From: Betaproteobacteria bacterium | GTDB taxonomy: Bacteria; Pseudomonadota; Gammaproteobacteria; Burkholderiales; JACQAP01 | NCBI GenBank assembly: GCA_031406075.1 | Contig: JANOGP010000413.1 | Coordinates: 1-56,653 of the forward strand | Reading direction: 5' to 3' | DNA: 56,653 nucleotides | In this document: piece by piece, positions 1 through 56,653 of the stretch | How the letters are laid out: every line of letters begins with the position of its first letter | Numbering within the stretch: position 1 is the first letter of the stretch | Notes under the pieces: generated by a model | What the model saw: only the letters and a program-made list of their open reading frames with translations | Told to the model about the DNA's origin: nothing | The model's database searches: none | Translations under genes and position numbers: made by a program

Positions 1-513
1 CATCTCGCGATTGCCTGTGGCGGCGACCAGCGCGCCGTGAAAGGCTTCGTCCAGCGCGCACACCCGCTCCCCGTCGTCGAGCCTTGCATCCGCTGGCACC
101 AGCCAGACGGATTTCAGTTCCTCCAGGTTGGGGCGGTCGGCCTGATCGCAGAGCTGTTTCACCGCGGCGGTTTCGAGCGCGATGCGCAGGTCGTACAGAT
201 CGTCAAACTGCTTGAAATCGAGTTCGCGAACGCTCCAGCCGCTGCGAAAGTGCACCTGCAGGTAGCCCTCGCGCTCCAAACGGTAAAGCGCTTCGCGCGC
301 CGGGGTGCGGCTGACGTTCAGCCGCCCGGCGACCTCGTTCTCGGTAAAACGATCCCCGGGCAGCAGGCGGAAATCGAAGATGTCTTGCTTGATGCCCAGA
401 TACACCGACTCGGCAAGCGACGGTTTACGTTCCTCTTCGACCGCGACCGTTCTGCGTTTGCCGGCGGCAGGACCGGGGCTCCGCGGCCGGCTGCGATCGT
501 CCTTCCGCTTCAA
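1..513 (-). CDS. GntR-family (FadR/FCD-type) transcriptional regulator; C-terminal end lies outside the window
   Basis: Absent from the ORF track because it runs off the window edge. Reverse translation from TTG at 513 gives SLAESVYLGIKQDIFDFRLLPGDRFTENEVAGRLNVSRTPAREALYRLEREGYLQV (GntR winged HTH). This is followed by DDLYDLRIALE...LDEAFHGALVAATGN (FCD-like effector domain). The TTG overlaps the atzF stop (TTGA). Start codon is uncertain. Confidence 0.75.
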   Translation of the reverse strand, partial: MKRKDDRSRPRSPGPAAGKRRTVAVEEERKPSLAESVYLGIKQDIFDFRLLPGDRFTENEVAGRLNVSRTPAREALYRLEREGYLQVHFRSGWSVRELDFKQFDDLYDLRIALETAAVKQLCDQADRPNLEELKSVWLVPADARLDDGERVCALDEAFHGALVAATGNREM

Positions 514-2306
514 CGTGCAGCCTTGCTGGCGAGATATTCGCGCCAGCCGCCGAGGTGCGTTATCTCCTCGGCGCCGTTCACCGCCCAACTCTCGCACAGA
601 AAACCCTGGACCCACTCGCCGTCGTCGAGTTCGACGCGCCCGATTCCCAGCGGTGACGGGATTCCGGCAACGAACGAACCGTATTCGGCCACGGGCAGTC
701 GCCAAACCTCGACGGCGATGACGCTGCCATTGTCGGCATCGCGAACCAGGCCGGGCTTCGGCGGCGTCGTGCCGGGCAGTGCGAATAGCCGGTAGCGGGA
801 GGCGGTGCGTGCCGATTGTTCCAGCCGCGCACCGCGCTCGGTCAGTTGATGGTTGAGCGGCAGTCCCGACAGGTGTGCCCCGACCACGGCCACGCGCACG
901 GTGTCGTCGCCGGTGATGATCGGCGCGGGCGGCGGCAGCACTTCGTCCAGTGCGCCGAGCTTGAGCCCGGTCAGATGATGGAAGCGCTGCGCGAGATCCG
1001 CGAGCATGAGGTCGTTTCCCGCCGGCGCGACCAGCGTGATGCCGAAAGGCAGGCCATCCGGACGTATCGAGCCTGGAACCGCGCAGGCGGCGAGGTCCAT
1101 GAGGTTCACGAAATTGGTGTAGTGCCCGAGCCTGCGATTGTTCAGGAACGGTTCGTCGAGCACCTCTTTGATCGTGTAGATGTTCGGTGCGGTCGGCACC
1201 ACAAGCACGTCGGCCCGGTCCCAGAGTCCGGCGGCGCGCTTTTTCAGCGCCTCCAGCTTCGTCAGCCCGGTGAAAAGATCCGCAGCCGAAAACTTTGATG
1301 CCCCCTCGATGATTTTGCGTACTACAGGGTGTAACTGATCGGGACGGCTTTCGAAGAACGCACGGATTGCCGCCAGCCGTTCCGCCACCCACGGCCCTTC
1401 GTAGAGCAACGCCGCGGTTTCCAGGAACACCGAGAAATCTACGCCGACCGGCCGGCCGCCGAGGCCCTCGAGCTTGTCTACTGCGTCATGAAACGCGTGC
1501 CTTGCGTGGTCGTCGCCGTGGAATTCGAGCGGCTCGGGAAGCGCGAAAGTGAAGCGCTCGGGCAGCGCCGGGACGGACAGATCGAGTGCACGCGACCAGG
1601 GGTCATCCGGATCCGGGCCACGCGCCGCGCCGAGTACCGCGATAGCGTCGGAAACCGTGAGCGCGAACACCGATACGCAGTCCAGTGACTGGCAGGCGGG
1701 CACGACGCCGCGGGCGCTGATCAGGCCGCGGCTCGGTTTCAAGCCGACAATGTTGTTGAATCCCGCCGGTACCCGGCCCGACCCAGCGGTATCGGTTCCA
1801 AGCGCGAAGCTCACCTGGCCACGGGCGACCGTGACCGCGGAGCCGGAACTGGAGCCTCCGGAGATATACTCCGGCCGGAATGCGTTGGGAACTGCGCCGT
1901 AGGGCGAGCGCGTGCCCACCAGTCCAGTGGCGAACTGGTCCAGATTGGTCTTCCCGACCAGGATGGCGCCGGCCGCCTCGAGTTTCTCCACCACGGTGGC
2001 GGAGCGTTTGGGAACGTAGGAAAAGGCCGGACACGCCGCAGTTGTCGGCATTCCCGCAACGTCGATGTTGTCCTTGACCGCAAACGGGACCCCGTACAGC
2101 GGCAGGCGGTCAATTACGCGCGCATCCTCGCGCAGCATTTGTTCGAGATTGCGGGCGCAACGGGCCAGTGCGTCGGCGCCGACCCTGCAGATCCAGGCGC
2201 AGGCATAGGCCTCATCGTTCCCGGACTGCAGTGATTTCAACACTGCGCCGGGTGTAAGCTTGCCCGACCGGTAATCGGCGAGCAGCGAAGGTATGGTCAT
2301 GGACAC
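510..2306 (-). CDS. atzF: allophanate hydrolase (amidase-signature family, AtzF-like)
   Basis: 598-aa ORF with amidase-signature block YISGGSSSGSAVTVARGQVSFALGTDTAGSGRVPA. It also has the extra C-terminal ~130-aa domain typical of allophanate hydrolases. Start is GTG 2306 or ATG 2300. Confidence 0.85.
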   Translation of the reverse strand: MSMTIPSLLADYRSGKLTPGAVLKSLQSGNDEAYACAWICRVGADALARCARNLEQMLREDARVIDRLPLYGVPFAVKDNIDVAGMPTTAACPAFSYVPKRSATVVEKLEAAGAILVGKTNLDQFATGLVGTRSPYGAVPNAFRPEYISGGSSSGSAVTVARGQVSFALGTDTAGSGRVPAGFNNIVGLKPSRGLISARGVVPACQSLDCVSVFALTVSDAIAVLGAARGPDPDDPWSRALDLSVPALPERFTFALPEPLEFHGDDHARHAFHDAVDKLEGLGGRPVGVDFSVFLETAALLYEGPWVAERLAAIRAFFESRPDQLHPVVRKIIEGASKFSAADLFTGLTKLEALKKRAAGLWDRADVLVVPTAPNIYTIKEVLDEPFLNNRRLGHYTNFVNLMDLAACAVPGSIRPDGLPFGITLVAPAGNDLMLADLAQRFHHLTGLKLGALDEVLPPPAPIITGDDTVRVAVVGAHLSGLPLNHQLTERGARLEQSARTASRYRLFALPGTTPPKPGLVRDADNGSVIAVEVWRLPVAEYGSFVAGIPSPLGIGRVELDDGEWVQGFLCESWAVNGAEEITHLGGWREYLASKAAR

Positions 2307-2327
2307 TGCGTTCCCCCGTGTGGCATC

Positions 2328-2349
2328 TTGTATACTAGCAAGTATACCA
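2328..2349. promoter_or_regulatory. putative GntR operator: imperfect 22-bp palindrome with two GTATAC cores
   Basis: TTGTATACTAG|CAAGTATACCA is symmetric in 9 of 11 positions about 2338/2339. It sits in the 74-bp divergent spacer between atzF (start 2306) and the hydrolase operon (start 2381). It fits the GT-Nx-AC type sites used by GntR-family proteins. Confidence 0.4.
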
Positions 2350-2380
2350 AGCGATGCTCTAATCAGTCAGGAGGATAAAA

Positions 2381-3052
2381 ATGGCAACCAAGGCGATCGA
2401 GGCTGAACCGTACGAAATGGAATTCGACCCGAAGACCACTGCGCTGCTGATCATCGACATGCAGCGCGACTTCGTCATGCCGGGAGGATTCGGCGAGGCA
2501 CTTGGTAACGACGTCACCCCGCTGCAGGCGACTATCGCGCCGACCAAGCGGGTGCTGGAGGCGGCGCGCAAGAAGGGGATGCTGGTCATCCACACCCGCG
2601 AGGGCCATAGACCTGACCTAACCGACTGTCCGCCGACCAAGCTGGTGCGGGGCAGGGGAAAGACGCGAATTGGCGATGCCGGGCCGATGGGACGCATCCT
2701 GGTGCGCGGGGAGATCGGCCACGACATCGTGCCGGAACTGTATCCCGCGCCCGGGGAGCCCGTGATCGACAAGCCCGGCAAAGGCGCGTTCTACGCCACG
2801 GACCTCGAGCTGATTCTGCGTGATCGCGGCATCAAGACGCTGATCGTGTGCGGCGTGACGACCGAAGTCTGCGTCAACACCAGCGTGCGCGAAGCCAACG
2901 ACCGCGGCTATGAATGCGTGGTGCTCTCCGACTGCGTGGGGTCATATTTCCCGGAGTTCCAGAAAGCCGCGCTCGCGATGATCAAGGCCCAGGGCGGCAT
3001 CTTCGGCTGGGTATCCGACTCGCGCCGCGCGCTGGCCGCGCTCGGTGCGTGA
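2381..3052 (+). CDS. isochorismatase-family cysteine hydrolase, biuret hydrolase (BiuH)-like
   Basis: 223 aa with Asp/Lys/Cys triad contexts [20 protein letters not shown] and [22 protein letters not shown] is GGAGGA 7 nt upstream. The BiuH-like call rests on adjacency to allophanate hydrolase; substrate is not provable from sequence. Confidence 0.75.
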
Positions 3053-4067
3053 GAACAGGTACACGGCGGCGCGGCGCGTTTCCGGTGGTTCGGTGACAGA
3101 CAACGGGGAGGTCTTGTTTGCAGACAGCGTCGGCGCGCGCGTGCCGCCGCGCGCCCGCGCGCAAGTACACAGCGTTTTCCTGCGCGCATTCAACATCGAA
3201 ACGGATTCCGGCGAGCTGGTTACCTTACTCGCGCCGGGCTCCGGCAATCTCCCGCACGGGATCCGCTGCGCCTCGCCGATCGCGCCGTTTCGCGCTTGGC
3301 TGCGGCAGGGACAATCGGCGATTCTCGAAGACGCCACCTTGTGCATTTCGGCTGCGGGTTTCGTGGTGGATCTCTCCCGTGCCGCAATCTGGGACGGAAC
3401 GGTCGCCGCCGCGTTACCCGGACTGCGCGGCGCGGTGCCGCAAGGAGCGCTCCGCGAATTGTGCGGGACGCTGCGTGAGCGCGCGCCGGATCAGGGCGTC
3501 GCGCCGGCGCTGTTCTCCTCCGCAAGCCCTCGCTCGACGCTCGAACGCGCGTTGGTTGCGCGCATGGCTCAAACGCTGCCGAGGCTGGCGCGCGCGACCG
3601 AAACAAGCGATGCTGGCGCCGTCGTTTCGGCGATAAGCGCGCTGGTGGGCCTCGGCACCGGGCTCACGCCGGCGGGAGACGACTTCATCGTCGGTTATCT
3701 CGCGGCGCTGTGGAGCCGCGCGCACCACGAATCCGGTATGGCAGCGCTGTTGAGCGCGCTCGCGGTACCTGTCGGGCAGTTGTCGCTGGGTACCAACGCG
3801 ATCAGCCGCCAGATGTTGCTCGATGCGCTACAAGGTCATTTCGCGGAGCGCCTGACCGAAGTGGTGCGCTGCGTTTGCGGTGGCGGCGACATCGCTGGTG
3901 CCACCATGCGGGCCCTGGAGGTCGGACACAGTTCGGGAGCGGACGCTTTGTGCGGGCTGCTGTTTGGATATTCGCCAACGCCGACCGCGAGGCGGATCCA
4001 GGCCGCCGCGACAGATATTCATTTCCGCGTTTGCCATGCCGAGCGCGCGGCGGCGATCGCCTGTTGA
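3045..4067 (+). CDS. ylbF: DUF2877 protein (YlbF/AllH-like)
   Basis: 340-aa ORF with [23 protein letters not shown] and [11 protein letters not shown] blocks as in DUF2877. It sits directly upstream of fdrA, as in the fdrA-ylbE-ylbF gene sets. The GTG start at 3045 overlaps the preceding stop by 8 nt; start is uncertain. Confidence 0.65.
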
Positions 4068-4083
4068 CCCGGGAGAAAAGGTT

Positions 4084-5658
4084 TTGTCGGCCACACTGGT
4101 AAAAATCGTGCCCAGGGAATACCGGGACTCGGTCTCGCTGATGCAGCTGTCCGCGTTGCTGGGGAAGCTACCCGGCGTGGAGCAGGCTTCCGCAGTGATG
4201 GCCACCGAGAACAACCTGGCATTGCTCGCGGAAGCGGGGCTGCGCGTCGATGCGAAAGGCGCGAGCGCGAGCGACTTGATGATCGTGGTGCAGGGAGAGA
4301 AGTCGGCACTGCCTGCCGCGATCGAGGAGGCGATGAAGAGCCTCACGCGGCAGACCGAGGATACCGGCGGCGAGGCGCGGGCCGCGCTGCGCCCGCGCAG
4401 CGTCCAGATGGCGCTGAAGACGACGCCGGAAAGCAACATGGTGCTCATATCCACGCCGGGGGACTACGCCGGGGCCGAAGCGATGAAAGCGCTGCGCCTC
4501 GGTCTGAATGTGATGTTGTTCAGCAACAATGTCTCGGAGGAGGAAGAGCTCCTGCTCAAACGTTTCGCGCGCGATTCAGACCTTATCGTCATGGGCCCGG
4601 ACTGCGGCACCGCGATAATCAACGGGACACCGCTCGCCTTTGCCAACGTGGTGAATCGTGGCCCCATAGGCGTGGTTGGCGCCTCGGGCACCGGGTTGCA
4701 ACAGGTCACCGTGCTGGTGGACCGGCTGGGCTCGGGCATCTCGCAGGCGATCGGCACCGGCGGGCGCGATCTGCACCGCGATATCGGCGCAATCTCGATG
4801 CTCAAGGGGTTGAAGGACCTGGCCGCGGATCCGGCGACCCGGGTCATCGTGCTGATATCCAAACCGCCCGCTCCCGAAGTGGCCGAGCGCGTACTCGCCG
4901 AGGCGGCCAAGGCCGGCAAGCCGGTGGTGGTGAACTTCCTCGGCACCGATCCCAAGCAGGTCGGGCGCAAAGGCGTGCACGCCGTGAAAACGCTGGAGGA
5001 TGCCGCGCGCGCGGCCGTCGCCTTTGTCAAGGGCGAAAAGCCGCGCGACAGTTACGCCGAAGCGCCTGCGGCGCAGTCCGGGCTGCCAAGCTTCGGCGAC
5101 ACGCAGCGCTATGTTCGCGGGCTCTACAGCGGCGGCACGTTCTGCTACGAGGCCACATTGCTGCTCGGCGAACTCCTGGGCGACGTCCATTCGAATACGC
5201 CCACGCGCGGCACCGCGGAACTGGCCGACGTCTGGCAAAGCCGGCAGCACACGCTGGTCGACCTCGGAGACGACGTCTTCACGCGCGGGCGTCCGCACCC
5301 GATGATCGATTACCGCTTGCGCACCGAGCGCATCGGCAAGGAGGCGGAGGATCCGGAGACCGCCGTGATCCTGCTCGACGTGGTGCTGGGATTTGGCAGC
5401 CACATGGACCCCTCGAGCGAACTGGTGCCGGCGATCCATCGTGCCCGCGCGACCGCGTCTGCGCAGGGAAGAGCCATTGCCTTCGTCGGCCAGATCTGCG
5501 GCACCGCCGCCGATCCGCAGGATTTTGCCCGGCAGGCGCGGGCGCTTGCCGACGCCGGCATGCTGTTCGCCGATAGCAATGCGCAGGCGGTGCGTCTCGC
5601 GGCCGGCATCGTCTCGACGCTCGCCCCATCGCAGGCCCAGCGCTTGCGCAAATCGTAA
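4084..5658 (+). CDS. fdrA: FdrA/AllF-like protein (succinyl-CoA-synthetase-alpha-like fold)
   Basis: N-terminus VKIVPREYRDSVSLMQLSALL matches the FdrA N-terminus type. Also has GPDCGTAIINGTPLAFANVV, IGVVGASGTGLQ and AIGTGGRD blocks. I chose TTG 4084 (GGGAG 8 nt upstream) rather than the track start 3880, which overlaps the DUF2877 gene. Confidence 0.85.
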   Translation: MSATLVKIVPREYRDSVSLMQLSALLGKLPGVEQASAVMATENNLALLAEAGLRVDAKGASASDLMIVVQGEKSALPAAIEEAMKSLTRQTEDTGGEARAALRPRSVQMALKTTPESNMVLISTPGDYAGAEAMKALRLGLNVMLFSNNVSEEEELLLKRFARDSDLIVMGPDCGTAIINGTPLAFANVVNRGPIGVVGASGTGLQQVTVLVDRLGSGISQAIGTGGRDLHRDIGAISMLKGLKDLAADPATRVIVLISKPPAPEVAERVLAEAAKAGKPVVVNFLGTDPKQVGRKGVHAVKTLEDAARAAVAFVKGEKPRDSYAEAPAAQSGLPSFGDTQRYVRGLYSGGTFCYEATLLLGELLGDVHSNTPTRGTAELADVWQSRQHTLVDLGDDVFTRGRPHPMIDYRLRTERIGKEAEDPETAVILLDVVLGFGSHMDPSSELVPAIHRARATASAQGRAIAFVGQICGTAADPQDFARQARALADAGMLFADSNAQAVRLAAGIVSTLAPSQAQRLRKS

Positions 5659-5675
5659 CGCGGCATCCAAACGCG

Positions 5676-7115
5676 ATGAACAAGCTGTTCCAGGAAAATC
5701 GGCCTCTGATCAATGTCGGATTGCAGTCGTTCGCCGATTCCATCGTGGCGGCCGGGGGCAGGGCGGTGCAATTGGACTGGACGCCTCCCGCCGGGGGTAA
5801 CCGCGCGGCAGGCTGGTGCCTGGCGCAGTTGTTGAATCATCCATCGCTGGAAGCTGCAAACGAAAAAGCGTACGCCGCATTCCTGGCCGCGCAGCCTGTG
5901 CTTGCCGGGATCGGTGTAGCGCGCGAGAATCTGCCCGATATGGGTGAGCGCATGATCCTGCACGCCGGACCGCCGATCGCGTGGAAAGAAATGTGCGGGC
6001 CAATGCGGGGAGCGGTGATTGGCGCGATCCTGTACGAAGGCTGGGCAGCGGACGCGGACGCGGCCGGGCGGCTGGCCGGCAGCGGCAGCATCGCTTTCGA
6101 GCCGGCGCATCATCACGCCGCGGTGGGCCCGATGGCCGGGGTCATGAGCCCGTCGATGCCGGTATGGATCATCGAGAACGCAGCGGGCAAAAACCGCGCG
6201 TTTTCCAACCTGAACGAGGGCCTCGGCAAGGTGCTGCGCTTCGGCGCAAATTCACCGGAAGTGATCAAGCGCCTGCACTGGATGGCGCAGGTCCTTGCGC
6301 CAGCCCTCGCCGCGGCGCTCGCGAAACTGGGACCGATGGAACTCAAGCCGCTCATCGCGCAGGCGCTGCAGATGGGCGACGAAGTCCACAACCGCAATGC
6401 GGCCGCGTCGTCGTTGTTCCTGAAAAAGATCGTGCCCGCGGCGCTGTACTCCGGCTTCGACGCGCCCGCGATCGCCGATGCGGTGACGTTCATCGCCGGC
6501 AACGATCACTTCTTCCTGAACCTGTCGATGGCGGCATGCAAGACCATGCTCGATGCCGCGCACGGCGTGCCGGACAGCAGCCTGGTCACCGCGATGTCGC
6601 GCAATGGCGTGCGCTTCGGCATCCGCCTTTCTGGGACCGGCGAACAATGGTTCGAAGCGCCCTCCCCGGTGGTGGGCGGACTGTACTTCCCGAGCTACGG
6701 AGCAGAGCACGCGGCGCCGGACATGGGCGACAGCTCGATTACCGAGACCGCGGGCCTCGGCGGCTTCGCAATGGCCACGGCGCCCGCCATCGTCCAGTTT
6801 GTCGGCGGTACCCCTCAGGACGCAATCGCCAATACGCGCGAAATGCGGCACATCACGCTGGGACGCAACAGCGCATTCACGCTGCCGGCGATGAATTTCA
6901 GCGGCACGCCCGCCGGCATCGATGCCCGCCGCGTGCTCGATACCAACATCACGCCGATCATCAATACCGGCATCGCGCACAAGGAAGCCGGAGTCGGCCA
7001 GATCGGCGCCGGCATCACGCGCGCGCCGCTCGAGTGTTTCACCCAGGCCATCATCGCGCTGGCCTCACGGGTCGGCGTCGGCATGCCCGGCAGCATCCGC
7101 TCCACACCCTCATAG
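5676..7115 (+). CDS. ylbE: DUF1116 protein (YlbE/AllG-like)
   Basis: 479-aa ORF starting 17 nt after fdrA. N-terminus INVGLQSFADSIVAAGGRAVQLDWTPPAGGN and length fit DUF1116 proteins encoded next to fdrA. Confidence 0.8.
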   Translation: MNKLFQENRPLINVGLQSFADSIVAAGGRAVQLDWTPPAGGNRAAGWCLAQLLNHPSLEAANEKAYAAFLAAQPVLAGIGVARENLPDMGERMILHAGPPIAWKEMCGPMRGAVIGAILYEGWAADADAAGRLAGSGSIAFEPAHHHAAVGPMAGVMSPSMPVWIIENAAGKNRAFSNLNEGLGKVLRFGANSPEVIKRLHWMAQVLAPALAAALAKLGPMELKPLIAQALQMGDEVHNRNAAASSLFLKKIVPAALYSGFDAPAIADAVTFIAGNDHFFLNLSMAACKTMLDAAHGVPDSSLVTAMSRNGVRFGIRLSGTGEQWFEAPSPVVGGLYFPSYGAEHAAPDMGDSSITETAGLGGFAMATAPAIVQFVGGTPQDAIANTREMRHITLGRNSAFTLPAMNFSGTPAGIDARRVLDTNITPIINTGIAHKEAGVGQIGAGITRAPLECFTQAIIALASRVGVGMPGSIRSTPS

Positions 7116-7126
7116 AGGAGATCGCG

Positions 7127-8080
7127 ATGGCCAAGCGCAAACATACGGCGGTCGTTGCTGTCGGCGGCAATTCGCTGATCGTGGACGATCAGCACCAGTC
7201 GATACCTGACCAGGTGAAGGCGGCGACGACAACATCGCATTACGTCGCCGACATGGTCGAGGCCGGCTGGACGGTAGTCCTCACGCACGGCAATGGCCCG
7301 CAGGTGGGATTCATCCTGCGCCGCTCGGGAATCGCGAAGGGCGTGGTGCCGGAGGTGCCAGTGGACTACGCCGACGCCGACACGCAGGGTGCGATCGGCT
7401 ACATGTTCCAGCGCGCGCTCTACAACGAGTTCCAGCGCCGCAAGCTCAAGCGCAAAGTGGTGGCCGTGGTCACCCAGGTGCTGGTGGATCCGGGCGATCC
7501 CGCATTCCGCAGTCCGACCAAACCGATCGGTGCGCACATGACCGAGGACGTGGCCAAGTCGCTGGCGGACGATCTCGGCTGGGTCGTGAGGGAAGATGCC
7601 GGCCGCGGCTGGCGGCGTGTGGTCGCCTCGCCGATGCCGCAGCAGATCATCGAGCACGACATCATTGAGGCGCTGATCGACCTGGGCTACATCGTGATCG
7701 CCTGCGGTGGCGGCGGCATTCCGGTGCTGCGCGACGCGCAGGGCGACCTGCAGGGCCTCGAGGCGGTGATCGACAAGGACTTCGCCTCCAGCCTCCTGGC
7801 ACGCGACCTCGGCGCCGAACTGTTCGTGGTTTCCACGGGCGTGGAGAAAGTGGCGATCGACTTCGGCAAACCTACGCAACGCTGGCTTGAACGCATTACC
7901 CTGGCGGAGGCGCGCAAATATCTTGCCGATGGCCAGTTCCCGAAGGGAAGCATGGGCCCGAAGATCGAGGCCATCAATTCATTTCTGGAAGGCGGCGGCA
8001 CGCGCGCCATGATCACCAATCCGCCCAATCTCGGGCGCGCGCTATCCGGCGCCACAGGCACGCATATCGTGCCCGCCTGA
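7127..8080 (+). CDS. arcC: carbamate kinase (ArcC/AllK-like)
   Basis: 317 aa from ATG 7127 (GAGGAG RBS). Motifs are AVVAVGGNSL, LTHGNGPQVG and IACGGGGIPV. The track ORF 5981-8080 is this frame extended upstream through ylbE. Confidence 0.9.
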   Translation: MAKRKHTAVVAVGGNSLIVDDQHQSIPDQVKAATTTSHYVADMVEAGWTVVLTHGNGPQVGFILRRSGIAKGVVPEVPVDYADADTQGAIGYMFQRALYNEFQRRKLKRKVVAVVTQVLVDPGDPAFRSPTKPIGAHMTEDVAKSLADDLGWVVREDAGRGWRRVVASPMPQQIIEHDIIEALIDLGYIVIACGGGGIPVLRDAQGDLQGLEAVIDKDFASSLLARDLGAELFVVSTGVEKVAIDFGKPTQRWLERITLAEARKYLADGQFPKGSMGPKIEAINSFLEGGGTRAMITNPPNLGRALSGATGTHIVPA

Positions 8081-8112
8081 GCGCCGGATTGCGCGGCTGC
8101 GCTGCTTAAACT

Positions 8113-9648
8113 CTATGCCGCCGAGGTCTGGCGCGACATTGCCAGGCAGAGCGCACCGAACATGACGTAACCGAGCGACACCAGCGGCGAGACCATCCAG
8201 CCCAGAGCCGGCCCGTGTATCAGACCGACAAAGGCCAGTGCCGCGCCAATGAATGCCGTCACCGCGGCGTGCGAGAGCTTGCGGTCGATGATGAATGCCG
8301 CCATCGCACCCAGCACCATGCCGGCCAGCACCGATCCGCTGCCGAGCACCGCGAGCCCCTGATAGACCACGCCGACCTGCCCGAGCGCGGCCATGCCGAC
8401 TTTGTCGGCGCTGGTGCCGGCAGCGCCCAGCGCACCGTCGATATTGATCTTTGCCCACTCGGCGATGTTCGGAATGATCGCCAGCACCACCGCAGGCGCG
8501 TGCTTGGCAGGGCTCGCCTGAAATGCCTGCGCACCGATCACCAGGCCGATGTAAAGCAGGATCGGCAGGATCGCCACCAAGGGGATCAGGTTGAGCAGTA
8601 GTGCGGTGAGGCCGAGGAAACACACCAGCGCAATCGCCACGCCGGTGGCGAGCGAGTAACCGATGCGGCCGCCCACCGATTTCCAGCCCGGATGGCCGAT
8701 GTAGACCGCGGGCGGGAACGGGCTTCCCAGCATCGAACCCACGATCGCCCCGATGCCGTCTGCCGCGAGAATTTTGCGCAGGTTGTAATTATCCCCTGCC
8801 GCCGAGGCGCTTTCTACGTTGTTCATCGCCTCGGTGAAGTTGTAGATTCCCAGCGGGATGGCCGTGGCCAGCAGTGGCGCGATTCCGGCGAGGCCGCGGA
8901 ACACATCTGCCGAGAACCACGGCAGGTGCAGGCCGAATTGCTCGAAGGCCGCGCCGACCTGATCGCCTTTCATGTAGTCGCTCCAGCCGAACGCAGCCGC
9001 GAGCCAGCCGATCGCGGCGCCGACAAGCACCGCCGCGAGGCCGCCGGGAATTCCACCAGGCAGGCGGATGTTCGCGGTCCAGGCTATCAGCACGATAGCG
9101 AAACAGACGAAGCCGATCCATGGCACTTCCCACATCTGGAATGCCGGGCGCATCGAGATGAAGGCGATGGAGATGCCGGCCAGCGTGCCGAGCATCGCCG
9201 CGCGCGGCGTCATTTTGCGGATCCACGGCCCGACGAAACACCCCAGCAGCACGATCACGCCGATGATGAAGGCCCAGGCCAGCCCCGCTGCATAGGCAAT
9301 CATCGGGTCCTTGGTGGCGAGGTAGGTGGGCAACATCACCACCAGCACCACGATGAACATGTGTGGAACGCTGGGCCCGTAAGGCATCGCCGTGACGTCG
9401 GAGCGGCCCTCCTTCTTCGCCATTTGCCACGCGAGGTAGGCGTAGAACAGGTTGCCGATCGGCAGCGCGATACCCAGTGCCGGCAGCACGCGCCCGTAGA
9501 CCGTGTCGGGCGGAAGTTGCACCACGTAAAGGCACAGCGTGGTCAGGACGATGACATTGAGCAGAACGTTTGTGAAAAGACCGAAGAAGCCGTTCCAATC
9601 GCCCGGCACCCACCAGCGTGGGCTTGCAGCAGATCCGGCAGCACTCAT
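8113..9648 (-). CDS. NCS2/AzgA-superfamily-like permease (substrate unknown)
   Basis: 511 aa, strongly hydrophobic throughout (multi-pass). The C-terminal block LAADGIGAIVGSMLGSPFPPAVYIGHPGWKSVGGRIGYSL resembles the T.YIES..G...GGRTGL block of AzgA-type purine permeases. Convergent with arcC. Confidence 0.6.
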   Translation of the reverse strand: MSAAGSAASPRWWVPGDWNGFFGLFTNVLLNVIVLTTLCLYVVQLPPDTVYGRVLPALGIALPIGNLFYAYLAWQMAKKEGRSDVTAMPYGPSVPHMFIVVLVVMLPTYLATKDPMIAYAAGLAWAFIIGVIVLLGCFVGPWIRKMTPRAAMLGTLAGISIAFISMRPAFQMWEVPWIGFVCFAIVLIAWTANIRLPGGIPGGLAAVLVGAAIGWLAAAFGWSDYMKGDQVGAAFEQFGLHLPWFSADVFRGLAGIAPLLATAIPLGIYNFTEAMNNVESASAAGDNYNLRKILAADGIGAIVGSMLGSPFPPAVYIGHPGWKSVGGRIGYSLATGVAIALVCFLGLTALLLNLIPLVAILPILLYIGLVIGAQAFQASPAKHAPAVVLAIIPNIAEWAKINIDGALGAAGTSADKVGMAALGQVGVVYQGLAVLGSGSVLAGMVLGAMAAFIIDRKLSHAAVTAFIGAALAFVGLIHGPALGWMVSPLVSLGYVMFGALCLAMSRQTSAA

Positions 9649-9906
9649 GGTTTTTTTCCCCTTCAGTGTTGGAATAGTCTGTTGTATCCCGCCCGGCAGC
9701 GCTGTACAGGCAAATTCACGGCCGCAATGATGGCGTCGTCATAGGGCAGCGGCCCGTCGCCGGACTGCGCAGAAGCATGCGCCCGCAAAACCGGCAAGTC
9801 CAGACCTTCGCAGCCATTTGACCGGGGTACAGGCCCGGACTAGGCTACCGCCTTCGCCCGCAAACGGTGTGGATATCACGGGACCAGCGCGGGCCGGGAA
9901 AAGGAT

Positions 9907-10767
9907 ATGTCCACTGCGATCAGGATCATGCAGGGCAGCTTCGGCCGTGTCGCCCTGCTCGACATGGACAAGCCACTGGTCACGCACGCTCACCACCATT
10001 GCCACATTCTGCTGAAGGCGAGCGGGGCGGATTCCCGGTTCACGGTGCGCGGGCGCATGCAGCCGCTGACCGCTGCCAGCGCCGTGCTGGTAAATGCCTG
10101 GGAACCGCACGCGTATACGCCGCTGGACGAGTCGCTCCGCGGAACGGTGATCCTGGCGCTCTATATCGATTGCACCTGGCTTGCCGGCATCCATCGGCAG
10201 CTCGCGGTGGCCGGCCATCCGCACTTCTTCTCGCAGCCCTGCGTGCCGATCACGCCGGCGATCCGCAAGCGCGCCGACGATCTGGCAGCCGAGATGACTT
10301 GTCAGCCGGACATTGCGCCGGCGCGTCTCGATCAGCAATTGTCCGGACTGGCGATCGCGGTGCTCGATCCTTTCTCGGAATGGCGCAATGCCGGCAGCCT
10401 GGTGCGCGCCGGATTACCCCGTGCGCCCGATGCGCGCATCCGCCGCGCGATGGGTTACCTGCAGGAGCACATTACCGAGGGCATAGGCATGGACGCACTG
10501 GCCTCGCGGGCCTGTCTGTCGCGCGCGCATTTCTTCGCGCTGTTCCGTAAGTACACCAGCCTTTCTCCCGGGGTGTACGCCAATGCGCTGCGCATGGAGG
10601 CCGCCATCGGCGAACTCGGTTACGGTGACCGGCCCATGGCGGAGATTTCGCACGGTCTCGGTTTTTCCGCACAAAGCCATTTCACCCGCTTCTTCCGCCA
10701 ACACCTCGGCATTACCCCTACCGACTACCGCCGCAAGGCCAGCGTGCTGACCGCAGCCGGGTCTTAG
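9907..10767 (+). CDS. AraC-family transcriptional regulator
   Basis: 286 aa with a C-terminal double HTH: MDALASRACLSRAHFFALFRKYTSLSPGVYANALRMEAA...ISHGLGFSAQSHFTRFFRQHLGITPTDYRR. Confidence 0.85.
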   Translation: MSTAIRIMQGSFGRVALLDMDKPLVTHAHHHCHILLKASGADSRFTVRGRMQPLTAASAVLVNAWEPHAYTPLDESLRGTVILALYIDCTWLAGIHRQLAVAGHPHFFSQPCVPITPAIRKRADDLAAEMTCQPDIAPARLDQQLSGLAIAVLDPFSEWRNAGSLVRAGLPRAPDARIRRAMGYLQEHITEGIGMDALASRACLSRAHFFALFRKYTSLSPGVYANALRMEAAIGELGYGDRPMAEISHGLGFSAQSHFTRFFRQHLGITPTDYRRKASVLTAAGS

Positions 10768-10983
10768 GTTCGGGGCCGGGCCGCGAGACCCCGCCAAATA
10801 ATTGCAGGGCGCACGACGACCGGGGACAGAATCGCTTCCTGCTCCGTGGCCTGTGCGTTCTCTGCGGTTCAAGGTCGTGCCGTCGAAAAATCGGACTCCA
10901 GGGTAAATCCGCGCCCCCATGGCCAGGGAACCGCGGCACTCGCGGGCTTAGACTTCCTGCAATCAGCCAGCAAGGATGGTCAA

Positions 10984-13900
10984 GTGGTGAATCCGCCAAA
11001 CCCGTTTGCAAGCGAAGCCGCACCCGTACCGTCCACTCGCTGGACGGGACTGCCGGTCGAGCGCCGGGAAGACGCGGCGCTGCTCACCGGCACCGGCCGG
11101 TTCGCCGACGACCTCGGCGTTCTTCCGGACACGCTGCATGCGGCCTTCGTCCGCTCACCGCACGCGCATGCGCGCGTGAACGGCATCGATGCCTCCGCCG
11201 CGCTTGCATCTGCCGGTGTTCGCGCGGTGCTCACCGGCGAGGACGTCAAACGCTGGGGTGCGCCGTTTGTGGTCGGCGTAAAAGCGCCGATGCAGCACTG
11301 GTGCCTGGCGCTGGACAAAGTGCGCTATGTCGGCGAACCGGTGGCGCTGGTGGTCGCAGAGAACCGCTACCTCGCGGAGGATGCAGCCGACCTGGTGCGC
11401 GTCGAATATGCGCCGTTGCCGGTGACGGTCGATATCGAACACGCTGCCGCGAACGGCGCGCCGCTGCTGCACGACGCAGTGGGGTCGAACGTGATCAGCG
11501 ACCGCAGTTTCGTCTACGGCGATCCCGATGCCGCGTTCGCAGCCGCGCCTCATCGCGTGCGCCTCAAAGTGCGCTACCCGCGCAACTCCTGCACCCCAAT
11601 CGAGGGATTCGTCGCGGTAGCCGAGCACCTCGCCGGCGACGACGGCTACGATGTATTGTCGAATTTCATGGGGCCGTTTTCGCTGCACGCGGTAATGGCG
11701 CTCGCGCTCAAGGTGACGAGCAACAAACTGCGCCTGCGAATGCCGCGCGATTCCGGCGGCAGTTTCGGCGTCAAGCAGGCGATCTTCCCTTACCTGGTGG
11801 CAATCTGCCTGGCCTCGCGCAAGGCCGGCGCGCCGGTGAAATGGGTGGAGGACCGCCTCGAGCATCTTGTCGCCGCTACATCCGCCACCGGCCGCGTCTC
11901 CACGATCGAGGCCGCGGTCGAGCGCGACGGCCGCATTCTTGCGCTTGCCTACGACCAGTTGGACGACGTCGGCGGCTACCTGCGCGCGCCGGAACCGGCA
12001 ACGTTCTATCGCATGCACGGCTGCCTGACCGGTGCCTACGACGTGCAGCATCTGCGCGTGCGCAATCGCGTCGTGGTGACCAACAAGACTCCCGCAGGCC
12101 TGGTGCGCGGCTTCGGCGGGCCGCAGGTCTATTTCGCGCTGGAGCGCCTGATCAACCGGATCGCCGTGGAACTGAACCTCGATCCCGTCGGGGTGTACTT
12201 GCGCAATTTCGTTCCACGCAATGCCTTCCCTTACCGTGCGCCGGCGGGGGCGCTGATCGACTCCGGCGACTATCAGGGCGCACTCGAACTTGCATCCGTG
12301 GAGGGCGGGCTGGCCGATTTGCGGAAGCGCCGTGACCAGGCGCGCGCCGAAGGCCGACTCTACGGCATTGGCTTTGCCGCCATCGTCGAGCCGTCGATCT
12401 CGAGCATGGGTTACATCACTACGGTGATGAGCAGGGAGGCGCGCGCCAAGGCCGGCCCGAAGAGCGGTGCCATTGCCACCGCCACCGTCGGCGTCGATCC
12501 GCTCGGCGGCGTCAATGTCTCGGTGGCCTCGGTACCGCAAGGTCAGGGACACATCACGGTGCTGACGCAAGTGGTGGCCGACGTGTTCGGCCTCAGGCCC
12601 GGGGACATCGCGGTCGATGTCGAGCTCGATACCCGGAAGGACGCCTGGTCAGTCGCCTCCGGCAATTACTCCAGCCGCTTCGCCGGCGCGGTGGCCGGCG
12701 CCGCGCATCTCGCCGCGATACGCCTGCGCGCGAAACTCGCAGTCATTGCGGCGGCGCAATTCGGATGCCACGAGGGCGACATCGTGTTCGAGAACGCCAG
12801 GGTTTTCCCGCGCAGCGAACCTGCAAGGGCGGTTGCGTTCACGCGCATGGCCAGCGGGCCGCACTGGGCGCCGGCACTGCTGCCTCCCGGCGTTGAGCCG
12901 GGACTGCGCGAGACTGCCTTTTGGACACCGGAAGTGCTCGCCGCGCCCGACGAACAGGACCGCATCAACACCTCCGCGGCCTACGGCTTCGTTTTCGACA
13001 TCTGCGGGCTCGAGATCGACCGCGCGACCGGCAAGGTGCGCGTCGATCGCTACGTCACCACGCACGACGCCGGAACGCTGCTCAATCCCGCGCTCGCCGA
13101 CGGACAGATCCGCGGCGGTTTTGCGCAGGGATTGGGTGCCGCGCTGATGGAACAATTCGCCTACGCGCCGGACGGCGCTTTCCTCTCCGGCACTTTTGCG
13201 GACTACCTGGTGCCGACCGCGATGGACGTGCCGGAGCCGGTAATCGTTCACATGCAAACGCCGAGCCCGTTCACGCCGCTGGGCGCCAAGGGACTGGGCG
13301 AGGGCAACAACATGAGCACCCCGGCCTGCATCGCCAACGCGATCGCGGATGCGCTCGGTCCCGCGGTCGATCCCGAATCGATCGTGCTGCCGATGACGCC
13401 ATCGAAAATCCTTGCGCTCATCGGCATGCCTGATCCGCCGCCGGCTGGGCGGGCGCGCAGCGACACGCCGCGGCGGCCGGGCAGCGGGCAGGCGCTGGTC
13501 ATGTCCGGTGCGGTCGAACTGGTGGCGTCCCCTGAGGCGGTGTTTGCAGTGCTGCTCGATCCGGCGGCACTCGCCTCGGTGATTCCGGGTTGCCACGAAC
13601 TCAAGGCTGTCGGCGAGAACCGTTATGCCGCCGAGCTCACGCTCGGGATCGGACTGGTGAAAGCGCGGTACGCCGCCGAAGTGGCGCTCTCCGAGATCGA
13701 CCCGCCGCGCTCGCTGAGATTGGCCGGGCGCGGCATCGGATCGCTCGGCGCCATCGAGGGCAGCGGCAAGGTGAAGCTCGTTCCCGCCGGCAGCTTCACC
13801 CGGTTGGAATACGAATACGAAGTGGCGGTGAGTGGCAAAATTGCAGCGGTCGGCGGGCGCATGCTCGAAGGCGCGGCGCGGGTGATTCTCGATCAATTGT

Positions 13901-14004
13901 TCGAGCGGCTCGGCCGACGTGCGCTGCGTCGAAAAGAAGGCGGCCCCGGAGAACGCGCCGGCTTCTGGCAACGCCTGCTGCGCGTGTTGCGGATGACACG
14001 ATGA
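10984..14004 (+). CDS. molybdopterin hydroxylase large subunit fused to a C-terminal CoxG/SRPBCC domain; HmfA (2-furoyl-CoA dehydrogenase)-like
   Basis: N-terminus GLPVERREDAALLTGTGRFADD is the CoxL/XDH-family type. The last ~170 aa (VELVASPEAVFAVLLDPAALASVIPGCHELKAVGENRYAAELTLGIGLVKARY...) look like CoxG. I prefer GTG 10984 (AAGGA 7 nt upstream) to the track start 10846. Confidence 0.8.
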   Translation: MVNPPNPFASEAAPVPSTRWTGLPVERREDAALLTGTGRFADDLGVLPDTLHAAFVRSPHAHARVNGIDASAALASAGVRAVLTGEDVKRWGAPFVVGVKAPMQHWCLALDKVRYVGEPVALVVAENRYLAEDAADLVRVEYAPLPVTVDIEHAAANGAPLLHDAVGSNVISDRSFVYGDPDAAFAAAPHRVRLKVRYPRNSCTPIEGFVAVAEHLAGDDGYDVLSNFMGPFSLHAVMALALKVTSNKLRLRMPRDSGGSFGVKQAIFPYLVAICLASRKAGAPVKWVEDRLEHLVAATSATGRVSTIEAAVERDGRILALAYDQLDDVGGYLRAPEPATFYRMHGCLTGAYDVQHLRVRNRVVVTNKTPAGLVRGFGGPQVYFALERLINRIAVELNLDPVGVYLRNFVPRNAFPYRAPAGALIDSGDYQGALELASVEGGLADLRKRRDQARAEGRLYGIGFAAIVEPSISSMGYITTVMSREARAKAGPKSGAIATATVGVDPLGGVNVSVASVPQGQGHITVLTQVVADVFGLRPGDIAVDVELDTRKDAWSVASGNYSSRFAGAVAGAAHLAAIRLRAKLAVIAAAQFGCHEGDIVFENARVFPRSEPARAVAFTRMASGPHWAPALLPPGVEPGLRETAFWTPEVLAAPDEQDRINTSAAYGFVFDICGLEIDRATGKVRVDRYVTTHDAGTLLNPALADGQIRGGFAQGLGAALMEQFAYAPDGAFLSGTFADYLVPTAMDVPEPVIVHMQTPSPFTPLGAKGLGEGNNMSTPACIANAIADALGPAVDPESIVLPMTPSKILALIGMPDPPPAGRARSDTPRRPGSGQALVMSGAVELVASPEAVFAVLLDPAALASVIPGCHELKAVGENRYAAELTLGIGLVKARYAAEVALSEIDPPRSLRLAGRGIGSLGAIEGSGKVKLVPAGSFTRLEYEYEVAVSGKIAAVGGRMLEGAARVILDQLFERLGRRALRRKEGGPGERAGFWQRLLRVLRMTR

Positions 14005-14822
14005 AACCGGCAGCCTTCGATTACATCCGCGCCGACACGGCAGACGAAGCGGTCGCTGCCCTGGCCGAATACGGCGACGATGCGCGCATTCTTGCCGGCG
14101 GGCAGTCGCTAATGGCGATCCTGAACATGCGGCTGGCGCAGCCGAAAGTGTTGATCGACATCCATCGCACCGGCGATCTGTCGGGAATCGAAGCCCGAAG
14201 CGACCGGCTGCGCGTGCGCGCGGCGGTGACGCAGGCCGGGCTCGAGCGCCATCCGCGAATCGAAAGCCTGGTGCCGCTACTGGCGCAGGCTCTTCCGCAT
14301 ATTGGCCATTTCCAGACACGCAACCGCGGCACGGTTTGCGGCTCGATCGCGCACGCCGACCCAGGCGCCGAACTGCCGCTGTGCCTGGCCACGCTCGGGG
14401 GCGAAGTGGTGCTGCGCTCGAAGAACGCGCGGCGCACCATGGCGGCACAGGATTTCTTTACCGGCATGCTGCAGACCGCGCGCACTCCGGAGGAGATGGT
14501 CGAAGAAGTGTGCTTTCCGTTGGCGTGCGACGGCGAGCACCACGGATTCATCGAAGTATCGATGCGCCACGGCGATTTCGCGGTGGTCGCGCTGGCCGCG
14601 GTGGCGGGCGCGGACGGCATTCGCCTCGGCGTCGGTGGCGTCGCAGACCGTGCGCAGGTCGCGCGCTGGCCTCGGCTGCGGGGCGCCGCGCTCGACGAAG
14701 CTCTCAACCAGCTTGCCTGGGATCTCGGCGCTCAGGATGACCAACATGCCTCCGCTGCCTACCGCCGGCACTTGGTGCGTACCCTGGGACGGCAACTGAT
14801 CGACAAGATGGACGCGCCGTGA
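14001..14822 (+). CDS. molybdopterin hydroxylase FAD-binding subunit (CoxM/HmfB-like)
   Basis: MKPAAFDYIRADTADEAVAALAEYGDDARILAGGQSLMAILNMR is the typical FAD-binding PCMH-type N-terminus. ATG overlaps the large-subunit stop (ATGA). Confidence 0.85.
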   Translation: MKPAAFDYIRADTADEAVAALAEYGDDARILAGGQSLMAILNMRLAQPKVLIDIHRTGDLSGIEARSDRLRVRAAVTQAGLERHPRIESLVPLLAQALPHIGHFQTRNRGTVCGSIAHADPGAELPLCLATLGGEVVLRSKNARRTMAAQDFFTGMLQTARTPEEMVEEVCFPLACDGEHHGFIEVSMRHGDFAVVALAAVAGADGIRLGVGGVADRAQVARWPRLRGAALDEALNQLAWDLGAQDDQHASAAYRRHLVRTLGRQLIDKMDAP

Positions 14823-14832
14823 CGAGCACACC

Positions 14833-15342
14833 ATGAAACGACTCGCACAAGGCACCCTGCATCGCTTGGATATCACCCTGAACGGCACGCGTCGCAGCGG
14901 CCACTGCGAGCCTCGCACGCTGCTTTCGGATTTCCTGCGCCAGGAACTCGGCGCCACCGGCGTGCACGTCGGTTGCGAGCACGGCGTGTGCGGCGCCTGT
15001 ACGGTGCGGGTGAATGGCGTGGCGCAGCGCTCCTGCCTGGCTCTTGCCGTCAGCGTGGATGGACAGAGCATCGGAACCGTCGAGGGGCTGGCCGCGGACG
15101 ATGGCACGTTGTCCGACCTGCAGGCCGCATTTCGCCGCCACCATGCGCTGCAATGTGGATTCTGCACGGCGGGCATCCTGATGTCGGCGGCGGAATTTCT
15201 GGAGCGAGTGCCGGAACCGGACGAAGGGCAGGTGCGCGAGATGCTCTCGGGACATCTGTGCCGCTGCACCGGTTACACCAACATCGTGCGGGCGATCCTC
15301 GAAGTCGCCGCAACACGTCGCGATGAGGTCAACCGTGCTTGA
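14833..15342 (+). CDS. molybdopterin hydroxylase [2Fe-2S] subunit (CoxS/HmfC-like)
   Basis: 169 aa with two Cys clusters: GCEHGVCGACTV and CGFCTAGILMS...LCRCTGY. Confidence 0.9.
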   Translation: MKRLAQGTLHRLDITLNGTRRSGHCEPRTLLSDFLRQELGATGVHVGCEHGVCGACTVRVNGVAQRSCLALAVSVDGQSIGTVEGLAADDGTLSDLQAAFRRHHALQCGFCTAGILMSAAEFLERVPEPDEGQVREMLSGHLCRCTGYTNIVRAILEVAATRRDEVNRA

Positions 15343-16888
15343 TCTGGGCCGGACTTTCCTGCAGAGCGTCGAGCGGCGTCCGCATCAGACCGCCATCGTC
15401 GATGGCGCGGTTCGCCTCACCTACGCGCAGTGGTTACACAGGATTGCCGCGGTCGCCGGAGGCTTGCAGGCACTTGGACTTGAGCGCGGCGATCATCTGC
15501 TGGTGGTGTTGCAGAACCGCTGGCAGATGGCGACGCTGCACTGGGCCTGTCAGTTTCTGGGCGTGATCGTCACGCCGCTCAACTGGCGCGCCAAAGCCGG
15601 CGAAGTCGAATACTGCGCGCTCGATGCCGAGGCCAGGGCCGTGGTGTTCGAGGCCGCAAGCGCCGAAGCGGTCGCCGGATCGGCGGCTTGCGCCCAACTG
15701 ACGCGCATCGCGGTGGGCGAGACCGGCGTCAATGCCGCACCCTTCGACGGCCTGCTGCGCGCGCCTGAGCCGGCGATGCTGCTCAATGCAGGCGCCGAAG
15801 ACTGGTCGCTGATGCTCTATACATCCGGCACCACCGGCAATCCCAAAGGCGTGCCGCGGCGCCACCGCGCCGAGCGAGCCGCTGCGCTCGCGCATGTCGC
15901 GCAGAACCTGTACCGGGTTAGCGAGTGCACGCTGGGCGTGATGCCGCTTTACCACACCATGGGCGTGCGCTCGCTGCTGGCGATGGCGCTCACCGACGGC
16001 TGCTTCGTCTGCCTGCCGCACTTCGACGCCGGCGAAGCGCTGCGCCTCATCGCTGCCGAATCGGTGACCAACCTCTATCTGGCGCCGACGCTCTACCACG
16101 ACTTGCTGGCGCATCCGGGATTTGCCGCCGCCGATCGCAGCTCGGTGGAGAAGCTGGGATTCGCCGGCGCGCCGATGCACGACGCGCTGCTGCGCCGGCT
16201 GCAACAGGCCTTCAAGCCGCAGTTGCTGGTAAACCATTACGGCTCATCCGAGATCTACACCTTTACCATCAACCAGAATGCGGCGGCGAAGCCCGGCTCG
16301 GCCGGCCATGCGGCGTTGAATTCCCGGGTACGTGTTGCCAGGCTGGATGCGAAAACGCCGGACGAACTCGCCGCAACCGGCGAAGAAGGACAAATCATTG
16401 CCGACCTCGCCGGCGACGAGGCCTTCGAAGGCTACTGGAAGCGCTCCGACGCCGATGCCAAGGCGCTGCGCCAGGGCTGGTACTTCACCGGCGACACCGG
16501 CTATTTGGACGAAGATGGCGATCTGTTCGTCACGGGGCGGGTAGACGACATGATCATCTGTGGCGGCGAGAACATCTCGCCGGTGGACATCGAATCGGCG
16601 CTGTCGCTGCACCCCGCGGTGGAAGAAGTCGCGGTGGCGGGAGTGAGCGACGAGCGCTGGGGCCAGCGCGTGGTCGCTTTCGTCAAGCGCAAGGGCCCGG
16701 TGGACGCGCAGGCGCTTGACGCCCACTGCAAGGCCACGGACCTGCCGAACTTCAAGCGCCCGCGCGAGTACGTGTTCGTCGCCACGATCCCGAAGTCGCC
16801 GGTGGGGAAAATCCTGCGCCGCAAACTCATCGCCGGTGAATACGAGCGCGACGCCGTGACTTTCGCCGGAGTCAAACCGATCGCCTGA
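15323..16888 (+). CDS. AMP-dependent acyl-CoA synthetase/ligase (HmfD, 2-furoyl-CoA synthetase-like)
   Basis: 521 aa with AMP-binding motif MLYTSGTTGNPKGV and YFTGDTGYLDEDGDLFVTGRVDDMII. Alternative GTG start at 15335. Confidence 0.85.
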   Translation: MRSTVLDLGRTFLQSVERRPHQTAIVDGAVRLTYAQWLHRIAAVAGGLQALGLERGDHLLVVLQNRWQMATLHWACQFLGVIVTPLNWRAKAGEVEYCALDAEARAVVFEAASAEAVAGSAACAQLTRIAVGETGVNAAPFDGLLRAPEPAMLLNAGAEDWSLMLYTSGTTGNPKGVPRRHRAERAAALAHVAQNLYRVSECTLGVMPLYHTMGVRSLLAMALTDGCFVCLPHFDAGEALRLIAAESVTNLYLAPTLYHDLLAHPGFAAADRSSVEKLGFAGAPMHDALLRRLQQAFKPQLLVNHYGSSEIYTFTINQNAAAKPGSAGHAALNSRVRVARLDAKTPDELAATGEEGQIIADLAGDEAFEGYWKRSDADAKALRQGWYFTGDTGYLDEDGDLFVTGRVDDMIICGGENISPVDIESALSLHPAVEEVAVAGVSDERWGQRVVAFVKRKGPVDAQALDAHCKATDLPNFKRPREYVFVATIPKSPVGKILRRKLIAGEYERDAVTFAGVKPIA

Positions 16889-16906
16889 ATCATTGGAGGT
16901 ACCGAC

Positions 16907-17710
16907 ATGACCATCAAACATCCATCGGCCGGTTTGCCCGACCAGCAAGACGGCTTCCGCATCGAAGTGGATGCGGCGCGAAGACGCGCCGACATCATAC
17001 TGGACCGCCCACCGCTCAACGTGGTGAGCATGCCGCAGCGCGATCAATTGCGCTGCGCCTTCGAGGCGCTCGATGCGCATCCGGACGTACGGGTCATCGT
17101 ATTGCGCGCCGTCGGCGAAAACTTTTCCAGCGGCGGAGACATCAGGGGATTCCTCGAGGCCAGTCCCGAGAAGGTTTCAAAACTGGCCTGGAACATCGCC
17201 GCGCCTGCGCGCTGCGAAAAGCCGGTGGTCGCGGCCAGCCGTGGCTATTGTTTCGGGGTTGGCTTCGAAATCGCGCTCGCCTGCGATTTCCGCATCGCCT
17301 CGGTCACAGCGCTCTTTGCGCTGCCGGAGCAGAAGCTCGGGCAGATTCCAGGCTCGGGCGGTTCGGCGCGGCTGCAGAAGATGGTGGGCATTGGGCGCAC
17401 CAAGGACATCGTGATGCGCTCGCGCCGCATCCCGGCGAAACAGGCCTGCGACTGGGGCGTGGTCACCGAGTGCGTGCCCGATGCCGAGCTCGAACGCGCC
17501 ACCGACGCGCTGGTCGAGGAACTGCTCGCCTTTTCGCCGCTAGCGCAACGCACCGCCAAAAAGCTCCTGAACGACACCGAGGATTCGACGCTGTCGATCG
17601 CGATCGAACTCGAAGGGCATTGCTACAGCCGGCTGCGCTCCTCTGAGGATTTTCGTGAAGGCGTCACCGCCTTTCACGCCAAGCGCAAGGCCGAATTCAA
17701 GGGCAGTTGA
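16907..17710 (+). CDS. enoyl-CoA hydratase/isomerase (crotonase) family protein (HmfE, 2-oxoglutaroyl-CoA hydrolase-like)
   Basis: 267 aa with crotonase blocks NFSSGGDIRGF and GYCFGVGFEIALACDFRIAS. RBS is GGAGG. Confidence 0.8.
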   Translation: MTIKHPSAGLPDQQDGFRIEVDAARRRADIILDRPPLNVVSMPQRDQLRCAFEALDAHPDVRVIVLRAVGENFSSGGDIRGFLEASPEKVSKLAWNIAAPARCEKPVVAASRGYCFGVGFEIALACDFRIASVTALFALPEQKLGQIPGSGGSARLQKMVGIGRTKDIVMRSRRIPAKQACDWGVVTECVPDAELERATDALVEELLAFSPLAQRTAKKLLNDTEDSTLSIAIELEGHCYSRLRSSEDFREGVTAFHAKRKAEFKGS

Positions 17711-17735
17711 GTGTGCGGATGGCGATGCGTCCCGG

Positions 17736-18884
17736 TCAGGGGCGGCGTCCGGCGCGGGCAATCAGATAGGTCTCGCGAAGTGTGCGCCCGATGAAAGCGC
17801 GGGCATCGGCGCGATCGAAGCGCTTGCCGTCGGCAAGTTCTTGCGCGTACTCGAAAAACGGCTCGAACAGGCGGCCCTGGTCGACCGGCGCCTTGAGCGT
17901 GAAGCGCGTCTCGCGCTGGGCGATCTCGCGCCAGGCGGCGCGCACTTCGGCCCAGAAAGTTTCCGTGCGCGCGAAGTAGTTTTCTCCCGCGCTGAAGTCA
18001 AATTGCCTGATGCGCTGGTAGCGCGCAAACCCGTACTCGCGCGCCAGGTACGGCAATTCGGTCCGCGCCCTGCCGTCGCCGTCCAGCGCGAGCTTGAGGT
18101 TGTTTTCTTCCTGCACCCAGCCGTCTGCGGTAACGGTGTGGCGGTTGGTCCCCACCAGCGCGTGATAGTCCTTGCGTACGCTCCACTCCCGGCGCGGCAG
18201 CGGCCGCCAGGTCTCGTCGCTGATCCATGTGGAGTAGCCGTCGTTATGCTGCCAGCGTCCACGCGCCGCGTAGCGCGGCGAATCGTCGACCTGGTACACG
18301 CTCTGCACCCATGCGCCTTCGCGCTGCTGCGCGGGCACCGACCGTCGCGCCCAGGTGTTGGCACCTTCGTAGGCCAGCAGAGCATCGGACTGGTAGCGCC
18401 ATTCCTGGCGCCAGTGGCGCACGACGATCGGCATGCTGGTGCTGCCGTCTTCCATTTGCATGCGCATCACCAGGATGTGCTGCAGGGCGATAAAGTCGTC
18501 GCGGTCGTCGGCTACGAAGACGTATTCCGTGCCCCAGCTCTGGTACGGCGCATCCGGCTTCAACGCGGGATCGAATCGCAGTACTTCCAGGAAATCGAAA
18601 CTGACCCGATACGGGCCGGCCATCGCCAGAATCGCGCGGCGGTCGCGCTCAAGCGCACTCAGGCCGGGCTCGCGCAGCCGTTTCCAGGCTTCGCCGGGCG
18701 CCGGGTCGAGAACGACCGGGGCGCCGCGCGTTGTGGCGCCGCGGGGTTTGAGCGCATTCTCGCCAAGCGGCCAGGCGAACGTGAACCAACTGGCGCTGGA
18801 GTCATCTGCCTCGCCGGGTTCGTAGGCTTGCGCCGCTCCGGGCAACAGGGCGAAAAGCAGGAGCAACGAAGTTTGTCGCAGCAT
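17736..18884 (-). CDS. exported protein of unknown function
   Basis: From ATG 18884: MLRQTSLLLLFALLPGAAQA|YEP is a Sec signal peptide. The mature part is W/R/Y-rich with no motif I recognise. The track start 18983 adds 33 non-signal residues. Confidence 0.65.
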   Translation of the reverse strand: MLRQTSLLLLFALLPGAAQAYEPGEADDSSASWFTFAWPLGENALKPRGATTRGAPVVLDPAPGEAWKRLREPGLSALERDRRAILAMAGPYRVSFDFLEVLRFDPALKPDAPYQSWGTEYVFVADDRDDFIALQHILVMRMQMEDGSTSMPIVVRHWRQEWRYQSDALLAYEGANTWARRSVPAQQREGAWVQSVYQVDDSPRYAARGRWQHNDGYSTWISDETWRPLPRREWSVRKDYHALVGTNRHTVTADGWVQEENNLKLALDGDGRARTELPYLAREYGFARYQRIRQFDFSAGENYFARTETFWAEVRAAWREIAQRETRFTLKAPVDQGRLFEPFFEYAQELADGKRFDRADARAFIGRTLRETYLIARAGRRP

Positions 18885-18903
18885 GACGATTATTGAATTT
18901 CCG

Positions 18904-19263
18904 CTAGTGTCCTGTTCCGCTAATCCGTGGGGTAACTCTCGAATTTTGGAGGCCAGTCCCATGATCTGTTTGACAGCGATCAATCATCGATCGGAAAACC
19001 CGCGAAATCGGCGTCAGGCAAGGCGCGAGTCCTTGACAGTGGCGGGGGCCGGTGGAACGTGGAGCAGGGGCCCCGCTTGCGGGGATGCGACCGTGCAACC
19101 GGCCAATAGCGTGTCGACCACCGGCCTAACGCGTGTCTCCGCGGTCAGATCCCCAGAGGGGCCCCTCTTCCGCGCTCCGACACGCACGGCGAGGACTCGT
19201 AACACAGCATGGCGCCGACTCTCGTCGGGTTTTCAGCCGCGAATTAGCGGAACAGGACACTAG
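18904..19263. mobile_element. MITE-like non-autonomous element with perfect 21-bp terminal inverted repeats
   Basis: CTAGTGTCCTGTTCCGCTAAT (18904-18924) is the exact reverse complement of 19243-19263. The interior is ~318 bp with no credible ORF. It could equally be read as 17-bp TIRs (TGTCC...) flanked by a CTAG duplication. Confidence 0.45.
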
Positions 19264-19392
19264 ACATGCGGATTGTAGACGATTGACGACGGGCAACAGC
19301 CGGCGTTGCCAAACGGGCATACTTGCGTAAAGATTCGAGCCTCAAGCCCGGTGACGTGAGGGAAAATTTCAGACTGACCAAGGAGAGTGTCG

Positions 19393-19623
19393 ATGGCTGG
19401 CGAGAACAAGACCAAAGTGACCATCCTGACCGGAGCCTACCGGATCAAGGGGCACATCGAATTGACGCTGGGGGCACGGATAACCGACTACCTGGTCGAG
19501 TCGAAGGAATTCATTGCGGTCACCGATGCGGAAGTATGGGAGATCGCGGGCCGGCATGTCATGAACACCCCGTTTCTCAACGTGAGCCGCCATCACATCG
19601 AGATCGTCATACCGGGACATTGA
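19393..19623 (+). CDS. small hypothetical protein (76 aa)
   Basis: AAGGAGAG RBS 6 nt before ATG 19393. Non-repetitive sequence MAGENKTKVTILTGAYRIKGHIELTLGARITDYLVESKEFIAVTDAEVWEI...; family not recognised. Confidence 0.5.
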   Translation: MAGENKTKVTILTGAYRIKGHIELTLGARITDYLVESKEFIAVTDAEVWEIAGRHVMNTPFLNVSRHHIEIVIPGH

Positions 19624-19662
19624 TCCGGTGCCGCCTGCTTTTTGACGGCGCCTCGCTTCGTT

Positions 19663-19948
19663 TCAGTCAAGGCCGCGCTTGTGCCGCCGCCACAGTCCGA
19701 TCGTGACTCGCACGAGCGAGGCCAGGGTCAGGGCCAGCAGAACCGGGTAAATCAAAAGTAGATCCACGCGGATGTTGCATTTGCCGCTGCACAGTACGCG
19801 AATCTGCATCAGATATTCGTAGCCGCCGTAAACAATCCACAGTGTTCCGGTCGCGAACAGCAGGCGGGGTGTGCGCAAGCTTGAAGCAGGCCACAATCAG
19901 CAGGCCGAACAACACGGCAAGCAGCGCAAGTCCAATCAGCGTCAGCAA
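19663..19948 (-). CDS. small membrane protein, apparently split over two frames (possible frameshift at the G4/C4 run 19866-19869)
   Basis: TTG 19948 has a strong GGAGGG RBS 5 nt upstream and opens a TM segment (LLTLIGLALLAVLFGLLIVA). The hydrophobic continuation (LLFATGTLWIVYGG...LLLIYPVLLALTLASLV...WRRHKRGLD) lies in the other frame (19663-19896). Confidence 0.4.
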
Positions 19949-20091
19949 TCGGTCCCTCCGATCGTATTGACCACCTGTTCAGGCCGTTATTAGCTTCGCG
20001 GGCAAAAGCGCTCAAGCGTTATCCCGCAGCGATATCTGGCTCTCCGAAAAGTCTTGTGGCATCATGGGCTTAACATAAGGGGGAGAGTGCC

Positions 20092-20370
20092 ATGACCAGC
20101 GACCACCACGCGCAGGAAATTCAGATGCTGCGCTCCGAGATCGAAATGCTAATGAACGAGCGGCAAAGCCTTTTGCGCGCCACCGGCGCAGCGGCGGTTT
20201 TTGTTGCCAATCTCGATAGCGAGTCGCTTCCCGAGAGTACCTACGCGGTCGCGGATATCCTCGCGCAGGCGCTCAACCAACTCTCCGAAGACTCGCTGCG
20301 CGACGCACTCGAACTGGTCCGTCCCACGGTCGAAACGGCACGCAACGATTCGAAGAAGCAGGGTCAATAG
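20092..20370 (+). CDS. hypothetical protein (92 aa, helical/coiled-coil-like)
   Basis: ORF preceded by GGGGGAGAG. No recognisable family. Confidence 0.45.
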   Translation: MTSDHHAQEIQMLRSEIEMLMNERQSLLRATGAAAVFVANLDSESLPESTYAVADILAQALNQLSEDSLRDALELVRPTVETARNDSKKQGQ

Positions 20371-20412
20371 CGGCGGGAGGGTCACAACCCGCGGCCGGCC
20401 GGCCGCACACAC

Positions 20413-21582
20413 ATGGACGAATCCACATCCGGCGCGAAAACCAAAATCGGTCTGGTCCTGACCGGCGGCGGTGCGCGAGCTGCCTACCAGGTCGGATTCC
20501 TGCGCGCGGTGTCGCACATGCTGCCGCGCGGCGCACGCAATCCATTTCAGATCATCTGCGGTACTTCGGCAGGCGCGATCAATGCAGCGGCGATGGCCGC
20601 CGGTGCCACCGATTTCCACCGGGCCGTGCGCCGGCTGATGCTGGTCTGGAAATATTTTCACGCCGATCAGGTCTATCGCTCCGACGTTCCGGGTGTCATC
20701 GGTACCGGCAGCAAATGGCTTGCCGCGCTGCTGCTCGGCGGTCTGGGCAAGAACAATCCGACCTCGTTGCTGGACAATGCGCCGCTTTCGCAACTGCTAG
20801 GCCGGCACCTGGACTTTCCGGCAATCCGCAGGAGCATCGAGGCCGGCGCGCTGTACGCGCTGTCGGTCACGGCATCGGGATACACATCGGGCCAGTCGGT
20901 GAGTTTTTTCCAGGGCGTGCCCGGGCTTGCGGGATGGCAGCGCGCACGCCGGATCGGCGTTCCGGAGATGATCGACGTCGGCCATCTCATGGCCTCGAGC
21001 GCATTGCCGTTCATTTTTCCGGCAGTGCCGTTGCGACGCGAATTTTTCGGCGACGGCAGCATGCGCCAGATCGCGCCGATCAGCCCCGCACTGCATCTGG
21101 GCGCAGACCGGGTCATCGTCATCGGTGTCGGGCGGCAGGCGGGCAATGCGACGGAACGCGTCAAGACCATCGCTTATCCGTCGCTGGCACAGATCGCCGG
21201 CCATGCGCTGAACAGCATTTTTCTCGACAGCCTCGAAGTGGACATCGAGCGCCTGCAGCGCATCAACCGGACCATTCGCTTGATTTCTCCCGAAGACCGA
21301 TCCAGGCATGATTTGCAGCTTCGCGAAATTGACGTGCTGGTCATTTTCCCGAGCGAGGAAATCGACAGGATTGCCACGCGCCATACGCACGAACTGCCGC
21401 GCCCGATTCGTTTCCTGTTGCGCGGGTTGGGCGGCGCCGGGACCGGCGGCGCGACGCTGACCAGTTACCTGCTGTTCGAGCCTGCGTATTGCCGGGCGCT
21501 GATTGCCCTCGGCTACAAGGACACCATGGCGCGGCGGGAGGAGATCCTGCGCTTCATCGGTCCGGTGGCTACGCAAAAGTGA
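20413..21582 (+). CDS. patatin-like phospholipase (RssA-type)
   Basis: Oxyanion motif GLVLTGGGARAAYQVG and nucleophile elbow ICGTSAGAINAA (GxSxG). Confidence 0.85.
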   Translation: MDESTSGAKTKIGLVLTGGGARAAYQVGFLRAVSHMLPRGARNPFQIICGTSAGAINAAAMAAGATDFHRAVRRLMLVWKYFHADQVYRSDVPGVIGTGSKWLAALLLGGLGKNNPTSLLDNAPLSQLLGRHLDFPAIRRSIEAGALYALSVTASGYTSGQSVSFFQGVPGLAGWQRARRIGVPEMIDVGHLMASSALPFIFPAVPLRREFFGDGSMRQIAPISPALHLGADRVIVIGVGRQAGNATERVKTIAYPSLAQIAGHALNSIFLDSLEVDIERLQRINRTIRLISPEDRSRHDLQLREIDVLVIFPSEEIDRIATRHTHELPRPIRFLLRGLGGAGTGGATLTSYLLFEPAYCRALIALGYKDTMARREEILRFIGPVATQK

Positions 21583-21653
21583 GTCGGGCGCCTGTAAACG
21601 CAGCGTCGGCGACGTGCACGGAATGCCAGCGAAGAACGGACTGATTATCGAGG

Positions 21654-21693
21654 CCGGGCATCCGATGCCGGCGTACGACCGGATGCCGGTTTT
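21654..21693 (+). terminator. putative intrinsic terminator after the patatin gene
   Basis: CCGGGCATCCG...CGGATGCCGG stem (one bulge) followed by TTTT. Confidence 0.45.
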
Positions 21694-21711
21694 CAGGCGC
21701 GAGGGGCGAGA

Positions 21712-22260
21712 CTAAAGCGATTTCACGATTCCGAGAACTTCGCGGAAGACAGCATTGTCCGCGTGACCCAGCCACTCGAACATCGCCATCTCGGCGGACA
21801 CCACCGGTATTCCTTCTGCGCGCAGACGGTCGATCGCGGCCGCGTGATCGGCGAGCCGTCGCGAGCCTGCGGCATCGCCTACGAAAAAAGGATGAAAGCC
21901 ATGTTCCGCCAGACCGAGCGCTGCCTGCATGGCACACACGTGCGCCTCCATTCCGGCAATCACAGCCTGAGACCGCCCCAGTCTCTTGAGTCTTTCAAGG
22001 AACACAGGATCGTCCGCACAGGAAAAATGCCGCTTTGCTATGATTTCGTCATCGGTCAGAAGCCCTCGCAATTCCGGTACGATGGGACCGATTCGCTCCG
22101 GGCAGTGCTCGCTGGCGAATAAAGGCACGTCGAGCAACCGCGCCGCCTGCACCAGAGCAATGCAACGCGCCGTGACGTCTTCGTTCTCCTGGACAGCCGG
22201 CGCGAGCCTCGACTGGATGTCGATGATGAGAAGAAATGAGCTGTTTCGATTCAGTCGCAC
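21712..22260 (-). CDS. isochorismatase-family hydrolase
   Basis: 182 aa with LLIIDIQ (Asp), AKRHFS (Lys) and GMEAHVCAMQ (Cys). Divergent from ureA. Confidence 0.8.
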   Translation of the reverse strand: MRLNRNSSFLLIIDIQSRLAPAVQENEDVTARCIALVQAARLLDVPLFASEHCPERIGPIVPELRGLLTDDEIIAKRHFSCADDPVFLERLKRLGRSQAVIAGMEAHVCAMQAALGLAEHGFHPFFVGDAAGSRRLADHAAAIDRLRAEGIPVVSAEMAMFEWLGHADNAVFREVLGIVKSL

Positions 22261-22437
22261 GTTTCATGCTCCGAGGTCCGGTGCTTGAGCTTTGCGGCAA
22301 TCTTTGACATCTTGGCAATGTGACATGTTAGTTGAGTTTTCACGCAACGAGCGGAATCGATCGATGCCCGGCCAGGCCGTGCAGTGATGGCAGCATGTAA
22401 ACCGCGAAAGCTTCCTTAACCGAAGAGGATCAAGAGA

Positions 22438-22740
22438 ATGGATTTGGCACCCAGGGAGAAAGACAAGCTGCTGATTTTCACCGCGGCGCTGCTGGCCGAG
22501 CGGCGCAAGGCGCGCGGATTGAAGCTGAACTACCCCGAATCCGTTGCCTTCATTACCGCCGGGGTTCTCGAAGGTGCGCGTGATGGCCAGAGCGTAGCCG
22601 CATTGATGAGTTACGGCAGAACCTTGCTCGGACGCAACGAAGTCATGGAGGGCGTGCCGGAAATGATCCCCGACATACAGGTCGAGGCGACTTTCCCGGA
22701 CGGGACCAAGCTGGTTACCGTTCATAATCCGATTTCCTGA
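22438..22740 (+). CDS. ureA: urease gamma subunit
   Basis: 100 aa: [34 protein letters not shown]...[14 protein letters not shown]. Confidence 0.95.
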
Positions 22741-22769
22741 TTCCAGCCGACGTTCGGGGGAGAAATTCA

Positions 22770-23078
22770 ATGATTCCAGGAGAAGTCAGGACGCAGCCGG
22801 GAGACATCGAGCTCAATGCCGGTCGCAAGACCGTCACGGTGACGGTGATCAACAGCGGAGACCGGCCGGTTCAGGTCGGATCGCACTACCATTTCTTTGA
22901 AACCAACGAAGCGCTGCGGTTCGACCGCGACAGCGCCTACGGTTATCGCCTCAATATTCCGTCCGGAACCGCGGTCCGATTCGAACCGGGTCAAAACCGT
23001 CGCGTCGAGTTGGTCGAATACGGCGGCGGGCGTACCGTCTACGGTTTTCTCGGAAAAGTGATGGGGGCGCTGAAATGA
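22770..23078 (+). CDS. ureB: urease beta subunit
   Basis: 102 aa: MIPGE...IELNAGR...[17 protein letters not shown]...GTAVRFEPG. Confidence 0.95.
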
Positions 23079-24781
23079 CTTCCAAACTGAGCCGGGGCGC
23101 GTATGCGGACATGTTCGGTCCGACGGTCGGGGACCGCGTGAGACTTGCGGATACCGAATTGTGGATCGAGGTCGAAAAGGACCACACCATCTATGGGGAG
23201 GAAGTGAAATTCGGTGGCGGCAAGGTGATTCGCGACGGCATGGGACAGAGCCAGCGTCCGCACGCGGAGGTCGCCGATACGGTGATAACCAACGCGCTCA
23301 TCGTGGATTACTCGGGCATCGTCAAGGCCGACATCGGCATCAAGAACGGAAGAATCTCCGGGATCGGCAAAGCGGGAAATCCCGACATTCAACCCGGTGT
23401 GAACATCGTTGTGGGCGCTGCCACCGAGGTCATTGCCGGAGAGGGCATGATCGCGACCGCAGGAGGCGTGGACGCGCACATCCATTTCATCTGCCCGCAG
23501 CAAATCGAGGAGGCGCTGATGTCCGGCATTACCACGATGCTCGGCGGCGGCACTGGGCCGGCGACTGGAACCAATGCGACAACCTGCACGCCGGGACCGT
23601 GGCATATAGCGCGCATGCTGCAGGCCGCGGAAGCGTTTCCGATGAATCTGGGTTTCATGGGCAAAGGCAACTGCAGCCTCAAGGACCCGCTCATCGAGCA
23701 GGTGGCGGCTGGCGCGATGGGCCTGAAGCTGCACGAGGACTGGGGTACGACGCCGGCGGCGATCGACAATTGCCTCGCGGTGGCGGACGACATGGATGTT
23801 CAGGTTGCAATTCATACCGACACGCTCAACGAGTCCGGGTTTGTCGATACGACGATCGCGGCTTTCCGCGGAAGAACTATTCACACCTACCACTCGGAGG
23901 GCGCGGGCGGCGGTCACGCGCCGGATATCATCCGCGTGTGCGGCGAGACCAATGTTCTTCCTTCGTCGACCAATCCGACGCGTCCCTTCACGCTGAACAC
24001 ACTCGACGAGCACCTCGATATGCTCATGGTGTGTCATCACCTCGACCCCGGCATACCCGAAGACGTGGCGTTCGCCGAATCGCGCATCCGCAAGGAGACC
24101 ATCGCCGCGGAAGACATCTTGCACGACCTCGGTGCGATCAGCATGATGTCCTCCGATTCGCAGGCCATGGGAAGGGTGGGCGAAGTGGTGATACGCACCT
24201 GGCAGACTGCGCACAAGATGCGCGTTCAGCGCGGCTTGTTGCCGGAGGAGAAGTCCGATTGCGACAATTACCGGGTCAAACGCTACGTTGCAAAGTACAC
24301 GATCAACCCGGCGATCACCCACGGGATCGCGCACGAAGTCGGTTCGCTGGAAGTCGGCAAGTATGCGGACATCGTAATCTGGAGGCCGGCGTTTTTCGGC
24401 GTCAAACCGAGTCTCATCGTGAAGGGCGGCATGATCGCCGCAGCCGTGATGGGCGACCCGAACGCGTCCATCCCGACGCCGCAGCCGGTCCACTACCGGC
24501 CGATGTTCGGTTCGTTCGGGGCCGCGTGCCAGGCGACATCGCTGACTTTCGTATCGGCGGCGGGCATCCAGAACGGAATCGGCGAGGCGCTCGGTCTGCG
24601 GAAGAAATTGGCCGCGGTTCGCGGAACGCGGACCATCGGAAAGAAAGACCTGCCGCTGAACGGCTACGTGCCAAAGATCGAGGTGAACCCGGAAACCTAC
24701 GAAGTTCGCGCGGACGGCGAACATCTTACATGCGAGCCCGCTACGTCCCTGCCAATGGCGCAGCGTTATTTTCTGTTCTGA
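23075..24781 (+). CDS. ureC: urease alpha subunit (canonical)
   Basis: 568 aa carrying the invariant urease blocks [72 protein letters not shown] and [14 protein letters not shown] overlap with ureB. Confidence 0.95.
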
Positions 24782-24787
24782 TCGCGA

Positions 24788-24826
24788 GCCGGCGCGGGGC
24801 AGGGTGGCAACCCGGGAAGCGCCGGC
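24788..24826. terminator. GC-rich hairpin between convergent ureC and amiR (no U-tract)
   Basis: GCCGGCGC (24788-95) pairs with GCGCCGGC (24819-26); inner GGGT/ACCC stem. Confidence 0.3.
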
Positions 24827-24843
24827 GCTGCGCGTCCGCGCTG

Positions 24844-25458
24844 TTATGACTTCGGATCGAAACCGAGTATCTCGTTCGCATTGATCACCGCGTCGGCGAT
24901 TTCCTCGGCGGTGACGCGTTTGCTCATCGCCTGATCACGGATGATCTTGTAGGCGTCGTCTTCCGACAGGCCGCGGGTGTTCATCAGTATCGCCTTGGCC
25001 TTGTTGATCTTGCGCAATCCGGAAAGTCTTTGCTCGAGGCGCGCGATGTATTTTTCCTGCGTACGGGCCTTCTCAGCCTGATTCACGGAAACCACGATCG
25101 AGGTCAGCAGGCCGAATGATTTTACCGGAGAGGCAATGACGCCGTAGGCGTTGAGCTGCAGTACCGCTTCGACGATCACCGGGTTTTCGTAATTCACGAC
25201 AGGGATGACCGGCGGAGATCCATCGCGCCGCAGCCAGGGCAGATCCATTGACAACACCTCGGGTCGCATGGCGAAAATCACGATGTCGGTTTCTTCCGGG
25301 AGCTTGTCCAGCGGCGGCCAGAATGCCTTTACACGGCATCCGATGCGCTGCAGCTGACTGAGCAATTCCTGCCCGTCCTGATCGTCGGGATGGAAAACCA
25401 GCACGCGAAGAGAGCGCAGCTCTCTCAGCAGACGCGGTGTGCCTTCGCTCTTTCTCAT
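24844..25458 (-). CDS. amiR: AmiR-type ANTAR antiterminator (pseudo-receiver plus ANTAR domain)
   Basis: 204 aa. The C-terminal ANTAR block is RLSGLRKINKAKAILMNTRGLSEDDAYKIIRDQAMSKRVTAEEIADAVI. The N-terminal half has the layout of the P. aeruginosa AmiR pseudo-receiver. Confidence 0.85.
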   Translation of the reverse strand: MRKSEGTPRLLRELRSLRVLVFHPDDQDGQELLSQLQRIGCRVKAFWPPLDKLPEETDIVIFAMRPEVLSMDLPWLRRDGSPPVIPVVNYENPVIVEAVLQLNAYGVIASPVKSFGLLTSIVVSVNQAEKARTQEKYIARLEQRLSGLRKINKAKAILMNTRGLSEDDAYKIIRDQAMSKRVTAEEIADAVINANEILGFDPKS

Positions 25459-25479
25459 CGCGTATCCGTCGAGGGCCCG

Positions 25480-26637
25480 TTACCGGGCGTGAATCTGCGC
25501 ACGGGCCGACCAGTCCTCGAGCGAGTGTGACACCAGGTAAGGATCGGGCCGAACCCAGCGCTGCGCCTCTTGAAGGATGTCGAACTGGCCTTTGGCATTC
25601 ACTCTGCCGATGCGTGGCCGCAGGTAGGTATGGTGGTTATGCTCGTCAATTCGTACTTTGCCCTGCGGCCCGGAGAATTCCGAGCCCGGAAGGACGCGTA
25701 GCAGGTCCAGGATGTCGTCGGTATCGACGCGGCGCATCGCATCGGCAAGAAGGTGAGTCTGGAAGTACGCCGCTTCCCAGCACATATTGGTAACTTCGTC
25801 CGCGCCAAATCGATTCTTGAACTGCGCGACACAGCGCTTGTTGGTTTCGGTATCGATGCTCTGAAAGTAGGGCGCTGAAGTGATGTGGCCTTCGGCAATG
25901 TCGGCCCCCATCTGCCGCACTTCCGCTTCGCAAGTGGTGAGGCTCGCTATGGGCATTTTCGCCGGGTCCAGTTTGACTTGCGCGTACGCCCGATGGAGCA
26001 AAGATGTGCCGAACCCCACAACGGTCGAAAAAATGAAATCCGGGTTCGTCGCCTGGATTTTTTTTGCGACGGTGACGTAGGATTCCCAGGACGCGTCAAG
26101 CGGCAAGTAGACCTCCGCGACTTTCTCGCCGCCGCGTTCGACGATCAGGTCGCTCATGATGCGGTTGGATTCGTACGGATAAATGTAGTCCGATCCGACC
26201 ATGAATACACGGGAGCCGAATTCGCGCATCATGAATTCCGCGAGTTGCACACTGTTCTGGTTTGGGGCGGCGCCGGTGTAAATGACGTTGCGCGAGTACT
26301 CGAAGCCCTCATAGAGCGTCGGATACAGAAGCAGGCCGTTCCAGCGCTCGACAACCGGAATCACCGCCTTACGGGTGCTCGACATGTAGCAGCCAAGAAT
26401 GACCTGGACCCGGTCTTCCAGAAGCAACTGTTTTGCCTGCGAAGCGTACAGCGCCGGGCGCGATTGCGGATCGTAACTTGCCAATTGCAGTTCGCGGCCG
26501 TTGATTCCGCCGGCTTCGTTGATTTCCTGCACTGCCAGCAGCGTACCCTGCCTTTCGGAGCGCTCGATAACCGAGGTGACGCCGGTTTCGGAAAACAGGA
26601 GACCGACACGAATCGGTGCCGTTGATCTGGATTTCAT
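25480..26637 (-). CDS. amiC: AmiC-type amide sensor / negative regulator (periplasmic-binding-protein fold, cytoplasmic)
   Basis: 385 aa from ATG 26637 (the track start 26802 adds 55 junk residues). IRVGLLFSETGVTSVIERS...GCYMSSTRKAVIPVVERWNGLLLYPTLYEGFE, with no signal peptide. Located directly upstream of amiR. Confidence 0.85.
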   Translation of the reverse strand: MKSRSTAPIRVGLLFSETGVTSVIERSERQGTLLAVQEINEAGGINGRELQLASYDPQSRPALYASQAKQLLLEDRVQVILGCYMSSTRKAVIPVVERWNGLLLYPTLYEGFEYSRNVIYTGAAPNQNSVQLAEFMMREFGSRVFMVGSDYIYPYESNRIMSDLIVERGGEKVAEVYLPLDASWESYVTVAKKIQATNPDFIFSTVVGFGTSLLHRAYAQVKLDPAKMPIASLTTCEAEVRQMGADIAEGHITSAPYFQSIDTETNKRCVAQFKNRFGADEVTNMCWEAAYFQTHLLADAMRRVDTDDILDLLRVLPGSEFSGPQGKVRIDEHNHHTYLRPRIGRVNAKGQFDILQEAQRWVRPDPYLVSHSLEDWSARAQIHAR

Positions 26638-26789
26638 TTTCCTGCCTGGACTGTTACGCGGGTAAGTCCTGTTCCTGTCCCGCCGCGGCTTGCCCGAGCG
26701 CGGTGGAATTGGGCCTTGGCCTGACTTCCGGTTTGAGCGTGGGCACAAGTGTAGGCCATGATGAACGTGGTGCGAAGCGCATTGAGCGC

Positions 26790-26818
26790 TTGAATTTGGC
26801 ACGGGTAAGGATTATATA
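26790..26818 (+). promoter_or_regulatory. candidate sigma70 promoter for the urt-amiE-ure transcript
   Basis: TTGAAT, 17-nt spacer, TATATA. It would give a ~465-nt leader. No experimental support. Confidence 0.3.
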
Positions 26819-27162
26819 TACGAGCAAAGGGAGGGGAGACCGCCATTCTCGGCGCAGCATTCGGGATGACCCGGAAATGGGCGCCGGACTCGCAAAGCTG
26901 CACGAACTCAGTGCAATCGCATAGATTTCTGCAGCGTGGAACCCGGAACCGCAAAACCCGAGCAGCGCAAGAGGTCCGTCCAAATTTATTCTGAAAGCCG
27001 TTCTGCCTGGCAGGCGGTACCCGGCCCGCCGGAGGTGCTATTGTGCGATGAACAATTGGCCGATCGATGGATGCGCGAATTGAGTTGGTCCGGATATTGC
27101 GTCACGGTTGGCGAAAATGCGGAAGCGCACCGACGCGTGTCCGCGAAAGCATTGGGTTTTTT

Positions 27163-27210
27163 CGGCTGAAGACAAAGACGTCGAAGCCGAGCGAGGCAGA
27201 GGAGCCCGCT
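27163..27210 (+). promoter_or_regulatory. ANTAR-type dual hexaloop hairpin RNA target (P1 27163-27189, P2 27190-27210)
   Basis: P1: CGGCT/AGCCG plus GAC/GTC stems around loop AAAGAC. P2: AGCG(A)GGC/GCCCGCT stem around loop AGAGGA. Both loops have A at position 1 and G at position 4. The P2 3' arm overlaps the terminator 5' arm. Confidence 0.55.
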
Positions 27211-27241
27211 GACCGGAGGTACCGGCCAGTGGGCTTTTTTT
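27203..27241 (+). terminator. intrinsic terminator/attenuator in the leader, 50 nt upstream of urtA
   Basis: AGCCCGCTGACCGG-AGGTA-CCGGCCAGTGGGCT has 12 Watson-Crick pairs, 1 GU and 1 mismatch. It runs into TTTTTTT (27235-27241). Confidence 0.7.
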
Positions 27242-27290
27242 CTGATTGCCGCGACTTGCGGCGCACGTTTCCGACGGGAGAGGAGTCACA

Positions 27291-28481
27291 ATGAGCAAGT
27301 TCGACAGGCGGGACTTTTTGAAGGCTGGCGCCGCAACGGCTGCGGCGGGTATTTTGCCGGCACCCTTTATTTGGCCCAAGGGTGCGCACGCAGCCGACAC
27401 CGTGAAGGTTGGCATCCTGCATTCGCTTACCGGGACGATCGCGATCGCGGAAAAATCGGTTGTCGACGCGGAAATGCTGGCGATCGAGGAGATCAACAAG
27501 GCCGGCGGCGTCATGGGCCACAAGATCGAGGCGGTCGTCGAAGACGGCGCCAGCGATTGGCCGACGTTTGCAGAGAAGGCCCGCAAGCTGATCGTGAGGG
27601 ACAAGGTCGCGTCAGTGATGGGCTGCTACACGTCGGCTTCCCGCAAAGCCGTGCTGCCGGTATTCGAGAAGGACAAGGGACTCCTTTACTACCCGACCTA
27701 TTACGAAGGACTCGAGATATCGCCGAACATCATGTACACCGCCCAGGAAGCCACCCAGTCGGTGGTCGCTGCCATGGAATGGCTGTACAAGAACAAGGGC
27801 AAAACCTTCTACATGATCGGCTCGGATTACATCTGGCCGCGGACCACGATCAAGATCGCCAAGGCCACGCTGGCGCGTCTTGGCGGTAAGCTGGTCGGTG
27901 AGGGCTACTACCCGCTGGGACATATCGAGTTTTCCTCCGAGATCAACAAGATCAGAGCCTCCAAGCCCGACGTTGTCCTCAACTGCGTCGTGGGAGGCAG
28001 CAACGTTGCATTCTTCAAGCAATTGACTGCTGCCGGCATCACCGGAAAGAACCAGACGGTTCTGTCGTTGGCGGTCTCGGAAGAAGAGGTCTCCGGGATT
28101 GGTTCGGACAATACCGAAGGGACTCTGACCTGCATGGGCTATTTCCAGAGCCTGAAGAATTCGGCGAACGATAAGTTCGTCAAGGCGTTCAAAGCCAAGT
28201 ATGGGCAGAACCGCGTCGTGGGCGACACTCTGGAATGTGGCTACATCTCGGTATACCTGTGGAAGATGGCGGCCGAGAAAGCCAAGAGTTTCGACGTCGA
28301 GAAAGTGGTCGCTGCATCTTCCGATCTGGCGATCGATGCACCGGAAGGAAAGGTCAAATTCCACAAAGCCAATCACCATTTGTGGAAGCATGCGCGCATC
28401 GGCACTTTCCGCAGGGATGGCCAGGTGGACATGATTTACGAATCTTCACTGATCGAACCGAATCCTTTCCCGAAGCTGTAA
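27291..28481 (+). CDS. urtA: urea/short-chain-amide ABC transporter substrate-binding protein (UrtA/FmdD-like), Tat signal
   Basis: MSKFDRRDFLKAGAATAAAGIL...AHA|AD is a twin-arginine signal. VKVGILHSLTGTIAIAEKS...GCYTSASRKAVLPVFEKDKGLLYYPTYYEGLE is paralogous to AmiC. RBS is GGGAGAGGAG. Confidence 0.9.
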   Translation: MSKFDRRDFLKAGAATAAAGILPAPFIWPKGAHAADTVKVGILHSLTGTIAIAEKSVVDAEMLAIEEINKAGGVMGHKIEAVVEDGASDWPTFAEKARKLIVRDKVASVMGCYTSASRKAVLPVFEKDKGLLYYPTYYEGLEISPNIMYTAQEATQSVVAAMEWLYKNKGKTFYMIGSDYIWPRTTIKIAKATLARLGGKLVGEGYYPLGHIEFSSEINKIRASKPDVVLNCVVGGSNVAFFKQLTAAGITGKNQTVLSLAVSEEEVSGIGSDNTEGTLTCMGYFQSLKNSANDKFVKAFKAKYGQNRVVGDTLECGYISVYLWKMAAEKAKSFDVEKVVAASSDLAIDAPEGKVKFHKANHHLWKHARIGTFRRDGQVDMIYESSLIEPNPFPKL

Positions 28482-28510
28482 CGATAGTTGGTGTTTTGCA
28501 TCAGGGCACG

Positions 28511-28559
28511 GGCGCGGAGGGGCCGCGGAAGAAATCTTTTCAGCGGTGTTCTCCGCGCC
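28511..28559 (+). promoter_or_regulatory. intercistronic stem-loop between urtA and urtB
   Basis: GGCGCGGAG (28511-19) pairs with CTCCGCGCC (28551-59); inner CCGC/GCGG pairing; no U-tract. May stabilise mRNA after the binding-protein gene. Confidence 0.3.
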
Positions 28560-28613
28560 GCGCCGTCCCGGGATGCATGGAATTGATCGGTTGAAACAAA
28601 GGCGGACTGTCAT

Positions 28614-29516
28614 ATGACTGCGGATATGCTCGCCATGCAGGCGTTCACCGGACTGAGCATCTTTACCATCCTGATGCTCATGGCGCTGGGGCTCGCCATT
28701 GTCTTCGGTCTGATGGGCGTCATCAACATGGCTCATGGCGAGTTGATGGCGATGGGGGCGTACGCCAGCTACGGAACCGCTTATTTTTTCCAGCATTTTC
28801 TGCCGCACTGGATGGACGCCTACATCTTTGTGGGCATCGCGCTCGCGTTCGTCGTCACCAGTATTTTCGGATATCTGCTGGAGCGCGGGCTTATCCGGTT
28901 TCTGTATCAGCGTCCGCTTGACACACTGCTGGCGACCTGGGGTGTCAGTCTTATTCTCCAACAATGCTATCGCCAATTCATCAATCCACGAGAGGTCGAA
29001 GTTCCTACCGTCTCCTGGCTTCGGGGCGCGTGGCAGGTGACTGAAGGTGTTTCGCTGCCGTTATCGCGGATTTTCATCATCTGCCTGGCAATCGTCACGG
29101 CCGTACTGGTTTACCTGCTTCTGTACCGTACGCGTGCGGGAATTCTGATTCGAGCAGTGACGCAGAACCGGTCCATGGCCGGTGCTGCCGGGATCAATAC
29201 CAAGCGCGTCGACGCCTACACATTTGCCCTGGGGTGCGGACTTGCGGGAATCGCGGGCAGTTCCTTTACCATGCTGGCCTCGACCGGGCCGACGACGGGT
29301 CAGCAGTACATCGTCGATACGTTCATTGTTGTCGTATTCGGTGGCGTGGAAAGTCTCATCGGAACCGTTGCCTCGGCGTTCATCATCGGTCAGATGCAGT
29401 CCTGGTTCGAATTCGGAATGAGCGGGTCAATGGCACGCGCGAGCATCCTGGTTCTGGTGATCGTGGTTCTGTATTTCCGGCCTAACGGTCTGTTCGCAAC
29501 GAAGGTGAGACGATAA
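28614..29516 (+). CDS. urtB: urea/amide ABC transporter permease (UrtB-like)
   Basis: 300 aa, multi-pass, branched-chain-type (LivH-like) permease. Position in the urtABCDE order. Confidence 0.85.
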   Translation: MTADMLAMQAFTGLSIFTILMLMALGLAIVFGLMGVINMAHGELMAMGAYASYGTAYFFQHFLPHWMDAYIFVGIALAFVVTSIFGYLLERGLIRFLYQRPLDTLLATWGVSLILQQCYRQFINPREVEVPTVSWLRGAWQVTEGVSLPLSRIFIICLAIVTAVLVYLLLYRTRAGILIRAVTQNRSMAGAAGINTKRVDAYTFALGCGLAGIAGSSFTMLASTGPTTGQQYIVDTFIVVVFGGVESLIGTVASAFIIGQMQSWFEFGMSGSMARASILVLVIVVLYFRPNGLFATKVRR

Positions 29517-30691
29517 TGGCCGATGGCGTCCCGCTCGAGCGCGCGGGCGAAGCTGCTGCCGCGGATCTGCACGACCGCGGCATATGGATAGGAAGAGCCG
29601 GACTGGCGATTCTTGCCGTGATTTTATTCGCAGTTCTGCCATTCGCGCTGGATGTTTTCCGTCTGGGATTGGCGGCAAAATATCTCAGCCTGGCTTTCTG
29701 TGCGGTAGGAATCGTTCTGATCTGGGGTTATGGCGGAATCCTGAGTCTCGGGCAGGGAGCGTTCTTCGGCCTGGGCAGTTACATGATGGCCATGTTCCTC
29801 AAACTGGAGTCGACCTCCTCAGGCAGCTCGGCACAGGCTTTGTCCTCCTTTTTCGGATCCAACCTCCCCGACTTCATGGTCTGGAACAGCGTCGAAACGC
29901 TGCCATGGTGGTGGGAACCGTTTCATTACGTCCGGTTCACCATTCCGGCCATCCTGCTGTTGCCGCCTTTGCTGGCGTTTGGTTTTGGCTACGCGATTTT
30001 TCGCAAACGGGTCGGCGGCGTGTACTTTTCAATCATCACGCTGTCGTTGTCCGCGATCATGTCCATCATGATCATCGGTCAGCAAGGCGTGACCGGCGGC
30101 GTCAACGGAATCAACGATTTCCGGACTTTCATGGGGATCGACCTGAATACGGACGACGCGAAGCGGGCGATGTATTTCATTACCTGTGGGCTACTGCTCA
30201 TGTGCGTGGTCGCGGGAAGTTTCATTCTGAAAAGCCGGTTGGGCAAGGTTCTGGTGGCGATTCGCGACCGGGAAGACCGCGTCCGGTTCTCGGGGTACGA
30301 CCCGGCACTCTTCAAGGCATTCATTTTTGCCGTTGCGGCATTTTTCTCCTCGCTTGGCGGCGCGATGTTTACGATTCAGGTCGGCCTGGCTTCGCCTTCG
30401 CTGGTGGGCATCGTGCCGTCGATCGAGATGGTGATCTATGCCGCCGTCGGCGGCCGGCTGTCCCTCATCGGTGCCGTGTATGGCGCGCTGCTCGTGGGCG
30501 CGGCCAAGACCTTGTTTTCCGAGAATTTTGTTGAATACTGGATGTATTTCATCGGCGGACTGTTCGTTTTCGTGGTGATGTTCCTGCCTCATGGGCTGGC
30601 AGGATTACTGGAGCGAATTCGCGGCTACCGGACTATCCTGCCCAAGCTGTCCAGGTTGCCTGACAGCCAACGCGGCGGGGCCGGCAAATGA
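29516..30691 (+). CDS. urtC: urea/amide ABC transporter permease (UrtC-like)
   Basis: 391 aa, LivM-like permease. TAATG overlap with urtB. Confidence 0.85.
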   Translation: MADGVPLERAGEAAAADLHDRGIWIGRAGLAILAVILFAVLPFALDVFRLGLAAKYLSLAFCAVGIVLIWGYGGILSLGQGAFFGLGSYMMAMFLKLESTSSGSSAQALSSFFGSNLPDFMVWNSVETLPWWWEPFHYVRFTIPAILLLPPLLAFGFGYAIFRKRVGGVYFSIITLSLSAIMSIMIIGQQGVTGGVNGINDFRTFMGIDLNTDDAKRAMYFITCGLLLMCVVAGSFILKSRLGKVLVAIRDREDRVRFSGYDPALFKAFIFAVAAFFSSLGGAMFTIQVGLASPSLVGIVPSIEMVIYAAVGGRLSLIGAVYGALLVGAAKTLFSENFVEYWMYFIGGLFVFVVMFLPHGLAGLLERIRGYRTILPKLSRLPDSQRGGAGK

Positions 30692-31425
30692 GCGAAATGA
30701 TCCTGTCGGTTGAGGATTTGAGCGTCTCGTTCGACGGATTCAAGGTCGTGGACAAGCTGGCGTTTTATGTCGAGAAAGACGAATTGAGATGTGTGATCGG
30801 CCCAAACGGTGCGGGCAAGACAACGCTGCTCGACATGATTTGCGGAAAGACCAAGCCATCCAACGGAAGAATCCGGTTCAAGAACTACGAGCTGACGCAA
30901 ATGATCGAGTATCAGATTACGCGCGCCGGCGTCGGCAGGAAATTTCAGAACCCATCCGTGTACGAAGATCTGACGGTATTCGAAAACCTGGAAATTTCTT
31001 ACCCCGAGAAGCGCGGCATTCTCGGCTCGCTGTTCTTCAAGCGCGACGAGGAACTGATTCGCAAGATCGATAAGGTTGCCAACCAGATTTTTCTTCACGA
31101 AGTGCTGCGCCATAAGGCCGCGCAGCTTAGCCACGGACAGAAACAGTGGTTGGAAATCGGGATGCTGCTGATGCAAGACCCCGAGCTTCTGCTGCTTGAC
31201 GAGCCGGTGGCGGGGATGAGCCCAAGGGAAAGGGAGCAAACGGCGGAGCTTCTGAATGGGATCTCGAAGGGAAGGTCCATCGTCGTGATCGAGCATGACA
31301 TGGCCTTCGTGCGCATGATCGCGCACAAGGTCACGGTTTTGCACCAGGGCCGTCTTCTCGCGGAAGGCAGCATGGACGAAGTGCAAGGCGACGAAAGGGT
31401 CAAGGAAGTTTACTTGGGCCACTGA
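30688..31425 (+). CDS. urtD: urea/amide ABC transporter ATP-binding protein (UrtD-like)
   Basis: Walker A GPNGAGKTT, signature LSHGQKQWLE, Walker B LLLLDEP. ATGA overlap with urtC. Confidence 0.9.
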   Translation: MSEMILSVEDLSVSFDGFKVVDKLAFYVEKDELRCVIGPNGAGKTTLLDMICGKTKPSNGRIRFKNYELTQMIEYQITRAGVGRKFQNPSVYEDLTVFENLEISYPEKRGILGSLFFKRDEELIRKIDKVANQIFLHEVLRHKAAQLSHGQKQWLEIGMLLMQDPELLLLDEPVAGMSPREREQTAELLNGISKGRSIVVIEHDMAFVRMIAHKVTVLHQGRLLAEGSMDEVQGDERVKEVYLGH

Positions 31426-31441
31426 TTGGAGAGGGGCAGAG

Positions 31442-32131
31442 GTGCTTAGCGTAACCGGGCTAAACGTATACTACGGAGAGAGCCACGTAGTCAGAGATGT
31501 ATCCTTCGAGCTGAAGGACGGAGAGACCGTCGCGATCATGGGCCGCAACGGGATGGGCAAGACCACATTGCTCAAGTCCCTGATCGGGATCCTTCGGCCC
31601 CGCGGCGGGAAGATCGTCCTGAACAACCGGGACATTACCAACGCCGAGAGTTTCGACCGGGTGGCTGCCGGAATGGGCTATGTTCCGCAAGGGCGCATGA
31701 TATTTCCCTACCTTACGGTGGAGGAAAACATCCTGGCGGGAATGGAAACTTCTGTGAGCAAGGAAATCCCGGAATACGTATATTCCGTGTTTCCCGTTTT
31801 GCAGGAAATGCGCATGCGGCGCGCCGGAAATCTTTCAGGAGGACAGCAACAGCAACTCGCGATTGCGCGTGCACTTGTAAGCAATCCCAGGGTACTGGTT
31901 CTGGACGAGCCGACCGAAGGCATTCAGCCATCCATCATCAAGGAAATTGCGAGGGCGCTAAACAAGCTTAAAGCGGACCGCAAGTTCGCGTTGCTGGTGT
32001 CCGAACAGGTGCTGAGTTTCGCGAAGGAGATCGCGGACCGGTTCCTGATCATCGAGAGCGGGCGGTTCGTATACGAGGGATTCAAGGACAACCTGGATAC
32101 AAAAAGCATTCACGCGTATTTGACGATTTGA
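31442..32131 (+). CDS. urtE: urea/amide ABC transporter ATP-binding protein (UrtE-like)
   Basis: Walker A GRNGMGKTT, signature LSGGQQQQLA, Walker B VLVLDEP. GTG start. Confidence 0.9.
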   Translation: MLSVTGLNVYYGESHVVRDVSFELKDGETVAIMGRNGMGKTTLLKSLIGILRPRGGKIVLNNRDITNAESFDRVAAGMGYVPQGRMIFPYLTVEENILAGMETSVSKEIPEYVYSVFPVLQEMRMRRAGNLSGGQQQQLAIARALVSNPRVLVLDEPTEGIQPSIIKEIARALNKLKADRKFALLVSEQVLSFAKEIADRFLIIESGRFVYEGFKDNLDTKSIHAYLTI

Positions 32132-32140
32132 AGACATTTG

Positions 32141-32168
32141 GACCGATCTGCGATAGCACGGTCTTTTT
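32141..32168 (+). terminator. weak hairpin plus T5 after urtE (possible attenuator before amiE)
   Basis: GACCG/CGGTC outer stem, TGC/GCA inner stem with GATA loop, then TTTTT. Confidence 0.3.
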
Positions 32169-32262
32169 CGCATCCGGCATTGCTTGTCTGTATGCCGACG
32201 GCGACCAAAGGGCAGCTCAATGGCGAGCGTGTGATTAACGAGCGATGTAAAGGAGAAGCAAA

Positions 32263-33303
32263 ATGCTACACGGAGACATTTCGAGCAGTAAAGACACCGT
32301 AGGGGTCGCCGTTGTCAATTACAAGATGCCGCGCCTCCATACGAAAAAGGAAGTGCTGGAAAACGCCAGGAAAATCGGGGAAATGCTCAAGGGCATGAAA
32401 GTCGGCCTGCCCGGCATGGACCTGGTGATTTTTCCGGAGTACAGCACCCACGGGATCATGTACGACAGCAAGGAGATGTACGACACCGCTTCGAGCTGTC
32501 CGGGTGAGGAAACCGAGATCTTCTCTGCCGCCTGCCGCGCAGCCAAGGTATGGGGCGTATTCTCGCTGACCGGGGAGAGGCATGAGGAGCACCCGAACAA
32601 GGCGCCGTACAACACGCTTATCCTGATGAACGACAAGGGCGAGGTCGTGCAGAAGTATCGCAAGATCATGCCCTGGGTGCCGATCGAAGGCTGGTATCCC
32701 GGCAACTGCACTTACATGACGGAAGGCCCGAAAGGCCTGAAGGTGTCGCTGATCATCTGCGATGACGGCAACTATCCGGAAATCTGGCGCGACTGCGCGA
32801 TGAAAGGTGCTGAGCTGATCGTGCGCTGCCAGGGGTACATGTATCCGGCCAAGGAGCAGCAAATCATCATGGCCAAGGCCATGGCCTGGGCCAACAACGT
32901 CTATGTCGCGGTCGCGAATGCGGCTGGCTTTGACGGCGTTTACTCTTACTTCGGCCATTCGGCGATCATCGGCTTCGACGGACGTACCCTGGGAGAGTGC
33001 GGCGAGGAGGATTACGGCATCCAGTACGCTGCCCTGTCCAAAAGCCTTATCCGCGACGCACGCAAGAACATGCAGTCCGAGAATCACCTGTTCAAGCTGT
33101 TGCACCGCGGATATACCGGCCTGATCAATTCGCGCGAAGGCGATAAGGGCGTGGCGGCCTGTCCGTACGACTTCTACAAGAAGTGGATCACCGATCCGGA
33201 CGCCACCCGCGAGATGGTCGAAGCGATCACCCGCACCACCGTCGGCACGGACGAGGCGCCGATCCCGGGTATTCCCAACAAGAAAGAGCCGGCGCACCGC
33301 TGA
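32263..33303 (+). CDS. amiE: aliphatic amidase (nitrilase superfamily)
   Basis: 346 aa, near-colinear with my recollection of P. aeruginosa AmiE ([24 protein letters not shown]...). Glu/Lys/Cys triad contexts are FPEYS, YRKIMPW and [14 protein letters not shown] is AAGGAGAAG. Confidence 0.9.
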
Positions 33304-33367
33304 CCGGATGCCGCACCGGCAGGGGCCGTGCTTTGCGCACGACCGCTGCCGGACGGCTATTTTTCGA

Positions 33368-33823
33368 ATGGCAATGCTGAAACTCGAATGCATCGTCGGC
33401 GCGGCGACCGAGCCTTCCATTGCCGGCAGGCTGCACGAGCTGGGCCATCACGGGCGGGTTGAATATCTGACTCTGTCTCAGGAGGACACGCACCGGCATC
33501 GTCTGCGTGCCGACACCGATGCCGGTACCGAGTGCGCGGTGATCCTCGATCGCGCGGAGCATTTGTACAACGGCGCGGTGCTGATGCTCACCGATGAGCG
33601 CGCAGTGGTGGTTCGCATGCGCGAGACCGAGTGGCTGACCCTCGCCCCGCGCGATACCTCTGCCGCGCTTGAGCTGGGATACTTCTCCGGCAATATGCAC
33701 TGGGCGGTGCAATTCGACGGCGCGCGGCTGCGCATTGCGCTGCAAGGCCCGGCACAACGCTACCTCGAGCGACTCGAGCCCTTCCTGGCGGACGGCCGCG
33801 TAAGGCAGATCGGCGATGCCTGA
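33368..33823 (+). CDS. ureE: UreE-like urease accessory protein without a His-rich tail
   Basis: 151 aa with an LGYFSGNMHWAVQF block at the position of the UreE LGNRH.P Ni-site motif. C-terminus ...ADGRVRQIGDA lacks poly-His. Overlaps ureF by 8 nt. Alternative start at 33374. Confidence 0.65.
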   Translation: MAMLKLECIVGAATEPSIAGRLHELGHHGRVEYLTLSQEDTHRHRLRADTDAGTECAVILDRAEHLYNGAVLMLTDERAVVVRMRETEWLTLAPRDTSAALELGYFSGNMHWAVQFDGARLRIALQGPAQRYLERLEPFLADGRVRQIGDA

Positions 33824-34496
33824 GCTGCAAAGCCTTTTGAGCGCGCTCCAGCACGCCGACAGTTTCTTCCCGAGCGGAGGCGTCGCGTTTTCTTCCGGAC
33901 TCGAGACCCTGCACGCCGACCGCGAAGTGACTTCCGTGGAGCAACTTTCAGTCTTTGTCGAGGGGCAGCTGAAGCACCGATGGGCCACTTGCGACGCCTG
34001 CGCGCTGATATCGGCTTTCCGCGCCAGCGGCAGTCTCGACCGGATTGCCGCGGTTGACGCGATCGTCGAGGCAATGAGCCTTGCAACGGAACTGCGCGAA
34101 GGCTCGAAACGTGCCGGTGCGTCGTTGTTGACGGTGCACGCCAGGCTCGGCACGACGGGCGCGGCCGATTACCGCGCGCTTATTTCGGCGCGCAAAGCGT
34201 TCGGCCATCTGCCGGTGGCGCAGGGTCTGTTGTGGAGCGCCGTCGGCATGACGGAAGACGCCTGCCGTGCGGTCTCGGCACACACGCTTTGCACCGGACT
34301 GATCGGGGCGGCACTGCGGCTGGGAATGATTGGGCACCTCGACGCGCAAAAAGTGCTGCTGGGCGTCCGGCCGATGCTGAGTGAGCTGCTGCGCCTGCCC
34401 GTGATGGATATTGATGAAATATGTGCCTACATGCCCGCCACTGAAATCGCGGCCATGCGTCACGAGGTGCAGGACTCGCGCTCGTTCGCCAACTAA
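33816..34496 (+). CDS. ureF: urease accessory protein UreF
   Basis: 226 aa with the characteristic N-terminus LLSALQHADSFFPSGGVAFSSGLETL. Confidence 0.85.
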   Translation: MPELQSLLSALQHADSFFPSGGVAFSSGLETLHADREVTSVEQLSVFVEGQLKHRWATCDACALISAFRASGSLDRIAAVDAIVEAMSLATELREGSKRAGASLLTVHARLGTTGAADYRALISARKAFGHLPVAQGLLWSAVGMTEDACRAVSAHTLCTGLIGAALRLGMIGHLDAQKVLLGVRPMLSELLRLPVMDIDEICAYMPATEIAAMRHEVQDSRSFAN

Positions 34497-34502
34497 GACA
34501 TT

Positions 34503-34634
34503 GGCCACAGAGGCCACAGAGGGCACAGAGAACTTCAGGTCTACAGTGCGGAATTCAGGGAAGAATTGTACGACGCCTTTCATGCTTCAATTTTGGTATC
34601 GGCTTTCCTCTGTGATCTCCGTGCCCTCCGTGGC
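34503..34634. repeat. palindromic element, 9-nt-unit family (copy A1)
   Basis: Left arm GCCACAGAG|GCCACAGAG|GGCACAGAG. The right arm is its imperfect complement (CTCTGTGAT|CTCCGTGCC|CTCCGTGGC). ~70-bp centre. Fills the ureF-ureAB spacer. Confidence 0.8.
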
Positions 34635-34646
34635 AAAGGAAAACCC

Positions 34647-35345
34647 ATGTTGTTAACGCCAACAGAGTTGGAACGACTGACGATCTACACGGCCGCGGAA
34701 CTGGCGCGCAAGCGTCGCGCCAAGGGCCTGAAACTCAACCATCCCGAGGCCACGGCGATTATCGCCGACGAGATCATGGAAGGCGCGCGTGAGGGGAAAT
34801 CAGTCGTCGAGCTGATCGGCTACGGTTCGACCATCCTCACCACCGACGATGTCATGCCCGGGGTGGCGGAGCTCATGCCGGTTTTGCAGGTGGAAGGCAC
34901 TTTCCCCGACGGCACCAAGCTGGTGACGGTGCATGACCCGATCAGACCCGGCAAGCAGAAGGCCGACACGAAGGCCGTGACCCCGGGAGAGATCCTCACC
35001 CCGGACGAGGATATAGAACTCAATGCCGGCCGCAGGAAAGTGAAGGTCAAGGCGGTGAACACCGGCGACCGGCCGATCCAGATCGGCAGCCACTATCATT
35101 TCTTCGAAGCCAACAAGGCGCTCGATTTCGACCGGGGCGCGTCCTTCGGCATGCACCTCGACATTCCCGCGGGCACCGCGGTGCGTTTCGAGCCGGGTGA
35201 AGTCAAGGAGGTGACGCTGACCGAATTCGGCGGCACCGGTGAAATATTCGGATTGAACAGCTTGACCAACGGCACGACGCGCAGCGATAGCCGCAAAGCG
35301 GAGGCGCTGGCGAAGGCGAAGGCGAAAGGTTTCAAGGGGGCATAA
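34647..35345 (+). CDS. ureAB: fused urease gamma-beta subunit
   Basis: 232 aa from ATG 34647. The gamma domain ([34 protein letters not shown]...[14 protein letters not shown]) is joined by a ~17-aa linker to the beta domain (TPGE...IELNAGR...[17 protein letters not shown]...GTAVRFEPG). Confidence 0.9.
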
Positions 35346-35350
35346 GAACA

Positions 35351-35457
35351 GGTACGGGGGCCGAGGTTCGAGGATTGAGGAATAAGGATCGAGGACTGAG
35401 GACTGAGGATTGAGGATTGAGTTCCGGTTTCCTCTCACCCCTCGTCCCTCGCCCCTC
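35351..35457. repeat. heptamer-array element (copy B1)
   Basis: About eight tandem GAGGNNN units (GAGGTTC GAGGATT ... GAGGACT GAGGACT GAGGATT GAGGATT). A C-rich complementary array follows: CCTCTCA CCCCTCG TCCCTCG CCCCTC. It ends 4 nt before the ureC2 RBS. Confidence 0.8.
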
Positions 35458-35470
35458 TTAAGGAGCATCC

Positions 35471-37183
35471 ATGGCACGAATGACCAGAAAAGAATACGCC
35501 GCAATGTACGGTCCGACGAAAGGCGACGCCGTCCGTCTTGGCGACTCCTCGCTGTTGGCGGAAATCGAGCACGACTATGCGATTCCGGGCGACGAGTGCC
35601 TGCACGGGGGCGGGAAGACCCTTCGCGACGGCATGGGGCTGAAGTCCGGCTTTGACAGCGCAGAGGGTGCGCTCGACATGCTGCTCTGCAACGCCACCGT
35701 AATCGATCCGGTGCTTGGCATTGTCAAGGGCGACATCGGCGTAAAGGACGGGAAGATCGTTGCCATCGGCAAGGCGGGCAATCCGGAAGTGATGGACGGT
35801 GTGCACCCCCGACTGGTCTGCGGTGTCGCCACCACGGTGCGCGACGCCGAAGGCCTGATCGCCACGCCCGGCGGCATCGACGTGCACGTTCACTTCGATT
35901 CGGCGCAGCTGTGCGAACACGCGATCTCTTCCGGTCTGACCACCATGATCGGCGGCTCGCTCGGGCCGATTACGGTAGGCATCGACTGCGGCGGAGAGTG
36001 GAACGTCGGCAAGATGCTGCAGGCTTCCGAGTCCTGGCCGATCAACTTCGGTTTCCTCGGTCGCGGCAACTCCTCGAAACCGGAGTCGCTGGTCGGCCAG
36101 CTGCGCGGCGGTTGCCTCGGACTGAAGATCCACGAGGACTGGGGCGCGATGCCAGCGGTGATCGACACCTGCCTGACGGTTGCCGACGAGCACGATTTCC
36201 AGGTGCAGCTGCACACCGACACCCTGAACGAATCCGGCTTCCTCGAGGATACGCTCGCCGCCATCAAGGGCCGCACCATCCACATGTACCACACCGAGGG
36301 AGCGGGCGGCGGGCACGCGCCGGACATTATTGCCGTCGCCGGGCAGATCAACTGCCTGCCGTCCTCGACCAATCCGACCAACCCGTACACCGTCAACACC
36401 TTCGACGAACATCTCGACATGATCATGGTGTGCCACCACCTCAACCCGGCGGTGCCGGAAGATGTGGCCTTCGCGGAGTCGCGCATCCGCGCGCAGACCA
36501 TCGCCGCCGAGGACGTGCTGCACGACATTGGCGCCATCTCGATGCTCGGCTCCGACAGCCAGGGCATGGGGCGGATCAACGAAGTCATCGCCCGCACCTG
36601 GCAGCTCGCCTCGAAAATGAAAGACCAGCGCGGCCGCCTGCAGGAGGAGAAAACCAGGCTTGGCGACAACGAGCGTATCAAGCGCTACATCGCCAAGTAC
36701 ACCATCAACGCGGCCCGCACCTTCGGCATCGACCGCTACATCGGCTCGCTGGAGGACGACAAGATCGCCGACATCGTGCTCTGGCGCCCCGGGTTCTTCG
36801 GAATCAAACCGGAACTGGTGGTGAAAGGCGGCTTTATCGTCTGGGGCGCGATGGGCGATTCCGCGGCCTCGCTGATGACCTGCGAACCGCTGCTCATGCG
36901 TCCGCAATGGGGCGCCTTTGGCGAAGCCAAGAAAGCGCTGTCGGTGAACTTCGTCAATCAGTTGGCAATCGATGCTGGTACCCAGAGCAAGCTCGGAATG
37001 ACCAAGCGGCTTCTCCCGGCGAAAGGCACGCGCAAGCTCAACAAGACCCACATGCTGCACAACGACGCCTGTCCGAACATCACGGTCAACGCCCAGACCT
37101 TCGACGTGATGATCGACGGCAAGGTGATTACGTGCGAGCCGGCGAAGACGGTTCCGCTAAGTCAGCGCTACATGCTTCGCTGA
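35471..37183 (+). CDS. ureC2: divergent urease alpha-subunit paralog
   Basis: 570 aa. It keeps [38 protein letters not shown] and SDSQGMGR. It has [25 protein letters not shown] and [18 protein letters not shown] where canonical ureases (including UreC1 here) have [27 protein letters not shown] and [17 protein letters not shown]. Confidence 0.9.
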
Positions 37184-37260
37184 GGGGCGAGGGGCGAGGG
37201 GTGAGGGGGTAAAGCAATTCCTGCAATTCCCTCTCCCCTCGTTCCGCGCCCCTCTTCCCT
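37182..37260. repeat. heptamer-array element (copy B2) with G-quadruplex motif
   Basis: GAGGGGC GAGGGGC GAGGGGT GAGGGGG begins inside the ureC2 stop codon. It reads as G4-N3-G4-N3-G4-N3-G5 (37184-37209). The C-rich partner CCCTCTCCCCTCG...CCCCTCTTCCCT lies at 37228-37260. Confidence 0.8.
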
Positions 37261-37295
37261 GCCGCGCGACCGATCGTACATACAGGAGGAAAGCG

Positions 37296-37955
37296 ATGAA
37301 CACTGTTACTCCCGAATTCGAAGGCAAGGCGGTCGCTGAGCGGCATCCCGGCGCCGCCCGCGTCGGCATTGGCGGTCCGGTCGGTTCGGGGAAGACGCGG
37401 TTGCTGGAACAACTGATCCCGCGATTCACCAGCCGCGGCACCAACATCGCGGTGATCACGAACGATCTGGCGACCAAGGAGGATGCGGAGCGCGTCCGCC
37501 GCAGCGGCTTGATCGATCCCGCTCGCGTGCTCGCAGTGGAGACCGGAGCCTGCCCGCACACCGCGATCCGCGAAGACCCGACCCTCAACATCCAGGCGGC
37601 CGACGCTCTCGACGAGAAGTATGGCAACCTCGACCTTATCCTGATCGAATCGGGCGGCGACAACCTTGCCTCGACGTTTTCGCTCGACCTGGTGGACTAC
37701 TGGATTTTCGTGATCGACGTGGCCGGCGGCGACGACATACCTCGCAAGCGCGGCCTGGGCGTCTTGCAGTGCGATCTGCTGGTGATCAACAAAACCGATC
37801 TTGCGCCGTATGTTGGGGTCAATCTGGAACGCATGGTGCGCGAGGCGAACGAAGTGCGCGGTGGCAAACCGGTCCTGCTCACCAACTGTGCGAAGGGCGA
37901 AGGCGTGGACGCAGTGGTCGATGCCATCGCCAACCAGGTGCTGTTCGACAAATGA
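37296..37955 (+). CDS. ureG: urease accessory GTPase UreG
   Basis: P-loop [29 protein letters not shown] and NKTDLAP. Confidence 0.95.
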
Positions 37956-38824
37956 AGCCGAAGGACCTTCCTGACGAGGGGTTGGTGCCTGCGAGTTCTT
38001 TCGTTTTTCAGGCCGACATCGAGTTCGCGCGCGATCCGGACGGCGCCACGGATGTCTGCCGGCAACGCGTGGGCTATCCCTTCCACCTTGGGAGGGCGTT
38101 GAGAATGCCCGGCGATCCGGCAGGCATGCCGACGGTGTACCTGCAGTCGTGCTCGGGCGGCATTTTCCAGCGCGACGATTTGCGAATGCGAATTGTCGCG
38201 GGCGCCGGCGCGTCGGCGCATGTAACGACCGCCGCTTCCACGGTCGTGCACGGCATGGAATCGGCCGGCGCACGGCAGTTTGTGGAACTCGAAGCCGGTG
38301 CCGGAGCGTTGCTGGAATACCTGCCCGATCCCCTGATCCTGTTTCCTCGCGCCCGCCTTGATAACGGTGTTCAGGTGCGGCTCGACCCGCAGGCATCGGT
38401 GATTCTCGGAGATGCGCTGATTCTTCACGACCCGAAGGGTGGGGGCGGCGCGTTCGAGTTTCTTGAATCGGAAACTGTCGTTCGTGACCGGGCGGGGAAA
38501 CTGCTGGTCTGCGATCGCTTCAGATGCAGCGGCGGCGATCTCGCGCGCGCGCGGCCCGGAATTAACGGAGCCTACGCGGCGCAGGCGACCCTGTTCGCGC
38601 TCACGTTGACGCGTCCCGCGAATGCGCTGGTCGGCGCGATGCGGCAGGCGCTGTCGTCGATCGAGGACGTCTATGCCGCCGCGTCCGCGCTTCCCAACGG
38701 CGCCGGCGCCTGGGTTCGCGTGCTCGCCCGCGACGCAATCGGCGCGCGCGCCGCACTGCACGCCGCCTGGGCCGCCGCACGCACTGAAATAACCGGCCAG
38801 GCGCCGGCGCCGCGACGCAAGTAA
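37952..38824 (+). CDS. ureD: urease accessory protein UreD/UreH
   Basis: 290 aa from ATG 37952 (ATGA overlap with ureG). Typical blocks [13 protein letters not shown] and [13 protein letters not shown]. Confidence 0.8.
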
Positions 38825-39043
38825 ACGCGCGAACAAGAAAAAATGCGCAGTGTATTCTGTCGTTCGTCAATTGGTACGAAGAAATCGCGGGCACGATCCA
38901 CGCTCGCGTGCGCAACTTTTCCAAACAGCTCCCGCGGGCGTACGATAGGGTCTTAATGGACTTCGCCTTGGCATTCACGCAGACCGCGCCGCGGGTCGCG
39001 TACGCTTACGAACAGACCCCATGAGGAGTATGGAGGTGACGCA

Positions 39044-39862
39044 ATGAACGCGCCGGCAATGGACAAGATCATCGAGCAATATCGAATCTCCGAGGAGCCG
39101 TATTACCGGGCGATCGGCGACGAGGTGCAGACCTTCGATGCGGCGTACGCGGTGCGCATGCCGATAATGCTCAAGGGCCCGACCGGCTGTGGCAAGACGC
39201 GTTTTGTCGAGTACATGGCGTGGAAGCTCGGCAAGCCTCTCATCACGCTCGCGTGCAATGAGGACATGACCGCGTCCGACCTCGTGGGCCGCTATCTGCT
39301 GGATGCCGACGGCACCCGCTGGCAGGACGGCGCGCTGACGCTCGCGGTGCGCTACGGCGGAATCTGTTATCTGGACGAAGTGGTCGAGGCGCGCCAGGAC
39401 ACCACCGTTGTCATTCATCCGCTGACCGATGCGCGCCGCGTGCTGCCGCTGGAAAAGAAGAATGAGCTGATCCACGCGCATCCGGATTTTCAGCTGGTGA
39501 TTACCTACAACCCCGGCTATCAGAGCATCCTCAAGGATCTCAAGCAATCCACCAAGCAGCGCTTCGGCGCCATTGATTTTGACTATCCGACTCGCGACAT
39601 CGAGATCGAAATCGTCATTCACGAATCCGGAGTCGCAGCGGAGATCGCCGGCAAGCTCGTGACCATCGCCGAACGTGCGCGCAATCTGAAGGGCCACGGT
39701 CTGGAGGAAGGGATCTCCACGCGCATGCTGATCTACGCCGGCTCCCTGATTGCGCAGGGCATAGAACCCGTGTCCGCGTGCCATGTGACGCTGATCAAGC
39801 CCATCACCGACGATGCCGATATCCGGGACGCCCTCGGCGCCGCCGTGCGTGCTTGTTTCTGA
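39044..39862 (+). CDS. cbbQ: CbbQ/NorQ/NirQ-type MoxR AAA+ ATPase
   Basis: 272 aa: [67 protein letters not shown] (Walker A) and [15 protein letters not shown] (Walker B). Very close to CbbQ as I remember it. Confidence 0.85.
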
Positions 39863-39872
39863 ATAGTTTAGG

Positions 39873-40107
39873 TCAAAAGCATTGAGGCAGAGGGCGCAGA
39901 GGAAAAACGAGAGAGGACGCAGGGAAAGGCTGAGGATATTGGTATATCGGAATGGTATTCAGCAACCATCCCATGTATCGACATTGCCATATCCGGGCAA
40001 AAGCCAACAAATGCCGACTATCTACATGGATTTCATCGCCGAATCGTTTTTGTTTCCTCTGTGCTTTTTCTGCCTTTCCTCTGCGACCTCTGCGTCGACG
40101 CTTTTGA
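39873..40107. repeat. palindromic element, 9-nt-unit family (copy A3, GCGCAGAG/GACGCAGAG-type arms)
   Basis: The left arm is TCAAAAGCATTGAGGCAGAG|GGCGCAGAG|G.... Read on the opposite strand, the right arm is TCAAAAGCGTCGACGCAGAG|GTCGCAGAG|G.... It fills the cbbQ-cbbO spacer and ends 11 nt before the cbbO ATG. Confidence 0.8.
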
Positions 40108-40118
40108 TCTAGAGAGAT

Positions 40119-42419
40119 ATGGCGAAGCTTGAAGACTACAGCGAGCTCCTGACAGCGCTCGGGCCGCATGCGCGCCAGCTGGTCCAGTCCACCTGGCTGG
40201 AGGCCACGCGTTCGTTCAGCCCGTCCGGCCTGACTCGCTATCTGGAGGGTGCGCGTGAGATCGCCACCGCCGGGCTGGGCTGGAGCGTGGTACTGGCCTA
40301 TCTGCGGGAAACGCCCGCGATCGCGCGCCAGGTCGGGGAGACCACCGCGTTTCGGACCATCGATGTCGCGCTGACGGTATATGCTCGTACCGATGCACGC
40401 ACTGGCGAACAAGTCTTCTCGTCCAGTATCGTAGCCGCGCGCCGCCTTGGAGACAGCGCGCTGTTCGCCGCCTATCTGGATTTCCTGTCCGAGCTGGCTG
40501 AGCTTGCGCCGGCCGGAATAGCGCCGATCCTTAATCGCATCGACCGTCTCCTGGAGCAGCTCAGCTTCGACGGACTGCGTCGCTGGGCGCTGCTCGGTGT
40601 GCAGTCGCACATGCGCGACCCCAATGCACAGGCGCGTTACTTTCAGCTCGACAGCGAAGAAGGAAGGACCCTGCTGCAGGCCGAGGGCGACCAGACCGTG
40701 TTCGCCGACGTGGAGCGGCGCATGTCGCTCTATCTGCGCGCACTGTGGGGGCGCAACATGAAACTGCGGCCGGTGATCCACACCAAGGGCGCCAATGCCG
40801 GCCGGCGTTCGACCATCGACGGTCTCACTATCCGCCTGCCGCAGTCCTATCGCGGTTTTGCCGGTCAGTCGGGTCTGGCGCTTTACCGCGCGGCGGCGGC
40901 GCACGCCGCAGCGCACGTCGTCTATACCACGCAACGTTTTCCGGTGGGCAGCCTCAAGCCATTGCAGGTCGCGTTGGTCTCGTTGATCGAGGATGCACGT
41001 GTGGAGCAACTGGCGATCCGGCAATTCCCCGGGTTGCGGCGGTTGTGGAAGACGTTTCACGTGGCGCAGTCCGGCGGCGCAGTGACCGCAGATTCGTTGA
41101 TGGCGCGGCTTGCGCGTGCATTGATCGACGAGGAATTTACCGACGACGACCCGTGGGTGAGCAAAGGGCGGCGGTTGTTCTTCGAACAACGCGCCTACTG
41201 GGAAGACCAGTCGATCAGCCGCGCGCTCGGCGGTCCGCTCGGAAACGACATGGGCCAGATGCGTGTGCAGTTCAATTTCAAGACTTACGTGGTCGAGCCG
41301 GCGTATCGCGACGACAACCAGGGCGTTTGGAATTTTGGCGACATGGCTGAGCCCTCGCCGGATGAAGACGATGTGGTGACCCAGGGGGCGCGGCTGGCCG
41401 ACGGAGAAAAAGGCCCCGAACGGGAAGAGGAGGAAGAAAGCGAGCCGCCCCCAGGCGAAGAGGAGAAGGTCAAACTGACCGCGCCGTCAAAGCACAACGA
41501 GCAACTCAAGGAAGAACCGCTGTCGCCACCGATGCGCTACGACGAGTGGGACTATCTGATTGGCCGGGATCGGCCGGCCTGGTGCACGCTGCTGGAAAAA
41601 CCGGCCGAGGAGGGCGATGCGCACGACATCGCTGAGATCCTCGATCGAAACGAAGATCTGGTGAACCGGGTAAAGGTGCTGGTGAAGGCTGTGCAGGTAC
41701 AGCGACCGGTGCGTCTCAGGAGAAGGTTGGAAGGCGACAGGCTGGATCTGGACGCCTGCATCAATGCCACGATCGATCTGCGTACCGGCGTGCCGCCCGA
41801 TCCGCGGGTTCACGCGATCCTGGGCCGCCAGCAACGCGACCTTTCGGTACTGGTGCTGCTGGACCTGTCGCAGTCCACCAACGACAGGGTTGCGAACACC
41901 GATACGACGGTGCTGAATCTGGCGCGCGAAGCCACGGTGCTACTGGCCGACGCGATGGCGCGCATCGGCGACAGTTTCGCGATCCACGGCTTCTCGTCTA
42001 ATGGCCGGCACGATGTCGGCTATTACCGCTTCAAGGATTTCGAGCGGCCCTACGGTGATCTGGCGAAAGCGCGGCTCGCCGGCATGACCGGGCAGCTCTC
42101 CACCCGAATGGGCACGGCACTGCGCCATGCCGGCGGCTACCTCAAGGACAAGCGCGCGCATAAAAAACTTATTCTGCTCGTCACAGACGGCGAACCCTCC
42201 GACATCGACGTGCACGATGCGCAATACCTGATGTTCGACGCCAAGAAGGCGGTGGAGGAGAACAGCCGCCACGGCATCTTTACCTACTGCATGAGCCTCG
42301 ATCCGAAGGCCGACCGCTATGTCTCGCGCATCTTCGGCCAGCGCAATTACATGGTGGTTGATCACATCCGGCGCGTGCCGGAGAAACTGCCGATGCTGTA
42401 CATGCGGGTGACGAATTAA
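40119..42419 (+). CDS. cbbO: CbbO/NorD-type von Willebrand factor A protein
   Basis: 766 aa with a C-terminal vWA domain and MIDAS context VLVLLDLSQSTND...LILLVTDGEPSDIDV. The acidic linker EREEEEESEPPPGEEEK is typical of CbbO/NorD. Confidence 0.85.
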   Translation: MAKLEDYSELLTALGPHARQLVQSTWLEATRSFSPSGLTRYLEGAREIATAGLGWSVVLAYLRETPAIARQVGETTAFRTIDVALTVYARTDARTGEQVFSSSIVAARRLGDSALFAAYLDFLSELAELAPAGIAPILNRIDRLLEQLSFDGLRRWALLGVQSHMRDPNAQARYFQLDSEEGRTLLQAEGDQTVFADVERRMSLYLRALWGRNMKLRPVIHTKGANAGRRSTIDGLTIRLPQSYRGFAGQSGLALYRAAAAHAAAHVVYTTQRFPVGSLKPLQVALVSLIEDARVEQLAIRQFPGLRRLWKTFHVAQSGGAVTADSLMARLARALIDEEFTDDDPWVSKGRRLFFEQRAYWEDQSISRALGGPLGNDMGQMRVQFNFKTYVVEPAYRDDNQGVWNFGDMAEPSPDEDDVVTQGARLADGEKGPEREEEEESEPPPGEEEKVKLTAPSKHNEQLKEEPLSPPMRYDEWDYLIGRDRPAWCTLLEKPAEEGDAHDIAEILDRNEDLVNRVKVLVKAVQVQRPVRLRRRLEGDRLDLDACINATIDLRTGVPPDPRVHAILGRQQRDLSVLVLLDLSQSTNDRVANTDTTVLNLAREATVLLADAMARIGDSFAIHGFSSNGRHDVGYYRFKDFERPYGDLAKARLAGMTGQLSTRMGTALRHAGGYLKDKRAHKKLILLVTDGEPSDIDVHDAQYLMFDAKKAVEENSRHGIFTYCMSLDPKADRYVSRIFGQRNYMVVDHIRRVPEKLPMLYMRVTN

Positions 42420-42434
42420 GCTACCGCCCAGCCC

Positions 42435-43064
42435 GTGAACATCCTCGTTTTCGGCGCATCCGGCCCGACCGGACAGCAGTTGGTCATGCAGGCTCTGGGC
42501 CACGGTCACACGGTCACGGCCTTCGTGCGCAATCCCGCGGCATTCCCGACCAGTGGCGAACGCTTGCGCGTCGTCATCGGCGACGTAATCCAGGACCGGC
42601 CCAAGATTGCCGAGGCCGTGAGCGGGCAGGACGTGGTGATCAGCGCCCTTGGACGCCGGAATTCATTCAAGTCCGATCACCTGATCGAGCGCAGCATGCA
42701 GACGATCGCGCCGGAGATGGAGCGCGCCGGGGTGCGCCGCTTGATTCTGGTCTCCGCGTTCGGAGTTGGGAAGTCCCGCCGCGATGCGCCGCTGATTCCC
42801 CGCATCATGTATCGCGTCTTGCTGAGCGATATCTTTGCCGACAAGTACGCTGCGGAGGAGAATCTGCGGCGCAGTGATCTCGACTGGACCATTGTTTACC
42901 CGGTTATCCTGACCCACGGGCAGATGACCGGCGCGTACCGTGTGGGCGAGCGCCTCGAACTGCACGGGCTTCCGAAGATTTCGCGGGCCGATGTCGCTCA
43001 CTTCATCCTCGCCGAGATTGAAAAACGCGCGTTTGTGCGTAAAGTCGCGGTCATCAGTTATTGA
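42435..43064 (+). CDS. NAD(P)H-binding atypical SDR (NmrA/BVR-B-like)
   Basis: 209 aa with N-terminal Rossmann motif MNILVFGASGPTGQQLV. Confidence 0.8.
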   Translation: MNILVFGASGPTGQQLVMQALGHGHTVTAFVRNPAAFPTSGERLRVVIGDVIQDRPKIAEAVSGQDVVISALGRRNSFKSDHLIERSMQTIAPEMERAGVRRLILVSAFGVGKSRRDAPLIPRIMYRVLLSDIFADKYAAEENLRRSDLDWTIVYPVILTHGQMTGAYRVGERLELHGLPKISRADVAHFILAEIEKRAFVRKVAVISY

Positions 43065-43129
43065 GTGCCGGGCGCACGGCGAAATCGCCAAATGAAGTAT
43101 CTCTAGCGGACAACACGCGGCCCATCATT

Positions 43130-43170
43130 TTTTGACCTTAATTCCCTCTCCCGCCGGGGAGAGCGAGCCC
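43130..43170. repeat. CCCTCTCCC/GGGAGAG hairpin element (copy C1)
   Basis: Head TTTTGACCTTA followed by CTCTCCC-GCCG-GGGAGAG hairpin. The same head recurs at 43266. Confidence 0.7.
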
Positions 43171-43265
43171 TAAGTCTTCAAATTAAATGCGCACTATCGA
43201 TCGATCGTTTCCTGAATGCTTGTATCTGGGAAGACGGCTGGAACGCACGTTCATGCATTGTTCAA

Positions 43266-43343
43266 TTTTGACCTTATCCCCTCTCCCCTCGCGGGACTCA
43301 TTTCAGTACCCCCTCGAGGGGTAGAGGGCTGGGGAGAGGGGGA
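43266..43343. repeat. CCCCTCTCCCC/GGGGAGAGGGG palindromic element (copy C2) with G-quadruplex motif
   Basis: TCCCCTCTCCCC (43277-88) pairs with GGGGAGAGGGGGA (43331-43). Inner CCCCTCGAGGGG palindrome. G-runs at 43318-21, 26-28, 31-34 and 38-42. The right arm supplies the RBS of the GFA gene. Confidence 0.8.
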
Positions 43344-43780
43344 TGTCTGACATTCACGAGGGGGGTTGTCTCTGCGGAGCAGTCCGATACCGGACCACGG
43401 CACAGCCTGTCCGCACCACGGTTTGTCACTGCACGTTCTGCCAGCGTCGCACGGGAAGCGCCTTCTCGGTGGACGTGTTCTTCCGGGAAAAAGACGTGGA
43501 ATTCACCTCCGGCGTTCCGGCCTCTTTCGAGCATCGCTCGGACGAGAGCAGCCGCTGGCTGCGCGCAGAGTTCTGTCCCCGGTGCGGCACTCCGCTCGCG
43601 CATACCGCGGAGCTTTTTCCCGGAGTTCGTGCCATCGCCGGCGGCACGTTTGACGATCGTTCATGGTTCAGGATAGAACGCCACGTGTGGACACGATCGG
43701 CCTGTCCATGGGTGATCGTGCCGGAGGGCGTCGAGGTATTCCCGAAGGGTTCGGTGGACTCGATTCAAAAGCCGCTTTGA
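43343..43780 (+). CDS. GFA (glutathione-dependent formaldehyde-activating/CENP-V) family protein
   Basis: 145 aa with Zn-Cys pattern GGCLCGAVRY...VCHCTFCQRRTGSAF...FCPRCGTPL. Confidence 0.85.
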   Translation: MSDIHEGGCLCGAVRYRTTAQPVRTTVCHCTFCQRRTGSAFSVDVFFREKDVEFTSGVPASFEHRSDESSRWLRAEFCPRCGTPLAHTAELFPGVRAIAGGTFDDRSWFRIERHVWTRSACPWVIVPEGVEVFPKGSVDSIQKPL

Positions 43781-43908
43781 AGTGCTGAACGCGCAGCGCC
43801 ACTGGCGTCTGACTTTCGAATTCGCGAACGCACGCGCTGCATTGTGCCGCAACCGTTATGGCGGTCCTGCAGAAGAATCTCAATTCATCAACTGAAGGGG
43901 AAAGAACA

Positions 43909-45168
43909 ATGGCGGGACTCGAGGAAGCGCATTCGACCGACAGACGTCCAATTGCAAAGGTGCAACTGCGCCGTTCCCTGTCGCTTCCCCTCATCACCTT
44001 CTACGGCCTCGGGACGATTCTGGGAGCGGGGATTTATGTGCTGGTCGGCAAGGTGGCGGGCGTTGCCGGGATGTATGCGCCGATCTCGTTCGCGCTGGCC
44101 GCCGTGATCGCCGGATTGTCGGCATTCACCTACATGGAGTTATGTTCGCGCCATCCGCTAGCCGGGGGCGCGGCGGTGTACACGCAGGAGGGATTCGGCC
44201 TGCGCTGGTTGTCGATCCTGGTTGGATTCCTAATAGTGCTGTCCGGTCTGGTCTCTGCTGCGGCGATCTCCAGGGGGTTCGTCGGCTACTTCCAGGTCTT
44301 CGTAGAGTTGCCGGATGTATTCATCATCGTGGTTGTGGTCGTCGCCCTGGGGATGCTCGCGGCCTGGGGAATTGCGCAATCCGTTACCGCAGCGGCGGTG
44401 GCGACCGTAATCGAGGTCGGCGGGCTCATTCTCATTATCGTCGTGGCTTGGGCATCCTTCGGCGCGCTGCCCGAACGGCTGCCCGAACTGATTCCGTCGA
44501 TCGAACCGGTGGCCTGGGAGGGTATCTTTCTCGGCGGCTTTCTCGCTTTCTACGCGTTCATCGGTTTCGAGGACATGGCCAACGTGGCCGAAGAGGTCAA
44601 GGAGCCCGAGCGCAATATGCCGCGCGCGATCCTGCTCGCCATCACGATATCCACTTTCCTTTATCTCGCGGTATCGCTCGCCGCAGTCCTTGCGCTGCCG
44701 TTGGACGAATTGTCGGCGAGCAGGGCCCCGCTTGCGCTTATGTTCGAGCGGGCGACCGGCGCCAGCCCGAAAATCATGGCATCGATCAGCCTTTTCGCGG
44801 TGATCAACGGCGCGCTCATCCAGATCATCATGGCCGCCCGTATGCTGTACGGGATGAGCCGCGAGGGCTGGCTGCCGAAGGGAATCGGTGCAGTGAACTC
44901 GCGCACGCGCACGCCTATCTTCGCCACGGTACTGGTCTCGATCGGGGTGCTCGTTCTGGCCCTGGCCCTGCCCCTTGTGACACTTGCCAAGATCACGAGT
45001 TTTGCGGTGCTGGCGGTCTTCGCGCTGCTCGGCCTGGCACTGGCCCGGATGAAACGCGCCGGTCCGCCGGCGCCCGGAGTGTATACGGTGCCCGCCTGGG
45101 TGCCTTACGCGAGTACGGTCTCGGCGATCGCGCTGCTTGGTCTTCAGGTCTATGACATGCTGCGCTGA
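43909..45168 (+). CDS. APC-superfamily amino acid permease
   Basis: 419 aa from ATG 43909 (GAAGGGGA RBS). LITFYGLGTILGAGIYVLVGKVAG and a multi-pass hydrophobic profile. Confidence 0.8.
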   Translation: MAGLEEAHSTDRRPIAKVQLRRSLSLPLITFYGLGTILGAGIYVLVGKVAGVAGMYAPISFALAAVIAGLSAFTYMELCSRHPLAGGAAVYTQEGFGLRWLSILVGFLIVLSGLVSAAAISRGFVGYFQVFVELPDVFIIVVVVVALGMLAAWGIAQSVTAAAVATVIEVGGLILIIVVAWASFGALPERLPELIPSIEPVAWEGIFLGGFLAFYAFIGFEDMANVAEEVKEPERNMPRAILLAITISTFLYLAVSLAAVLALPLDELSASRAPLALMFERATGASPKIMASISLFAVINGALIQIIMAARMLYGMSREGWLPKGIGAVNSRTRTPIFATVLVSIGVLVLALALPLVTLAKITSFAVLAVFALLGLALARMKRAGPPAPGVYTVPAWVPYASTVSAIALLGLQVYDMLR

Positions 45169-45197
45169 TGTCGGGTGACGACCGCGAGAGACAATGA

Positions 45198-46070
45198 ATG
45201 AAACATCAGGAAGGGTTTTTCGGGGACGTTCGCGGCAGCAATAATTACTATCAGTGCTGGCTGCCGGAGGGTCCTCCGAAAGCCGTGTTGCTGCTGGTCC
45301 ACGGCCTCGCGGAGCACAGCGGGCGCTACGAGAACCTGATCGGACATTTCATTCCGCGCGCCTATGCGGTTTACGGCATGGATCACGTGGGTCACGGAAA
45401 ATCGGACGGCGCGCGGGCGTACGTCGAGCGCTTCAACGATTTCGTCGAACCGTTGCAGACGTACATTGGCATGGTCCGTGAGTGGCAGGCCGGTGTGCCG
45501 ATTTTTCTGGTCGGCCACAGCCTCGGCGGGCTGATTGGGGCGACGTACCTGCTGGATCATCAGGATAGCCTGCAAGGCGCCATCCTTTCCGGACCGGCAG
45601 TGAAGGTTCCTGACAACATATCGCCGGTGATCATATTTGCCGGCAGGATCCTCTCCGCGCTGATTCCCGGGATCGGTATTCTGGGGCTGGACCCACGCGG
45701 TGTCAGCCGCGACCCGGCGGTGGTGGCCGCTTACGTCAACGATCCGCTGGTGTTCACGGGCAAAGCGACGGCGCGTCTGGGCGCCGAAATGCTCAAGGCG
45801 ATGCGGCGCATAACGGCGGAAGCATCCCGGATCCGACTGCCTATCCTGATTCTCCAGGGCGGTGCGGACAAACTCGTCGATCCGGCCGGCGCGACGATGT
45901 TGCATGATCTGGCTGGCTCCACCGACAAGACCCTGAAAGTTTATGAAGGGCTATACCACGAAGTCTACAACGAGCCTGAACACGATCTGGTTTTGCGCGA
46001 CGTCGAGTCGTGGTTGGAGGCGCGTCTCCCACCTCCCCTCCCTGCCCTCCACCCCTCAAGGGGGTCCTGA
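45198..46070 (+). CDS. alpha/beta hydrolase (lysophospholipase/monoacylglycerol-lipase-like)
   Basis: 290 aa with LLLVHGLAEHSGRY and nucleophile elbow VGHSLGG. The last ~14 codons and the stop lie inside repeat C3. Confidence 0.85.
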   Translation: MKHQEGFFGDVRGSNNYYQCWLPEGPPKAVLLLVHGLAEHSGRYENLIGHFIPRAYAVYGMDHVGHGKSDGARAYVERFNDFVEPLQTYIGMVREWQAGVPIFLVGHSLGGLIGATYLLDHQDSLQGAILSGPAVKVPDNISPVIIFAGRILSALIPGIGILGLDPRGVSRDPAVVAAYVNDPLVFTGKATARLGAEMLKAMRRITAEASRIRLPILILQGGADKLVDPAGATMLHDLAGSTDKTLKVYEGLYHEVYNEPEHDLVLRDVESWLEARLPPPLPALHPSRGS

Positions 46071-46096
46071 ACTGAGTCCCGCCAGGGGAGAGGGAG
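46029..46096. repeat. CCCCTCTCCCC-family element (copy C3, inverted relative to C2)
   Basis: CCACCTCCCCTCCCTGCCCTCCACCCCTCAAGGGGGTCCTGAACTGAGTCCCGCCAGGGGAGAGGGAG aligns at roughly 85% by eye with the reverse complement of 43277-43343. Confidence 0.75.
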
Positions 46097-46111
46097 CCTC
46101 CAATCCCTAAA

Positions 46112-46146
46112 AGCAAACGGGCGACCAGGTGGACGCCCGTTTTGCT
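46112..46146 (+). terminator. putative terminator hairpin after the hydrolase gene
   Basis: AGCAAACGGGCG-ACCAGGTGGA-CGCCCGTTTTGCT is a 12-bp stem with one bulge. The T-run is partly inside the stem. Confidence 0.45.
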
Positions 46147-46160
46147 CTGGCGCCTCAGAG

Positions 46161-46201
46161 TTCCCTCTCCCCTTCGCGGGAGAGGGTCAGGGAGAGGGGG
46201 G
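46161..46201. repeat. CCCTCTCCCC/GGGAGAGGG element (copy C4) with G-quadruplex motif
   Basis: TTCCCTCTCCCCTTCGCGGGAGAGGGTCAGGGAGAGGGGGG. G-runs at 46178-80, 84-86, 90-92 and 96-201 are separated by 3-nt loops. Confidence 0.8.
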
Positions 46202-46219
46202 TGATGTTAATATTTCGCC

Positions 46220-47146
46220 ATGTCATTCCTGTCCCTTGTTGCCGCACTATTGATCGAGCAGACCTGGCCGCTAAACCCGCGCTGCACGGTGTATCGCTGG
46301 TTCACGCGCTATGTGAACTCGCTGGGCAGCCATTTCAATGCCGGCGAGCGGCGTCAGGGCGTGATCGCATGGTGCCTGGCGGTGCTGCCGTGGGTGGTCG
46401 TTTGCATCGCCATCTACAATTTGCTGTGCGAAATCCATGTCGTCTTCGGCTGGGTATGGAATGTTGCCGTGCTCTATCTGACCATGGGTTTCCGCCAGTT
46501 CAGCCACCCGTTTACCGAGATCGTCGAAGCGCTGCGGGCCGGAGATCTGGACAGGGCGCGCCAGCTCCTTACCGACTGGCGTGGCGAACCGGCAACCGAG
46601 TATAACGGCACGGAGATCGCCAAGGTCGCAGTCGAGGAAGGCCTGATCGGATCGCATCGGCACGTGTTCGGCGTGATCTTCTGGTTCCTCATCCTGCCTG
46701 GCCCGAGTGGTGCCGTGCTCTATCGTCTGGCCGGCCTGCTGGAGCAGAAATGGGGAAGCCACTCCGAGGGGGATTACGGCGAGTTCGGGCAGTTTGCGCG
46801 AAAAATGTTCTCCTACATCGACTGGATTCCAGCGCGATTGACTGCGTTGGGCTTTGCGGTCGCCGGGGACTTCGAGGACGCAGTGCATTGCTGGCGTACC
46901 CAGGCAACGGGGTGGATGCATCAGGAGCTGGGTGTGGTGCTGGCGAGCGGCGCGGGGGCGCTTGGCGTGCGGCTCGGTGAAACATTGCACCACCACGGTA
47001 CCGTGAGCTTCCGTCCCGATCTGGGTCTCGGCGACGAAGCCGATGTGAGCACCATGACCAGTGCGGTGGGAATGATCTGGCGCGCGCTGGTGATCTGGCT
47101 GCTCGTAATCGGGCTGATTACCGTGGCGCGCTGGATCGGCACGTAG
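46220..47146 (+). CDS. AmpE / CobD-CbiB family membrane protein
   Basis: 308 aa. N-terminus MSFLSLVAALLIEQTWPL and FWFLILPGPSGAVLYRLAGLLEQKW resemble AmpE-type proteins. Family-level call only. Confidence 0.6.
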   Translation: MSFLSLVAALLIEQTWPLNPRCTVYRWFTRYVNSLGSHFNAGERRQGVIAWCLAVLPWVVVCIAIYNLLCEIHVVFGWVWNVAVLYLTMGFRQFSHPFTEIVEALRAGDLDRARQLLTDWRGEPATEYNGTEIAKVAVEEGLIGSHRHVFGVIFWFLILPGPSGAVLYRLAGLLEQKWGSHSEGDYGEFGQFARKMFSYIDWIPARLTALGFAVAGDFEDAVHCWRTQATGWMHQELGVVLASGAGALGVRLGETLHHHGTVSFRPDLGLGDEADVSTMTSAVGMIWRALVIWLLVIGLITVARWIGT

Positions 47147-47158
47147 GCCGGCGCGGCC

Positions 47159-48064
47159 TCAGAATCTCTTGCCCGACTCGATCTCTTTTGCCAGTTTTCG
47201 GTAGGCGTCCAGCCGCCGAATGTCGACGTTACCCTCCTCCACCGCTTGAGCCAATGCACAGCCCGGCTCCACCAGATGCCGGCAATTGTGGAAGCGGCAG
47301 CGACCGCTGAGCGGCCGGAACTCGCGGAACGCCCCGGCAACGTCCTGTTCCGTCAGGTGGTGGAGCCCGAACTCCTGCATGCCCGGCGAATCGATCAGGT
47401 GCGATTTCGCGTCGAGGTGATAGAGGCGCGCGTGCGTGGTGGTATGACGTCCGGAGTCGAGCGCCGCCGATACGTCCGCGGTCGCCGCGCCCGTTCCGGG
47501 AATCAATGCGTTGATGATCGTCGATTTGCCCATCCCCGACTGTCCCACCAGCACGCTGGTGTGCCCCTCGAGCGCAGGGCGAAGGGGCGACACATCGCGT
47601 TTGGCCGATAGCAGCGTCACGGCATATCCGAGGTCGGTGTAAAGCTTCAGCCGGTCGAGCGCGGTGGAGTCCTCATCGGCCAGATCGAATTTGTTCAGAA
47701 TGATCAGGCAGGAAAGCTGTTGGTGCTCGGCGGCCACCAGGCAGCGATTCAGCAACTCCTCGTAAAAGCTCGGAACAATCGCCAGCACGATGACGATCTG
47801 CGTGACGTTGGCGGCGATCAGCTTCTGCCGATACTGGTCCGAGCGGTAGAGAAGCGTGGAACGCGGGTCTGTGGCTTCGATTACGCCCTGATCCGGCGCG
47901 ATGCGAACGATCTCGACGTGGTCACCGCAGGCCAGCGTGCTGCGCTTGCCGCGCGGAAAACAGGTCAGGATCTCATCGTCGGCGAGTTCGATCAGATACT
48001 GCCGGCCGTAGGTGCCGACCACCAGGCCGTGCAGAAGCGGCTCCTTCTTGCTCAGTGGAGCCAC
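47159..48064 (-). CDS. rsgA: ribosome small-subunit-dependent GTPase A
   Basis: 301 aa with circularly permuted GTPase motifs LNKFDL...GQSGMGKSTIINAL and the C-terminal zinc knuckle CRFHNCRHLVEPGC. Confidence 0.9.
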   Translation of the reverse strand: MAPLSKKEPLLHGLVVGTYGRQYLIELADDEILTCFPRGKRSTLACGDHVEIVRIAPDQGVIEATDPRSTLLYRSDQYRQKLIAANVTQIVIVLAIVPSFYEELLNRCLVAAEHQQLSCLIILNKFDLADEDSTALDRLKLYTDLGYAVTLLSAKRDVSPLRPALEGHTSVLVGQSGMGKSTIINALIPGTGAATADVSAALDSGRHTTTHARLYHLDAKSHLIDSPGMQEFGLHHLTEQDVAGAFREFRPLSGRCRFHNCRHLVEPGCALAQAVEEGNVDIRRLDAYRKLAKEIESGKRF

Positions 48065-48175
48065 CTCATGTACGCAGCGCGCTCAACGGAAAGATCGCAA
48101 AGTGACGCGAAGGAAAACCACGAGAGGAAAAATGCGATCCACGAATAGACAGTATTGCAGATGGGAACAGACCGA

Positions 48176-48214
48176 TCAGAGGTCGAACAGCGCATCCAAC
48201 TTGGCTGCGCATAT
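48176..48214 (-). repeat. degenerate duplicate of the 3' end of phhB
   Basis: TCAGAGGTCGAACAGCGCATCCAACTTGGCTGCGCATAT versus 48314-48352 TCAGAGGTCGAAAAGCGCATCCAATTTGGCGGCACAGAT: 33 of 39 identical, direct orientation, 138 bp apart. Confidence 0.7.
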
Positions 48215-48247
48215 AGAGTCATTTTAGTTCCAGTCGCACTGACGCGC

Positions 48248-48279
48248 TTAACTCTGCCACTTACAAGTGGCAGAGTTAA
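48248..48279. repeat. perfect 13-bp-stem hairpin between the two phhB 3'-end copies
   Basis: TTAACTCTGCCAC-TTACAA-GTGGCAGAGTTAA; no U-tract on either strand. Confidence 0.6.
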
Positions 48280-48313
48280 CCTGCACTGAAACGATTCCAT
48301 TGTGCCGCGACAT

Positions 48314-48655
48314 TCAGAGGTCGAAAAGCGCATCCAATTTGGCGGCACAGATGAAATCGTTTTCGGATATTCCCTTGATCGCGTGCGTCATGTAAGAAAC
48401 CGTCGCCTGGTTGTAGCCGACTGCGATGTCGGGGTGATGATCCTCGCGATGCGAGATCCATGCGGCGGCGTTCACGAATGCCATGGTCTCGTGGTAATTC
48501 TTGAACTTGAACGTCTTCCGGACCATTCCGTTCTTGCATTCCCAGCCTGACAGGCCCTCGAGCATGTGCCCGATCTGGGTTGGCGTCATCGGCGCCACTA
48601 CACCCTCGCAGGGCTTGCATTTCTTCCGTAGCAGTCCTTCCGATATCTCGCTCAT
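48314..48655 (-). CDS. phhB: pterin-4-alpha-carbinolamine dehydratase
   Basis: 113 aa: F.FKNYHETMAFVNAAAWISHREDHHPDIAVGYNQATVSYMTH (PCD/DCoH signature). Confidence 0.9.
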   Translation of the reverse strand: MSEISEGLLRKKCKPCEGVVAPMTPTQIGHMLEGLSGWECKNGMVRKTFKFKNYHETMAFVNAAAWISHREDHHPDIAVGYNQATVSYMTHAIKGISENDFICAAKLDALFDL

Positions 48656-48680
48656 GATCTGACTCCAGCAAAAAATTCGT

Positions 48681-48903
48681 TAGCCACAGAGGTCACAGAG
48701 AACACAGAGAAGAACAAAATCAAAAGCGTTGACGCAAAGGACGCAAAGTAAAAAGAGAGGACGCAAAGAAAGCGATGAAGTGGAATCTGGAGTGGATGCA
48801 CGCAACTGACCCGAGTTCGACATACTTGCAGCATCCAGCCACCGCAGTTATCCAAGCCCCCCTTTTTGGCCTTTCTCTGTGACCTCTGTGTCCTCTGTGG
48901 CTA
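48681..48903. repeat. composite palindromic element, 9-nt-unit family (copy A2)
   Basis: The outer arms are GCCACAGAG|GTCACAGAG|AACACAGAG on the left and, read on the opposite strand, GCCACAGAG|GACACAGAG|GTCACAGAG on the right. An inner one-sided array has GACGCAAAG three times (48729-48769). Confidence 0.85.
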
Positions 48904-48912
48904 ATCTTGGTT

Positions 48913-50163
48913 TCAGGCTTTAGCCAAATGTTCAAGGCGGGCGATGCGAGTCGAGGCCGGCGGGTGAGAGTCATAGAACACCGAGTGCAACGGGTCCGGG
49001 GTGAGGGTCGAGGCATTGTCCTTGTAGAGCTTCACCAGCGCCCGGATCAGGTCGCGGGCGGGCGCGAACTGCGCCGCGTATTCGTCCGCCTCGAATTCGT
49101 GCTTGCGCGAGTACATCGCAAGCAGAGGCTGGAACAGGAAGGTGAACACCGGCACCACCAGGAAAAACAGCGTCAGCGCCATCGCGTCGGTAGCCGGGTA
49201 GGCGACGTTAAGTCCCTCGTAGAACCCGGCCTGGTCCTTGAGCGCGCCGAGCAGCCAAAGAAAGCCGAGGCTCATGGCGAAAGTCCACGCCATGCGCTTG
49301 ATCACGTGGCGGCGGCGAAAGTGGCCGAGCTCGTGCGCAAGCACTGCTTCGATCTCCTGGACCTCCAGCCGCGACAGGAGCGTGTCGAAGAATACGATGC
49401 GCTTGGACTTGCCGAAGCCGGTGAAGTAGGCGTTGCCGTGGCTGCTGCGCTTGCTGCCGTCCATGACGAACAGGCCCTTGGAAGTAAAGCCGCAGCGGCT
49501 AATCAGATTTTCGATTCGTTGCTTCATCTCGCCGTCCTGCATCGGCGAAAACTTGTTGAACAGCGGAGCGATGAAAGTCGGATAGAGCGCCAGCACCAGC
49601 GTGTTGAACACCACCCACACGACCCAGACGTACAGCCACCACTGTTCGCCCATCTCCGCCATCAGCCACAGCACCGCGAACAGCAGCGGCAGGCCGATCA
49701 CGACGCCGATCGCGGCGCTCTTCGCCAGATCGCCGAAAAACATCGCCAGCGTCATCTTGTTGAAACCGAAGCGGCTCTCGATGCCGAATGTCCGGTACAG
49801 ACCGAACGGCAGCTCGATTACGGACATGATCACCGTCAGGATCGCGACGAACACGAGGCCGCGCGCGAGTCCTTCGGGAAAAAACGAGGCGGCCAGATTG
49901 TCTATCGCCTGCAACCCGCCGGCGAAGGTGAGCGCCAGCAGGACTGCCGCGTCGAAGAAGATTGCGGCGATGTTCAGCCGGGTCTTGGCGCTGCTGTAGT
50001 CTGCGGCTTTCTGATGCGCTTCCAGGCTGATTTCCTGGGCAAAAGCGGCGGGGACCGCATTGCGGTGCGCCTGTATGTGCTGGACGTGGCGTATTGCCAG
50101 CCACGTACGCATGACGGCAGCAATCATCAGCGCGGCGAGAAACAGAACGGAGAACGTGGACAT
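48913..50163 (-). CDS. M48-family zinc metallopeptidase (Ste24/HtpX-like, membrane)
   Basis: 416 aa with N-terminal TM helices, HELGHFRRRH (HExxH) and a downstream EFEADEYA. Confidence 0.85.
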   Translation of the reverse strand: MSTFSVLFLAALMIAAVMRTWLAIRHVQHIQAHRNAVPAAFAQEISLEAHQKAADYSSAKTRLNIAAIFFDAAVLLALTFAGGLQAIDNLAASFFPEGLARGLVFVAILTVIMSVIELPFGLYRTFGIESRFGFNKMTLAMFFGDLAKSAAIGVVIGLPLLFAVLWLMAEMGEQWWLYVWVVWVVFNTLVLALYPTFIAPLFNKFSPMQDGEMKQRIENLISRCGFTSKGLFVMDGSKRSSHGNAYFTGFGKSKRIVFFDTLLSRLEVQEIEAVLAHELGHFRRRHVIKRMAWTFAMSLGFLWLLGALKDQAGFYEGLNVAYPATDAMALTLFFLVVPVFTFLFQPLLAMYSRKHEFEADEYAAQFAPARDLIRALVKLYKDNASTLTPDPLHSVFYDSHPPASTRIARLEHLAKA

Positions 50164-50242
50164 TGCGCCTTTCGATTAGGGATTCAGTGCAAGCTATGAC
50201 AAAATATCGCCGGGAAAATTCAGAAAAAACTTATCGAGGATT

Positions 50243-50788
50243 ATGGCACAGGATCCCAGTTATTTGATCTGGATCGACATGGAAATGAGCGGCCTGAACC
50301 CGGAGGCCGACCGGGTCCTGGAGGTGGCGATCGTCGTGACCGACTCGCAACTCGTCACTGTGGCCGAGGCGCCGGTGAAGATCGTCCATCAACCAGACGA
50401 GGTGCTCGACCGCATGGATTCGTGGAACCGGTCGACGCACCGCAAAACCGGGTTGATCGACAAAGTGAAGGCGGCCACGCAGAGCGCGGCGGAAGTGGAG
50501 GCGGAACTGATCGCGTTCCTTTCCCAGTATCTGCCGGAGAATACGTCGCCGATGTGCGGCAATTCGATCTGCCAGGACCGCCGATTCCTCGCCCGGTACA
50601 TGCCCAGGCTCGAAGCTTTCTTCCACTATCGCAACCTGGATGTTTCCACACTCAAGGAGCTGGCCAAGCGCTGGAAGCCGGAAATCATGACGGGCCTGAC
50701 CAAGCACGGCAAGCACGAGGCCTTGGCCGACATCTATGAATCCATCGAGGAGTTGAAGTACTACCGGGAGAATCTTCTCAGTCTGTAA
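50243..50788 (+). CDS. orn: oligoribonuclease
   Basis: 181 aa with DEDDh motifs [22 protein letters not shown] and [14 protein letters not shown]. Confidence 0.95.
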
Positions 50789-50790
50789 AA

Positions 50791-50911
50791 GCCGTGACGG
50801 CGTGACGAGATGAAGCTCGTGACGAGATGATGCTCGTGACGATCGTGAAGAGATGAAGCTCGTGACGAACGTGACGGCGTGACGAGCTTCGTCTCGTCAC
50901 GCCGTCACGGC
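50791..50911. repeat. GTGACG-unit repeat block ending in a 16-19-bp perfect hairpin (bidirectional terminator candidate)
   Basis: GCCGTGACGGCGTGACGAG (50791-809) and GTGACGGCGTGACGAG (50871-86) are both complementary to CTCGTCACGCCGTCACGGC (50893-911). Internal direct repeats GATGAAGCTCGTGACGA occur twice. Lies between convergent orn and the pgi operon. Confidence 0.75.
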
Positions 50912-50916
50912 TTTCC

Positions 50917-51123
50917 TCACTCCAGCGTAATGTCCCCATCGAAGTCGACATTCAGCCCGATCGCGGGAATGGTGAGCTTCATCGTTGCCTGCAGCTTTTC
51001 GTTGCCCTTCAGTTTTCCCGAGGCCAGTGCCTTCGACACCGCCTGTTCGATCTCGCGCTGCGAGCCCACGCCTGTCGTCTTCAGAAATTTGCGGATGCTC
51101 ATATTGAAATTTTCTTCGTTCAC
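50917..51123 (-). CDS. small hypothetical protein (61-68 aa) translationally coupled to pgi
   Basis: GTG 51123 overlaps the pgi stop (GTGA), with AAGGAGG 4 nt upstream; alternative ATG at 51102. Sequence is MSIRKFLKTTGVGSQREIEQAVSKALASGKLKGNEKLQATMKLTIPAIGLNVDFDGDITLE. Confidence 0.5.
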   Translation of the reverse strand: MNEENFNMSIRKFLKTTGVGSQREIEQAVSKALASGKLKGNEKLQATMKLTIPAIGLNVDFDGDITLE

Positions 51124-52781
51124 TTTTCCTCCTTGTTTTCGAGTATGTGATCGATCAGCCGCGCGGTAGACGCATCGTGCCCGCTGCGGGCTTTCCCTGC
51201 TTTCAGGTCTTCGAGCACGCTGCTGGCAAGCTGCTTGCCGAGTTCCACGCCCCACTGGTCGAAGGAATTGATGTTCCAGATTGCGCCTTGCGCGAACACC
51301 TTGTGTTCATAGAGCGCAATGAGAGCGCCCAGCGAGCGAGGATCCAGGTGGCGCAATACGATGGTATTGCTGGGGCGGTTGCCGGGAAAAGTGCGATGCG
51401 GAAGCAGGCGTTCGGCTTCGTCGCCCTCAATGCCGCGCGCCTTGAGTTCGGCGCGGACCTCACCGGCATTTTTTCCCCGCAGCAACGCCTCGCTTTGGGC
51501 AATGCAGTTGGCAAGCAGGATATCGTGATGTTCCGGAAGGCGGTCGGCGCCGTTTGCGGGGACGATGAAATCGGCGGGCGTAACCTGCGTTCCCTGGTGC
51601 AGGTGCTGATAGAAAGCGTGCTGGCCATTGGTACCGGGTGCGCCCCAGATTACCGGGCCGGTGGCGTATTCGACCGCAACGCCCGAGCGGTCAACGCGCT
51701 TGCCGTTGCTCTCCATGTCGAGTTGTTGAAGGAAGGCCGGGAAGAATGCCAGGTCCTGCGCGTAGGGCAACACCGCATGGGTCGGGTGGCCAAGAAAATC
51801 GATATGCCAGAGTCCGGTGAGCGCGGCCATCACCGGCATGTTGCGTTCCAAAGGTGCCGTTCGGAAGTGCTCGTCCATATCGTAGGCGCCGGCGAGCAGT
51901 TCGTCGAAGCGATCGAAACCTACCGCCAAAGCAATCGGCAGACCGATGGCTGACCATAGCGAATATCGGCCGCCCACCCAGTCCCAGAACCCGAATACCC
52001 GCGCCGGGACGATGCCAAATTTTGACGTGGCTTCCAGGTTGGTGGAGACGGCGGCGAAATGCTGCTGCACGGCCGTCTCCGTGCCTCCGGAAGCATGCGC
52101 TCGTGTGAGCAGCCACTCGCGCGCAGACCGCGCATTGGTAAGGGTTTCCTGCGTAGTGAAGGTCTTCGAAGAGACCACGAAAAGGGTCGTTTCCGCGTTG
52201 AGGCCGGACAGCGTTGCGGCCAGGTGGGCACCGTCCACGTTGGATACGAAATGAACGCGCAGGTCCGACGACCCAAAGGTGCGAAGCGCCGAGCAGACCA
52301 TCAGCGGGCCCAGGTCCGAGCCGCCGATGCCGATGTTGACCACGTCCGTAAATGGCAGGCCGGTGTGGCCGCGGTCGACGCCGCCGCGCACCCGCTCCGA
52401 AAAATCCCGCAGGCGCGATAGCACTGCCCGCACGTCAGGCATCACGTCCTTGCCGTCTACCAACACCGGTTGGCTGCCCCGGTTGCGGAGCGCCGTGTGC
52501 AGGACCGCGCGCTTCTCGGTGATGTTGATGCGCTTGCCCTCGAACATCGCCGTAATTTGCGCGGGCAGGCTGGCGTCCTCGGCCAGTGCTACCAGCAGGC
52601 GGCGCGTCTTCCCCGACAGCGGGTTCTTCGAATAATCGAACAGCAGCCCGCAGGCCGCGATCGAGAACGCCTGTGCCCGCGCGGGATCCTGCGCGAATAG
52701 CTCGGCTATGCGCGCCTGACGCATCTCGAGGGCATGGGCCTCGAGTGCCTTCCAGGCGGGACGTTCGTGAAGGTGGGGCAT
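51120..52781 (-). CDS. pgi: glucose-6-phosphate isomerase
   Basis: 553 aa from ATG 52781 (N-terminus PAWKALEAH aligns with the Pgi N-terminus). Motifs are DVVNIGIGGSDLGP, GGRYSLWSAIG and GTNGQHAFYQ. Confidence 0.95.
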   Translation of the reverse strand: MPHLHERPAWKALEAHALEMRQARIAELFAQDPARAQAFSIAACGLLFDYSKNPLSGKTRRLLVALAEDASLPAQITAMFEGKRINITEKRAVLHTALRNRGSQPVLVDGKDVMPDVRAVLSRLRDFSERVRGGVDRGHTGLPFTDVVNIGIGGSDLGPLMVCSALRTFGSSDLRVHFVSNVDGAHLAATLSGLNAETTLFVVSSKTFTTQETLTNARSAREWLLTRAHASGGTETAVQQHFAAVSTNLEATSKFGIVPARVFGFWDWVGGRYSLWSAIGLPIALAVGFDRFDELLAGAYDMDEHFRTAPLERNMPVMAALTGLWHIDFLGHPTHAVLPYAQDLAFFPAFLQQLDMESNGKRVDRSGVAVEYATGPVIWGAPGTNGQHAFYQHLHQGTQVTPADFIVPANGADRLPEHHDILLANCIAQSEALLRGKNAGEVRAELKARGIEGDEAERLLPHRTFPGNRPSNTIVLRHLDPRSLGALIALYEHKVFAQGAIWNINSFDQWGVELGKQLASSVLEDLKAGKARSGHDASTARLIDHILENKEEK

Positions 52782-52820
52782 AGGGACAGGGACGAGGTTC
52801 GAGGGCCGAGGAGCAAGTGG
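52782..52820. repeat. one-armed heptamer array (copy B4) forming the pgi 5' UTR
   Basis: The plus strand reads AGGGACA GGGACGA GGTTCGA GGGCCGA GGAGCAA. In the pgi mRNA this is a C/U-rich tract immediately 5' of the ATG, with no obvious SD. Confidence 0.6.
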
Positions 52821-52884
52821 AATGGAAAACTTGCCGATTGTAATTAACCCGATTCTATAGGACCGCCGGCGAATGCCGAACGGG

Positions 52885-52919
52885 CAAAACAAAGGGCCTC
52901 GGGATCGCTCCCGAGGCCC
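52885..52919 (-). terminator. intrinsic terminator of the phasin gene
   Basis: On the minus strand: GGGCCTCGGGA-GCGA-TCCCGAGGCCC (11-bp perfect stem) followed by TTTGTTTTG. Confidence 0.7.
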
Positions 52920-52940
52920 TTCAAGGAAATCTGGTGTGGC

Positions 52941-53474
52941 TTAAGCGGCTTTTTTCTTCGTAGCGACGGTGTGGGTCGCGGCGGTCATCGTGGCTTCGGT
53001 CGCTTCGGCGACTTGCTTGGTAGCCTTGGAGAAGGCGTCATAAGCCTGGTTGGCAGCAGCCATCGCGGACTTCACGGCGGCCACGGCAACATCGGAGCCG
53101 GCCGGCGCGTTCTTGACGGCTTTGTCCAGCACCGTCACGAAGTTCTTGTTGGTTTCGGCAATGCGCTCTTCGAAGAACTTGTTCAGTTCGGCCTGGGTTT
53201 CGGCCATCACGGCGTAGACGCTGCGGGCGTAGTTGACGGCATTATCGGCGACCGGCTGGGCGATGGAGGTTTGGATCTCGGTCAGCTCCTGCACATCTTT
53301 GACGGCGCCGAGTGCTTTGGCGTTCTTGACCGCATCGGCGAAGACGCTCTTCGCGGCCCGCAGTTGCAGCTCGATCAGCTTCTCCGCGCCCGCCGCGGTG
53401 ATCCCGGCAAATGCGACTACGGATTCAAGATTTTCCTTATTCGTGGTGACCAGCTGTTCAGGTACGTTGTACAT
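52941..53474 (-). CDS. phaP: phasin (PHA granule-associated protein)
   Basis: 177 aa from ATG 53474 (GGAGAG RBS). Ala/Lys/Glu-rich helical protein; N-terminus PEQLVTTNKENLESVVAFAGITAAGAEKLIELQL is typical of proteobacterial phasins. Confidence 0.8.
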   Translation of the reverse strand: MYNVPEQLVTTNKENLESVVAFAGITAAGAEKLIELQLRAAKSVFADAVKNAKALGAVKDVQELTEIQTSIAQPVADNAVNYARSVYAVMAETQAELNKFFEERIAETNKNFVTVLDKAVKNAPAGSDVAVAAVKSAMAAANQAYDAFSKATKQVAEATEATMTAATHTVATKKKAA

Positions 53475-53549
53475 AGGCTCTCCTGGAAAATAGGTTGGAC
53501 GATTTAGGATGTTTACTGCCGAGGCTTCGCGACGCCGATTGGGTTTTTG

Positions 53550-53560
53550 TTGCACCGCAA
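53550..53560. promoter_or_regulatory. TGC-N3-GCA palindrome upstream of phaP (possible PhaR-type site)
   Basis: TTGCACCGCAA lies 76-86 nt upstream of the phaP ATG. TGC-N3-GCA-like cores are, as I recall, reported for PhaR operators. Weak evidence. Confidence 0.25.
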
Positions 53561-53696
53561 AAACACGGCTATTCTAGAGATCCCGAATTGGAAGTCAACA
53601 TGAATTCAAGGTTTTTCTTCGCAATCCCTGTAGCGCGTAGTAAATACATTATGTAACAAATACTTAATAAATGCGACCGATGCGTACGGAGCCTCT

Positions 53697-54446
53697 TTGG
53701 AAGCAGTAGTCAGGGCAATGGCAAAGGCCGTGGGCTCTCTTGTGCACCCCGTCATTCTGGTGATTCTACTGGTCCCGATGGTGTTCGCGGTCGCAGTCTG
53801 GCTGGGGGTGGCATGGGCGTACTGGGATACCTGGACGTCGACCATCCAGGCGCTGCTGGTAGACCACACGGCGTATTCCTGGACCGCCCGTTGGGACCTC
53901 ACCGAGGCGGCGGGAGTGGTCGCCGTGGTCTTGATCGTGATCCTGCTCACGCCTGCGATCATCATTACGGCGTTGTTGATCGCCGCCGTATTTGCCATGC
54001 CGGTGTTGGTCGGTCACGTTGCCGGGCGCGACTATCCGCAACTGGAGCGACTCCGGGGCGGTACCGTTCTCGGCAGCGTCTGGAACGCCTTTGTGGCAAT
54101 CGGCCTGTTCCTGCTCCTGTGGCTGGTTACGATCCCCCTATGGCTGCTGGGCCCGGTCGCGGCGGTGTTGCCGTTGTTGTTGTCCGCGTACCTGAACCAG
54201 CGGTTGTTCCGCTACGACGCGCTGTCGGAACACGCCAGTCGCGAGGAGATGCAACGGATTTTCGCGGAGGGCAGGGGAAAGCTGTTCCTGCTCGGCCTGA
54301 TAACCGGCGTGCTCTACTTCATTCCACCCTTCAATTTGATCGGACCGGTATTCGCGGCACTGGCGTTCGTGCATCTGTGCCTGGCGGAGCTTGAGAGCCT
54401 GCGCTCCACGGAACCGGAAATCCGTGGAGAACGGCTCTTGTGCTGA
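53697..54446 (+). CDS. EI24/CysZ-like membrane protein
   Basis: 249 aa with several TM helices and a LNQRLFRYDAL block typical of EI24-domain proteins. Start may be ATG 53718. Confidence 0.6.
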   Translation: MEAVVRAMAKAVGSLVHPVILVILLVPMVFAVAVWLGVAWAYWDTWTSTIQALLVDHTAYSWTARWDLTEAAGVVAVVLIVILLTPAIIITALLIAAVFAMPVLVGHVAGRDYPQLERLRGGTVLGSVWNAFVAIGLFLLLWLVTIPLWLLGPVAAVLPLLLSAYLNQRLFRYDALSEHASREEMQRIFAEGRGKLFLLGLITGVLYFIPPFNLIGPVFAALAFVHLCLAELESLRSTEPEIRGERLLC

Positions 54447-54553
54447 GTACGAGGGGCGAGGGACGAGGGGCAAAGGACGAGGTTCGAGGTTCGAGGTACG
54501 AGGTTCGAGTAGAAAAGCCTTGGACCTTACTCGGCCCTCGTACCTCGTACCTG
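54447..54553. repeat. heptamer-array element (copy B3)
   Basis: Nine tandem GNNCGAG units (GTACGAG GGGCGAG GGACGAG ... GTTCGAG GTTCGAG GTACGAG GTTCGAG), then complementary CTCGGCC CTCGTAC CTCGTAC. Lies between convergent EI24 and bktB. Confidence 0.8.
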
Positions 54554-54569
54554 CCGCGATCGAAGAGCG

Positions 54570-55757
54570 TCAGAGGCGCTCGTAGATCGCGGCGATCCCC
54601 TGTCCCCCGCCGATGCACATGGTCACCAGTGCGTACTTGCCGCCGATGCGCTGAAGTTCGTAGAGCGCCTTCACCGAAATCAGGCAGCCGGTGGCGCCCA
54701 CAGGGTGGCCGATCGCGACCGCGCCGCCGTTCGGGTTGGTCTTCTTCGGATCGAAACCGAGATCCTTCGCCACCGCGCAGGCCTGCGCGGCGAAAGCTTC
54801 GTTGGATTCGATGACGTCCATGTCGGAAACCTTTAATCCTGCCTTCTTCATCGCGTTTTGCACTGCCGGGATCGGGCCCAGGCCCATTAACGTCGGCTCC
54901 ACGCCCGCATGGCCGTAGGCCACCAGCCGCGCCATCGGTTTCAAACCTTTTTTCTCGGCAAGCTTGCGCTCCATCAGCACTACCGCCGCAGCGCCGTCAT
55001 TGATACCCGAAGCGTTGCCCGCGGTAACGGAACCGTCCTTCTTGAACACCGGCCTGAGTTTGCCGAGGCTGTCCATGGTGGTCTCGGCGCGCACGTGCTC
55101 GTCGGTGTCGAAAATCTTCGTGCCCTTTCGGTCCTTGATCTCGATCGGCAGGATCTGTGTTTTGAACCACCCGTTTTTGGCGGCATTAGCCGCGCGACGG
55201 TGGCTTTCCACGGAGAACTCGTCCTGCGCTTCGCGGCCTATCCCGTATTTCGCAGCGACATTTTCCGCGGTCACGCCCATGTGGTTGGCGTCGAACGGAT
55301 CGGACAGCGCGCCGATCAGGGAATCCATCACCACCTGATCGCCCATCTTTGAGCCCCAGCGGGCACTCGGCAGCCAGTAGCTGGCGCGGCTCATGGATTC
55401 GGCGCCGCCAGCGACTGCAATGTCGGCATCACCGAGCGCCACCATCTGCGCCGCGCTGACGATTGCCTGCAGGCCGCTGCCGCACAAGCGGTTCAGCGTC
55501 ACCGCGGGCACTTCCTTCGGAATGCCGCCGTTGATCGCGCACACGCGCGACAGATACATGTCTTTCGGTTCGGTGTGAATCACGTTGCCGAACACCACGT
55601 GGCCGACTTCGTCCGGCGCCACCTTTGCCCGCGACAGCGCCTCGCGCACGCAGCGCGCGCCCAGTTCGGTCGGGGCGAAGTCCTTGAGCGAACCGCCGAA
55701 ATCTCCGACGGCGGTGCGCACGCCCGAAAGCACCACTACTTCACGTCCGTTGTTCAT
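54570..55757 (-). CDS. bktB: beta-ketothiolase (acetyl-CoA C-acyltransferase), BktB-like
   Basis: 395 aa: EVVVLSGVRTAVGDFGGSLKD, NRLCGSGLQA (active Cys), [12 protein letters not shown] and CIGGGQGIAAIYERL. Close to my recollection of R. eutropha BktB. Confidence 0.85.
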   Translation of the reverse strand: MNNGREVVVLSGVRTAVGDFGGSLKDFAPTELGARCVREALSRAKVAPDEVGHVVFGNVIHTEPKDMYLSRVCAINGGIPKEVPAVTLNRLCGSGLQAIVSAAQMVALGDADIAVAGGAESMSRASYWLPSARWGSKMGDQVVMDSLIGALSDPFDANHMGVTAENVAAKYGIGREAQDEFSVESHRRAANAAKNGWFKTQILPIEIKDRKGTKIFDTDEHVRAETTMDSLGKLRPVFKKDGSVTAGNASGINDGAAAVVLMERKLAEKKGLKPMARLVAYGHAGVEPTLMGLGPIPAVQNAMKKAGLKVSDMDVIESNEAFAAQACAVAKDLGFDPKKTNPNGGAVAIGHPVGATGCLISVKALYELQRIGGKYALVTMCIGGGQGIAAIYERL

Positions 55758-55780
55758 TTGTTGTCTCCATCAAAATCTTT

Positions 55781-56030
55781 TTGCCACAGAGGACACAGAG
55801 TACACCGAGAAAGGCAAGACAATGTGCTTGGAATGAATGCGAGTGCTGGGCGCCGCCAATGTGTCGGACTCTGATTGGTCGTGCTCGCCCATGCCAGATT
55901 CCGTTTATCGCTTTCTTAGCGTCCCTTCTTCTTCCCTTTGCGTACCCCACAAGGGGGATTTGAAAAGAATTCTTTGCGTCAACGCTTTTGGCCTTGTTCT
56001 CCTCTGTGAACTCTGTGTCCTCTGTGGCTA
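55781..56030. repeat. composite palindromic element, 9-nt-unit family (copy A4, inverted relative to A2)
   Basis: The left outer arm is GCCACAGAG|GACACAGAG|TACACCGAG; the right arm is its complement. The inner CTTTGCGT array and a 19-nt stretch (55971-55989) are the exact reverse complement of 48721-48739. Confidence 0.85.
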
Positions 56031-56041
56031 AAAGGGGTTTT

Positions 56042-56653
56042 CTAGCGCTCGATCGCGAGAGCCACACCCATGCCGCCGCCGATGCACAGCGAGGCGAGGC
56101 CTTTTTTCGCATCGCGCTTGATCATTTCATGGATCAGCGTCACCAGGATGCGGCACCCGGACGCGCCGATCGGATGGCCGATGGCGATGGCGCCGCCGTT
56201 GACGTTCACTTTCGCGGTATCCCAGCCCATTTCGCGGTTCACCGCGATCGCCTGCGCGGCAAAGGCTTCGTTGATCTCAAGCAGGTCCAGGTCCTTGGTG
56301 GTCCAGCCGGCTTTCTTCAGGCACAGTTTCGAAGCCGGGATCGGACCGATGCCCATGATGCTCGGATCCACGCCGGCGGAGGAGTAGGCCTTGATGCGCA
56401 CCAGTGGCTCGAGGCCAAGTTCCTTCGCTTTGTTTGCCGACATCATGATGACCGCGGCCGCGCCGTCGTTGATGCCGGAGGCGTTGCCCGCGGTTACGGT
56501 CCCGTTCTTGTCGAACGCGGGTTTGAGTCCGGCCAGCGATTCCGCCGTGGTGCCGTGACGCACGAATTCGTCCGAATCGAACACCACCGGATCGCCCTTC
56601 CTCTGCGGGATCGTGATCGGCAGGATTTCGTCCTTGAAGCGGCCGGACTTTTG
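56042..56653 (-). CDS. phaA: acetyl-CoA acetyltransferase (thiolase II), PhaA-like; N-terminal part outside the window
   Basis: The C-terminal ~203 aa are present: [41 protein letters not shown] and [14 protein letters not shown]. Confidence 0.85.

Follow-up and report, generated by a model that had tools for sequence, protein, structure and literature searches.

Gene content and organization of the locus

The window studied here—the whole stretch of DNA analyzed, i.e., 56.6 kb (positions 1–56,653) of contig JANOGP010000413.1—belongs to Betaproteobacteria bacterium, Burkholderiales JACQAP01, a soil bacterium of a heterotrophic lineage. Eight genes lie together at its start. On the minus strand, a partial gene for a GntR/FCD-family regulator (1–513, truncated at the window start; Pfam GntR, 58.8 bits, and FCD, 40.3 bits) sits downstream of atzF (510–2306), which encodes an allophanate hydrolase with amidase-signature and AH_C domains. 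Diverging from this pair, the plus strand encodes a TrtA-type cysteine hydrolase of the isochorismatase family (2381–3052; PF00857, 171 bits), an AllH/DUF2877-like subunit (3045–4067), an AllF/FdrA-like subunit with CoA_binding and Ligase_CoA domains (4084–5658, TTG start), an AllG/DUF1116-like subunit (5676–7115) and a carbamate kinase (7127–8080). A convergent permease gene follows on the minus strand (8113–9648).

Every gene was found in the place and arrangement that an earlier sequence-only reading had given it, and the DNA likewise bore out the spacing it had reported. The hydrolase gene and allH overlap by 8 nt (GTG at 3045, stop codon at 3050–3052), which points to co-expression, and gaps of 16, 17 and 11 nt separate allH from allF, allF from allG and allG from the kinase gene of the same operon. 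Other possible AllH starts exist (GTG at 3093 or TTG at 3114); position 3045 is favored because the N-terminus is conserved in translation among close relatives. The arrangement goes beyond chance: at least 29 species-level genomes contain these genes, which occur in three different orders. As the sequence-only reading had also maintained, a tblastn search with E. coli AllA, AllB, AllC, AllD, AllE and GlxK revealed no allantoin genes in the 56.6-kb window—the only matches were weak, AllB-like and located on urease alpha genes. Two urease gene sets are present in the same window, 14–29 kb from the cluster.

The divergent intergenic region spans 74 nt and contains a conserved block (2327–2351) with two GTATAC boxes, at positions 2330–2335 and 2342–2347. 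Little or nothing in this block changes among 12 relatives, the remainder of the spacer being variable, and a −10-like TATACT element on the minus strand overlaps it; the boxes are thus described here as a candidate GntR operator. The regulator itself measures 237 aa in a related locus (L002), and was found in gene architectures A1 and A2 as well as in Nitrospira.

AtzF scores 809 bits against TIGR02713 (cut-off of 511) and 845 bits against NF006043, contains PF01425 and PF21986, and matches the Granulibacter allophanate hydrolase 4GYR (565 bits) and also 4ISS over its full length; its translated sequence contains the motifs GGSSSGS and KDNID. The kinase scores 386 bits against NF009007 (cut-off of 266) and falls marginally under the arcC equivalog TIGR00746 (351.8 bits, cut-off of 358.25), sharing 50% identity with YahI and 36% with AllK of E. 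coli.

The permease (511 aa) belongs to an unclassified family: no sequence match was found in Pfam, NCBIfam or the PDB, PF00860 and solved NCS2 members included, and a comparison with E. coli AdeP by hhalign gave E = 0.007 over only 50 columns. Foldseek searches with a mediocre structural model (pLDDT of 61) placed SLC26Dg, BicA, UraA, SVCT1 and AZG2 at the top, with TM-scores of 0.4–0.5; all of these adopt the 7+7 UraA fold, yet they mix SLC26, SLC4 and NCS2 members. Homologues of the protein carry the label ‘AGZA family’ in JGI. On the basis of this model, the permease may have a 7+7 UraA-type fold, distantly similar to AzgA/NCS2 proteins—the earlier designation as an NCS2-like permease thus has support at the level of the fold but not of the sequence. 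The protein probably imports the substrate of the pathway.

The cysteine hydrolase carries a complete TrtA signature

Among PDB entries, the hydrolase best matches the triuret hydrolase TrtA (6XIX, 284 bits), ahead of RhdBiuH (261 bits) and the BiuH of Rhizobium (245 bits). It shares about 61% identity with the TrtA enzyme that has been assayed and 57% with a BiuH of the generalist kind. The catalytic residues D26, K131 and C164 align with D24, K129 and C162 of TrtA. TrtA and BiuH have been distinguished by second-shell residues, i.e., F35, N41, E160, Q202 and I205 in TrtA against Y, Y, D, Q and V in BiuH (PMC7948467), and all five TrtA-specific residues are present in the window protein (F37, N43, E162, Q204 and I207). 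The hydrolases of the 29 complete loci in the clade described below all bear the same signature. The sequence-only reading had called the enzyme BiuH-like; that identity is ruled out by these residues together with a score of 290 bits against the BiuH equivalog NF050097, under the cut-off of 370, and the enzyme is, judged by its sequence, of the TrtA type. No BiuH-type gene occurs in the 56.6-kb window, and it is atzF that adjoins the hydrolase gene. TrtA is ultraspecific, with an activity on biuret 10^4-fold lower, and its product is carboxybiuret, a compound that turns into biuret with a half-life of about 20 min (PMC7948467). Carboxybiuret is accordingly the product to be expected of the window enzyme.

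A distinct clade of AllFGH-like proteins

The DUF2877, FdrA and DUF1116 families are represented by three adjacent genes, all with family matches: 85.8 bits for the AllH-like subunit (PF11392), 506 bits for the AllF-like subunit (NF004760, cut-off of 433) and 318 bits for the AllG-like subunit (PF06545). In E. coli, AllF, AllG and AllH constitute an oxamate (oxamic) carbamoyltransferase that works with the carbamate kinase AllK (PMC11326118, PMC9843812). The window resembles that system in having the same three families side by side followed by a carbamate kinase, and the chemistry is presumed, by analogy, to be the same—phosphorolysis of an N-acyl urea to carbamoyl phosphate, leading to substrate-level ATP formation. 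However, the genes run in the order H-F-G-K instead of F-G-H-K, an extra 55-aa segment at the N-terminus of the window AllG (matching positions 507–547 of the FdrA model) forms the tail of FdrA in E. coli, and the neighbors are a TrtA-type hydrolase and AtzF instead of allD, allC and allE.

The order of the subunit and kinase genes, and the boundary between the F and G domains, are instead shared with the E. coli YahE-YahF-YahG/YahI/YahJ cluster, the function of which is uncharacterized. Identities to the All proteins reach 39% (AllF), 48% (AllG) and 29% (AllH, YlbF), as compared to 45% (YahF), 46% over the full length (YahG) and 25% (YahE) for the Yah set, such that the trio is no nearer to AllFGH than to its Yah counterparts, and the F subunit and the kinase are closer to Yah. 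A hydrolase is encoded in the yah cluster too, but YahJ is a metal-dependent amidohydrolase and not a member of the isochorismatase family, and neither AtzF nor AH_C is present there. In a neighbor-joining tree of AllG, the window protein falls in a clade that leaves out both E. coli AllG and YahG; its members are at least 61% identical to the window protein and occur in Burkholderiales, Alphaproteobacteria, Neisseriaceae, Atlantibacter and Nitrospira. Orthology with the characterized E. coli AllFGH therefore fails, and the separate clade, together with the broadly comparable identities to both E. coli sets, means that the substrate cannot be transferred by orthology.

Conserved neighborhood and alternative middle modules

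A survey of gene neighborhoods, as the sequence-only reading had suggested, showed that this clade of the trio lacks the all genes and always keeps company with the same partners. At each of the 29 clade loci that contig ends do not truncate, the neighbors of the trio are a carbamate kinase, an AH_C domain, a transporter and a hydrolase of the TrtA type; the core of hydrolase, H-F-G, kinase and AH_C is kept over three gene orders in Beta-, Alpha- and Gammaproteobacteria and in Nitrospira. No AllA, AllB, AllC, AllD or AllE gene was detected by tblastn in any of 38 clade loci, and no oxamate-consuming gene was found in any clade locus. About one third of the loci (in Nitrospira, Neisseriaceae, Paraburkholderia, Atlantibacter and others) contain a stand-alone AH_C without the allophanate amidase; these proteins are 63–74% identical between distant taxa, which indicates selection, and are devoid of the His present in the fused form. 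The suggestion that one of the amidases could dispose of oxamate found no support in these observations, considering that AtzF scores fully as an allophanate hydrolase and that a third of the related loci retain only its non-amidase C-terminal domain.

BiuH and the trio rarely occur together. Among loci flanked by 2.5 kb or more in both directions, BiuH accompanies TrtA-type genes in 2 of 26 with the trio and in 25 of 31 without it (Fisher p = 2e-8, ignoring kinship)—counts that refer to loci, as BiuH or AtzF may lie elsewhere in the genomes. Both BiuH and the trio are present in L011 and L019. Sampling from the TrtA side revealed three alternative middle modules: BiuH, in about 44 of 80 loci; a pair made up of an AtzH/HpxZ-like protein (194 bits) and an amidase of the AtzE family (715 and 690 bits); and F-G-K, in L161 and L162, both without BiuH. 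At one further locus, L163, the permease and AtzF accompany a TrtA-type hydrolase, and no middle module lies within 9 kb; such a module may therefore be dispensable, e.g., where the hydrolase acts as a generalist on both triuret and biuret. Each locus has one transporter, and the same permease family or a Bmp-type ABC transporter also occurs at TrtA loci devoid of the trio, with orthologues of the window permease flanking TrtA-type genes in L154, L157 and L163. The transporters thus track TrtA, not the trio.

These modules recall two established routes. The TrtA-(TrtB)-BiuH-AtzF pathway of Herbaspirillum sp. BH-1 and Rhizobium (PMC7948467) shares with the window the catalytic triad and specificity residues of the hydrolase, the allophanate hydrolase and a GntR regulator, but the window has H-F-G and carbamate kinase in place of BiuH and TrtB, and a putative UraA-fold permease where that system has a Bmp-type ABC transporter. 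The AtzEG-AtzH-AtzF route of Pseudomonas sp. ADP (PMC6219798) takes carboxybiuret straight to allophanate, bypassing biuret, and its TrtA-linked relatives (L154, L157 and L113) have their permease family and AtzF in common with the window; in place of H-F-G, however, it employs an NTF2-like protein and an enzyme of the amidase-signature family, and it is purely hydrolytic, with no energy conserved.

A proposed energy-conserving route and its alternatives

Triuret-type ureides are condensed-urea compounds that occur as impurities of urea fertilizer and also arise from the oxidation of urate or cyanurate. From the gene identities, signature residues, clade structure and neighborhood conservation described above, we infer, with a probability of roughly 0.4, that the eight genes could form a single regulon for such a ureide. 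In this scheme, the permease would bring in the triuret-type compound, and the TrtA-type hydrolase would take off one terminal amide to yield 1-carboxybiuret (H2N-CO-NH-CO-NH-COO-). The AllH/AllF/AllG-like complex, a putative paralogue of the E. coli oxamate carbamoyltransferase, would then transfer the terminal carbamoyl group of carboxybiuret to phosphate, forming carbamoyl phosphate and allophanate in parallel to the conversion of oxalurate and Pi into carbamoyl phosphate and oxamate. Carbamate kinase would use carbamoyl phosphate and ADP to produce ATP, NH3 and CO2, AtzF would degrade allophanate to NH3 and CO2, and the GntR/FCD protein would govern the divergent promoters via the GTATAC boxes. 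The complex and the kinase would thus stand in for BiuH, alone or together with TrtB, or for the AtzE/AtzH steps between TrtA and AtzF, recovering one ATP per molecule. In the loci that have AH_C only, about one third of the clade, the allophanate released by the complex would have no consumer encoded nearby.

As for the clade at large, the chances appear slightly below even that it comprises carboxybiuret (or allophanate) phosphorylases—in effect, an ‘allophanate carbamoyltransferase’—that yield ATP from triuret with the kinase. No other candidate resembles oxalurate as closely as carboxybiuret, which would also best fit the gap in the pathway; allophanate is possible as the substrate, and biuret less likely. 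The AtzE and AtzH families include carboxybiuret enzymes (AtzE and AtzH) as well as oxalurate enzymes (HpxY and HpxZ; PMC12625717), so that there is precedent for homologous enzymes changing from one of these two analogues to the other. The sequence-only reading had proposed an energy-conserving branch for a ureide of the biuret family in place of oxalurate derived from allantoin, which fits the comparative genomics (a clade of its own, linkage to TrtA, AH_C and kinase, and near-exclusion of BiuH); its hydrolase is revised here to the TrtA type, and the favored substrate to carboxybiuret, which that reading had left out of account.

The co-location of allFGHK with biuH/trtA in comammox Nitrospira and ammonia-oxidizing archaea was already published in 2025, with trtB noted as missing, and was read as two neighboring pathways (PMC12625717). 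Nitrospira sp. RSF12 (L019) lies within the window AllG clade; the window differs in its heterotrophic Burkholderiales host, the absence of BiuH and the presence of a full AtzF. Applied to the present locus, such a reading would combine an ordinary oxamate carbamoyltransferase, with oxalurate in and oxamate out, with a separate hydrolysis of triuret or biuret. The only characterized member of the AllFGH family indeed uses oxalurate (PMC11326118), both oxalurate and triuret can be obtained from urate oxidation, making a shared regulon for scavenging purine nitrogen conceivable, and TrtA and AtzF stand together without a middle module in L163. We nevertheless consider independent pathways unlikely: the hydrolase gene overlaps allH in one operon, neither AllD as a source of oxalurate nor a consumer of oxamate is encoded in any locus, the single transporter is of a kind common to TrtA loci without the trio, the clade stands apart from E. 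coli AllG, and the triuret branch is without BiuH in 24 of the 26 trio loci.

It is rather improbable that the complex instead phosphorolyzes allophanate (with Pi, to carbamoyl phosphate and carbamate), as the sequence-only reading had proposed, or biuret (to urea), the hydrolase being a triuret/biuret generalist, AH_C a decarboxylase of carboxybiuret or 1,3-dicarboxyurea and the AtzF amidase an optional hydrolytic bypass. Such a scheme would employ every member of the conserved core, account for the dispensable amidase domain and the selection on stand-alone AH_C, and suit Nitrospira, which has BiuH, TrtA, AH_C and H-F-G-K but no amidase; urea from biuret could moreover feed the two urease sets. 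Yet other lineages do not keep urease genes close to the cluster, the complete signature of an ultraspecific TrtA speaks against a generalist hydrolase, AtzF and the complex would compete for one substrate in loci of the window type, the decarboxylase role of AH_C on carboxybiuret is hypothetical, and the stand-alone form lacks the His of the fused one. Least probable, in our estimation, is a different nitrogen-rich ureide of triuret-like length, neither triuret nor oxalurate being physiological. The moderate identities to assayed enzymes (61% for TrtA, 39–48% for AllFG) and the uncharacterized permease family would allow for it, and the module appears versatile, with sister clades of the trio in other heterocycle-degradation contexts (PF04199 cyclase, CoA-transferase III, Mo-hydroxylases and PucR) and the Yah paralogue paired with an amidohydrolase of unknown substrate. 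Against such a compound stand the score of AtzF as a full allophanate hydrolase equivalog, the complete TrtA signature and the occurrence of the same permease family beside sets of TrtA, AtzE and AtzF that correspond to the established carboxybiuret route.

The single triuret-type pathway favored here departs from the two pathways proposed for nitrifiers. If correct, it would offer a third way of dealing with carboxybiuret, one that conserves energy, beside TrtB/BiuH and AtzEG/AtzH, and would add a second substrate specificity to the newly defined family of three-subunit transcarbamylases—with substrate-level ATP possibly also being gained from carboxybiuret derived from cyanuric acid.

Layout and conservation of the cluster

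Eight genes occupy the first 9.65 kb of the window in a compact divergent cluster, with families assigned by Pfam and NCBIfam. On the minus strand, the gene for the allophanate hydrolase AtzF (510–2306) has downstream of it a GntR/FCD regulator gene that the window start truncates. A 74-nt spacer separates atzF from a plus-strand series in which an isochorismatase-family cysteine hydrolase (2381–3052) is followed by DUF2877/AllH (3045–4067), FdrA/AllF (4084–5658), DUF1116/AllG (5676–7115) and carbamate kinase (7127–8080)—the last being convergent with the gene for a 511-aa permease (8113–9648, minus strand). These families, together with the 8-nt overlap and subsequent gaps of 16, 17 and 11 nt among the five plus-strand genes, which we read directly from the DNA, bear out the cluster as first described from the sequence. 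The same eight genes occur on a 775-kb contig of a closely related Burkholderiales MAG, reached through a 98% relative (P0046), with flanks that differ on both sides; the eight genes therefore form a conserved unit. An exact-sequence look-up of the hydrolase itself returned no match. A recent mobile insertion of the cluster was considered and rejected, as the GC content is uniform at 0.65 over 0–16 kb.

Within the spacer between atzF and the hydrolase gene (2327–2351), two GTATAC boxes (2330–2335 and 2342–2347) lie 12 nt apart. Both are unchanged or almost unchanged across 12 relatives, the remaining spacer being variable, and the pair is a plausible candidate operator for the GntR regulator. 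The permease had been called NCS2-like, a label that fared less evenly. A Pfam scan at E-values up to 10 and a PDB sequence search were both empty, and its profile gave no significant match to two NCS2 proteins (probability of 0.5%); however, the profile matched the signature region of E. coli AdeP locally (E = 0.007), and the predicted structure (pLDDT of 61) matched only transporters of the 7+7 UraA fold, i.e., SLC26Dg, BicA, UraA, SVCT1 and AZG2. An NCS2-like permease is thus plausible on fold and local similarity.

Beyond the cluster, the stretch between the permease gene and a DUF6607 gene (9907–17710) encodes an AraC regulator, a 2Fe-2S subunit, an AMP-dependent ligase, an enoyl-CoA hydratase and a CoxL-type molybdenum hydroxylase fused to a CoxG domain (1052 aa). 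This block of ca. 8 kb looks like a genome-specific insertion, because DUF6607 directly follows the permease in the close relatives L007, L016 and L028. Some 14 kb from the cluster, a second nitrogen-scavenging island (22438–37955) carries two urease gene sets—ureA/B/C at 22438–24781, and UreE, UreF, a gamma-beta fusion, the alpha subunit and UreG at 33308–37955—separated by an AmiR/ANTAR regulator, a Peripla_BP_5-type amide/urea ABC transporter and an aliphatic-amidase-like CN-hydrolase. The GC content dips to 0.56 at 28–32 kb.

The cysteine hydrolase is of the triuret hydrolase type

The sequence-only reading had likened the hydrolase to a biuret hydrolase (BiuH), an assignment that we correct here to the triuret hydrolase (TrtA) type. 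Against the NCBIfam BiuH equivalog the protein scored 290 bits, where 370 are required, and the closest solved structure was Herbaspirillum TrtA (6XIX, 284 bits), with lower scores for the generalist BiuH of Rhodococcus (261 bits) and that of Rhizobium (245 bits). Substrate length in these enzymes is set by second-shell residues, F35/N41/E160/Q202/I205 in TrtA vs. Y/Y/D/Q/V in BiuH (PMC7948467); the window protein has F37, N43, E162, Q204 and I207, along with the D/K/C triad. TrtA converts triuret to 1-carboxybiuret, a short-lived product (half-life of ca. 20 min), with an activity on biuret that is 10^4-fold lower (PMC7948467).

A clade of AllG proteins with a constant gene neighbourhood

To place the cluster in a comparative context, we surveyed AllG-encoding stretches, taking one genome per species, and kept the best 80 of 565, onto which reference proteins were placed by tblastn. 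A neighbour-joining tree of AllG from these 80 loci set apart a clade whose members are at least 61% identical to the window protein, with E. coli AllG and YahG falling outside. Its members include many Burkholderiales MAGs, Alphaproteobacteria (a Sphingomonadaceae MAG among them), Casimicrobiaceae, an Atlantibacter MAG, Paraburkholderia sp. J63 (L034), Neisseriaceae bacterium TC5R-5 (L023) and Nitrospira sp. RSF12. The placement of two loci (L033 and L036) on long branches outside the clade was treated as an artefact: their merged tblastn regions were frame-broken, and their best segments are 87–88% identical to the window.

A hydrolase with the full TrtA signature was present in all 29 clade loci, among the best 80 of 565, that are not ended by a contig end, together with AllH, AllF, AllG (hereafter H-F-G, or the trio), carbamate kinase and a transporter in every case. 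No AllD, AllC, AllE, AllB or AllA was found by tblastn in any clade locus of this set. Three gene orders were observed: that of the window; one in which F-G-kinase lies on the strand opposite to H, permease, hydrolase and AtzF; and one in which H-F-G-kinase is followed by a stand-alone protein of 129–138 aa consisting only of AH_C, the C-terminal domain of AtzF (PF21986, 132–133 bits). In roughly one third of related loci, this last protein comes after the kinase (e.g., L019 18652–19047, L023 12382–12798, L026 2760–3155, L022 5077–5466 and L034 12449–12832), and about one in three clade loci dispense with the amidase domain of AtzF. Being kept through all three orders, the TrtA-type hydrolase, H-F-G, the kinase and the AH_C domain constitute the core, while the transporter varies between the permease family of the window, an NCS1 permease and a Bmp-type ABC system.

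The non-clade loci among the best 80 of 565 (50–56% identity; Anaerolineae, Clostridia, Bacteroidota and others) lack the kinase; in these loci, H-F-G stands alongside molybdenum hydroxylases and genes for a PF04199 'cyclase', a CoA-transferase of family III and a PucR regulator. In the kinase-less sister clade, represented by Anaerolineae (L043–L050, L055, L056, L061 and L065) and Bacteroidota/Ignavibacteriota (L042, L045, L046, L053, L062 and L074), the trio is followed by the putative cyclase and by CoA-transferase III or molybdenum-hydroxylase subunits, with PucR and an amidase upstream—apparently a different, so far undescribed heterocycle-degradation context. The trio is evidently a module serving several heterocycle or ureide pathways.

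Relationship to the E. coli All and Yah sets

E. coli K-12 has two paralogous sets of these genes. The first, allF-allG-allH-allK, encodes oxamate carbamoyltransferase and its kinase (PMC11326118); the second, yahE-yahF-yahG-yahI, is uncharacterised and accompanied by the amidohydrolase gene yahJ. The window proteins share 39/48/29/36% identity with AllF/G/H/K and 45/46/25/50% with YahF/G/E/I, and the gene order H-F-G-kinase is common to the window and Yah. Moreover, a segment of ca. 55 aa that heads AllG in the window (5676–5840; 18200–18348 in locus L001) and in YahG forms the C-terminal tail of AllF/FdrA in the E. coli All set, so that the F/G subunit boundary has moved within the family. 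Judged from these sequence features, the trio is not the orthologue of E. coli AllFGH; as it resembles the All and Yah sets alike, homology cannot transfer substrate specificity.

The trio and BiuH rarely share a locus

As a control from the hydrolase side, we sampled the 80 metagenome loci nearest to Herbaspirillum TrtA and typed each cysteine hydrolase by the five residues. A BiuH-type gene lies directly upstream of the TrtA-type gene in about 44 of the 80, usually with a Bmp ABC transporter, AtzF and a GntR regulator, i.e., the published triuret operon; none of these loci contains the trio. Two others (L161 and L162) carry H, F, G, the kinase, AH_C and the permease family of the window, and BiuH is absent at both. 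In a third group (L154, L157, L113 and L095), a TrtA-type gene occurs together with the same permease family, AtzF, an amidase of the AtzE family (NF006631; 715 and 690 bits) and a protein resembling AtzH/HpxZ (194 bits), which corresponds to the carboxybiuret route described in Pseudomonas sp. ADP. The sets at L154 (185–5641) and L157 (2510–6766) would be a triuret-fed version of that route, which we did not find described. When the two samples were pooled and restricted to TrtA-type loci flanked by 2.5 kb or more on both sides, BiuH-type genes occurred in 2/26 loci with the trio vs. 25/31 without it (Fisher p = 2e-8, shared ancestry not being corrected for).

A candidate phosphorolytic route and its alternatives

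In the known routes, TrtA makes carboxybiuret and AtzF uses up allophanate, the middle step being either decarboxylation plus BiuH or AtzE plus AtzH. H-F-G and carbamate kinase fill this middle position in the clade of the window. Carboxybiuret (H2N-CO-NH-CO-NH-COO-) is oxalurate (H2N-CO-NH-CO-COO-) with one inserted NH. We propose that H-F-G would phosphorolyse the terminal carbamoyl group of carboxybiuret to give carbamoyl phosphate and allophanate, the kinase then recovering one ATP; the stoichiometry would agree exactly with the loss of CO2 and NH3 along the hydrolytic routes. A switch of homologues between the two substrates has precedent, since the AtzE and AtzH families include members that act on carboxybiuret (AtzE, AtzH) as well as members that act on oxalurate (HpxY, HpxZ) (PMC12625717). 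Support for the proposal comes from gene neighbourhoods, and we put its probability at roughly 40%. A broader reading, in which the complex acts phosphorolytically on an N-carboxy-ureide derived from triuret, whether carboxybiuret or allophanate, has somewhat better than even odds.

Several loci do not fit the proposal. Clade loci with only a stand-alone AH_C have no allophanate amidase nearby; the possible explanations are that allophanate is a further substrate of the complex, that it is deamidated by the hydrolase, that AtzF is encoded elsewhere or that AH_C has another role. The stand-alone domain, 63–74% identical across Neisseriaceae, Atlantibacter, Burkholderiales and Nitrospira, carries NGTLMRG where fused AtzF has GAH(L/M)SG, so its chemistry may differ. 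AH_C has reportedly been proposed to act as a decarboxylase (Fan et al. 2013, J Biol Chem); our literature search on N-carboxycarbamate and this domain yielded nothing usable. BiuH accompanies the trio at L011 (a Betaproteobacteria MAG) and at Nitrospira L019, and L163 has a TrtA-type gene, the permease and AtzF with nothing between. At L011, the atzF by the cluster is a remnant (6249–6650; residues 1–60 and 520–597), and a separate BiuH-type and TrtA-type pair lies 1–4 kb upstream. A 140-aa DUF4440/SnoaL protein upstream of the hydrolase was considered as TrtB/AtzH and rejected, as it had no AtzH match in the PDB and occurs only at L034. The earlier suggestion that one of the amidases disposes of oxamate, considered here for AtzF and for the cysteine hydrolase, is not upheld: AtzF has the score of a genuine allophanate hydrolase, and loci across the clade can do without its amidase domain.

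Implications

A study of October 2025 on comammox Nitrospira and ammonia-oxidising archaea described allFGHK co-located with biuH, trtA and atzF and read the arrangement as adjacent oxalurate and triuret/biuret pathways; it pointed out that trtB was missing and that the decarboxylation step may be spontaneous or catalysed by an enzyme yet to be found (PMC12625717). Our literature search found no proposal of functional coupling, or of carboxybiuret or allophanate as substrate of the complex. New here are the definition of the clade, the TrtA typing, AH_C as a conserved partner, the three interchangeable middle modules and the near-exclusivity with BiuH. This three-subunit carbamoyltransferase family was assigned a function only in 2024, and for oxalurate only. 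A second substrate class would make it a general 'ureide phosphorolysis plus ATP' module that plugs into different upstream hydrolases, and would also provide a lead on the unexplained yahEFGIJ cluster of E. coli. An ATP-yielding route would account for the missing trtB and biuH in such clusters. Urea fertiliser, triazine herbicides and urate oxidation are sources of triuret, biuret and cyanuric acid; a route delivering both ATP and ammonia would shift the view of the costs and benefits of these nitrogen sources for abundant soil Burkholderiales and comammox Nitrospira.

Follow-up and report, generated by a model that had tools for sequence, protein, structure and literature searches.

The window, meaning the whole stretch of DNA analysed here (56,653 nucleotides), carries six genes at 33368-38824, all on the + strand, in the order ureE-ureF-fused ureAB-ureC2-ureG-ureD (the "ure2" cassette, Table 1). 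All ure2 ORFs are intact; those of ureE2 and ureF2 overlap by 8 nt and those of ureG2 and ureD2 by 4 nt. A sequence-only reading of this DNA had proposed a second complete structural set besides a canonical ureABC, and Pfam and NCBIfam matches agree with it for all six genes. The gamma and beta subunits are indeed fused in one 232-aa ORF, with a Urease_gamma domain (residues 1-99), a Urease_beta domain (113-209) and 356 bits to NF009671, "bifunctional urease subunit gamma/beta" (cut-off 243). Helicobacter UreA is a similar gamma-beta fusion, and its model scores 282 bits on the window, with a cut-off of 353. UreC2 passes TIGR01792, the NCBI urease-alpha equivalog (820.6 bits, cut-off 680), and matches jack bean urease with E = 1e-207. 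The P-loop GSGKT and CPH motif of the ureG2 translation and the GNMHW motif (GNxH) of ureE2 fit the earlier assignment to a nickel-type amidohydrolase with a full maturation set. The cassette is thus predicted to be self-contained, a nickel enzyme plus its own maturation machinery.

Table 1. Coordinates of the ure2 cassette and neighbouring features in the window
Feature	Position	Strand	Evidence
ureA1-ureB1-ureC1, canonical structural genes	22438..24781	+	UreC1 vs TIGR01792, 991 bits
amiR, ANTAR antiterminator	24844..25458	-	Pfam AmiR_N E = 1e-32, ANTAR E = 2e-14
amiC, cytoplasmic amide-sensor homologue, divergent	25480..26802	-	E = 4e-104 to P. aeruginosa AmiC (1PEA)
Leader terminator hairpin + U7, just 5' of importer start codon	27202..27250	+	Sequence
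UrtA/FmdD-like periplasmic binding protein	27291..28481	+	Peripla_BP_5 + TAT_signal
urtB-, urtC-, urtD-, urtE-like permease and ATPase genes, same ABC importer	28614..32131	+	ORFs, syntenic homologues
amiE, aliphatic amidase, nitrilase superfamily, directly 5' of ureE2	32263..33303	+	CN_hydrolase
GC-rich hairpin then UAUUUUU, amiE-ureE2 gap	33310..33365	+	Fold -38.6 kcal/mol, z = -3.7
ureE2, nickel metallochaperone	33368..33823	+	Pfam UreE_N; NF009752 179 bits (cut-off 162)
ureF2, accessory protein	33816..34496	+	Pfam UreF, E = 9e-30
ureAB, fused gamma + beta structural subunit	34647..35345	+	
ureC2, catalytic alpha subunit, ure2 lineage	35471..37183	+	Pfam Urease_alpha + Amidohydro_1
ureG2, nickel-insertion GTPase	37296..37955	+	TIGR00101 238 bits (cut-off 204)
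ureD2, accessory scaffold	37952..38824	+	Pfam UreD, E = 4e-38
CbbQ/NorQ-type AAA ATPase	39044..39862	+	Pfam
VWA/NorD-like protein	40119..42419	+	Pfam

The importer upstream of the cassette has a binding protein scoring 503 bits against TIGR03407 (cut-off 492.75), followed by genes annotated urtBCDE in homologous plasmid operons. AmiE reaches 713 bits with the aliphatic amidase model NF009802 (cut-off 427) and only 267 with the formamidase model (cut-off 406). The window homologue keeps the P. aeruginosa AmiC ligand residues Ser85, Tyr104, Thr106, and Tyr150, and has Leu in place of Pro107. The leader (27100-27260) folds with -71.7 kcal/mol (z = -3.8). An equivalent hairpin followed by T7 occurs in a P. 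syringae locus (L035, about 3250-3320), and the terminator position is conserved between the two. The second hairpin, between amiE and ureE2, was equalled in stability by none of 200 shuffles and is a possible internal attenuator.

The AmiC sensor, AmiR ANTAR antiterminator, leader terminator, and AmiE amidase are shared with the P. aeruginosa amiEBCRS operon. In the window, however, the regulators are divergent instead of downstream, and the operon adds a five-gene ABC importer and a urease cassette; Pseudomonas ure2 loci, moreover, lack any amidase. Putative control by AmiC/AmiR, together with the AmiC-like pocket of the importer (below), would strengthen the link to amides beyond the earlier argument. 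As described, the Fmd system likewise couples a Urt-like binding-protein-dependent importer to a small-amide hydrolase, with FmdA and the regulator FmdB where the window has AmiE plus ure2 and AmiC/AmiR. The Fmd-type importer imports short-chain amides as well as urea, and formamide and urea induce it (review PMC10781810).

The UreC2 lineage and its active site

UreC2 retains all Ni ligands (HxH, the carbamylated Lys, His, His, and Asp) and the equivalents of His222, Asp224, Gly280, Cys322-His323, and Arg339; Ni ligands and catalytic residues are near-invariant across 81 clade sequences. The claim that every metal-binding and catalytic block is kept holds for these residues and fails for SDSQGMGR, whose Gly replaces canonical Ala366 (S. 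pasteurii numbering). The Ala170 and Ala366 equivalents are Gly in 81/81 clade sequences, against a canonical set of nine in which Ala366 is kept in all and Ala170 in eight. The Ala170-bearing loop is rebuilt and three residues shorter, with a signature invariant across the clade, and 22 near-invariant canonical positions are altered. The urea-contacting pocket is consistently altered clade-wide, which counts against urea as the main substrate. Ala170 and Ala366 accept, through their backbone carbonyls, hydrogen bonds from the Ni2-bound NH2 of urea (PMC7433671). Glycine still offers these carbonyls, and all side chains known to bind and activate urea are retained; both points weigh against a shift in specificity.

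The three stretches previously singled out as rewritten are genuine in alignments to jack bean urease and to UreC1 (55-56% identical to UreC2), and the remodelled pocket was correctly anticipated, as changes fall on urea-touching residues. The rewritten GGGTGPA loop does hold a urea contact, but this is Ala170, six residues past the motif. HFICPQQ, on the other hand, falls short of near-invariance among canonical ureases: HVHMISPQQ, HVHFICPEQ, and HVHVLLPDL also occur, with Ile kept in 8/9 and Pro in 9/9 of the canonical sequences.

The UreC2 clade (81-94% identical, 80 genomes of Alpha-, Beta- and Gammaproteobacteria) is monophyletic (100/100 bootstraps) and branches in the tree outside all canonical ureases sampled. 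It shares with canonical ureases (K. aerogenes UreABC, S. pasteurii, jack bean) the fold and domains (about 56-60% identity), the Ni ligands, carbamylated Lys, flap Cys-His, Arg339, and His222, as well as UreDEFG-type maturation. It differs by the fused gamma/beta subunit, Gly170/Gly366, the shorter loop, its outside branch, and the gene order. This order, E-F-(AB)-C-G-D, is unusual for ureases generally, as had been noted, but fixed within the ure2 lineage (exact in 56/61 loci).

The lineage is widespread and horizontally spread, and it has been listed before: the fused subunit has an NCBIfam name, and the cluster goes under "urease 2" in one paper. This cluster, ureEF(A/B)CGD of Acidithiobacillus ferrianus MG (PMC8886135), has the same order and fusion as the window and belongs to our locus set (UreC2 85% identical). 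Horizontal transfer was inferred there too, and the cluster was described, by annotation only, as an acid-resistance urease (PMC8886135). That of the window is, by comparison, embedded in an AmiC/AmiR-importer-amidase operon. Loci with fused ureAB and an alpha-2 paralogue were found in Pseudomonas, as stated in the sequence-only reading; likewise, a literature search returned neither biochemistry of the ure2 clade nor an assigned physiological substrate.

Second urease clusters or fused small subunits are also present in H. mustelae (the UreA2B2 iron urease) and Brucella (ure2). The former is not known to need accessory proteins, whereas the window cassette retains the full nickel set; the latter has a different gene order and adjoins nickel and urea transporters. 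Brucella ure2 is reported to be transcribed, yet only ure1 to give active urease (PMC2868824, PMC1983905). This precedent is what would suggest an inactive or decaying paralogue in the window, a reading we consider very improbable given the intact ORFs. Moreover, the catalytic residues and clade signature are conserved over 80 genomes from three classes, which implies strong purifying selection.

The neighbouring canonical urease

The ureA1B1C1 genes have no accessory genes of their own within the window, and the genes on either side are unrelated and lie on the other strand; a tblastn search of the 56.6 kb found a single ureE/F/G/D set, that of ure2. The ure2 accessory proteins may thus also mature UreA1B1C1. 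Such a supply could even be the essential role of the cassette, Ure(AB)C2 being redundant or minor, and the arrangement in a relative of the window (L001), where canonical ureABC also adjoins ure2 and ureC1 immediately precedes the importer on the same strand, would fit. This is nevertheless unlikely, since UreC2 and UreAB (68-92% identical across clade loci) are the most conserved proteins of the cassette, UreD2 reaching only 35-85%, the reverse of the pattern expected for a dispensable structural pair. In addition, most ure2 loci lack canonical ureABC within 10 kb, and a further accessory set may sit elsewhere in the genome. The adjoining canonical genes in the window and L001 would be easier to explain if both enzymes differ in function, a point against urea as the substrate of Ure(AB)C2.

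Genomic contexts and the substrate of ure2

The binding-protein pocket of the window reads YSYYEYWVA, as compared with WSYQEYFNS in urea-binding UrtA. The ure2-linked pockets ([Y/F]SY[Y/F]EYWV[A/S]) resemble the acetamide sensor AmiC (YSYPEYYVT), not UrtA, in every ure2-linked importer locus, amidase-free ones included. All these proteins lack Gln144 and Asn246, and mostly Ser274, the UrtA residues for the urea nitrogens, which again counts against urea. So do their closest plasmid relatives, whose operons pair the importer with a formamidase or an amidase and contain no urease: these binding proteins are 57-72% identical, share the pocket type, and go with a formamidase in 367 records of Klebsiella plasmids and with an amidase in Caballeronia.

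These data bear on a shifted or broadened specificity, close to the earlier proposal of a substituted urea or small amide: Ure(AB)C2 would be a di-nickel amidohydrolase that, with a cognate binding protein and AmiC-type sensor, serves a non-urea small amide, formamide being the simplest candidate and acetamide or an N-substituted urea others, or handles urea and small amides with comparable efficiency. An apolar H or CH3 in place of the Ni2-bound NH2 of urea would fit the Gly170/Gly366 pocket, and the loss of Gln144 and Asn246, which hold one urea nitrogen in UrtA, goes in the same direction. Furthermore, in Pseudomonas and Aminobacter, ure2 fills the amidase slot after amiC-amiR-importer. Urease-fold enzymes are not known, however, to have a physiological substrate other than urea. 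The pocket, the AmiC-like importer, and AmiC/AmiR speak for the proposal, but the amidase is no constant partner, being absent from 15/15 Pseudomonas/Stutzerimonas loci with the same regulator-importer-ure2 unit, and the published dual amide/urea importer accommodates urea as well.

Other contexts also weaken it. In five alphaproteobacterial MAG loci, ure2 lies directly 3' of hypB and tandem arginase-family (DmgH/MefH-like) genes, a module absent from the window. Their products share 68% identity with metformin/dimethylguanidine hydrolase alpha, without the metformin-specific N-S-A signature; relatives at about 70% identity release urea from dimethylguanidine (Sinn et al. 2024, PMC11399263). 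The same authors reported clustering of these genes with urease genes, of a type that may not be ure2 (PMC11399263). In the Aminobacter plasmids readable here, ure2 accompanies AmiC/ANTAR and the importer and does not adjoin dmgH. In Methylobacterium and Aminobacter, ure2 is near urate/allantoin genes, and a HupE/UreJ nickel permease follows the Aminobacter cassette. An identical UreC2 pocket is thus found in at least three unrelated contexts that have urea as sole shared compound, which points to urea. A non-urea substrate is possible, if doubtful, and falls short of the best-supported reading: ure2 probably encodes a true urease on a portable cassette and serves an operon for the mixed scavenging of amides and urea, with urea still its main physiological substrate.

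The horizontally mobile cassette would then share, in a Burkholderiales-like host, one transcript with AmiE and with an FmdDEF-like ABC importer that brings in small amides and urea. This operon would be turned on by the divergent AmiC sensor and AmiR antiterminator, through read-through of the leader terminator, and the hairpin 3' of amiE may reduce read-through into ure2. Once imported, C2-C3 amides would be hydrolysed by AmiE and urea by Ure(AB)C2, both branches yielding ammonia for assimilation.

The CbbQ and VWA genes downstream of ureD2 go together with the amidase rather than with ure2: amidase and cbbQ occur together in 17 loci, and cbbQ without amidase in none. The amidase-cbbQ link has also been noted elsewhere (PMC13209695).

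Organisation of the ure2 cassette and its operon

Cassettes of the ure2 kind are already catalogued: the fused subunit has an NCBIfam model of its own (NF009671), all of the genes are annotated as urease by PGAP, and a genomics paper labels the E-F-(A/B)-C-G-D arrangement "urease 2" (PMC8886135). In the window, the gamma and beta subunits form a single ORF, as the sequence-only reading had proposed, and this ORF does not reach the cut-off of the Helicobacter-type fused UreA model (NF010592, 282 bits vs 353). The gene order E-F-(AB)-C-G-D is also present as described; it had been taken for an oddity, but is the norm for the lineage, being exact in 56 of the 61 loci with sufficient flanks. The location of ure2 downstream of a Urt-like importer and AmiE, on the same strand, is borne out by gene calls and profile matches.

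An AmiC-type sensor and an AmiR protein (AmiR_N and ANTAR domains) adjoin the operon that they would regulate, in the window and likewise in P. syringae. The leader hairpin of the window, a strong one followed by a U-run, was detected by reading and folding the sequence, a simple terminator scan having missed it; the P. syringae locus L035 displays a hairpin and T7 at the equivalent position. A second hairpin, followed by UAUUUUU, is found between amiE and ureE2 (fold z = -3.7). A transcript that joins ure2 to the importer and the amidase is plausible, but with this hairpin in between it may be attenuated.

The ureE/F/G/D set of ure2 is the sole one in 56.6 kb, and ureA1B1C1 has no ureD/E/F/G alongside. 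In L001, a closely related locus, ureC1 (75-1241) and the importer share a strand, ureC1 being immediately upstream and neither amiC nor amiR intervening. The alternative in which the ure2 cassette acts as a maturation donor, on which these observations bear, is considered unlikely.

Features of the ure2 locus and its surroundings (window positions)
Feature	Position	Strand or orientation	Evidence or remark
YcaC-like cysteine hydrolase	21712-22260	-	isochorismatase family; adjoins the ure2 locus
ureA1B1C1, canonical	22438-24781		UreC1, TIGR01792 991 bits
RF02514 match	23228-23513	-	antisense to ureC 5' part; 109.8 bits
amiR antiterminator	24844-25458	divergent	AmiR_N + ANTAR
amiC homologue	25480-26802	divergent	E = 4e-104 to P. 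aeruginosa AmiC
Leader hairpin + U7	27202-27250		just 5' of ribosome-binding site; sequence reading and folding
Binding protein	27291 (true start)-28481	+	TAT signal; upstream of ure2
urtB-, urtC-, urtD-, urtE-like genes	28614-32131	+	upstream of ure2
amiE, aliphatic amidase	32263-33303	+	NF009802 713 bits
ureE2	33368-33823	+	expected Pfam and NCBIfam matches; GNxH motif
ureF2	33816-34496	+	expected Pfam and NCBIfam matches
ureAB, fused gamma/beta, 232 aa	34647-35345	+	NF009671 356 bits vs cut-off 243
ureC2	35471-37183	+	TIGR01792 820.6 bits vs 680; NF009686 865 vs 354
RF02514 match	35621-35921	-	antisense to ureC 5' part; 42.5 bits
ureG2	37296-37955	+	expected Pfam and NCBIfam matches; P-loop and CPH motif
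ureD2	37952-38824	+	expected Pfam and NCBIfam matches
CbbQ/NorQ-type AAA ATPase	39044-39862		downstream of ure2; Pfam
VWA (NorD-like) protein	40119-42419		downstream of ure2; Pfam
Intergenic hairpin elements	34503-34640, 35364-35457, 37182-37256, 48685-48899, 54447-54552, 55785-56026

Signature residues and phylogeny of the UreC2 clade

UreC2 shares 55-56% identity with UreC1. It passes the curated whole-protein cut-off for urease alpha subunits, UreC1 scoring higher (991 vs 820.6 bits, TIGR01792). The dinickel ligands (HxH, the carbamylated Lys, His, His, and Asp) are kept in UreC2 and, like the SDSQ motif, near-invariant in 81 sequences. Also retained are His222, Asp224, Gly280, the flap Cys322-His323, and Arg339, and the motifs KIHED, MVCHHL, and ESRIR are conserved. 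In urease, His222, Asp224, Cys322-His323, and Arg339 have catalytic or substrate roles (PMC7433671). That UreC2 is an inactive paralogue is rated as highly improbable.

The three stretches that the sequence-only reading had described as rewritten in UreC2 are indeed found upon alignment to jack bean urease and UreC1. The first (HFICPQQ) had been called near-invariant in canonical ureases, which holds for its Ile and Pro, the remainder being variable. The second does lie at the urea-contact loop, but the contact itself is Ala170, in a loop that is three residues shorter in the clade. The SDSQGMGR block, listed as intact, is altered, with an Ala to Gly change at the Ala366 position. Ala170 and Ala366 hold the Ni2-bound NH2 of urea through their backbone carbonyls, and the Cβ of Ala366 packs against the Ni2 water (PMC7433671). 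Both positions are Gly in 81/81 clade sequences, whereas among nine diverse canonical ureases Ala170 is kept in eight and Ala366 in all nine. Given the roles of these two alanines, the remodelling of UreC2 maps to the side of the pocket where Ni2 lies and would act via backbone groups that glycine can still supply; the carbonyls of Gly170 and Gly366 may still be able to serve urea.

Comparison of these nine ureases with the 81 clade members yields 22 positions at which the canonical set is (near-)invariant and the clade is fixed on another residue. Twelve of them form four groups, numbered here as in jack bean urease: an Ile-to-Asp change at 411; the Ala170 loop at 431-445, where Ala440 (equivalent to S. 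pasteurii Ala170) has become Gly and Thr442 has become Asp, and where two of the three lost loop positions lie; 631 together with 636, where Ala636 (equivalent to S. pasteurii Ala366) has become Gly; and 735 together with 738. Gly170, Gly366, and the Asp residues at the Ile141 and Thr172 positions are candidates for residue swaps. An AlphaFold2 model of UreC2, based on a 31-row alignment of near-identical homologues and UreC1 only, was unusable (mean pLDDT of 41); stretches 1 and 2 were located via the residue numbers of jack bean urease and of the S. pasteurii literature. In other divergent urease-like clusters, the third stretch and the Ala170 loop change together, at most a hint of contact.

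The change of both Ni2-side carbonyl donors, fixed in the clade, argues for a shifted or broadened specificity of ure2, a reading that is possible but not favoured here: all urea-activating side chains are retained, and UreC2 lies above the curated urease cut-off.

The clade is widespread. Identity to UreC2 is 87-95% in the best 120 metagenome clusters, and a one-genome-per-species scan returned 80 loci at 81-94% identity, in Burkholderiales, Pseudomonas (the syringae group and others), Stutzerimonas, Acidithiobacillus ferrianus, Arenicellales, and many Alphaproteobacteria. Plasmid identities are bimodal, with 15 records (Aminobacter, Shinella, Methylobacterium, Ancylobacter, and Acinetobacter) at 76-81% and all others at 60% or less; megaplasmids of Aminobacter, Methylobacterium, and Shinella are among the carriers. 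These genome loci and the plasmid gap (at least 76% vs at most 60%) delimit the clade, since a library of representatives at 50% identity does not keep ure2 apart from canonical ureases (closest representative at 57%). An exact-sequence look-up with UreC1 gave no match.

A UreC phylogeny, which the sequence-only reading had asked for, was computed by neighbour joining. The UreC2 clade is monophyletic (100/100 bootstraps), with a long stem, and lies outside a canonical clade (90/100) in which a eukaryote-length representative is included; its place is between this canonical clade and a number of urease-like clusters that diverge further. Horizontal spread of ure2 is indicated by its shallow crown, its wide range of hosts, and a branching order that does not follow that of the hosts. 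Horizontal transfer has already been proposed for the A. ferrianus "urease 2" (PMC8886135).

Importer pockets, genomic contexts, and the substrate of ure2

The binding protein of the window passes the UrtA model narrowly (TIGR03407, 503.2 bits vs 492.75). The urea-binding residues of Prochlorococcus UrtA are Trp120, Ser122, Tyr141, Gln144, Glu146, Tyr190, Asn246, and Ser274 (PMC10392092), of which the window protein differs at four (W120Y, Q144Y, N246V, and S274A), the less conserved Phe192 being a Trp. When the nine residues surrounding urea in this UrtA (PMC10392092) are written as a string, genuine UrtA reads WSYQEYFNS, and 37/37 ure2-linked binding proteins in genome loci read [Y/F]SY[Y/F]EYWVA. 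In Acinetobacter and Methylobacterium the string is [Y/F]SYFEYWVS; that of Aminobacter is more divergent (YTWWEYFVT) and also devoid of Gln144 and Asn246. In UrtA, these two polar residues hold one urea nitrogen (PMC10392092). Their replacement by an aromatic residue and Val in the [Y/F]SY[Y/F]EYWVA/S pockets makes the latter resemble that of the acetamide sensor AmiC (YSYPEYYVT). Among plasmid-borne proteins, the closest relatives of these binding proteins (57-72% identical) display the same pocket type; they belong to an importer and formamidase operon matched by 367 Klebsiella plasmid records and to a Caballeronia importer, amidase, and AmiC/ANTAR operon, both without urease. Judged by these pockets and relatives, the ure2-linked importer lineage is amide-type. 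It may be likened, from functional description and not by sequence, to FmdDEF of M. methylotrophus, reported to import short-chain amides and urea (PMC10781810).

In K. pneumoniae pKPN3-307_typeB (L085, 8926-14695), the importer is annotated "urtABCDE" for urea, has the pocket WSYFEYWVS, and is followed by a formamidase gene. Importers of this type are widely carried by clinical Klebsiella plasmids, and the amide-type pocket and adjoining formamidase suggest that they are probably mis-annotated as urea transporters.

The embedding of ure2 with amiE in the window is one among several arrangements. Where at least 9 kb upstream could be inspected (60 loci), a Urt/Fmd-type importer is found immediately upstream in 40, with an amidase in between in 21 and without in 19. 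The Pseudomonas/Stutzerimonas loci all possess amiC and amiR (15/15) and never the amidase (0/15); there, the AmiC/AmiR-importer unit would drive ure2 alone. In five alphaproteobacterial MAG loci (L034, 372-8088; L051, L055, L065, and L068), the block directly upstream of ure2 is different: it harbors a NitT/TauT-type ABC transporter, HypB, and two arginase-family genes, with a type III glutamine-synthetase-like gene in 4/5. The arginase-family proteins match metformin hydrolase subunits A and B (E = 1e-178 and 4e-167), and the alpha-like one shows 68% identity to AnMefH-alpha, with T-T-A where metformin hydrolase has N-S-A. Relatives at ~70% identity hydrolyse dimethylguanidine to dimethylamine and urea, and their genes cluster with urease genes (Sinn et al., PMC11399263). 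In Methylobacterium radiotolerans, urate/allantoin genes lie about 3-6 kb from the cassette. In Aminobacter, allantoinase, allantoate amidohydrolase, an AmiC-like protein, an ANTAR protein, and the importer are encoded upstream of ure2, and a HupE/UreJ nickel permease downstream.

Metformin hydrolase has evolved recently, and the MAG genes are among its natural relatives. Guanylurea, a substrate prompted by strong PDB matches to that enzyme, was set aside because the MAG proteins lack the metformin-specific N-S-A signature, relatives at similar distance make urea from dimethylguanidine, and ure2 does not adjoin mfmAB in Aminobacter plasmids.

The same invariant UreC2 pocket is found in three contexts: downstream of an importer of amide/urea type, downstream of a guanidine hydrolase that probably releases urea, and close to genes of ureide catabolism. 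The sole compound common to the three is urea, which points to urea as the substrate and speaks against a shifted specificity. That reading does draw on the AmiC-like sensor and importer pockets, on ure2 taking the amidase slot in Pseudomonas, and on the canonical ureABC encoded in the same locus. A stronger form, in which the AmiC-type sensor and the importer with its AmiC-like pocket co-evolved with the ure2 lineage for a non-urea small amide (e.g., formamide) or an N-substituted urea, is regarded as rather doubtful. If true, Ure(AB)C2 would be the first dinickel enzyme of the urease fold to act physiologically on a compound other than urea, and many proteobacterial genes annotated "urease" would be partly misnamed. 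Owing to the retained side chains, the urease cut-off, and above all the contexts, we lean towards ure2 being a genuine, portable urease recruited into an AmiC/AmiR-controlled operon scavenging amides and urea. Literature searches turned up no enzymology of the UreC2 clade, urea hydrolysis included, and only annotation-level mentions.

New here are the deep but tight phylogenetic position of the clade, its invariant Gly170/Gly366 signature, its coupling to AmiC/AmiR and an importer with an AmiC-like pocket, and the alternative contexts of dimethylguanidine hydrolase (DmgH) type and of ureide catabolism. The gene ureC is a common marker of urea turnover in soils, waters, and microbiomes, and the clade is common and always annotated as urease. 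If ure2 is a normal urease, Ala170 and Ala366 are dispensable, and the cassette is a portable urea-mineralising module that fits behind urea sources as different as importers, purine catabolism, and a hydrolase of guanidine type. Should its specificity be shifted, urease is over-counted in marker-gene surveys and genome annotations, and the chemistry of a new nickel amidase comes into view.

Neighbouring genes and intergenic elements

The CbbQ/NorQ ATPase and VWA genes follow the amidase and not ure2: 17 loci possess both cbbQ and the amidase, none has cbbQ without it, and in L007 and L043 amiE is immediately followed by the pair. The co-occurrence suggests that the two form an activase or chaperone pair associated with the amidase. 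The amidase-CbbQ/VWA link has been noted previously, and such a role speculated (PMC13209695). In P. syringae L035, an amidase-signature protein (PF01425, 434 aa) is encoded immediately downstream of ureD2, in convergent orientation (13369-14673, minus strand).

The YcaC-like hydrolase gene recurs beside ure2 in three arrangements (L007, L008, L009, and L043, ~7343, minus strand; L034, 13127-13783), the copies elsewhere being 58-60% and 38% identical to that of the window. The family includes biuret, triuret, and guanylurea hydrolases.

The G+C content is 0.56-0.58 in the importer part of the operon (26000-32000) vs 0.62-0.67 in the flanks, a dip compatible with acquisition from a donor other than that of the surrounding DNA. 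The sole Rfam matches are two to 5_ureB_sRNA (RF02514, gathering threshold of 40 bits), a family that stems from an antisense RNA of H. pylori located within coding sequence. They were rejected as a riboswitch or other leader element and, given this origin, probably reflect coding-sequence conservation. The intergenic hairpin elements consist of 7- or 9-nt tandem units followed by the complement of these units. The element after ureC2 (-69 kcal/mol, z = -5.1) begins with a G-quadruplex-type run, GAGGGGCGAGGGGCGAGGGGTGAGGGGG, and GAGGGGNGAGGGG is found 10 times vs 0.4 expected. These elements look like a genome-wide REP-like family, not specific to ure2.
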